A stretch of DNA of 33,937 nucleotides. Origin: Acidobacteriota bacterium (lineage in GTDB: Bacteria; Acidobacteriota; Polarisedimenticolia; Polarisedimenticolales; DASRJG01). The stretch covers positions 1-33,937 of the forward strand of contig JAYUCM010000091.1 of the NCBI GenBank assembly GCA_043740355.1, given 5' to 3'. Position 1 is the stretch's first letter, and every line of letters begins with the position of its first letter. Shown one piece after another: positions 1 to 33,937 of the stretch. A program made the translations under genes and the position numbers. A model generated the notes under the pieces. It saw nothing but the letters and a program-made list of their open reading frames with translations. It was not told the DNA's origin and did not search any database.

Positions 1-339
1 GTCGATCACCTGGCTCCAATCCTCCTTGTTCATCCGCATCAGGAGGTTGTCCCGGGTGATTCCAGCATTGTTCACGAGAAGCGGGATTGTAGCATGCTCC
101 CGAAGGGCCTCCGCCATCGCCGCCTCGACCGAGCGATCGTCCGCGATGTCGAGTTGAATCGCGCGTGCGCTCCCGCCACCGCCCACGATCTCGTCGACGG
201 TTCCGCCGGCCGCTTCCACCGAGCGGGCGGCGACGATCACGCGCGCCCCGCGGGCGCCCAGCGCCAAGGCGATCGCGCGTCCGATGCCTCGCGACGCCCC
301 CGTGACGAGCGCCACCTTTCCCGCGAGAGCCTGGTCCAT
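1..339 (-). CDS. fabG: 3-oxoacyl-[ACP] reductase FabG. Only the N-terminal 113 codons are present; the 3' end runs off the left edge of the window.
   Basis: Reverse translation from ATG 339 gives MDQALAGKVALVTGASRGIGRAIALALGARGAR...LVNNAGITRDNLLMRMNKEDWSQVID. This contains the SDR TGxxxGIG and NNAG motifs. The gene starts 2 nt after the fabD stop. Confidence 0.9.
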   Translation of the reverse strand, partial: MDQALAGKVALVTGASRGIGRAIALALGARGARVIVAARSVEAAGGTVDEIVGGGGSARAIQLDIADDRSVEAAMAEALREHATIPLLVNNAGITRDNLLMRMNKEDWSQVID

Positions 340-341
340 GC

Positions 342-1280
342 TCAGCTCGCCAACTCGTGGAGCGCCGCGGTGAGCGCCGCCGCGTCCGGCACGGAATGGA
401 CGCGGGCTTCCTTGCGGATGCGCCGCACCAGACCGGACAGGACACGTCCCGGGCCGAATTCGACGAACGTGTCGATTCCGTCGTCGGCCATCCTCACGAC
501 CTCCTCTTCCCAACGCACCATCGATACGACTTGCCGCACCAGAGCGTCGCGCGCGCCTGCTCCCGAGCGCACGGGCGCCGCGTCGACGTTCGTGTACACC
601 GGAATAGTCGGATCGCAAAACGTCACCCCGTCGAGCACCGTGGCGAGGCGTGCGCCCGCCGGCTCCATCAGCGCGCAGTGGAACGGAGCGCTGACCGGAA
701 GCATCACCGCCCGCTTGGCGCCGGCAGCGGGTGCCGCCTCGCACGCGCGTTTCACGGCTCCCGCGTGGCCGGCGATCACGACCTGCCCCGGACCGTTGGC
801 GTTCGCGCAGCTCACCACCTCGCCGCTCGCGACCTCAGCGCACAGTCTTTCGACGGCGGCCCGAGGGAGCCCGAGGATCGCGGCCATCGCGCCTTGACCC
901 TCCGGCACGGCCTCTTGCATGAATCGTCCGCGCTCCCGCACGATCCGGACCGCGTCGTCGAAGCTCAACGTGCCGGCCACCACGTGGGCCGCGTACTCGC
1001 CGAGGCTATGACCGGCGGCCGCGACCGGCGGCTTCCCGCCTCGAGACTCGAACGCGCGAAAGGCCGCGACCGCGACCGTCAGGATCGCCGGCTGCGTGAT
1101 CTCGGTGCGGATCAAGTCGGCCTCGCTCCCCGCAAAGCAGAGCGCCGTCAGTCCGTAACCGAGCGCCCTGTCCGCCGCGCGAAAGACCGCCGCAGCCGCG
1201 GGCTCGACGCCTGCCAAGTCCTTCCCCATGCCGGGGTACTGCGATCCTTGGCCTGGAAACAACGCCGCGTAGGGCCTCAC
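342..1280 (-). CDS. fabD: Malonyl-CoA:ACP transacylase FabD
   Basis: The FabD-like sequence starts at GTG 1280 (VRPYAALFPGQGSQYPGMG). It has the GHSLGEY active-site Ser motif and the PVSAPFHC region. The GTG overlaps the fabH TGA as GTGA. The rest of the 652-aa track ORF is an out-of-frame overlap of fabH. Confidence 0.92.
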   Translation of the reverse strand: MRPYAALFPGQGSQYPGMGKDLAGVEPAAAAVFRAADRALGYGLTALCFAGSEADLIRTEITQPAILTVAVAAFRAFESRGGKPPVAAAGHSLGEYAAHVVAGTLSFDDAVRIVRERGRFMQEAVPEGQGAMAAILGLPRAAVERLCAEVASGEVVSCANANGPGQVVIAGHAGAVKRACEAAPAAGAKRAVMLPVSAPFHCALMEPAGARLATVLDGVTFCDPTIPVYTNVDAAPVRSGAGARDALVRQVVSMVRWEEEVVRMADDGIDTFVEFGPGRVLSGLVRRIRKEARVHSVPDAAALTAALHELAS

Positions 1281-2263
1281 CAGCGCACCGCGCTGGCCGC
1301 CCAGGTGAGGCCGGCCCCGAAGGCCGCCATCAGAATGACGTCGCCCGGCCGCACGTTCCCCGCCCGTACGGCCTCGTCCAGCGCGATCGGAATCGAGGCG
1401 GCACTGGTGTTCCCGTAACGGTCGATGTCGACGTAGCAACGCTCCACAGGAATCCCGAGACGCTCCCTGACGGCGTCGATGATCCGCTGGTTGGCCTGAT
1501 GCGGGATGAACCACGAGACGTCGCCGGGGGTGAGTCCGGCCATCTGCAGGACCTCGCGCGAAACGTCTTCGATCGATCGGACGGCGATCTTGAACGTCTC
1601 GTTCCCGCGCATCCGGATGAAGTGCATCCCCTTGGCGACCGTCTCCGCGCTCGCCGGGTACTTCGATCCGCCCCCCTCCATGCAGATGAAATCGCTCATG
1701 CTGCCGTCGGAGTGCATCGCCGAAGCGAGCACCCCTCGCGGGAGGTTCCCCTCGCTCATCACGGCGGCGCCCGCGCCGTCGGCGAAGATGACGCAGGTCG
1801 TACGGTCGGTCCAGTCGAGAAACTTGCTCAGCAGCTCGGCCCCGACCACCAGCACGTTGCGGCACCGGCCGCTGACGATGAACTGCTTCGCCACCGATTG
1901 CGCGTAGATGAACCCCGAGCACCCGGCCTGCATGTCGAAGGCCGCGGCGCGCTGGCAGCCCAGGCTGTGCTGAAGGAGACAGGCGGTCGCAGGGATCGGC
2001 ACGTCGGGCGTGACGGTGGCGCAGATGATCAGATCGATGTCCTGGGGCGAAACGCCGGCCATTTCGAGCGCGTTTTGAGAAGCGGCGTGAGCGAACTCGG
2101 AGACCGACTCGTTGGGCCCCGCGATTCGCCTCTCCCGTATCCCCGTCCGGGTCTGGATCCACTCGTCGGTCGTGTCGACGAGCTTCTCCAGGTCGCGGTT
2201 GGTCATGATCTGAGAGGGAACGCTCATGCCCGTTCCCGTGATGATCGCGCTGCGAGTCCCCAT
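1277..2263 (-). CDS. fabH: 3-oxoacyl-ACP synthase III (KAS III) FabH
   Basis: 328 aa. It carries the KAS III triad contexts QAGCSGFIYA (Cys), FIPHQANQRII (His) and YGNTSAASIP (Asn). A GGAGGAGG Shine-Dalgarno sequence lies just upstream of the ATG. Confidence 0.95.
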   Translation of the reverse strand: MGTRSAIITGTGMSVPSQIMTNRDLEKLVDTTDEWIQTRTGIRERRIAGPNESVSEFAHAASQNALEMAGVSPQDIDLIICATVTPDVPIPATACLLQHSLGCQRAAAFDMQAGCSGFIYAQSVAKQFIVSGRCRNVLVVGAELLSKFLDWTDRTTCVIFADGAGAAVMSEGNLPRGVLASAMHSDGSMSDFICMEGGGSKYPASAETVAKGMHFIRMRGNETFKIAVRSIEDVSREVLQMAGLTPGDVSWFIPHQANQRIIDAVRERLGIPVERCYVDIDRYGNTSAASIPIALDEAVRAGNVRPGDVILMAAFGAGLTWAASAVRW

Positions 2264-2353
2264 CGGCCCTCCTCCGCGGGGTCAGGCGCGGGAGCCCCAC
2301 GGCCTCCGTACGGGACGCGTCACGCGGTGGACGATCATAACCCGCGCCGGCCC

Positions 2354-2536
2354 CTAGGCGGACGGGGGTTCGACCACCTCGCGGCCCTTATAGTGGCCGC
2401 AATGCGGACAGACCCTGTGAGGGAGTTTGCGCTCCTGGCAGTTCGGGCAGACCGATGTCCCCGGCTGTGCCAACGCATCGTGAGCGCGGCGCTTGTCGCG
2501 GCGGGCCCGGGAGTGGCGTCGTTTTGGATTCGGCAT
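2354..2536 (-). CDS. rpmF: 50S ribosomal protein L32
   Basis: [22 protein letters not shown]... with a CPNC...CPHC zinc ribbon, 60 aa. The 160-aa track ORF is an upstream extension of it. Confidence 0.95.
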
Positions 2537-2588
2537 CGTCTCAAACCTCACGCGGGCGCCCCGCAGGTGCGGGATGTGCGCTGTCGCT

Positions 2589-3122
2589 CTACGAGTCTTG
2601 CAGCTTTCGCCGGAACGGAAGAACCGGAGCCAAGGCCCGATCGGCGTCTTCGGGCACGCACCCGCACGCGCCGAGATTCCTGTTCGTTCCGCACGTTGGG
2701 CACAGCCCTTTGCATGACGGCGAACAGATGGGCTTGAGGGGAAGATTGAGGTACAGCTGCTCCGTGGCGAGGTCTTCGAGACCGATCTTGCCTTCGGGAG
2801 CAACCAGGATCGAGTCTTCGTCATCCGCGGCCGCACGGCCGTGGGCGGAACCCGCGTCGGGGGCGTGTCGCAGAACCCTCCAGGCGAAAACCATCCGGAC
2901 GTCCCAAGGAAACGTTTCGAGGCAGCGACTGCACGTCAGCGGGACGGTGACGCCGAGACGGGCGTTCAGCTCGGCGCCGCCGGGCTGTGGGATGACGGTC
3001 CCCTCCAAGCGGGCATCGACGTCGGGGATGGTCTCTCGGCTCGGCCCCTCGAGCCCGTGAAGCCGGACCGAGCGGTCGAACGAGAGGCCTTCGGACCCTA
3101 TTGTGTTGATATCAATGAACAT
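2589..3122 (-). CDS. yceD: YceD/DUF177 family protein
   Basis: 177 aa with an acidic central region and a C-terminal Cys cluster ([23 protein letters not shown]). It sits in the conserved position immediately upstream of rpmF. Confidence 0.85.
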
Positions 3123-3143
3123 GGCGCTTCCAGGGAAGCGCGG

Positions 3144-3170
3144 ATTATAACAGGGGCCCCCCCCCTGTCA
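3144..3170 (-). promoter_or_regulatory. Near-consensus sigma-70 promoter for the yceD-rpmF(-fab) operon
   Basis: The minus strand reads TTGACA-GGGGGGGGCCCCTGT-TATAAT. That is a consensus -35, a 15-nt spacer, an extended -10 (TGnTATAAT) and a consensus -10. The -10 ends 21 nt before the yceD ATG. Confidence 0.5.
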
Positions 3171-3199
3171 AGAAACACGGACGGGGGCCGAACGCCGCG

Positions 3200-4759
3200 T
3201 CAGGAGACGGAGTCGAGCTCCTTGAGGGCGCCTTCGTGGGTAGGGGCGAGCCTGAGAGCTTCCTCGAACTGCTTTCTTGCGCGCATCTTCAGGCCGCGCC
3301 GCTTGTAGAAACGGCCGAGAGCAACCCGGTATTCGGCGTTCCATTGGTCCAGACGTGCGGCCTCACCGTAGTTCTGCTCGGCCATGCGTTGCCACCTCGC
3401 GTCAGGGTTCTTCGCCTGGCACTCGGCGAGGAGAAAGTAGAAACGAGCATCGTCGGGGCTGTAGCTGATGGCCAACTTTCCGTACTGGATCGCGTTGTAC
3501 GGGTCCCCTTCGCGCATGAATTTCTTGGCCTGGCTGAAATAGGAGTCGGCGAGCTTGGCGTTTGCCTCGATCGCGACCTTCGTCCTGGTCTTGTCCATCT
3601 CGACGCGAACGAGGAAATCGCCCATGCCTTGCGGCTCCTTGGCCGCTTGCCCGTCCTCGGCGCGTGGAGCGTGGTCGACGGTGCGTGCTTGCACGAGCGT
3701 CAGATAGGCCTCGACGTACCGGCTCTCGATCACCGCCAGCTCGGAGCGGAGGCGCTCCCGTATGCGCGGCAGGATGCGATCGCGGCTGAACCGGTCCTTC
3801 GCCTCTTCGTAGGCGCGCTCAATCGTGTCGCGGGGTGCGTTCGATCGAAGTCCGAGGACCTCATGAGGGTTCTTGTTCCGCTGCGACGCGTAGGTCTCGA
3901 GGATCATGCGCTCCTGGAGTCCTTCGAGCGCGACGGTGTCCGCGTGGTCCCGCAGGATCGCGGTGACCCGGAACGCCCCGTCCCCGACCGGCGGGTCGTA
4001 ACTGATCACCCCCATGACGAGCAGCCCATACAGGAAACGGCAGGCCAACCCCTCCTCGGCCGGCGGGATGAGAGCCAAGACGTCTTGAAGGCGGCTCGGG
4101 CCGTCGACGCGCGACAAGATGTAACCGTGCGCCGGCGAGAGCGCGAGGCGCTCGAGCGGAACGGGACAGGGATGACGCAGCTTCAGGCGATTATCGAGGC
4201 CCTTCATCGCCGCCTGTATCGGCTCGAATCCCGCCATCGAGCCGATTCCTTTCAGAATCACCTCGAACGTGAGCAGGATGTCGCTTTCGAAGATCTCCTG
4301 GAGGAGCCACCCCTCGCTGAACCGTGCCGTCCCCCCCTCCCATTGGAAGATGGACTGCACGACGTGCTCGACGATGTAGCGGGCTGTGTGGGACAGGGTC
4401 TCTTTGCCGATCAATCCGCGGTTGACCAGCGCCTGGGCGAGGTCCTTGGATTCGCTGATGTTGCGCCGGGCCTCCGCCAAAGCGCCGGGAGAGATCTTGC
4501 CCTCGTTGACCAGGCGGCGCCCCAGTTCTTCGTCGTCGGCTCCGGACTCGGCGAATAGGATCATGCCGCGGTCGAAGTAGATCCGTTTCTCGATGTTTCC
4601 GCGACTGACGTTCAGGACGCCCGAGCGCTCCCCGACATAGAGATCGCGGAAGATCTCCGCGAGCGTCTGGCTGCTGAAATTGATCTGCATCCCCGACGTC
4701 ACCGTGGTCTGCGGTCCGAGGACCACCCCCGACTTGCCCCCTGAACCTATACTCTCCAT
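3200..4759 (-). CDS. DUF4388 (PATAN-like) domain protein with a J-like domain lacking HPD and C-terminal TPR repeats
   Basis: The N-terminus LAEIFRDLYVGERSGVLNV...RIYFDRGMILFA is DUF4388-like. NPHEVLGLRSNAPRDTIERAYEEAKDRFSRD is a J-domain helix I/II pattern with SRD where HPD is expected. The C-terminal part (YFSQAKKFMREGDPYNAIQYGKLAISYSPDDARFYFLLAECQ...) is TPR-like. Start taken as ATG 4759; ATG 4690 is an alternative. The 4760-5071 portion of the track ORF is an Arg/Ser-rich extension. Confidence 0.75.
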   Translation of the reverse strand: MESIGSGGKSGVVLGPQTTVTSGMQINFSSQTLAEIFRDLYVGERSGVLNVSRGNIEKRIYFDRGMILFAESGADDEELGRRLVNEGKISPGALAEARRNISESKDLAQALVNRGLIGKETLSHTARYIVEHVVQSIFQWEGGTARFSEGWLLQEIFESDILLTFEVILKGIGSMAGFEPIQAAMKGLDNRLKLRHPCPVPLERLALSPAHGYILSRVDGPSRLQDVLALIPPAEEGLACRFLYGLLVMGVISYDPPVGDGAFRVTAILRDHADTVALEGLQERMILETYASQRNKNPHEVLGLRSNAPRDTIERAYEEAKDRFSRDRILPRIRERLRSELAVIESRYVEAYLTLVQARTVDHAPRAEDGQAAKEPQGMGDFLVRVEMDKTRTKVAIEANAKLADSYFSQAKKFMREGDPYNAIQYGKLAISYSPDDARFYFLLAECQAKNPDARWQRMAEQNYGEAARLDQWNAEYRVALGRFYKRRGLKMRARKQFEEALRLAPTHEGALKELDSVS

Positions 4760-4799
4760 CGTCGACAATATAGAGATCGGAGCCAGAAAGGAAAGTATC

Positions 4800-6152
4800 G
4801 TGAAACGTGGCGTCCCGATGCGCGCGGCCGCCATGGCCCTGGCCGTCGCCGGCGCGGGTTTCGCCCGGGCGGAGACCGACCGCTCCGCTTTTCTGGCCCT
4901 GCTGCACGATGGACGCTTCGGAGCGGCGCAGGAGGAGCTGCGGCGGCACGGAGCGCCCACCCGCCCCGACGACCTTTTCTTCGACGCTTTTATCGCGTAC
5001 TGGCAGCTCGTGTTCGACGACGAGAACCTCGACGCTCGCGCGACTCTCGATGAACGACTCGGCATCGCCATCGCCGCAGCCGAAGCCTCGGCGAGCGTGG
5101 ACGGAGACGTCGCCGTCTGGGGGGGATCGAGTCACCTCCTGCTCGCCGGGCTGAGGGCTCAACAGCGGCGTCCGTTCGCGGCGGCCTTCGAGGCGAAGAG
5201 GGCGAAGCGTCTCTTGGAATCCGCGTCGGCCACCGGTGCCAAGACCTCCGACGCGCTGTTCGGGCTCGGCACGTACAACTACCTTGCCGACACGGTGCCG
5301 TCGTACGTGAGAGGACTTCGAGCGCTTCTTAGCTTGCCGAAAGGCGATCGCACCCTCGGCCTACAACAGCTCGCCGCTGCCGCCGCCGGGAGCCGCGTCT
5401 TCGCTCTCGAAGCACGTACCCTGCTCGTCACGATCTTCGCGAACAAGCACGAGCGTCTCTACGGACGTGCCGTCGAAGAGCGCGACCGGCTTCTCGAAGC
5501 CTTCCCCGACACGATCGCGTCCGCCTACGCCGCGGCCCGCCTCGATCTGTCCCTCGGCCGGAACGAATCGGCGATCGACCGCTTGACGCGAGCCGAGAAA
5601 CGAGCGCGGACCTTGGGCGACGTCGATCCCGTCGTCCTGCGCAGCATCGACCTCCTGCGCGCACGCGCGGAGCTGAGCTCGCTGCGTCCGGATCGCGCCG
5701 AAGCCGCGGCTCGGCGTGCCCTGGCGACGGGCCAGGGGCTCGGACCCTCGATACGGGAGGATCTGGAGGCCGTTCTCAAGACGGCTTCGCGCCAAGCCGA
5801 TGGGATCTCATGGCCGCCGGTTGCTGCGGTGCAGAATCCTTCGGGGGAGGCAGCGGCGTTCGCCGCTCTCTCCCGCGCGAACCCCGAGCGTCCCCTCCTC
5901 GCCCTCCTCGCGGGCGACGGCGCGCTTCGCGCCGGAAGGGCGCAGGAGGCGCTCGACTGGTTCGCCCGCGCCGCCGAGCTTCCGCCCGAATTGCAGGCCG
6001 GATCCCTGTTCCGTCAGGGTCAGGCGGAGGATCTGCTCGGCCACAGATCGCGAGCGTTGGAGCTCTACAAGCGTATCGCCGCCACCAAGGGTTTCGTCGC
6101 CAAGGACGCCGCGCTCTACTATCAGCAGACGCCCTACCGGCTCGACCCGTGA
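4800..6152 (+). CDS. Secreted all-alpha (TPR-like) hypothetical protein
   Basis: GTG 4800 is preceded by GGAAAG with a 4-nt gap. The signal-like N-terminus is MRAAAMALAVAGAGFARA. The rest is Ala/Leu/Arg-rich and helical-repeat-like. I recognise no specific family. Confidence 0.6.
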   Translation: MKRGVPMRAAAMALAVAGAGFARAETDRSAFLALLHDGRFGAAQEELRRHGAPTRPDDLFFDAFIAYWQLVFDDENLDARATLDERLGIAIAAAEASASVDGDVAVWGGSSHLLLAGLRAQQRRPFAAAFEAKRAKRLLESASATGAKTSDALFGLGTYNYLADTVPSYVRGLRALLSLPKGDRTLGLQQLAAAAAGSRVFALEARTLLVTIFANKHERLYGRAVEERDRLLEAFPDTIASAYAAARLDLSLGRNESAIDRLTRAEKRARTLGDVDPVVLRSIDLLRARAELSSLRPDRAEAAARRALATGQGLGPSIREDLEAVLKTASRQADGISWPPVAAVQNPSGEAAAFAALSRANPERPLLALLAGDGALRAGRAQEALDWFARAAELPPELQAGSLFRQGQAEDLLGHRSRALELYKRIAATKGFVAKDAALYYQQTPYRLDP

Positions 6153-7357
6153 AGCGAACCTCCATCGCCGCTGCGATCGCATTCCTGGCGGTCGCCATCG
6201 CGGTCGGCTCCTTGGTCGTGAAGAGCTGCGCGCACCGGAGGGCCAACCCCCTCGCCGGCCATCCCGTGGGCTCCGGCCGGCCGCCCGACGGCGCGGTCCT
6301 CGCACGATTACGGGGGATCCCTCTTTATCGCACGTTGATCGGTGCGGGTGCGCTGCGCTCGGGTGCGGTCGAGGCCGACGGGACGCTCCACGTCGAGGTC
6401 GACCCCCGCGCCCTCTTCGAGCCGCGACTCGCCGCTGCCGGCTTGACGGGCGCGTCCGACCTCCTGCCGGCTTCCGCCAGGGGGACGATCGTCACGCAGA
6501 AGCCAGCGGGGGGGATGCCGGCGCTTGCATTCCGCGAAACGTGGAGCTTCGACGGGCCCGCCGCCATATTCGACCTTCTCGATCGAAGCTCCACGGGCAA
6601 ACCGGCGACGCTCGCTTGGGATGCGATTCCCGGTGCGCCGACGGCCGTCGCGTCCTTGCGCTTGACGCCCGCGCGTCTGGCCGATCCGTCGTTGGGTGGG
6701 GCGGTTTTCGCGTCCTGGCGTGATCGTGCGACTTTCGCGGAGAAACTTCTGGGACGCCCGTTGCGCGCCGAGATGGCCGAGGATCTGGCCGGACCTGCGG
6801 TCTTCGCGCTCTACGAGACCGGCGACGCCGCCGAGGCCGAGGCGGTCGTTGCAGTCGAATTGCTGCGCTCCGACCGACTTGCGGGCCTGCTCGACACGCT
6901 CTTCGGCCTCGGCGCCTTGACCGAGCGCGTCACGGTCCGTCGGTATCGCGGCGTCCCCACGGGATCGTTCCGCTCGGAATCCGGTGGGCCCGGCGTGGCG
7001 CTCGCGGTGGACGGCCCGCTCCTCATCGCGGCGACCTCGCGCTCCCGCCTCGAATCTGCGATCGACGTGAGGCGCCGGGTTCCGCATCCCCGACCGATCC
7101 TCGCCGCCGCAGCGGACCCCGCTGCGAGCTGGAGCGCCGTTTCGGAATCCGCGTTCGTGGCGCACGGCTGGGCGCGACTGGCGCGTTCGGCGGACGAGCC
7201 GAAAGTAGGACGCACCATGACCGCCGCCGCGCTCCGGCCGGAGGGAGCCACGGGCTGGCGTCTCGAAGGACAGGGCGCCGGTCCCGCCATCAGCGCGGAT
7301 CCGGTCGTTCCTTTCCTTCGGAGTGTATGGGGTGGGCGTCAGCGCGGCGGTGATTGA
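6149..7357 (+). CDS. Membrane-anchored hypothetical protein
   Basis: GTG 6149 overlaps the upstream TGA as GTGA. An N-terminal TM helix (SIAAAIAFLAVAIAVGSLVV) is present. No catalytic motifs recognised. The track ORF upstream of 6149 overlaps the previous gene out of frame. Confidence 0.55.
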   Translation: MKRTSIAAAIAFLAVAIAVGSLVVKSCAHRRANPLAGHPVGSGRPPDGAVLARLRGIPLYRTLIGAGALRSGAVEADGTLHVEVDPRALFEPRLAAAGLTGASDLLPASARGTIVTQKPAGGMPALAFRETWSFDGPAAIFDLLDRSSTGKPATLAWDAIPGAPTAVASLRLTPARLADPSLGGAVFASWRDRATFAEKLLGRPLRAEMAEDLAGPAVFALYETGDAAEAEAVVAVELLRSDRLAGLLDTLFGLGALTERVTVRRYRGVPTGSFRSESGGPGVALAVDGPLLIAATSRSRLESAIDVRRRVPHPRPILAAAADPAASWSAVSESAFVAHGWARLARSADEPKVGRTMTAAALRPEGATGWRLEGQGAGPAISADPVVPFLRSVWGGRQRGGD

Positions 7358-8049
7358 CGCGTCTTTGCGGCGTGGTCCAAAACCTTCAGCACGTACCACT
7401 CCGTCTCCGCGTACGGAGGAAGGCCGTGATGGCGATCGACCGCCCCCTCGCCGGCGTTGTACCCCGCGAGGGCGAGATCGACCCGTCCGCCGAAGCGGTC
7501 GAGAAGCCATCGCAGATACCGCGCCCCGCCTTCGATGTTCTGGGTCACGTCGAAGACGTTTTTCACGCCGAATCGTTTCACCGTCGGGGGCATCAATTGG
7601 AGGATGCCGCAGGCCCCGCGCGGCGACACGGCATACGGATTGAAATTGGATTCGATCTTGGCGACCGCCGCGAGCAGGGCCCGCTCGATCGAATTGCGGT
7701 CGGCCGCCGCGGCGATCGCGTCCGCGTACCGGCCGGCGGCAACGCGCCACGTCTCGTTCGCCCGCAAACCGTCGACAAGAGCGGCGGCGTCGATCGCCGG
7801 GCTTTCGTTCTCGACGGGCGGAGGATCTCCTGCATCGATCGCGCGCTCGATCGCCATGATCGAGCCCACGGGAACGCCGAGCTCGCCGCCGTCCTCGAGC
7901 GTGAGGCGCGCCAGCCCATCGGCGAATTCAAAGCCGCTCACCCGGATGCCTCGACCGTCCTCGAAGACGATGAGGTCCGTCGCGGAAGCGGCGGACGCTC
8001 CGAGGCAGGCGGCGAGGAACACCGGGACGATGACGCGCATGGCTTCCAT
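7339..8049 (-). CDS. Lytic transglycosylase (SLT domain) with signal peptide
   Basis: KIESNFNPYAVSPRGACGILQLMP and AGYNAGEGAV are SLT-family motifs. The signal peptide is MRVIVPVFLAACLGASAASA. ATG 8040 is an alternative start. The 3' end overlaps the convergent 6149..7357 gene by 19 nt. Confidence 0.85.
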   Translation of the reverse strand: MEAMRVIVPVFLAACLGASAASATDLIVFEDGRGIRVSGFEFADGLARLTLEDGGELGVPVGSIMAIERAIDAGDPPPVENESPAIDAAALVDGLRANETWRVAAGRYADAIAAAADRNSIERALLAAVAKIESNFNPYAVSPRGACGILQLMPPTVKRFGVKNVFDVTQNIEGGARYLRWLLDRFGGRVDLALAGYNAGEGAVDRHHGLPPYAETEWYVLKVLDHAAKTRQSPPR

Positions 8050-8073
8050 CTATACGGGGGATTCCCGCTGCCG

Positions 8074-9822
8074 TCAACGGCGCCTGAACGCCCGCTCGAT
8101 CTCCTCCAGGGTCAGCCTGAAGATAATGGGCCGGCCGTGGGGGCAGGTCGTCGGGTTTTCCGTGAGAAACAGGTCGTCCAGGAGCCGCTGCATCCCCTCG
8201 TGTGCCAGCGGGTAGTTGACCTTGATCGCCGCTTGACAGGCAGCACTGGTGACGAGCCGGCGGCGCAAGTCGTCGGCGCCCGTCGCCGCGCTTCGTGTTC
8301 GCGCGGCTTCCCCCAGGAGCTCACGGAGAAGCCGATCGGGGGCAACGTCCTTGGCGAATGCCGGTACGCCGTCCAGCTTCACCGCATTGCCGCCGAACGG
8401 CTCGAGGAGAAAGCCGAGACGCGCGAACTCCTCCGCCTCCGATGCGAAAACCAACGCCTCGTCGGCCGCGAGCTCGATCGTCCTGGGGAAGAGGAGGCGC
8501 TGGACGTGGACCTCGCCGCGCTCCGCCTCCTCGAGGAAGCGCTCGAACAGGACGCGTTCGTGAGCCACGTGCTGATCGACGAGCAACAGCCCTTCCTTGT
8601 CCTGCGCGACGATGTAGGAGTCCTTGTATTGCGCCAGCGGAACCGCCCGGCGGCCGGCATCGACGGCGGCGCTTCCCTCCTCGAGCAAGCTCGGTGCCGC
8701 GTCGAAGCCTTGCGGCGCGTACGCGCGTCGGGGTGATTCCGCAACGTGAGCGTAACGGGCAAGCGCTGCAGCGACCGACGCGAGGGGCGCGTGGGGCGTC
8801 GTGCCGGGACGAAGGTCGCGGAGGCGCGGCACCGCGATGTCGTGCGAGAGGGCCGAGGCGACGGCGGCGCGTACCGCGTCGTGCACCTCGGACGAGCGGT
8901 CGAAACGCACCTCGGTTTTCTGGGGGTGGACGTTGACGTCGACCCGCGAGGGGTCGATGTCCAGGAACAGGATGACCGCCGGGTAGAGGCCACGAGCCAG
9001 CGTATCGCCGTACGCCGCCGCGATCGCATGCGCCAACACCCGGTCTCGCACGAGGCGGCCGTTGACGAATACGTGCTGCACGTCGCGTCGCGCCGACGCG
9101 TCGACCGGGCGTGCGGCAAAGCCGCTCGCGCCGATCCCCGCCCGTTCCATGGAGAAAGGCACCATCTTCTCCGCGAGCGCGCGCCCGTGAACTTGAGCGA
9201 TGCGCTCCGATCGATCGGACGCCTTCGGCGCGTCGATCAACCGCCTTCCGTCGTGATCGAGCAGGAACCGAACCGATGGATGCGCGAGCGCATACTGGGC
9301 GACGGTCCGGACGGTGTGCGCCAGCTCCGTCGGAGCCGCCCGGAGGAATTTCCGCCGTGCGGGAACGTTGAAGAAGATTCCACCCACCTCCGCCGTCGTG
9401 CCCCGTCGTCGTTCGACCTCGCGCACGCCGACGATCCGCCCCGCCCGGACTTCGATCTCCGTCCCGAAGTCGTCGCGCGCGGCCGTGCGGAGAAGAAAGC
9501 GCGAAACCGCCGCGATGCTCGGGACCGCTTCTCCGCGAAACCCCAGCGTTGCGATCGCCGTGAGGTCCTCGAAGCTTGAGAGCTTGCTCGTCGCGTGCCG
9601 CTCCAGAGCCAGGAGCGCATCGTCGCGCTCCATCCCCTCGCCATCGTCCGCGACCACGATCCGCCGCCGGCCCCCGTCCTCGACCCGCACTTCGATCGAT
9701 GAAGCCCCGGCGTCCAGGCTGTTCTCGACGAGCTCCTTGACGACGGAGGCGGGCCGCTCGACGACTTCTCCAGCCGCAATGCGATTGACGAGATGATCGT
9801 TGAGGACGCGGATCCGACCCAC
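8074..9822 (-). CDS. mutL: DNA mismatch repair protein MutL (endonuclease type)
   Basis: GTG start with a GGAGG Shine-Dalgarno sequence. GHKL ATPase motifs are present (NRIAAGEVVERPASVVKELVENSLDAG, DDGEGM). The C-terminal domain carries DQHVAHERVLFE, which fits the DQHAxxExxxxE nuclease motif. Confidence 0.95.
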   Translation of the reverse strand: MGRIRVLNDHLVNRIAAGEVVERPASVVKELVENSLDAGASSIEVRVEDGGRRRIVVADDGEGMERDDALLALERHATSKLSSFEDLTAIATLGFRGEAVPSIAAVSRFLLRTAARDDFGTEIEVRAGRIVGVREVERRRGTTAEVGGIFFNVPARRKFLRAAPTELAHTVRTVAQYALAHPSVRFLLDHDGRRLIDAPKASDRSERIAQVHGRALAEKMVPFSMERAGIGASGFAARPVDASARRDVQHVFVNGRLVRDRVLAHAIAAAYGDTLARGLYPAVILFLDIDPSRVDVNVHPQKTEVRFDRSSEVHDAVRAAVASALSHDIAVPRLRDLRPGTTPHAPLASVAAALARYAHVAESPRRAYAPQGFDAAPSLLEEGSAAVDAGRRAVPLAQYKDSYIVAQDKEGLLLVDQHVAHERVLFERFLEEAERGEVHVQRLLFPRTIELAADEALVFASEAEEFARLGFLLEPFGGNAVKLDGVPAFAKDVAPDRLLRELLGEAARTRSAATGADDLRRRLVTSAACQAAIKVNYPLAHEGMQRLLDDLFLTENPTTCPHGRPIIFRLTLEEIERAFRRR

Positions 9823-10113
9823 GAGAGCCTCCGCTCGGGTCGGGCGGCCCGTCGATTCCGGGGCCGCCCGAAGCGCGCCATTCTTGCACGGGCGTCCCCG
9901 GCGAGCGCCACCGCGGCGCGACGCGCGAAGGACGTCGTGAAATCACCACGGAACCGATCGACTTTTATCGGCTATCGCGACCGCGGGTAATCGAGCCGGT
10001 TTGCGCATGCATTTCGGTTCGCGGCTCCTACGCCGCGCTCGGACGGCTCGCACCGCGGACCCGGCACGTTGGTTGCTTTGGTCAGCTGTCGAGGGGTTCC
10101 TCAGGAGAACGCG

Positions 10114-10473
10114 ATGATCTTCCCTTTGATGCAAAAAGAGCTCTCGATCGACGATTACGTGGATCGCGATGAGGAATGCAGGTTTTCGGTGTTGTTGGCC
10201 GACACCAAGTCGGAGAGCCAGGAAGAGAAGATCTACAACCGGGAGGTGGGCGCGATCGTCGAGCGGGCGCTCGGACGCCTGGACGAGCGCGAGCTCCTCA
10301 TCATCCGGAACCGTTTCGGCCTTCTCGGCGGACAGGAACAGACGCTCGAGGAGATCGGAAAACGCATGAACCTCAGTCGCGAACGCGTTCGGCAACTCGA
10401 GCGCGAAGCGAAGGACAAGCTCCGTGTTTGTCTCGGGCCGCAACGCGGTAACCTCCGCTTTTCACTGGCCTGA
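10114..10473 (+). CDS. Stand-alone sigma-70 region 3.2/4 protein (119 aa). It has no region 2.
   Basis: ATG 10114 has AGGAG 5 nt upstream. LDERELLIIRNRFGLLGGQEQTLEEIGKRMNLSRERVRQLEREAKDKLR matches the RpoD-type region 4.1/4.2 HTH. Only about 290 nt separate it from the divergent mutL start, so there is no room for regions 1.2-3.1. Confidence 0.6.
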   Translation: MIFPLMQKELSIDDYVDRDEECRFSVLLADTKSESQEEKIYNREVGAIVERALGRLDERELLIIRNRFGLLGGQEQTLEEIGKRMNLSRERVRQLEREAKDKLRVCLGPQRGNLRFSLA

Positions 10474-10491
10474 CCGTGTAATCCCCCCCCC

Positions 10492-10543
10492 GCGGCTGCC
10501 GCCGGCACCCCCCCAATCCCCCGCTTCTGCCGGCGGCGGCCGC
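10492..10543. repeat. 16-bp inverted repeat (possible terminator hairpin) between convergent genes
   Basis: GCGGCTGCCGCCGGCA (10492-10507) pairs with TGCCGGCGGCGGCCGC (10528-10543) with one G-U/mismatch. The loop is a 20-nt C-rich stretch. A C9 run precedes it at 10483-10491. There is no U-tract. Confidence 0.4.
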
Positions 10544-10564
10544 CCCTTCTCAGGGCGTCTTCGA

Positions 10565-13500
10565 TCAAAAGAGCATTCCAATCGCGAAGATCAGCGCGCC
10601 GGGGCTCTCCTCCGGCCTGCGATCGAGCTTCCATCCGTATTCGACCCGGATCGGCCCGATCGGCGTGTCGAGGCGTAAGCCGGCGCCGGCGGAGGAGCGC
10701 AGATCGGTCGGATCGAAGTCGCGGATCGTGGGGTAGACGTTTCCGGCATCGAGGAACAACTCCCCGCGCAAGCCGCGCCAGATCGGGAAGTGCCACTCTT
10801 CGTTCAACACGAAAATCGCCTCGCCTCCCGCGTTGAACCCCGACAGGTTGAGGCCGCCGACCGTGTCCGAAGCGAATCCGCGCAGAGTGTTGGACCCTCC
10901 GGCGAAGAATCGCTCGGAGAGCGGAACGATCCCCGTGCCGGCGAAGGGCTGCTCCGCGCCGATGCGGAGGAAGAGCGCGAATCGATTGCGGTGCGGGAGC
11001 GACACAGTCCACGATCCGCGCAGGAAGAGCTTGGCGAAGGACGCCTCCGAGGCGAGCGGCTTCGCGAAGACGCTGCCCTCGATCGATCCGTAGCCTCCGC
11101 GTGTCGGCGCAAACGCGTCGTCTCGCGTGTCCCGCACGAGACCGAGCCCGATATCGCCGAGCCGTAGGCTCGAAAGCTTGTCCTTGAAAATCTTCACCAA
11201 CGCAGCAGGCGCGTCGGTGACGTCGGAAATGCGCACCTCCTGGATGCTGTAGCGGAGAAAGCGGATCCACCTCGCTTTCGATCTCTGCTCGAGCCGGATC
11301 GACAGCGCCCTTCGGGTCGCGGAAAAGGAGTCCTCCGCCGACTTCTCGTAGAGAAGCGACGCGAGAGAGTCGATCGTGTTGCCGAAGACGTGCCGCCGTC
11401 GCAGCGTCAGGACCTCTTGATTTTCCTTGCCGCTGACCCGTCCTTGAAGCGCGATCGCGACGTTGCGCCCGCCGAGATTCGCATACCCGAGGAGGAAGCT
11501 CGCCCGCGGCCCGTCCACCGAGTCGTACCCCACGCCGAGGCCCAAGGCGAGCGGAGGAGCCTCCTCGACGCGCACCGTGACCGTTTGCCCCGCCGCGTCG
11601 CCGGCCGGGATCGGCGCGTAGGTCAGCCTGACTTTCGAGAAGAGTCCGGTTCGATACAGCTGCTGCTGGCTCTTGAGGAGCGATTGATTCGAGAGGAAAT
11701 CACCCCGGCCGAACGTCAGCGCTTGCGCGATCGTCCGTTTCTTGGTGACGCGGTTGCCCTCGATCGCGATCGCGGCGACGGTCTTGCGATCCCCCGCGAC
11801 GATGTCGAACGCGACGTCCGCGCGCTCGGCCGAGAGCTGGACCCGGGATTCGACGCTGACGTCGGGGTAGCCGCGAGCGTCGAATCGATCCTTGAGTACC
11901 TGCTCGGTTTCCGCGAGTCGGCGGGGCGAGAAGGTGGCGCCCGCCGTGAGCGGCGTGTCGGTGCGGAGCTCTTTGTCCGGAACCGCGGCGACGTCGGTCG
12001 CGAACGTGACGTCGCCGACCGTGAAGCGAGGTCCCTCGTGGATCGCCACGTCGACGTCGGCGCTCTCTCCCTTCGCGGAAAGCGCGACTTGCGGCGGCTC
12101 GATGCGGACGCGCGTGAACCCTTCCTCGCGGTAGAGAGCGCGCACCGCGGCGAGGTCGGCCGCGAGAACCGAGGGACGCAAGAGCCGCTTGCGCATCGCC
12201 TGGCTTTTCAGCGAGGCCATCTGCCTCTCGATCCGCTCGAGCGGAATCGACGCCACGCCGGTGAAGCGCAATGCACGCAACCGTACCGGCTTCCCGCGAT
12301 CCACGAGAATGCGGATCGCTCGCCCCGACGGCCCGTCGGACGCGCGCCACGTCACGTCGGCTGCGTAGTAGCCGGATTCCTGGAGCTCGTCGATCAGCGC
12401 CCGCGTCGCTTCGTCCCAGAACTCCGGGGTGTAGGGCGTTTCACTCCAGAATTCCGTGAGCGCCTTGCGCAGGTTCCGTTTCCCTCGGCCGCCGTCGACG
12501 ACGAGTTCGACGGTGATGTGGGGCCCTTGCACGACCCGATACACAATCCGGTACTTTTCCGGCGGGCCCGGTTCCGGCACGGCCTCGGCGCGGACCGTCG
12601 CTTGGAGGTAGCCCTCCTTCACGAGGGCGGCGCGAATGAGGTCGCCCCCTTGCAGCATGCGCCCTCGTTCGAAGCGGTCGCCGACGCGGATCTTCGCGCG
12701 CTTGACCAGTTTGGGCCGCGGGGTTTCGTCGTGGGCCTGCACCTCGACCGAGGCGACGGCGCCGGCCGCCCCGCTTTCCCGGCTCTCGATCGGGGTTCCG
12801 CCGAACTGCCGCGCGTACTGCAGCTCTCCGCCGACGCCGGCCTCCGTGTCGCTTTCCGCGATCAGGCGGATGCGCCGCGAAGCGTCCCACGCGACCTGGT
12901 AGGTCTGCTTCTGCGCGGTGCCGATGTCCTGCGAGAAGACGATCTTCACGGCGTCGCTCACCTGTTTGCCCACGGTGACCCGCGCCGTCGGGTCCGAAGT
13001 CCCCTTGAGGAACAGCGGCGTGATCTCCAGCTGATCGATGCCGAGGGAGTTCTGGATTTGCCTTCCGAACGTCGAGCTCAACAGGCCCGCGAAGTAGTAC
13101 GCGGCCATGTCGCCCGGAAGCGCGGCGGCCGACGCCGACCCGCTGAGCGAATCGAGCGTCTTTCCGGTCACCAGCAACGAGATGATGTCCTGCGAGGCGA
13201 GAGGCGGCGTCGAGGTCAGCTCGTAGTCGAACTTGTCGAGCGTGCCCTCGACGTGCAAACTGATCTCGTACTCCGCGACACGCGTGCGGCCGCGGAAGTC
13301 GACGTAGGGGTTGAGGCGCTTGGGGTCGGTCAGATCGATCGTCCCGTAGTCGATGCGGTAGTCCACGTCCCGGTAACGGACGGTGCCGCCGGGGACCATG
13401 GAGCATCGCCCCGTCAATTCGGGCCGGGCGAGCTCTCCGCCGATGTGGAGCTGTCCCGATGCCTCGACTTTGGCGACGTCGTTTCTCAGCCAGACGTTCC

Positions 13501-16500
13501 CCGGAGCCACGACGTCCAGGTCGAGGAACACGTTGCGAGGTAGAGGCGATTCGGATGCGGCGTCGAACTCGCGGTGGACTCCGCCGAACAGACCGATGTC
13601 GAGGTCCTTCGTGTACAGGCCGCGCACGACCTCGATGCGCCCCGTGATCGTCGCGCGTTTCGGTGTCCCCTCGACGGCGATGTGACCCTCGTAGGTCCCC
13701 TTGAAGCCCTCGGGAAACGTCGCGACGACGTTCGCGCCGGCGAACGTGGCGCGAAAGGACGCCGGGAGGACGCCGTTGAACTCGATCTGCCCCGTCGCCT
13801 GAACCTCGCCGCCGCCCTGAAACGCGTGGAACGACGACAACGTGAGGGTTTGCTCTTCGAAAAACGCCTCGGCGTCGATCGATTCGAGGGTCTGTGGGTA
13901 GCCGATCAGACGCAATCGCCCTCCCCGCACCGAGACCTTCCCCGAAAGGTCGGGCCGTTCTAGTGTCCCTCCGAGGGTCGCGTCGACCGTGACCGGACCT
14001 CCGCCCCGGACCTCGGACCAAAAGGACGAGACGATGGCGAGATCGACGGTCCCCCGGAGGTATCCCGTCACGGCTCCTCCCTCGATCGATCCCTCGGCCG
14101 CCACTTCGACGCCGGCGGAATCGCCTGTGAAGCGCGTCGGGCCGAGCACGAACTGTCCGCTCTCGAGACGCAGCGGGAACGGCTCGGCGGCGCGCAGCAC
14201 GCTCGGCCCGATCCGGACCGCGACCTCGTCGAACGCGCCGTCGATCTCCATCGCGCGAGGCTCGGTGAGATCGCCCTCGGCCTGGATCTGGCCCTTCAAT
14301 CGGAGATCGGCGCTCTCGCCGAAGACGCCTCCCGCGCCGGCGAGGAGATCCTCGAAGTAGAGGACCGCCGACAAGGGGAGCCTGGGCGTGAAGCCGAAGA
14401 ACCCGTCGAACGTCCACGCCGGGTCGGGGAGCGATTTCACCGTCAGCTCGAGACCGCGGGGCACGATCGTCGCCGTCCCGTCGAAATCCCCGAGCCGGAT
14501 CTCGCGCAGACCGTTGGCGCCGGCATCGATCAGGAGGTCGCTCGCGACGACGCGGAGGAGGCCCGACGGGCCTTCACGATCGACGGTCACCGACCCTTGC
14601 GTCGTGATCGTCCCCTTCGCCGTGAGACCGGCTTCGGCCAGCGTGCGGTTGAATGTGAGGTCGATGGTGGCGGAGCTCAGCTCCACCTCCGCTTGTGACT
14701 TGTCGAGATCGTAGGTCAACCGCGCGTGGGCTTCGAGCCCACGACCCCGCGCGACGAGCCCGTCGAGAATGACCTGACTCCCTTCGACGCGGACCGGCGC
14801 ATCGATCGCGTCGACGATCTCGCGACCCACCACGACGTTGCGCGCGGTGACGTTGCCCTGCGCCGCGAACGCCCCCGCATCGCGCGAGCCAACCAGCGTG
14901 AGGTCGACGAGGCCGGTCACCGCAGGTCCGACGCCGGCATGTGCCAAGACCGTGGCGATGGCGACGCCCCGTGCGGTGAGATCGACCTCGTCCAAGGCGC
15001 CGGTGGCTCCGTCAAAGCGCGCGCTCCCCGCCAAGGATTGCCCGCCGCCCGAGAGGTCGACGCGGCGGATCTCGACGGCGTTGTCTGCGACCGTCAGATC
15101 GAGAACCGCTGCGGCGAACGGCTCACCCGCGTAGGACCCCTCCGTGAGGTCGAGTCCGAAGTCAAAGCGCGTGGCCCGCCCGGTCGTCACCCCGGCCCGC
15201 ACGCTCCCGGCCCCTTCCACCGGTAGCACGGCGAACCGGTTGCGGGAGACGCCGAACGCGTCGAGGAACTTGAGCGACGCGAGCTGCGTGGCCCGGGCGG
15301 CGCGCGTCGTCCCCGAGAGGGCGAGTCGCGTCTCGCGGGGAACCGTTCCCAGGTCGGATTCGAAGCTCAGACCCAGCGAGGCTTCCGCCAAAGAGAGCTG
15401 CTCGGCGTCCACACGCACGCGACCGGACTCGAACGTCAACCGTCCATGCCCCGCTGCGGGGATCCGACCGCCCGCGCCGGTTGGAGCGCGCACCGCGTCG
15501 AAGGTCCCGCCGCCGTGCCACGTCGCCAGCCTCCCCGGATCGCCCACGATGTTGAACGTCACGTCGGCCGCGCTCGCGATGGGGAGATCCCTGCCGGCCA
15601 GGCGAATCAGGCGGGAAAGATCGGCGCCTTTCCCCGCCAGATCCGTCGTGAGCGTGAGCGAAGGGCCGAAGTTGAGCCCGACGGTGCCCGTGAACGTCCC
15701 GCCATAGGCGCGCGCATCGACGTTGGCGACGTCGAGCTGCCCGGGGCGGACCGTCAGGTCCGCGCGCGCCGTGTCGGTCTCGATCGGTCCGATGCGAAAG
15801 GCGGTCGTCGACGCCTGCATCGTGACTCGGATCGGCACACCCCCGGTGTAGACGATCTGGACGGGTCCGACCGCGTGCCCCGCGAGCGGGAGCTCGCCGA
15901 CGACATACGGGGAGAGCGCGGCGAGATCGGCGTCCAGCCGGCCCTGCGCCGTGAACGACACGCCCACCCCCCAAGTGACGTTGCCTGCCAGCTCGCCGGA
16001 AGCGCCCGGCCCTTCCCCGGTCGCGCCGAAAATCTCTAGACGACCCCCGCCCAGGCGCAACCCTCCGCGAACGGTCGCCGGCCAGGGGCGATCGAAGAGC
16101 GGCGCTTCGACCGTCGCGTTCGCATGCACCTCCCCGATGAGCAAGTGTCGCGAGCTCGACCAGTCGCCGCGAAAATCCAGCGAGCGCGCCTGGACGCGCA
16201 CGCGCTGCCGCCCGTCGACGTACTCGGCGGTCGCGTCGTCGACGACGAGCCGGTCGATCTGGACCGCAACCGGCTCTCCGCCCTTCTTGACCTTCGGCAC
16301 GAAGGCATCGATCCACTCGCGAGAGCACGAGAAGGTCGCCCCGTGCGCCACCACGTCCGTCAGATGAACGTCGCCGCCCGCGATCCCGGTCAATCCCGAC
16401 CACGCGAGCTTGACGCGCGCCTCGCCGATCGTGGCCGTGAGCGGAGCCGCTCCCCCGGCGGGGATCGAGATCGCAACGTCGCCCACGGTCGCGGCGAGGG

Positions 16501-16681
16501 TGGTCCAATCGACGTCGATGCGTCCGATCCGGACCGTGCCGCCGAGGGCCTCCGCCAGGCCCGTCTCCAAACGGCGCTGCAGCCAAGAGGTGGAGCGCGC
16601 CGGTGGCGGCGTCTGCGCGAGTGCTCCGCCCGTGGCCAGCGCGAAGGCGAACACGGAAGCCAGCGCGATGCGGCGCCTCAC
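10565..16681 (-). CDS. Fusion protein: TamB/AsmA-like translocation-and-assembly module protein (DUF490 C-terminus) joined in frame to a five-POTRA Omp85/D15 outer-membrane barrel (TamA/BamA-like)
   Basis: The frame is uninterrupted. The proposed start, GTG 16681, overlaps the rlmI TGA as GTGA and gives VRRRIALASVFAFALATGGALA-QT. The TamB-like part ends ...GKQVSDAVKIVFSQDIGTAQKQTYQVAWDASRRIRLIAESDTEAGVGGELQYARQF (F codon 12803-12805). A linker GGTPIESRESGAAGA follows. Next come about 400 aa of POTRA-length modules and a barrel (PLALGLGVGYDS...RFFAGGSNTLRGF...GPIRVEYGWKL...ALIFAIGMLF). The track ORF start at 16864 and ATG 16714 both lie inside rlmI. Confidence 0.85.
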   Translation of the reverse strand: MRRRIALASVFAFALATGGALAQTPPPARSTSWLQRRLETGLAEALGGTVRIGRIDVDWTTLAATVGDVAISIPAGGAAPLTATIGEARVKLAWSGLTGIAGGDVHLTDVVAHGATFSCSREWIDAFVPKVKKGGEPVAVQIDRLVVDDATAEYVDGRQRVRVQARSLDFRGDWSSSRHLLIGEVHANATVEAPLFDRPWPATVRGGLRLGGGRLEIFGATGEGPGASGELAGNVTWGVGVSFTAQGRLDADLAALSPYVVGELPLAGHAVGPVQIVYTGGVPIRVTMQASTTAFRIGPIETDTARADLTVRPGQLDVANVDARAYGGTFTGTVGLNFGPSLTLTTDLAGKGADLSRLIRLAGRDLPIASAADVTFNIVGDPGRLATWHGGGTFDAVRAPTGAGGRIPAAGHGRLTFESGRVRVDAEQLSLAEASLGLSFESDLGTVPRETRLALSGTTRAARATQLASLKFLDAFGVSRNRFAVLPVEGAGSVRAGVTTGRATRFDFGLDLTEGSYAGEPFAAAVLDLTVADNAVEIRRVDLSGGGQSLAGSARFDGATGALDEVDLTARGVAIATVLAHAGVGPAVTGLVDLTLVGSRDAGAFAAQGNVTARNVVVGREIVDAIDAPVRVEGSQVILDGLVARGRGLEAHARLTYDLDKSQAEVELSSATIDLTFNRTLAEAGLTAKGTITTQGSVTVDREGPSGLLRVVASDLLIDAGANGLREIRLGDFDGTATIVPRGLELTVKSLPDPAWTFDGFFGFTPRLPLSAVLYFEDLLAGAGGVFGESADLRLKGQIQAEGDLTEPRAMEIDGAFDEVAVRIGPSVLRAAEPFPLRLESGQFVLGPTRFTGDSAGVEVAAEGSIEGGAVTGYLRGTVDLAIVSSFWSEVRGGGPVTVDATLGGTLERPDLSGKVSVRGGRLRLIGYPQTLESIDAEAFFEEQTLTLSSFHAFQGGGEVQATGQIEFNGVLPASFRATFAGANVVATFPEGFKGTYEGHIAVEGTPKRATITGRIEVVRGLYTKDLDIGLFGGVHREFDAASESPLPRNVFLDLDVVAPGNVWLRNDVAKVEASGQLHIGGELARPELTGRCSMVPGGTVRYRDVDYRIDYGTIDLTDPKRLNPYVDFRGRTRVAEYEISLHVEGTLDKFDYELTSTPPLASQDIISLLVTGKTLDSLSGSASAAALPGDMAAYYFAGLLSSTFGRQIQNSLGIDQLEITPLFLKGTSDPTARVTVGKQVSDAVKIVFSQDIGTAQKQTYQVAWDASRRIRLIAESDTEAGVGGELQYARQFGGTPIESRESGAAGAVASVEVQAHDETPRPKLVKRAKIRVGDRFERGRMLQGGDLIRAALVKEGYLQATVRAEAVPEPGPPEKYRIVYRVVQGPHITVELVVDGGRGKRNLRKALTEFWSETPYTPEFWDEATRALIDELQESGYYAADVTWRASDGPSGRAIRILVDRGKPVRLRALRFTGVASIPLERIERQMASLKSQAMRKRLLRPSVLAADLAAVRALYREEGFTRVRIEPPQVALSAKGESADVDVAIHEGPRFTVGDVTFATDVAAVPDKELRTDTPLTAGATFSPRRLAETEQVLKDRFDARGYPDVSVESRVQLSAERADVAFDIVAGDRKTVAAIAIEGNRVTKKRTIAQALTFGRGDFLSNQSLLKSQQQLYRTGLFSKVRLTYAPIPAGDAAGQTVTVRVEEAPPLALGLGVGYDSVDGPRASFLLGYANLGGRNVAIALQGRVSGKENQEVLTLRRRHVFGNTIDSLASLLYEKSAEDSFSATRRALSIRLEQRSKARWIRFLRYSIQEVRISDVTDAPAALVKIFKDKLSSLRLGDIGLGLVRDTRDDAFAPTRGGYGSIEGSVFAKPLASEASFAKLFLRGSWTVSLPHRNRFALFLRIGAEQPFAGTGIVPLSERFFAGGSNTLRGFASDTVGGLNLSGFNAGGEAIFVLNEEWHFPIWRGLRGELFLDAGNVYPTIRDFDPTDLRSSAGAGLRLDTPIGPIRVEYGWKLDRRPEESPGALIFAIGMLF

Positions 16682-17868
16682 GGTGCCCCCGACGCGTCCC
16701 GCAGTACGAAGCATTTCAAGTACCGGCCTTCGGGAAACCCGAGCCGGACGGGATGGTCTGCCGCCTGTCCCCGCCGCTCGACGACGATCGCGTCCCGGCC
16801 GGCATCCGCGGCGGCCTCGCGTAAGAGGCCTTCGAACGACGGCTCGTCGAGGTTGTACGAGCACGACGACGTGACGAGCACACCGCCGGGTGCGAGGAGC
16901 CGAAGCGCGCGCACGTTGATTTCTTTGTACCCCCGGCGGGCGGCGGGAACGTCGCCGCGGCTCTTCGCGAACGCCGGGGGGTCGAGCATCACGAGATCGA
17001 ACCGTTCACCCCGCCGCTCCCGAGCGCGCAGGTCCTCGAAGGCGTTCGCTTCGACGAACGTCAGGTTTGTCGCGCCGTTCCTCGTGGCGTTGGCCCGTCC
17101 GCGGGCTAGGGCTTCCGCCGAGGCGTCGACGACGACGACCTCCGTCGCCCGTCGCGCGGCGTGGAGCGCGAACGCAGCGTGATACGAAAACACGTCGAGT
17201 ACGCGGCCGTGGCCGTACGCGCCGCAAGCGACGCGGTTTTCCCGTTGATCCAGGAATGCGCCCGTCTTTTGTCCGCGCCACGGATCGGCGGCGTAGGACA
17301 CGCCTCCCTCGTCGACGACGACCTCCTCCGGTGTGGTTCCCGACAGCTGCCGGACCTCGCGGTCGAGCCCTTCGAGCGTTCGCACGGAGGGGTCGTTCCT
17401 GGCGAGCACCGACTCGATGGCGACGCGTTCGCGCAGCCTGGCTACGACGTGATCGACGACACGCTCGGCGCCCGCCGTCAGCATCTGAACCACCAGGTGG
17501 GTTCCGTAGAGATCCGCGACGAGCCCGGGTAGATCGTCCCCTTCACCGAAGACCAGACGTCGGGCGGACCATCGCGCCAGCTCCGCGCCGCGCCGCGCGA
17601 GCGCCTCGTCGACGCGGGCCGCCCAAAACGCCCCATCGGGGACGGTATCCGTGCGAGAAACCATCCGCAGCGCGATCTTCGAGCGGGCCGACCAGAACGC
17701 GACGCCTAGAACCTCGCCTGCGTTGTCGCGGACGCGCACGAGGTCCCCGTGCGCTGCGCCGTTCGACGCGGCCACGTCGTCGCCGAAGACCCAGGGGTGA
17801 AGCGCTGCGATGCGCCGCTTGGCGCGAAGCCGGACCGTGACGTCGGGGAGCTGCCCGGGGAGCGACAT
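16678..17868 (-). CDS. rlmI: Class I SAM-dependent rRNA (cytosine-C5) methyltransferase, RlmI family (PUA-like N-terminus)
   Basis: 396 aa. DPWRGQKTGAFLDQRENR, VLDVFSYHAAFALHAA and FDLVMLDPPAFAKS (DPPxF) are typical of the RlmI/RlmK type. A GAGGA Shine-Dalgarno sequence lies upstream. Confidence 0.85.
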   Translation of the reverse strand: MSLPGQLPDVTVRLRAKRRIAALHPWVFGDDVAASNGAAHGDLVRVRDNAGEVLGVAFWSARSKIALRMVSRTDTVPDGAFWAARVDEALARRGAELARWSARRLVFGEGDDLPGLVADLYGTHLVVQMLTAGAERVVDHVVARLRERVAIESVLARNDPSVRTLEGLDREVRQLSGTTPEEVVVDEGGVSYAADPWRGQKTGAFLDQRENRVACGAYGHGRVLDVFSYHAAFALHAARRATEVVVVDASAEALARGRANATRNGATNLTFVEANAFEDLRARERRGERFDLVMLDPPAFAKSRGDVPAARRGYKEINVRALRLLAPGGVLVTSSCSYNLDEPSFEGLLREAAADAGRDAIVVERRGQAADHPVRLGFPEGRYLKCFVLRDASGAP

Positions 17869-17899
17869 CTCAGCGCGGAAGGAGCGTCCTCACGACGCC

Positions 17900-18697
17900 C
17901 TACTCGTCCGAGTCGTCGCCGTCCACGACGAGCGGGTCGTCGTCGAGAACCTCGTCTTCCACCTCCGGCTCGGTCTCCTCGTCCACGGGCGCCACGTCCT
18001 CGGGCTCGTCCGTCGGCTCTTCGTCGTCGCCGACGTGGAACGGGAATTGCGGAAGCAGCCCCTTCTCCTCGAGCTCCTGGCAGCGCACGCAATGCCGGGC
18101 CCAGGGCTGAACCTCGAGGCGCTTCAGGGCGACGTCCTCGCCGCACTGCTGGCAGTACCCGTATTCGCCGCGGTCGATCCGGTTCAACGCCTCTTCGACG
18201 AGCAGGAGGTGCTTGCGGTCGAGCTCGGTGAGCGAAAGCAGGAACTCGCGCGCGTAGGAGTTCACCGCGTAGTCGACGTAGTCCTCGGTCCCGTTGTCGA
18301 GCTCCGCTTGGGAGTCGCCCTTGCTGATCGCGTAGGCGCGCATCAGGTCTTGGCGCTTCTTCAGGAGCAACTCGCGAAAGTGAGCGCGCTCCTTGCGCCG
18401 CGCGGCGATCGACGCGGGCTTCGGCACGCGCCGCTTCGGAGCCTTGGGTTTGGCGAGCGCCGGCGGCGCCTTGAGAACGGCCTTCGCCGCGCGCACGTCT
18501 TTTGGCGGCTTGCGGGAGAGCTTGCCGGGTCCCTTGGCGCCCGGCTTCACGGCCGGCTTGGCAGGTGTGGGCTTCTTCGCGACGGGCCTTGCGGCGGGCG
18601 TTTTTTTCTTCGTGGCGGCGGCCTTGGCGGGCCTCTTGGCCACGCGCTTCGCGAGCTTTCCGGCGGGCGTCTTGGCCTTCGACGACTTCGCTTTCAT
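17900..18697 (-). CDS. DksA/TraR-family C4 zinc-finger protein with a Lys/Ala/Pro-rich N-terminal tail and an acidic C-terminal tail
   Basis: CQQC-x17-CVRC zinc finger. DYVDYA fits the DksA coiled-coil tip motif DxxDxA. The first roughly 97 aa are KAKSSKAKTPAGKLAKRVAKRPAKAAATKKKTPAARPVAKKPTPAKPAVKPGAK... The last 43 aa are Asp/Glu-rich. Start taken at ATG 18697 (MKAKSS); the track start at 18799 adds a non-coding-looking leader. Confidence 0.8.
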   Translation of the reverse strand: MKAKSSKAKTPAGKLAKRVAKRPAKAAATKKKTPAARPVAKKPTPAKPAVKPGAKGPGKLSRKPPKDVRAAKAVLKAPPALAKPKAPKRRVPKPASIAARRKERAHFRELLLKKRQDLMRAYAISKGDSQAELDNGTEDYVDYAVNSYAREFLLSLTELDRKHLLLVEEALNRIDRGEYGYCQQCGEDVALKRLEVQPWARHCVRCQELEEKGLLPQFPFHVGDDEEPTDEPEDVAPVDEETEPEVEDEVLDDDPLVVDGDDSDE

Positions 18698-18746
18698 CGG
18701 GAACCCTATGTCGTGCGGGCGCGATTCACGCTCGCGAAAGCGCGGC

Positions 18747-18775
18747 ACTATACCGTCCTGCCCTCGGAGCGTCAA
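18747..18775 (-). promoter_or_regulatory. Near-consensus sigma-70 promoter upstream of the dksA-like gene
   Basis: The minus strand reads TTGACG-(17 nt)-TATAGT. The -10 ends about 50 nt upstream of ATG 18697. Confidence 0.5.
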
Positions 18776-18884
18776 GGATCGTGAGGCGCCTCGATTCATG
18801 GCAAATCACGGCCTATTCGTGCGATTCTTCGTCGTCTCCGCCTTCGGCCACCGTTTCTCCTTTACCGTGCAAAGGGGCGCCTTC

Positions 18885-19925
18885 ATGAACGTGTTGGTGA
18901 CTGGAACCGACGGGTACCTCGGCTCTCTGCTCGCACCGGTTCTGATGGGGCAGGGCTTCGACGTCACGGGTGTCGACACCGGCTACCACAGGGCGGGCTG
19001 GCTCTACAACCCCGCCGGCATGACGGTGAAGACGCTGAACAAGGACTTGCGCGAGATCGTGTCCGACGACCTCAAGGGGATCGAGGCGGTCGTCCACATG
19101 GCCGAGCTCTCGAACGACCCGGCGGGCGACCTGGCCCCCCACATCACCTACGCGATCAACCACCGAGGGTCGGTGCGGCTGGCCGAGATCGCGAAGGCGG
19201 CGGGGGTCCGCCGCTTCATCTACATGTCGTCGTGCAGCGTGTACGGGGTGGGGACGGACGACTACGTCGACGAGAACACGCCGACGAGCCCGCAGACGGC
19301 GTACGCGATCTGCAAGACCTTCGTCGAGCGCGACGTCCGGACGCTCGCCAACGACGCCTTCTCGCCGACGTTTTTTCGCAATGCAACCGCGTTCGGCGCC
19401 TCGCCGCGCATGCGCTTCGACATCGTGCTGAACAATCTATGCGGCCTGGCCTTCACGACCCGCGAAATCAAGATGACGAGCGATGGGTCGCCCTGGCGGC
19501 CGTTGGTGCACGGCCTCGACATCTGCCGGGCGATCGCCGCCTCCCTGAACGCCCCCCGGGAAAACGTCCACAACGAGATCATGAACGTCGGCGACACGGC
19601 GCAGAACTACCGCGTGCGGGAAATCGCGGAGATCGTGGGCGAGGTGTTCCCCGGCTGCGCCGTGTCGTTCGGCGCCGTCGGCTCGGACAACCGCAGCTAC
19701 CGAGTGTCCTTCGAGAAGATCCACAAGCACCTTCCGAGCTTCCGCTGCGCCTGGGACGCGCGACGCGGCGCACGGCAGCTGTTGGAATTGTTCAAGAGAA
19801 TCAACTTCACCGCCGAGATGTTCCAGCATCGGGGATTCACCCGATTGAAGCAGCTCGAGTACCTGTTGAAGACCGGCCAGATCGATTCGAACTTCTTCTG
19901 GACGAAGACCGATTTCCTCGACTGA
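18885..19925 (+). CDS. NAD-dependent sugar epimerase/reductase (extended SDR)
   Basis: MNVLVTGTDGYLGS Rossmann motif, SSCSVYG and YAICK (YxxxK). It lacks the TDE signature I associate with 4,6-dehydratases. The track ORF upstream of 18885 is antisense to the dksA-like gene. Confidence 0.85.
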   Translation: MNVLVTGTDGYLGSLLAPVLMGQGFDVTGVDTGYHRAGWLYNPAGMTVKTLNKDLREIVSDDLKGIEAVVHMAELSNDPAGDLAPHITYAINHRGSVRLAEIAKAAGVRRFIYMSSCSVYGVGTDDYVDENTPTSPQTAYAICKTFVERDVRTLANDAFSPTFFRNATAFGASPRMRFDIVLNNLCGLAFTTREIKMTSDGSPWRPLVHGLDICRAIAASLNAPRENVHNEIMNVGDTAQNYRVREIAEIVGEVFPGCAVSFGAVGSDNRSYRVSFEKIHKHLPSFRCAWDARRGARQLLELFKRINFTAEMFQHRGFTRLKQLEYLLKTGQIDSNFFWTKTDFLD

Positions 19926-20013
19926 AAGCCGAGAAAGCGGCGCGCTCTTGCCTTCCGGGTCTCCCCGGGACTACGTTTTGTCCGCACACGAGGCGTGAGG
20001 GTAAAGCCAAGCG

Positions 20014-20577
20014 ATGATATTCACCGAGACGAAGCTCAAGGGCGCCTACCTCATCGACCTCGAACGCCGGGAGGACTCGCGCGGGTTCTTCGCGCGATCG
20101 TTTTGCCAGAACGAGTTCGAGGCGCACGGCCTGAAGCCGATCATCGCGCAGTCGAACCTGGCCTTCAACCACCTCAAGGGGACGCTGCGCGGGATGCACT
20201 TCCAGTTTCCCCCCTCCGCCGAAACGAAGCTCGTTCGCGCGACGCGGGGCGCGATTCTCGACATCATCGTCGACCTCCGCCCGGAGAGCGCGACCTACCT
20301 GCGGCACATCGCGGTGACGCTCGACGAAGACAATCACCGCGCTCTCTACGTCCCCGAGCGCTTCGCGCACGGGTATCAAGTTCTCGCGGACCGCACCGAG
20401 ACGAGCTACCAGGTCGGCGCGTTCTATGCTCCGTCCTGCGAAAGCGGCTTGCGCCACGACGACCCGAGGCTCCGGCTCACGTGGCCGCTGCCCGTCTCGG
20501 TCATCTCCGACAAGGACCAGGTATTCAAGCTCTTGGACGAGGTCGAGCCGGAGCTCAAGCGCCGCATGAGCGCCTAG
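20014..20577 (+). CDS. rmlC: NDP-4-dehydro-6-deoxyhexose 3,5-epimerase (RmlC-type cupin)
   Basis: DSRGFFARSF...LRGMHFQ...KLVRATRGAILDIIVD...YVPERFAHGY aligns by eye with E. coli RmlC motifs. Confidence 0.9.
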   Translation: MIFTETKLKGAYLIDLERREDSRGFFARSFCQNEFEAHGLKPIIAQSNLAFNHLKGTLRGMHFQFPPSAETKLVRATRGAILDIIVDLRPESATYLRHIAVTLDEDNHRALYVPERFAHGYQVLADRTETSYQVGAFYAPSCESGLRHDDPRLRLTWPLPVSVISDKDQVFKLLDEVEPELKRRMSA

Positions 20578-20611
20578 ACCGCCAAGCTCGCGTTACAACG
20601 AGGAACCGCGG

Positions 20612-21943
20612 ATGATCATCGTCGACAACGCGCTGCGGGCCCGTGAGGAGCAAGGGAAACCGATTCGCGTCGGCATGCTCGGCGCCGGGTTCATGGGACA
20701 GGGGCTCGCGAATCAGATCGTCAACAGCGTCCCCGGCATGCACCTCGACGCCGTATACAGCCGCAAGCCGGAGAAGGGCCGCCACGTCTTCAACTACGCG
20801 GGCCGCGAAGGCGTCGTCGTCGCGACCACGCAGGCGCAATGCGAAGACGCTCTCCGTGCGGGGAAGCCGGTGGTGACCGAAGACGCCTTCCTGCTCGCGC
20901 GCTCTCCCAGCCTCGATGTCCTCGTGGACGTCACCGGCAGCGTCGAGTTCGGAGCGAACGTCTTCATGGAAGCGTTCCGCCACCGCAAGGACGTCGTCCT
21001 GATGAACGCCGAGCTCGACGCGACGATCGGGCCGATCATGCAGGTGCATGCGAAAAAACAAGGCGTGATCATGTCGGCCTGCGACGGGGACGAGCCCGGA
21101 GTTCAGATGAACCTCTGCCGCTGGGTCAAGGGCCTGGGGTTGATCCCGCGCGTCATGGGGAACATCAAGGGTCTCCAAGATCCCTACCGCAACCCGACGA
21201 CCCAAGCCGGGTTCGCGGAGAAGTGGAGACAGAATCCCGCGATGGTCACGAGCTTCGCCGACGGCTCGAAGATCAGCTTCGAGCAGGCGATCGTGGCGAA
21301 CGCCACGGGGTTTTCCGTCCAGTCCCGGGGGATGTCGCGGGGCCGGGAATATCGCGGTGACGTCATGAAGATCGGGGAGCTCTACGACATCGACGCGTTG
21401 CGGCGCCTAGGCGGCGTCGTCGACTACGTCGTGGGCACCCCGCTGACCAAGGTCTACTGCCTGGCCGAGCATCCCGATCCCAAGCAGCAGCACTACCTGA
21501 GCCTCTACAAGATGGGCGACGGGCCCCTCTACCCGTTCTTCATCCCCTACCACCTCGTTCACTTCGAGGCGCCCTCGGCGATCGCCCGCGTCGTTTTGTT
21601 CCGCGATCCCGTCGCGGAGCCTTTGGGCGGTCCGGTGGTCGAGGTCTGCGCCGTGGCGAAGACCAGCCTCACGGCCGGTCAGGTTCTCGACGATTACGGC
21701 ATGTACATGACCTACGGAGAGGCGGTCAACGTCGAGGAGATGAGCGCCAACCGCTATCTCCCCGAGGGCCTCGTCGAAGGCTGCAAGCTCACGCGAGACA
21801 TCGCGAAAGACGCCGTCATCACATACGACGACGTCGAGCTCCCCGCGAACCGGCTCGCCGACCGGCTGCGTGCCGAGCAGTACGTCCACTTTCGACGCGA
21901 GTCGTGGCTGTCCGATCGGCTCAAGGTGGGAGGTCGAACGTGA
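20612..21943 (+). CDS. NAD(P)-binding oxidoreductase with a C-terminal SAF-like domain (homoserine-dehydrogenase-like, COG4091-type)
   Basis: N-terminal Rossmann motif (VGMLGAGFMGQG). 443 aa. Family assignment is from memory of this architecture, which is commonly found in sugar-modification clusters. A GAGGA Shine-Dalgarno sequence lies 7 nt upstream. Confidence 0.7.
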   Translation: MIIVDNALRAREEQGKPIRVGMLGAGFMGQGLANQIVNSVPGMHLDAVYSRKPEKGRHVFNYAGREGVVVATTQAQCEDALRAGKPVVTEDAFLLARSPSLDVLVDVTGSVEFGANVFMEAFRHRKDVVLMNAELDATIGPIMQVHAKKQGVIMSACDGDEPGVQMNLCRWVKGLGLIPRVMGNIKGLQDPYRNPTTQAGFAEKWRQNPAMVTSFADGSKISFEQAIVANATGFSVQSRGMSRGREYRGDVMKIGELYDIDALRRLGGVVDYVVGTPLTKVYCLAEHPDPKQQHYLSLYKMGDGPLYPFFIPYHLVHFEAPSAIARVVLFRDPVAEPLGGPVVEVCAVAKTSLTAGQVLDDYGMYMTYGEAVNVEEMSANRYLPEGLVEGCKLTRDIAKDAVITYDDVELPANRLADRLRAEQYVHFRRESWLSDRLKVGGRT

Positions 21944-22722
21944 AGGTCGTGCTGTTTTGCGGGGGCTTCGGTATGCGCATGCGCGAGTTCTCCGAAGCCA
22001 TCCCCAAGCCGATGGTCCCGATCGGCTACCGCCCCATCCTGTGGCACGTGATGAAGTACTACGCCCACTACGGGCACAAGGACTTCATCCTGTGCCTGGG
22101 GTACAAGGCCGATGTCATCAAGAACTACTTCCTCGAGTACGACGAGTGCCTGTCCAACGACTTCGTCTTCTCGAAGGGCGGGAAGAGCCTGGAGCTGCTG
22201 AGTCGAGACATCGACGACTGGAACATCACGTTCGTCGACACCGGGCTCACGACGAACATCGGCGGGCGCCTCAAGGCCGTGCAGAAACACCTGAAGGGCG
22301 AGCCGGTGTTCCTCGCCAACTACACGGACGGACTGTCGGACGTCCATCTGCCCTCCGTCGTCGGCGCCTTCGAGCGGAGCCGGAACGTGGCCTCGTTCGT
22401 GAGCGTGAAGCCTCGGGCCAGCTTCCACCTGATCGATACGGACGACGCGGGCGTCGTGAAGAGCATCGAGCACATCGGAAAATCGGGGTCGAGGATCAAC
22501 GGCGGATTCCTCGCCTTGCGGCCTGAGATCTTCGACTACCTGAACGACGGTGAAGATCTCGTCGAGGAGCCGTTCCGGCGTCTCATCGCGGACGGCAAGC
22601 TGATGGCGTACCCGCACGAGGGATTCTGGGCGTGCATGGACACGTTCAAGGAGAGGCAGGAGCTCGAAGACGTCTACGGCCGGGGGAACGCGCCGTGGGC
22701 CGTCTGGAATCATCGCGATTGA
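21940..22722 (+). CDS. rfbF: Glucose-1-phosphate cytidylyltransferase
   Basis: GTG 21940 forms a GTGA overlap with the upstream stop. VKVVLFCGGFGMRMREFSEAIPKPMVPIGYRPILWHVMKYY...INGGFLAL...GFWACMDTFKERQELE...GNAPWAVW closely parallels Salmonella RfbF. Confidence 0.9.
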   Translation: MKVVLFCGGFGMRMREFSEAIPKPMVPIGYRPILWHVMKYYAHYGHKDFILCLGYKADVIKNYFLEYDECLSNDFVFSKGGKSLELLSRDIDDWNITFVDTGLTTNIGGRLKAVQKHLKGEPVFLANYTDGLSDVHLPSVVGAFERSRNVASFVSVKPRASFHLIDTDDAGVVKSIEHIGKSGSRINGGFLALRPEIFDYLNDGEDLVEEPFRRLIADGKLMAYPHEGFWACMDTFKERQELEDVYGRGNAPWAVWNHRD

Positions 22723-22849
22723 CTCGGCGTCCCCCGAGGCATCGAAGCGCAATTACTTCCTTTTCCTCCGCGGCGGCCTGAACTATGCTCCGCGCGGACG
22801 ACCGCTGGGAGCTGGTCGCGCATTCCGCGCGATGTTGAAAGGGGGCTCG

Positions 22850-23884
22850 ATGACGATGAGACGAGGGGTGAGGCTCGCGGCGCTCGCGATCGCCGCCGTG
22901 ACGGTGATCGGGGTCGCGCGAGCCAGCGACAAGGACGACGGTTTCTTCATCTTCTTGGACGCCGCGTACGCTTCGCCGCAGAACACCGACGAGGTTCTGG
23001 CGACGACGCAACTGTTCGGGGCGACGCAGTCCGAGTCGACGATTCGAACGGATTTTGGCAACGACTTCGGGGGTCGCCTGGGATTCGGCTACAAGTGGAA
23101 GGGTGGCGGGAGCCTCAGCGTCCAGTATTGGAAGTACGACACGGACGAGCGGACCCAAGCCGACGGCCCGGCGGGCGGGTTCATGAATTTCGCGATCGGT
23201 CCGGCGTCGACCTACTACGTCGCTGGCTATCCCGTTGGTGCCTACTATTATCGCGGCACGTACGGCTTTCCCGGCTCGCTGGACATCGAGTCGAAGGTCA
23301 AGGCCCAAACGCTTGACGTGATCTGGGGCCGCGATCACGACCTCACCGAGAATCTGACGCTCGGGTGGTCGCTCGGCCTCCGTTATGCGAAGTTCGAAGA
23401 GACGATCACGGGCACGTACGACTCCTACGAAGCGGCTTCCGCCGGCTACTACTCGTACGATGTTCGCAAGCACAACAAAGGCACGATGGCCGGCTTCAAG
23501 GCCGGCCTGCGGGTGACGCGGAACTTCGGCAAGAGCTTCGGCGTATCCTCGGGACTGGGCTTCTCGTTCCTCAAAGGGAAGGTCGAATCCACGTCCAGCC
23601 GAGGCTACCCGGTCGGCTCGTTCGGGGACGAGAACGGGCTGGGCGTAACACTGGCATCGTCGCGCGACAAGGACCGCTCAGGTCTGATTCGCGATTTTGA
23701 CGTTGGATGCTACTGGCGCATCGCCGACGATCACTTCCGCGTGGGGGTCGGATGGGAGCAATCGTCCTGGGACGGCGTTCCCCACGATCTCATACGGAAC
23801 ACCCAAGGCTCCCTGGTCAACGTGCCGGAGCGCAACAACGTCGCGTTCTCGGGCTGGAAGATCGGTCTCTACGGCCGATTCTGA
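22850..23884 (+). CDS. Outer-membrane beta-barrel protein (putative porin)
   Basis: ATG 22850 follows GAAAGGGGG. Signal peptide MTMRRGVRLAALAIAAVTVIGVARA. The sequence is Gly/Tyr/Phe-rich with alternating hydrophobic residues. The C-terminus WKIGLYGRF ends in the terminal aromatic typical of barrels. Confidence 0.65.
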   Translation: MTMRRGVRLAALAIAAVTVIGVARASDKDDGFFIFLDAAYASPQNTDEVLATTQLFGATQSESTIRTDFGNDFGGRLGFGYKWKGGGSLSVQYWKYDTDERTQADGPAGGFMNFAIGPASTYYVAGYPVGAYYYRGTYGFPGSLDIESKVKAQTLDVIWGRDHDLTENLTLGWSLGLRYAKFEETITGTYDSYEAASAGYYSYDVRKHNKGTMAGFKAGLRVTRNFGKSFGVSSGLGFSFLKGKVESTSSRGYPVGSFGDENGLGVTLASSRDKDRSGLIRDFDVGCYWRIADDHFRVGVGWEQSSWDGVPHDLIRNTQGSLVNVPERNNVAFSGWKIGLYGRF

Positions 23885-23911
23885 CGCGCTCCGCCATACG
23901 GCTGTCTCGAC

Positions 23912-23939
23912 AGGCCGGCCCTTCGGGGCCGGCCTTTTT
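23912..23939 (+). terminator. Rho-independent terminator
   Basis: A GGCCGGCCC-TTCG-GGGCCGGCC perfect 9-bp GC stem with a tetraloop is followed by TTTTT. It lies between convergent genes, and the T-tract abuts the stop of the minus-strand gene. Confidence 0.75.
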
Positions 23940-26900
23940 CATCGCGGCTCGATCGCGGCGAGCCGCTCGCGGAGAGCCGGCTGCGACGGATCGATCGACA
24001 ACGACTTGCGCCAGAACTCGGCGGCCTTGTCGCGGTCCCCGCGATCGAGGTAGAGCTCGCCGAGCCTCGAAAGGACGCGGGGAGAGCTCGGGTCGAGCTC
24101 GCGTGCCCGCTCGAAGGAGCGCAGGCTCACATCGCGGCGCCCGAGCTTGAACGCCACTTCGCCGGCGCCGATCGCGGCGTCACGGTGCTTCGGCGCCAGC
24201 GCGAGCGTCCGTTGGAACTCGTCGAGGGAGTCCTCGGGCCGGTGGAGGATCAAGAGGACTTTGGCCCGATTGAAGTGGGCGTCCACCGAGGACGGATCTG
24301 CGGCGATCGCCTCTTCGAACCGCTTGCGGGCTTCATCGTTCTGGCCGCGCTCGGCGGAGAGAATGCCGAGGTTGTTGAGTGCCTCGACCATCTTCGGCGA
24401 GAGCTGAAGCGCCCGGCGCACCTCGCGCTCGGCCCCGACGAGGTCCCGCTTCAGCAGGAGCACCGTGCCCAGGCTGTTGTGGAGCAGCGGGGACTTCGGC
24501 GCGTGCCCGAGCCCCTTGCCGTAGAGCGCTTCGGCCTCGTCCAGTCGCCCCTGCCCTTCGAGGAGCAGCCCGAGATTGTTGTACGCTCCGGGGTACCGGG
24601 GATCCGCGTCGACGGCACGGCGATACAGCGATTCGGCCTCGCGGGCCTTGCCGCGCTCGCGCTCGATGTTTCCGGCGTAGTTGAGCGCCTCGGCGCTGTT
24701 GGGATCGACGCGCATGGCCTCGCGGTACTGGACGAGGGCATCGTCCGTCCGACCCCGGCGCTCAAGGACGTAGCCGAGCCGGGTCCGTGCGCGAGCGTCC
24801 GACGGGTTGAGCCGAATCGCCTCGCGAAGGTACCGCTCCGCGGCCGCCGGGTCGCCCCGGATGTCGGACAACATGCCTCGGAGCCCGGGGAGCATTCCCG
24901 ACCGGGGCTGCGCTCGTTCGATTTCGGCGAGATCGCTCTCCGCCTCCGTAAGCTGCGCCTTCAAGAGATGCGCGTAGGCGAGATTCACGAGCGCCTGGAC
25001 GCCGCCTCCGGCGGCCTTCGCCCTCTCGAACTCGGCGATCGCTCCGTCGATGTCGTGCTCGGTCATCTTGACGACGCCCTGGTTGATGATCGATGACGGG
25101 GAGTCTTGAGTGAAACCGGGCGAAGCTCCGGCCGTTGCGGCGCCCTTTGTCGGGGGCGCGGGCGGGATCTCGCCTTCGGGCGCGCGGCCGACGTAGCCCA
25201 GTGATCGGAGCTTCTCGACCAGGTCCGCGTCCTGCGACGACGGCTCGACCTCGACGATCTGCCGGGTCCCGTGCTGGTACGTTGGAATCCTCCGCGCCGG
25301 GTGCGCCCGCAAGAACGAGGGTTCCAGCGCGTCTTCGAGTGGCTTTCCGTCCATGTCCTCGGCTACCGGCATCCCGTAGAGCGCGAGGATCGTCGGAGCA
25401 ATGTCGAGAACCGACGCGTCCGCGACCGTCGCCCCGCGTCGCACGTCGGGGCCGTAGAGGACCAGGATCCCGAACCGGTCATGCCAGTCCGCGGCGGGCC
25501 CGTGGCCGACCCGAGGGTCGGTGGTCGGCCGGTTGTCGCCGTGCCTAAAGCCGTGGTCCGAGAGCACGACGACGTTCCATCCGGGGCCGGCGGCCGCGAG
25601 GACGCGGCCGAGCATCGCATCCGCCTCGCGATACGCCGCGTCCACGGCGCGCGAAAACGCCGCGGCGCGGCGCGGGTCGGTCCCCGCCGGCGCCGGCGGG
25701 TGAAAGGCCATGAAAAGGTGGGCGATCGTGTCGGTGGACTCGTTGTAGATCGCGTGAAAGCCCGATCGTCGCCGGCGGATCAGGTCGGTGCCGATGGCCT
25801 CGTACGTTCGTGTGGACGCGATGGCGGTCTTGAGCGATTGCAAGCGCTCGAGATCGTCCGCGTCCTGCGCGCCGAGTGCATGAATGTCGACGAAGGGCGC
25901 GAGATCGGCGTCGGATACCGCCCCGGGGAGAACGATCTTGGGACGGATCTCTTCGAAGAGAGCCTCCGGCCAGCTCTTGCCGTGGCTCTCCCCCGCGCCG
26001 CCGGCGGCATCGCTGCGGATGACGTCCTTGAAGAGCTGATACGCCACCCGGTCGGTCACCATGAAACCGTCGACGGGTTCCGCCGGCCACGTCGCCCACC
26101 ACGCGGTGACCGCGACAGGCACGCCGCCGTCGCTGAGGATGTTCCACAGCGCCGGGGTCCGGCGCAGCGTGCTCGTCACGGGGACGAGATCTCCTTTCGA
26201 GCTCCGCGCGAGGAAGTCCACGATGCCGTGCTTGGCCGGCCCCATTCCGGTCGCGATCGAGGTCCAGATCACCGGCGAGAGCATCGGGACGATGCTGCGG
26301 AGTCGCGCGCGCGTGCCCTCCCTCACCAGGCGCCCGAGTTGCGGCATTGCTCCGCGGGCGATGAGGGGATCGACGATGTCCCAATCGGCGCCGTCGAAGC
26401 CGATGACGAGCAGGTTGCGGGCGCCAACCGATGCGGTCTCGGCGGGGCCGGCCGCTCCGGAAACCCCGGCCAGGTCGTCCAGCTTTTCGAGTGCGAGGCC
26501 CCCGACCGCGAGCGCTGAATCGAGGCGCTCCCGAACCTGGCTGCGAAAGGCATCCGATCCGGGGGGCGGGCCCGCCGGATCGTTCGCGATCGACGTGAGG
26601 GCGCCGCGAAGCGCGGGTTCGACGATCGCGGTGTCGAGCGCGCGCCCGGCCGACGCGCGATGGACATCCAGCAGGCGCTCCTCCTGAACCCGGCACCGCA
26701 CGCGCGCACGGAACTCGAGCTTGGCGCCCTCGCGGGACGTCCATGGCACCCCGTTCGGGAATTCGGCCGAGAAGCTCGACGTTGGATAGCGGAAGAGACG
26801 GTGGAACCCGGGGACGACGAGGTGGCGTCCGGGGGCGAGAACGACCGCTTCGGACTTCAACCAGAGGCCGTCACGAACGCAATAGCCGCCGCGCCCATCG

Positions 26901-26983
26901 ACGTTGCGGATGCTGACGAGCAGCCCGAGCGCAAGAGCCGCGAAGGTCGCGAGCGCGATTCCCGTTCGACGACCGACCGTCAA
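23939..26983 (-). CDS. Membrane-anchored multidomain protein: SPFH/band-7-like N-terminal region, alkaline-phosphatase-superfamily (type I phosphodiesterase/nucleotide pyrophosphatase-like) domain, and C-terminal TPR array
   Basis: TTG start with a GAGGAGG Shine-Dalgarno sequence 5 nt upstream. TM helix GIALATFAALALGLLV. LLVIGFDGADWD and VVVLSDHGF are alkaline-phosphatase-superfamily metal-site motifs. The last roughly 380 aa are canonical TPRs (e.g. AEALNYAGNIERERGKAREAESLYRRAVDADPRYPGAYNNLG). Confidence 0.8.
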   Translation of the reverse strand: MTVGRRTGIALATFAALALGLLVSIRNVDGRGGYCVRDGLWLKSEAVVLAPGRHLVVPGFHRLFRYPTSSFSAEFPNGVPWTSREGAKLEFRARVRCRVQEERLLDVHRASAGRALDTAIVEPALRGALTSIANDPAGPPPGSDAFRSQVRERLDSALAVGGLALEKLDDLAGVSGAAGPAETASVGARNLLVIGFDGADWDIVDPLIARGAMPQLGRLVREGTRARLRSIVPMLSPVIWTSIATGMGPAKHGIVDFLARSSKGDLVPVTSTLRRTPALWNILSDGGVPVAVTAWWATWPAEPVDGFMVTDRVAYQLFKDVIRSDAAGGAGESHGKSWPEALFEEIRPKIVLPGAVSDADLAPFVDIHALGAQDADDLERLQSLKTAIASTRTYEAIGTDLIRRRRSGFHAIYNESTDTIAHLFMAFHPPAPAGTDPRRAAAFSRAVDAAYREADAMLGRVLAAAGPGWNVVVLSDHGFRHGDNRPTTDPRVGHGPAADWHDRFGILVLYGPDVRRGATVADASVLDIAPTILALYGMPVAEDMDGKPLEDALEPSFLRAHPARRIPTYQHGTRQIVEVEPSSQDADLVEKLRSLGYVGRAPEGEIPPAPPTKGAATAGASPGFTQDSPSSIINQGVVKMTEHDIDGAIAEFERAKAAGGGVQALVNLAYAHLLKAQLTEAESDLAEIERAQPRSGMLPGLRGMLSDIRGDPAAAERYLREAIRLNPSDARARTRLGYVLERRGRTDDALVQYREAMRVDPNSAEALNYAGNIERERGKAREAESLYRRAVDADPRYPGAYNNLGLLLEGQGRLDEAEALYGKGLGHAPKSPLLHNSLGTVLLLKRDLVGAEREVRRALQLSPKMVEALNNLGILSAERGQNDEARKRFEEAIAADPSSVDAHFNRAKVLLILHRPEDSLDEFQRTLALAPKHRDAAIGAGEVAFKLGRRDVSLRSFERARELDPSSPRVLSRLGELYLDRGDRDKAAEFWRKSLSIDPSQPALRERLAAIEPR

Positions 26984-27145
26984 CCCTGCCTCCTCGTCCG
27001 CAAGCGCTCGTTACGGCAAACGACCCGGAGCGCGACGATCGCGTTTCGAATCGCGCGGAGGCTAGCACGCCTGACGCCGGTCGCGTCGTAGAGTACCGGC
27101 GACCCTTTCGATTCTGAATTCCCGTGCGGCCAGGGTTTTCCCCGA

Positions 27146-27174
27146 TGGACAACGTTCCCCACAGACTTCATATT
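27146..27174 (+). promoter_or_regulatory. Candidate sigma-70 promoter for the barrel-pgs operon
   Basis: TGGACA-(17 nt)-CATATT lies about 50 nt upstream of ATG 27224. It is only a partial match to consensus. Confidence 0.3.
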
Positions 27175-27223
27175 GAAGCGGGTGAGCAGACCGGCTAGGA
27201 GAGAGCACGCGAGGCGATCAACG

Positions 27224-28318
27224 ATGAACCGCCATAGACTGCTAGATACCTTTCTCGGTTCGGCGTTTCTCGCCGCAGCGTTGCTCACCGCTCCGCACGC
27301 GGTCGCCGCGAGCTCTTGGGACTTCCAGCTCGACATCACCGCCCGATATGACGACAACATCACGGAGTTGTCCGACACCGACCGGGATCGCGTGGGGCAG
27401 CCCGCCTATGCCGACCGGTTCCGCATCGAGACGCCCGATGATTTCATCGTGTCCCCCGCAGGCCGAGTGGAATGGTCGAGACGTTCTGTCGCGGATCGCG
27501 AAAGCTCCGTGCGCATCACGGCGGCGGTCAATCACTACGTGCGAAACTCGGTCAAGAGCTATGAAACCTACGGCGTGCGCTTTTCGCAGGATCTCGTTCC
27601 CAGACGCCGGTTTGGGACGACTCTGATCCTTCGTGCCGGACTGACGCCCAGTTACTACTTGAGGGAACTGACCGTTCCGGAAGCATCGCGCCTCGCGGGG
27701 GTGACGGTCCGCGACAGTGCCCAGTACTCCTCGACGGCGTACTCGCTGGGGCTCCGGCAAGTCCTCGTCCCGAAGCTCCTCGATCTCACCCTCTCCGCGG
27801 GCAGGGAACCGCGCGATTACGACGATCCGTTCAACGAGCGGGATGGCGATCTGACGGGGATTTTGGCGGAGCTGTCGTGGACACCGCTCGCCAGCCGCCG
27901 GTTGGAGTTGCAAGGAGGCTACCGGTACGAATCCTACGACGCGAGGGGCGACAATGCCGCCACGCTGGCTCTCGAACCGGACATTTCGAGCGACCGCTCG
28001 ACGGCAAGCCTCGGCGCGTCCTTCCACTGGGGGAGCAAGAAGCGCCGAGGCGAGATCGGACTGTCGCTCGAACGCGAGACCCGTGACTTCTTGTCCGACA
28101 CCCCGGCGGACGTTTATCACTTCGGCCGGAAGGACACCCGCTCGCAGGCCGTCCTCACCGTGCGCCAGGGCTTGGGAGCCGACCTCTGGGTGAATGCAGG
28201 GCTGAGCCGTGAAACGAACGACTCGCGGCTCGGCCCTTCCGCCCCCAGCACGCCTGGGGACGACGTGACCGACTACACCCACCAGGTCGTGTCGGCGTCG
28301 CTGAGCTGGAGATTCTGA
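27224..28318 (+). CDS. Outer-membrane beta-barrel protein, first gene of the poly-gamma-glutamate locus
   Basis: ATG 27224 with GAGGCG upstream. Signal peptide MNRHRLLDTFLGSAFLAAALLTAPHAVAA. Amphipathic strand pattern throughout. C-terminus VVSASLSWRF. The stop overlaps the inferred pgsB start region. Confidence 0.65.
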   Translation: MNRHRLLDTFLGSAFLAAALLTAPHAVAASSWDFQLDITARYDDNITELSDTDRDRVGQPAYADRFRIETPDDFIVSPAGRVEWSRRSVADRESSVRITAAVNHYVRNSVKSYETYGVRFSQDLVPRRRFGTTLILRAGLTPSYYLRELTVPEASRLAGVTVRDSAQYSSTAYSLGLRQVLVPKLLDLTLSAGREPRDYDDPFNERDGDLTGILAELSWTPLASRRLELQGGYRYESYDARGDNAATLALEPDISSDRSTASLGASFHWGSKKRRGEIGLSLERETRDFLSDTPADVYHFGRKDTRSQAVLTVRQGLGADLWVNAGLSRETNDSRLGPSAPSTPGDDVTDYTHQVVSASLSWRF

Positions 28319-29499
28319 TCGTACCCGGTGTCGTTCCCGCGCTGCTTGCGAGCGGACTCGGAGCCTACGGAGTCTGGGAACGGGTCCGCCACGACCGCGC
28401 GCTCTCCCGGATCCCGATCCGGATTCATGTCAACGGGACACGAGGAAAATCTTCGGTGACCCGGCTCATCGCCGCGGGGCTACGCGCGGGGGGACACAGG
28501 ACCTTCGCGAAGACCACCGGCACGATGGCGCGGATGATCGGTCCCGACGGGTCGGAAACGGACGTATACCGGGTCGGCGCCAACATCATCGAGCAGATCC
28601 GCATCGTGCGCCGGGCGGTCCAGGCCAACGCCGACACGCTCGTCATCGAGTGCATGGCGGTGACACCGGAGCTGCAGCGGGCGTGCGAGACGCGTCTCAT
28701 CCGAAGCACCGTTGGGGTCATCACCAACGTCCGCGCCGATCATCTCGACGTGATGGGCCCCACGGTGGCCGACGCAGCCCGTGCGATTTCGGGCACGATC
28801 CCGTCTCACGGCCACGCGTTCACGGCCGAGCGGGAGCACGAGGCGATCCTCCGGAAGACCGCGGCGGACCGGGGAACCACTCTCCACGTCGTGGAGCCCG
28901 GCGGCGTCTCGCAGGCGGAGCTCGCGGGGTTCCCCTACCTCGAGCACGCGGACAACGTCGCGCTCGCACTCGCGGTCTGCCGGCATCTTGGCGAGGATCG
29001 CGCACGGGCGCTCGCCGGCATGCACGCCGCCGCGCCCGACCCCGGCGTTCTGTGCCGGTACACGGTGCAGGCTCTCGGGAAAACGGTGACCTTCATCAAC
29101 GCCTTCGCGGCGAACGATCCCGATTCGACGTTGCTGATCTGGCGACGGTTCGGACTCGACCGCCCCTTGGACGCCGGCGTACGCGTCGTTCTCGCGAATT
29201 GCCGGAAGGACCGTGTCCACCGGTCGACGCAGCTTCTCGACTTGGTGGCCGGGCCGATGTGGGCCGAGCACGTCATCCTCACGGGCGAAGGGACGGGCGC
29301 GATCGCGCACCACGCTTTCCTGAGGGGCATCCCACGGGGCCGGCTGGAGAACCTCGGCGGCCTCGATGCGCCGGAAATCTTCAATCGCCTGATGATGCTC
29401 GCGGAAAACCGGTCGGTCATCATGGGGATCGGCAACGTCGTCGGGCTCGGCGAGGAGATCGTCGGCCAGTTCAGGAGCCGGGCGGTGCCGCATGGTTGA
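28318..29499 (+). CDS. pgsB: Poly-gamma-glutamate synthase PgsB/CapB (Mur-ligase-like amide ligase). The start is non-canonical and uncertain.
   Basis: IPIRIHVNGTRGKSSVTRLIAAGL...GKTTGT...IECMAV...VITNVRADHLDVMGPT...INAFAANDPDST...ANCRKDRVHRS parallels Bacillus PgsB along its whole length. The TM helix and the P-loop (28432-28455) lie upstream of GTG 28456, the first ATG/GTG/TTG in frame, which automated callers would pick. Candidate starts are CTG 28306, ATT 28312, CTG 28315 and ATC 28318. GGAG sits at 28308-28311. Confidence 0.8.
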   Translation: MVPGVVPALLASGLGAYGVWERVRHDRALSRIPIRIHVNGTRGKSSVTRLIAAGLRAGGHRTFAKTTGTMARMIGPDGSETDVYRVGANIIEQIRIVRRAVQANADTLVIECMAVTPELQRACETRLIRSTVGVITNVRADHLDVMGPTVADAARAISGTIPSHGHAFTAEREHEAILRKTAADRGTTLHVVEPGGVSQAELAGFPYLEHADNVALALAVCRHLGEDRARALAGMHAAAPDPGVLCRYTVQALGKTVTFINAFAANDPDSTLLIWRRFGLDRPLDAGVRVVLANCRKDRVHRSTQLLDLVAGPMWAEHVILTGEGTGAIAHHAFLRGIPRGRLENLGGLDAPEIFNRLMMLAENRSVIMGIGNVVGLGEEIVGQFRSRAVPHG

Positions 29500-29941
29500 G
29501 CAGGCGATCGGTCTCGGCCTCGTGATCAGCCTCATCTTCTCGGAAACGCTGGGACTCGCGGCCGGGGGCATGGTGGTGCCGGGATACATCGCGCTGAGCC
29601 TGCACGAGCCGACGCGGATCGCGGGAACGCTGGTGACGTCCCTGTGCACGCTCGCGGTCATCGAGCTCATGTCGCGGTTCACTCTGATCTACGGCCGGAG
29701 GCGGATCGTCGTGGCCGTGCTCGTAGGGTTTTGCTTCGGCGCGTTGTCCCGCTACGTACCCGTGTTTCAAATGGCCGAAACCTCGCTCGATCTGCGGGCG
29801 ATCGGCTACGTCATTCCAGGCCTTCTCGCCAACTGGATGCAGCGGCAGGGAATCGTCCAGACTCTCTGCGTCATGTCGACGACGGCGATTATCGTGAGGC
29901 TCATGCTGATGCTAATGGGCGGAGGTGTGCCGCTCACATGA
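29492..29941 (+). CDS. pgsC: Poly-gamma-glutamate biosynthesis membrane protein PgsC/CapC
   Basis: 149 aa and polytopic. LIFSETLGLAAGGMVVPGYIAL...LIYGRRR...IGYVIPGLLANWMQRQG parallels Bacillus PgsC (LIFAERTGIVPAGLVVPGYL...ILYGRRK...IGIIVPGLIAN). It overlaps pgsB by 8 nt. Confidence 0.9.
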   Translation: MVEQAIGLGLVISLIFSETLGLAAGGMVVPGYIALSLHEPTRIAGTLVTSLCTLAVIELMSRFTLIYGRRRIVVAVLVGFCFGALSRYVPVFQMAETSLDLRAIGYVIPGLLANWMQRQGIVQTLCVMSTTAIIVRLMLMLMGGGVPLT

Positions 29942-31056
29942 GCGACACACGCGCTTCCACGACGGCGCTGGTCGGGCTCGCCGGACTGGCCGTTGCCTTG
30001 TACGCCGCAACGGAAGGTTCCCTGTCTCCCATCCCGGCCCGCGCCTTCGAGCGGAAGACTCAAGCTGTCCGGCTGATGCAGCAGTGGGAAGCTGCCATCC
30101 TCGCGGCGAAGAGGGAACGCGGCATCGCAATCGACCGTAAGAACGACCCCGACGGGTCTGGCCTCATCGGGCCGCAGTTCACGTTGATCACGACGGACCG
30201 CGGCTCCCAGTCCGCCAAGAGCCTCGCCGCTCATCCGAATTTCGCGGCCGCGGTCACCGACATGCTCGTGCGGGCGGGCGTGGGTCGGGACGATCTCGTA
30301 GCCGTGGGCATGACCGGGTCGCTGCCGGGCCTGAACCTGGCCGTGCTGTCCGCGTGCGCGGCGGTCGGGGCGGAGCCGATCATCATCACGTCGGTCGGAT
30401 CTTCCATGTTCGGGGCCACCGACCCGGACATGACCTGGCTCGATATGGAAGCCGTCCTGCGGAAGCGCACGGAATTCCGCTGCCATTCGTCTGCTGCGTC
30501 GCTGGGCGGAGGCGGCGACGTTGGCCGTGGCCTTTCGCCCCAGGGCCGGCAGCTCTTGACCGACGCGATCAGGCGAAACGGTGTGAAGCTCCTCGATTCC
30601 GAGAGCCTGCTCGACGCGGTCCGCGAACGCGTCGACCTTTACGACCGGGACTCCGCTCTCCGTCACAAAAAGATCGCCGCCTATGTGAACGTTGGAGGGG
30701 GGCTGGCCAGTTTAGGCGGCGCCCCGAACGCCCGGCTCATCCCCTCCGGTTTCACGTCCCGACTCGCGGAGCGGAACTACCCCAACCGGGGGGTGCTGAA
30801 CATCTTCGCCGAGCGTGGCGCACCGATCATCCATCTCCTCCAGGTCGAGCAGCTCGCCCGCCTCACAGGAGTCACCGACGACTCCGACCAGCCGTACCGG
30901 ACCGGTGAAGGCCCGCTGTTCGTGTCGTATCGCTACAATCTTTGGGCCGTGGGCGGCTCCCTCGTCCTGATTCTCGGAGCGAACGCCGTCGTCCTTCGAC
31001 GTGACGTTCGCCACCGGATGATGGGTCGGCCGCACCCGGAAAGGACCAACGCATGA
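29938..31056 (+). CDS. Bitopic membrane protein, probably the PGA system accessory protein that replaces PgsA/CapA in non-Bacillus loci
   Basis: ATGA overlap with pgsC. N-terminal TM (TTALVGLAGLAVALYAA) and C-terminal TM (LWAVGGSLVLILGANAVVL). There are no metallophosphatase motifs of CapA. The assignment rests on context and on my recollection of a family called 'poly-gamma-glutamate system protein'. Confidence 0.6.
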   Translation: MSDTRASTTALVGLAGLAVALYAATEGSLSPIPARAFERKTQAVRLMQQWEAAILAAKRERGIAIDRKNDPDGSGLIGPQFTLITTDRGSQSAKSLAAHPNFAAAVTDMLVRAGVGRDDLVAVGMTGSLPGLNLAVLSACAAVGAEPIIITSVGSSMFGATDPDMTWLDMEAVLRKRTEFRCHSSAASLGGGGDVGRGLSPQGRQLLTDAIRRNGVKLLDSESLLDAVRERVDLYDRDSALRHKKIAAYVNVGGGLASLGGAPNARLIPSGFTSRLAERNYPNRGVLNIFAERGAPIIHLLQVEQLARLTGVTDDSDQPYRTGEGPLFVSYRYNLWAVGGSLVLILGANAVVLRRDVRHRMMGRPHPERTNA

Positions 31057-31958
31057 AACGACGTGACGCCTTGCTGCCCGTCTTGCTCGCGACCGTTGTG
31101 CTCCACGCGTCATCGCAGGCAGCGGACAGTTGGAAGGCGATCGAAAAGGTGCCTGGTGTCGTGTCGGTTCCGGTGCTCGTCGACCGAACCGAGCGCGAGT
31201 ATTTCCGGGTGACGCCGATGACGCCCCTGAGCCTCTCGGTGCGCGGGCCGGCCCACCTCCGCATCGTCTCGCGCGCGGAGATGCCTCCCGACGCATCGCC
31301 ATCGTCCGCCTACGCGCTCAAGGCGAAGGACGGAAAGAAAGTGATCGAGCGCCAGCAAACGACGACGACGGCTTCGGCCGACGCTCGCCTGAAGAAAGGA
31401 ACCTCCCGGCTCGGTCAAAGTCGCCAGCTGATCGTTCGGATCCCGGAGGGGACGCACCGGTTGACGCTTTCGGTGGAAGGATCCAGCGCGGTCTTGTTGC
31501 GCCTCCTCGTACGGCAGCGGGCACCCGTGCCGGTCAAGACCGTCAGCCTCACCCCGGTCGAGGCGACTCGCACCGTCTCGTTCACCGAGGACGAGAAGGT
31601 CATCCCGTATTACACCGCGCTGCCCGGCAGGCCCGTCCGGTTCCGCATCGTCGGTCCCGTGACGCTCGATCTCGTCAGTCGCCTCGACTTCGACGCCACG
31701 ATGCGCGGCTCCCAGCCGTACACGTTGGCCGTGAGCGTCGGGGATGGCCGTTCCCAGAGGGCCCGGCTCAACACTACCAAGGCGCTGACGGCGACGTACC
31801 GCGAACTCAAGGACCGGGTGCCTGGAAAGTTCCGCCGGACGGAGGTTTCCGTTCCAGAAGGCACACACCTCGTTACGGTCGGTTTGCTCAAGCCGGCCGC
31901 GGGCTCTGTCGAGATCCAGGCCCGCATCCCACAGCCGGAGGTCGGTGCCCAGGAGTAG
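31053..31958 (+). CDS. Secreted protein made of two tandem homologous domains, last gene of the PGA locus
   Basis: ATGA overlap with the upstream gene. GGAAAGGA Shine-Dalgarno sequence. Signal peptide MKRRDALLPVLLATVVLHASSQA. The internal duplication is visible by eye: VRGPAHLRIVSR / IVGPVTLDLVSR and IPEGTHRLTLSVEG / VPEGTHLVTVGLLK. Confidence 0.55.
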   Translation: MKRRDALLPVLLATVVLHASSQAADSWKAIEKVPGVVSVPVLVDRTEREYFRVTPMTPLSLSVRGPAHLRIVSRAEMPPDASPSSAYALKAKDGKKVIERQQTTTTASADARLKKGTSRLGQSRQLIVRIPEGTHRLTLSVEGSSAVLLRLLVRQRAPVPVKTVSLTPVEATRTVSFTEDEKVIPYYTALPGRPVRFRIVGPVTLDLVSRLDFDATMRGSQPYTLAVSVGDGRSQRARLNTTKALTATYRELKDRVPGKFRRTEVSVPEGTHLVTVGLLKPAAGSVEIQARIPQPEVGAQE

Positions 31959-31969
31959 GCGCCGATGCC

Positions 31970-33937
<1,968 letters not shown>

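Follow-up and report, generated by a model that had tools for sequence, protein, structure and literature searches.

A TamB–Omp85 gene fusion in Acidobacteriota, probably a single-chain version of a TAM-like trans-envelope module

The window analysed here, a stretch of 33,937 nucleotides from an uncultured Acidobacteriota bacterium of the class Polarisedimenticolia (contig JAYUCM010000091.1), encodes a TamB-like protein and an Omp85 barrel as one polypeptide. From N- to C-terminus it consists of a Sec signal or anchor, about 1,290 aa of TamB/AsmA-like sequence, a linker of 14–15 aa, five POTRA domains and a 16-strand Omp85 barrel, and Pfam, NCBIfam, a PDB sequence search and two AlphaFold2 (AF2) models agree on this architecture. 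The analysis establishes the open reading frame, domain order and fold of the protein, its conservation, and its descent from a pair of genes of which the second lost its signal peptide. It is a genuine gene fusion, and we consider it likely that it is a single-chain version of the TAM-like (TamB plus Omp85) trans-envelope module. As such it modifies a two-protein machine that is already known and reveals no new kind of machine; no paper describing a TamB–Omp85 fusion was found in the literature searched. The features are as follows.

16678–17868, minus strand: RlmI-like SAM methyltransferase gene upstream of the fusion (Pfam PUA_3 and Methyltrans_SAM; synteny conserved)
10565–16681, minus strand: TamB–Omp85 fusion CDS, 2,038 aa plus stop at 10565–10567, GTG start at 16681 (open frame, domain matches, collinear homologues)
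16619–16681, minus strand: N-terminal Sec signal or anchor, aa 1–21 (MRRRIALASVFAFALATGGALA followed by Q), signal-peptide-like with small residues at -3 and -1 (sequence reading and AF2)
16544–16585, minus strand: amphipathic helix, aa 33–46 (SWLQRRLETGLAEAL), conserved, at the start of the groove (AF2 helix 33–46)
13823–16543, minus strand: repeating beta-groove (AsmA/TamB-like beta-taco), aa 47–953 (AF2, Foldseek, Pfam)
12803–13822, minus strand: TamB (DUF490) domain, aa 954–1293 (PF04357, E 1.5e-43)
12761–12802, minus strand: junction linker, aa 1294–1307 (GGTPIESRESGAAG), FGG[T/A]P conserved, remainder variable in sequence and length (junction alignment)
11561–12760, minus strand: five POTRA domains, five beta-alpha-alpha-beta-beta units in the AF2 model
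12527–12760 (P1), 12299–12520 (P2), 12038–12283 (P3), 11798–12022 (P4) and 11561–11782 (P5), minus strand: limits of the single POTRA domains (AF2)
10568–11551, minus strand: 16-strand Omp85 beta-barrel, aa 1711–2038 (PF01103; 16 strands in AF2), C-terminal EYGWKLDR...GMLF

On the minus strand the frame is uninterrupted from 16864 to the stop at 10565–10567. The GTG at 16681, which the earlier note had taken as the start, is the best start of the fusion gene: a GGGGG run lies 7 nt 5' of it, it overlaps the TGA stop (16680–16678) of the RlmI-like methyltransferase gene as GTGA, and the equivalent MRR/VRR forms the N-terminal start in most homologues. Domain-match positions quoted below were counted from an ATG at 16714, and 11 has to be subtracted to obtain the 2,038-aa numbering. 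The stop/start overlap indicates that the methyltransferase and the fusion are probably one transcription unit; the methyltransferase is no functional part of the fusion. Upstream lie rlmI-like and dksA-like genes and downstream sigma70_r4, mutL and SLT.

The earlier note had named three observations that would speak against a fusion, namely a stop or frameshift at the junction, a signal peptide or internal start there, or an N-terminal part unlike TamB/AsmA. None of these was found: in the window sequence the junction holds no stop, no frameshift, no hydrophobic segment and no start with a signal peptide, and profile searches show the N-terminal part to be TamB/AsmA-like. With one frame of 2,038 codons, matching domains and collinear homologues, the proposed single-ORF fusion holds. 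That a missed stop codon or frameshift in sequencing or assembly merged two adjacent genes is effectively refuted. Related lineages do have neighbouring tamB and omp85 genes in different frames, and apparent frameshifts occur at some long-read MAG loci (L025, L026), but the in-frame junction is repeated in hundreds of independent assemblies with its motif conserved and without a signal peptide, and it reads cleanly in the window. Moreover, a merged pair would retain a signal peptide of about 25 aa, which is absent here.

The TamB (DUF490) domain was recognized by PF04357 (aa 965–1304 counted from ATG 16714; 150 bits versus a cut-off of 22.4), and the match ends exactly at the F codon at 12803–12805. 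In the PDB sequence search it matched the E. coli TamB chains 9xdc_B and 23sp_B, aligned to E. coli TamB residues 848–1187. The model for the proteobacterial TamB equivalog (NF047952) gave 32 bits versus a cut-off of 825; judged by sequence, the TamB half is a distant member of the TamB family and no equivalog of proteobacterial TamB. The last 77 or so aa of the domain (12803–13033) form six amphipathic beta strands that end in ...GGELQYARQF (DSSP strands at model positions 329–405 in the AF2 model of the last 1,150 aa), and few parts of the protein are as conserved as these last TamB strands. A terminal aromatic residue is common to the TamB module of the fusions and the C-termini of unfused TamB: the latter end in ...YALEVRKRxxF, and in the fusions this F still closes the module, ahead of GG. 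Ahead of DUF490 lies a long repeating beta-groove as expected of TamB/AsmA-like proteins, for which AF2 of aa 1–1000 (pLDDT 85.5) predicts about 60 consecutive strands with short helices between them. Foldseek matched this groove to LPD-3/BLTP1 (E 6e-7) and the ApoB100 beta-belt. The Pfam matches in this region (DUF748 and YhdP) are weak, and homologues give stronger AsmA-like N-terminal matches.

An N-terminal signal or anchor, as proposed in the earlier note, is present, but in the subclade of the window it resembles a cleavable signal peptide more closely than it does a membrane anchor. The hydrophobic region spans about 12–18 aa and is followed by ALA, then Q and a disordered Pro-rich stretch; AF2 predicts a helix at 2–17 and disorder in the Pro-rich residues 17–27. 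Clade B fusions, unlike this subclade, have clear N-terminal anchors of 19–20 aa. The cleavable appearance of the N-terminus makes it less likely that a single chain sits in both membranes, and if the signal peptide is cleaved the chain may lack the inner membrane anchoring that E. coli TamB has. The clade A alignment of the amphipathic helix shows W33 and E39 to be invariant.

The Omp85 half has four significant stretches of PF07244 (POTRA) and one match to PF01103 (aa 1746–2046 counted from ATG 16714; 142 bits, E 3.4e-41). Like BamA it combines five POTRA domains with a 16-strand barrel that carries the conserved RGF loop-6 motif (SERFFAGGSNTLRGF; NTLRGF is present), and the PDB sequence matches of the barrel half are to BamA (E 1e-41). 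Foldseek aligned about 800 columns to E. coli BamA, itself a five-POTRA protein. The TamA equivalog model (NF047950) gave 127 bits versus a cut-off of 625, and the POTRA domains number five and not three, so that the earlier note was right to place this half nearer to BamA than to TamA. The BamA equivalog model (TIGR03303) gave 309.4 bits versus a cut-off of 297.15, a score that is not discriminating, as unfused TamB-adjacent paralogues reach 265–357 and bona fide BamA reaches 453.

These results bear on the possibility that the Omp85 half is the housekeeping BamA of the cell and the whole protein a covalent BAM–TamB machine for general outer-membrane protein insertion, like a fused version of the Borrelia BamA–TamB. 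The score above the TIGR03303 cut-off, the five POTRA domains, the stronger sequence and fold matches to BamA than to TamA, and the lack of a second Omp85 gene within the window would fit this reading, but we regard it as unlikely. The score is borderline, and since the TamB-adjacent paralogues score alike, likeness to BamA is no proof of a housekeeping BamA. The gene does not lie in a typical BamA neighbourhood (rseP-bamA-skp-lpxD, with the skp-lpxD-fabZ cluster) but between the rlmI-like gene and mutL, and some MAGs carry two fused paralogues (L024 and L030, L019 and L022). Acidobacteria are reported to have a canonical BamA in addition to a duplicated, TamB-linked BamA (Heinz et al., 2015), and substrate folding is regarded as incompatible with a gate filled by TamB strands (PMC13119328).

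At the junction, AF2 of the last 1,150 aa (pLDDT 78) shows the six-strand TamB end followed by a 14-residue coil with pLDDT below 50, in line with the linker of about 15 aa described before. The length of the linker across 168 fusions is mostly 13–39 aa (median 21). The earlier note had also stated that the Omp85 half has no signal peptide of its own. Indeed, it lacks the cleavable signal peptide of a BamA and no hydrophobic segment occurs at the junction, whereas unfused relatives carry their Omp85 signal peptide at exactly this position (L004, MPMWRLMVAASLAAWLTAVPAWA followed by GQ; L053). An Omp85 half that is not exportable alone, and a linker with predicted disorder and with no fixed sequence or length, could also point to a polyprotein or export device, in which the linker is cleaved after translocation and separate TamB and Omp85 proteins form an ordinary two-subunit TAM. 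We find this very unlikely. The linker is short and starts with the conserved FGG[T/A]P, no protease motif or autoproteolytic domain is evident, and the literature consulted on Omp85 and TamB biology yielded no precedent. Nor is there an obvious need for a free TamB C-terminus, given that the strand finishes at the periplasmic face.

The TamB–Omp85 fusion is widespread in Acidobacteriota and not rare. The earlier note had called for a survey of homologues with the same domain order, and one search gave about 75 collinear proteins of 2,000–2,350 aa. In an exhaustive search the best 150 cluster representatives (50% identity) were all collinear with the query and none was a relative with a separate Omp85. 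At least 1,900 aa were present in 111 of 145 new representatives; those of full length or longer align over the junction, and the short ones that were checked are contig-truncated fragments. Protein P0041 (locus L003), which appeared to be a 'split' close homologue, was rejected because a scaffold gap of Ns causes the split. Full-length homologues are 54–82% identical and those of a second clade 24–34%. These findings speak for selection on the fused state. Polarisedimenticolia, Bryobacterales-like and other Acidobacteriota carry the fused gene. tamB and omp85 are kept as neighbours, in this order, in Thermoanaerobaculia, Holophagae and Vicinamibacteria-like relatives, where Omp85 has its own signal peptide; the unfused pair was found at about 45 loci (Thermoanaerobaculia, Holophagae and others). 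At L004 a gene for a POTRA and Omp85 protein of 992 aa with its own signal peptide overlaps the preceding tamB by 1 nt. A neighbour-joining tree of the barrel domain has the fused clades nested among TamB-adjacent unfused Omp85 proteins. Adjacent genes and a signal peptide in unfused relatives indicate that the fusion came about by loss of the stop codon and the signal peptide. A deletion in a tightly packed tamB-omp85 ancestor probably removed both, and the fusion probably arose more than once.

In a single-chain TAM-like module the whole chain would be exported by the single N-terminal Sec signal, and the repeating beta-groove of about 1,200 aa would form a hydrophobic conduit across the periplasm. 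By analogy with E. coli TamAB and the modelled Borrelia BamA–TamB, the last amphipathic strands (beta-signal-like ...LQYARQF) may dock at strand beta1 of the lateral gate of the barrel in their own chain, after which the tether of 14–15 aa would return to POTRA1. The chain would stay uncleaved and act like TAM, bringing phospholipid to the outer membrane and/or aiding the assembly of a subset of outer-membrane proteins, and general insertion would probably be left to a separate housekeeping BamA. In the parts of fusion-bearing genomes that were covered, no second BamA was found.

The earlier note had stated that exactly the interacting ends of TamA and TamB are joined. The ends are covalently linked, but the docking it assumed is an older picture: in the 2026 cryo-EM structures from E. 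coli, the last TamB strand, at the very C-terminus, runs antiparallel to beta1 of the TamA barrel to give a hybrid barrel, and a separate coupling loop binds the POTRA domains (PMC12800296, PMC13119328). The antiparallel pairing puts the TamB C-terminus at the periplasmic face, and with the last TamB strand as the gate-binding one, the fusion connects this strand to the N-terminus of POTRA1 by a short tether. In the Borrelia model, TamB likewise builds this hybrid barrel with a BamA of five POTRA domains, and POTRA1 lies near POTRA5 (PMC13382580), which makes a short tether geometrically plausible. A tether of 14–15 aa spans about 50 Å at most; if the POTRA arm does not curl back, this is at the limit for the distance from barrel gate to POTRA1. 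The best Foldseek TM-scores for the Omp85 half were to substrate-engaged, open BamA (8qn4 0.62, 8bnz 0.59; closed about 0.45), which lends weak, model-based support to a docked gate. Amphipathic strands and the conserved terminal F are further indirect support for the hybrid barrel. The MI-APC covariation signal between TamB strands and barrel was dominated by clade structure.

It is possible, but on balance doubtful, that the protein is a natural, permanently tethered single-chain TAM with its TamB strands in its own barrel gate that, in the subclade of the window, has also lost the inner-membrane anchor to what is now a cleavable signal peptide. The trans-envelope lipid bridge would in that case be suspended from the outer membrane, with the conserved amphipathic helix as its only contact to the inner membrane. 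For TAM-type systems this would mean an Omp85 barrel that is a docking and exit port and not an insertase, and a ready single-chain construct would be at hand for settling the dispute on hybrid versus non-hybrid states.

Like the E. coli TAM, the fusion combines a TamB DUF490 domain, whose six-strand amphipathic end closes with an aromatic residue, with an Omp85 partner made up of POTRA domains and a 16-strand barrel, and it follows the general plan of a periplasm-spanning beta-groove docked to an outer-membrane barrel. It differs in being one polypeptide instead of two, in the order tamB-omp85 with five POTRA domains instead of tamA-tamB with three, in its TamB C-terminus, which is not free, in its cleavable-looking N-terminus, and in failing both the TamA (127 versus 625 bits) and the proteobacterial TamB model (32 versus 825). 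The hybrid BAM–TAM of Borrelia burgdorferi (BB0795/BB0794) likewise has TamB and a five-POTRA BamA-type Omp85, in the order tamB-bamA, for which the hybrid barrel with POTRA1 near POTRA5 was modelled. However, these are two separate proteins and BamA is the sole and essential one, whereas the Omp85 of the fusion belongs to the TamB-linked acidobacterial lineage. The 'duplicated BamA' encoded beside TamB in Acidobacteria (Heinz et al., 2015) and the unfused pairs (L004, L027–L079) share with the fusion the Omp85 lineage in the barrel tree, the gene order and the phylum. These Omp85 proteins keep their own signal peptide and measure 930–1,000 aa, a length that together with the alignment offset suggests about seven POTRA domains, in contrast to five and no signal peptide in the fusion.

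[quoted passage not shown] A natural fusion that occurs so widely is independent genomic evidence, of the Rosetta-stone kind, that TamB works with a BamA-like barrel as one obligate 1:1 unit outside Proteobacteria, and its short, length-constrained tether requires that the last TamB strand ends on the periplasmic side, within about 50–100 Å of POTRA1. The fusion also provides a single-chain construct for structural and biochemical work, and extends the evolutionary record of the acidobacterial TAM lineage by fused states, probably of repeated origin, and by variation in POTRA number. A repeating beta-groove conduit at an Omp85 or outer-membrane partner is likewise found in chloroplast TIC236–TOC75 and other bridge-like lipid-transfer proteins (YhdP, YdbH–YnbE and BLTP1/LPD-3), but their components are separate polypeptides. 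A precedent for one polypeptide reaching both inner and outer membrane is VirB10 of type IV secretion, which is unrelated to the fusion in fold, function and outer-membrane insertion, as it inserts by helices and not by a beta-barrel.

The reading frame of the fusion is open on the minus strand of the window sequence from 16864 to the stop codon at 10565-10567. The most likely start codon is that of the earlier note, GTG 16681, which overlaps with the upstream stop codon, follows a G-rich stretch and lies at the position equivalent to the MRR/VRR with which most homologues start. From this codon the product is 2,038 aa. An exact-sequence look-up of the protein gave no match with either this start or the alternative ATG 16714, which makes the protein 11 residues longer and from which the domain coordinates are numbered. 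Pfam recognized the following domains:

aa 965-1304 (from ATG 16714), TamB domain (PF04357), ending exactly at the F encoded by 12803-12805
POTRA domains, four significant stretches
aa 1746-2046 (from ATG 16714), Omp85 domain (PF01103)

The frame at the junction is open and clean, with neither a stop codon nor a frameshift, and a check for an independent start or signal peptide of the Omp85 half found neither. The AlphaFold2 model of aa 1-1000 (pLDDT 85.5) starts with a helix and a disordered Pro-rich stretch; after a conserved amphipathic helix come about 60 consecutive strands, which form a repeating beta-groove in the model. In the PDB it was matched best by the ApoB100 beta-belt, by LPD-3 (E 6e-7), a bridge-like lipid-transfer protein, and by LptD. 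Together with PF04357 and the sequence alignment of this half to residues 848-1187 of E. coli TamB, the groove model bears out the earlier claim that the N-terminal half is TamB-like. None of the three refuting results named in the earlier note was obtained. The last 1,150 aa were modelled on an alignment of 74 fused homologues (pLDDT 78) and contain a TamB C-terminal domain of helices and six beta strands (final strand GVGGELQYARQF), a 14-residue low-confidence coil directly after it, and sixteen barrel strands at the C-terminal end.

The extreme N-terminus differs between the fused clades. In the subclade of the window protein, a short hydrophobic region is followed by ALA|Q and a disordered Pro-rich segment, which looks like a cleavable Sec signal peptide (window 16619-16681), and the chain may therefore not be embedded in both membranes. 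After this signal-like N-terminus comes the strongly conserved amphipathic helix SWLQRRLETGLAEAL (window 16544-16585). Fusions of the second, Bryobacterales-like clade have a 19-20-aa TM anchor instead, followed by LHTPxV.

The fusion is not restricted to this contig. A word-indexed search over 5.8 billion proteins retrieved about 75 full-length proteins with the identical Pfam order, which fall into a first group of about 2,040 aa with 54-82% identity (one member named Candidatus Polarisedimenticolia) and a second group of 2,000-2,350 aa with 24-34% identity (one member named Bryobacterales). The junction-spanning 1,150 aa were also searched exhaustively with HMMER against 1.84 billion cluster representatives, and all of the best 150 matches aligned collinearly; in the full-length and longer matches the aligned stretches cross the junction, and 111 of the 145 new representatives among these 150 were at least 1,900 aa long. 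The short Omp85-only matches were considered as standalone genes, but the entries checked start in mid-domain and lack a signal peptide, and they are therefore contig-truncated fragments. Only one close homologue appeared split: in the locus L003 a run of N in the scaffold at 12198-12207 falsely divides a homologue of 66% identity, giving a TamB of 1,376 aa (P0041) and an ORF of 698 aa. P0041 was rejected as a natural split, since the break coincides with this run. In three loci from long-read MAGs (L025, L026 and L023) the fusion is interrupted into two frames inside POTRA or TamB sequence, most likely by frameshift errors and not by true splits. At the junction, the aligned fusions share a conserved Q-Y-x-x-x-F-G-G-[T/A]-P motif, which is followed by a variable linker and strand 1 of POTRA1. 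This linker measures 13-39 aa in most of 168 fusions (median 21) and 14-15 aa in the window protein.

In public databases the fusion proteins carry generic names ('outer membrane protein insertion porin family', 'TamB domain-containing protein'). Full-text literature searches and the main papers on TAM evolution, review and structure gave no account of a naturally occurring TamB-Omp85/BamA fusion, and the strings 'fus', 'fusion' and 'fused' were absent from the main TAM papers checked for them. The fusion is a Rosetta-stone joining of two known partners that is widespread within one phylum, and to specialists it should be useful rather than startling.

The earlier note likened the five POTRA modules to BamA. 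The Omp85 half scores 309 bits against the BamA equivalog model TIGR03303 (cut-off 297), with the TamA and TamB equivalog models far under their cut-offs, and Foldseek aligned it to full-length E. coli BamA over about 800 columns (E 2e-44), with TamA first appearing at rank 50. The likeness to BamA thus stands, but it does not establish a housekeeping BamA. Its score against TIGR03303 is borderline: unfused TamB-linked paralogues reach 265-357 bits and a true BamA 453. Nor does the fusion gene lie near skp or lpxD. A separate canonical BamA has been reported in Acidobacteria (Heinz et al.); searches for one in fusion-bearing genomes, using the Omp85 half, second loci and the neighbours of paralogues, returned only further TamB-linked Omp85 genes. 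Two candidates, P0146 and P0147, were rejected because they belong to tamA-type omp85→tamB pairs.

Unfused relatives were found by scanning one genome per GTDB species with the alignment of window-like fusions alone as query. This gave 73 loci, nearly all from Acidobacteriota MAGs. The Polarisedimenticolia-like loci and several of unclassified Acidobacteriota (L007-L022, L024, L030) have one fused ORF. In about 45 others, which belong to Thermoanaerobaculia, Holophagae or, in a few cases, MAGs with different labels, tamB is directly followed by a separate omp85 in a different frame. The pair in L004 has a one-base overlap, and its 992-aa Omp85 opens with a classical signal peptide; L053 is like it. 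The unfused TamB ends in YALEVRKRxxF, and the fusions retain the F, after which they read GG. A deletion of the tamB stop codon and of the signal peptide of about 25 codons would be the simplest history. Length and alignment offset indicate about two extra POTRA domains in the unfused partners, in agreement with the seven-POTRA duplicated BamA of Acidobacteria (Heinz et al., 2015). Both gene orders occur among the matches, as L080 and L081 encode the weakly related Omp85 proteins P0147 and P0146 in the opposite, tamA-type order; the fused state was seen only in the order tamB→omp85.

A neighbour-joining tree was calculated, without bootstraps, from 271 barrel domains. In it, 163 fused proteins, the window protein among them, form one clade; sister to this clade is a group of 51 fused (Bryobacterales-like) and 8 unfused proteins, including that of L004, and next outward are 38 unfused sequences and one fused protein. 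This nesting tentatively suggests two or more fusions, or else a single fusion with a later fission. Some Acidobacteriota MAGs carry two copies, either fused (L024 and L030 in CAWIIB010000009.1; L019 and L022 in JAQAZP01) or as unfused pairs (L038 and L053 in CAZQLL01). The second fused copy lies in another gene context: RtcB and archease precede it, and genes for an MBL-fold protein and an FG-GAP/beta-propeller protein are found downstream.

In the 2026 cryo-EM structures of E. coli TamAB, the very last TamB strand (1251-1259) pairs with TamA beta1 in antiparallel orientation, three further TamB strands lie at or within the opened TamA barrel, and a POTRA domain is augmented by a coupling loop; by the disulfide pairs of these studies, the C-terminus of TamB is located at the periplasmic face (PMC12800296, PMC13119328). 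For Borrelia, a hybrid barrel was modelled between a five-POTRA BamA and TamB, with POTRA1 close to POTRA5 (PMC13382580). Like E. coli TamAB, the window protein has six C-terminal TamB strands and a terminal aromatic residue. Hydrophobic and polar residues alternate in the sequence of its last four TamB strands, and the C-terminal strand segment is very highly conserved. From these features and the E. coli and Borrelia precedents, we infer that the TamB end would dock at the gate of the barrel of its own chain, from where a short tether would run to POTRA1. By TM-score the model comes closest to open, substrate-engaged BamA states, which points weakly to the same arrangement; in an MI-APC analysis, the covariation of the TamB C-terminal strands with the barrel mostly reflects clade-specific signal. 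The earlier note took the interacting ends to be covalently joined. Ends are indeed joined, but they are the gate-binding strand and POTRA1 and not two mutually docking surfaces. Based on the TAM literature, the fusion may function as a phospholipid conduit and/or in the assembly of selected outer-membrane proteins.

The fusion starts at a GTG that overlaps, as GTGA, with the TGA stop codon of the RlmI-like methyltransferase gene upstream (window 16678-16681), which suggests co-transcription or translational coupling of the two genes. The synteny dksA-like, rlmI-like / fusion / mutL is kept even at about 31% identity (L015, L021). The neighbourhood of the fusion also includes:

10069-10473, plus strand, 134-aa protein, essentially a sigma-70 region 4 domain alone, convergent to the fusion gene and conserved in L001, L002 and L003
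17900-18799, minus strand, 299-aa DksA/TraR zinc-finger protein, a conserved neighbour of fused homologues in L001 and L015

A scan of the convergent intergenic region 10300-10700 found no terminator or promoter, and no terminator-like hairpin in the gap of about 90 nt. The C4 finger of the DksA/TraR protein lies at residues 211-246, so the protein has a long N-terminal extension. A block at about 18400-31900 is missing in L001, a syntenic contig on which PPDK adjoins the dksA-like gene. Besides several ORFs without a Pfam match, this block carries:

18393-19925, plus strand, NAD-dependent epimerase
20612-21943, plus strand, DRL-type oxidoreductase
22832-23884, plus strand, Legionella_OMP-like protein

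Lastly, a 1,014-aa protein (23939-26983, minus strand) has an unusual domain combination: besides a weak SPFH/Band-7 match, it contains a type I phosphodiesterase/nucleotide pyrophosphatase domain and, at the C-terminus, a long TPR array.
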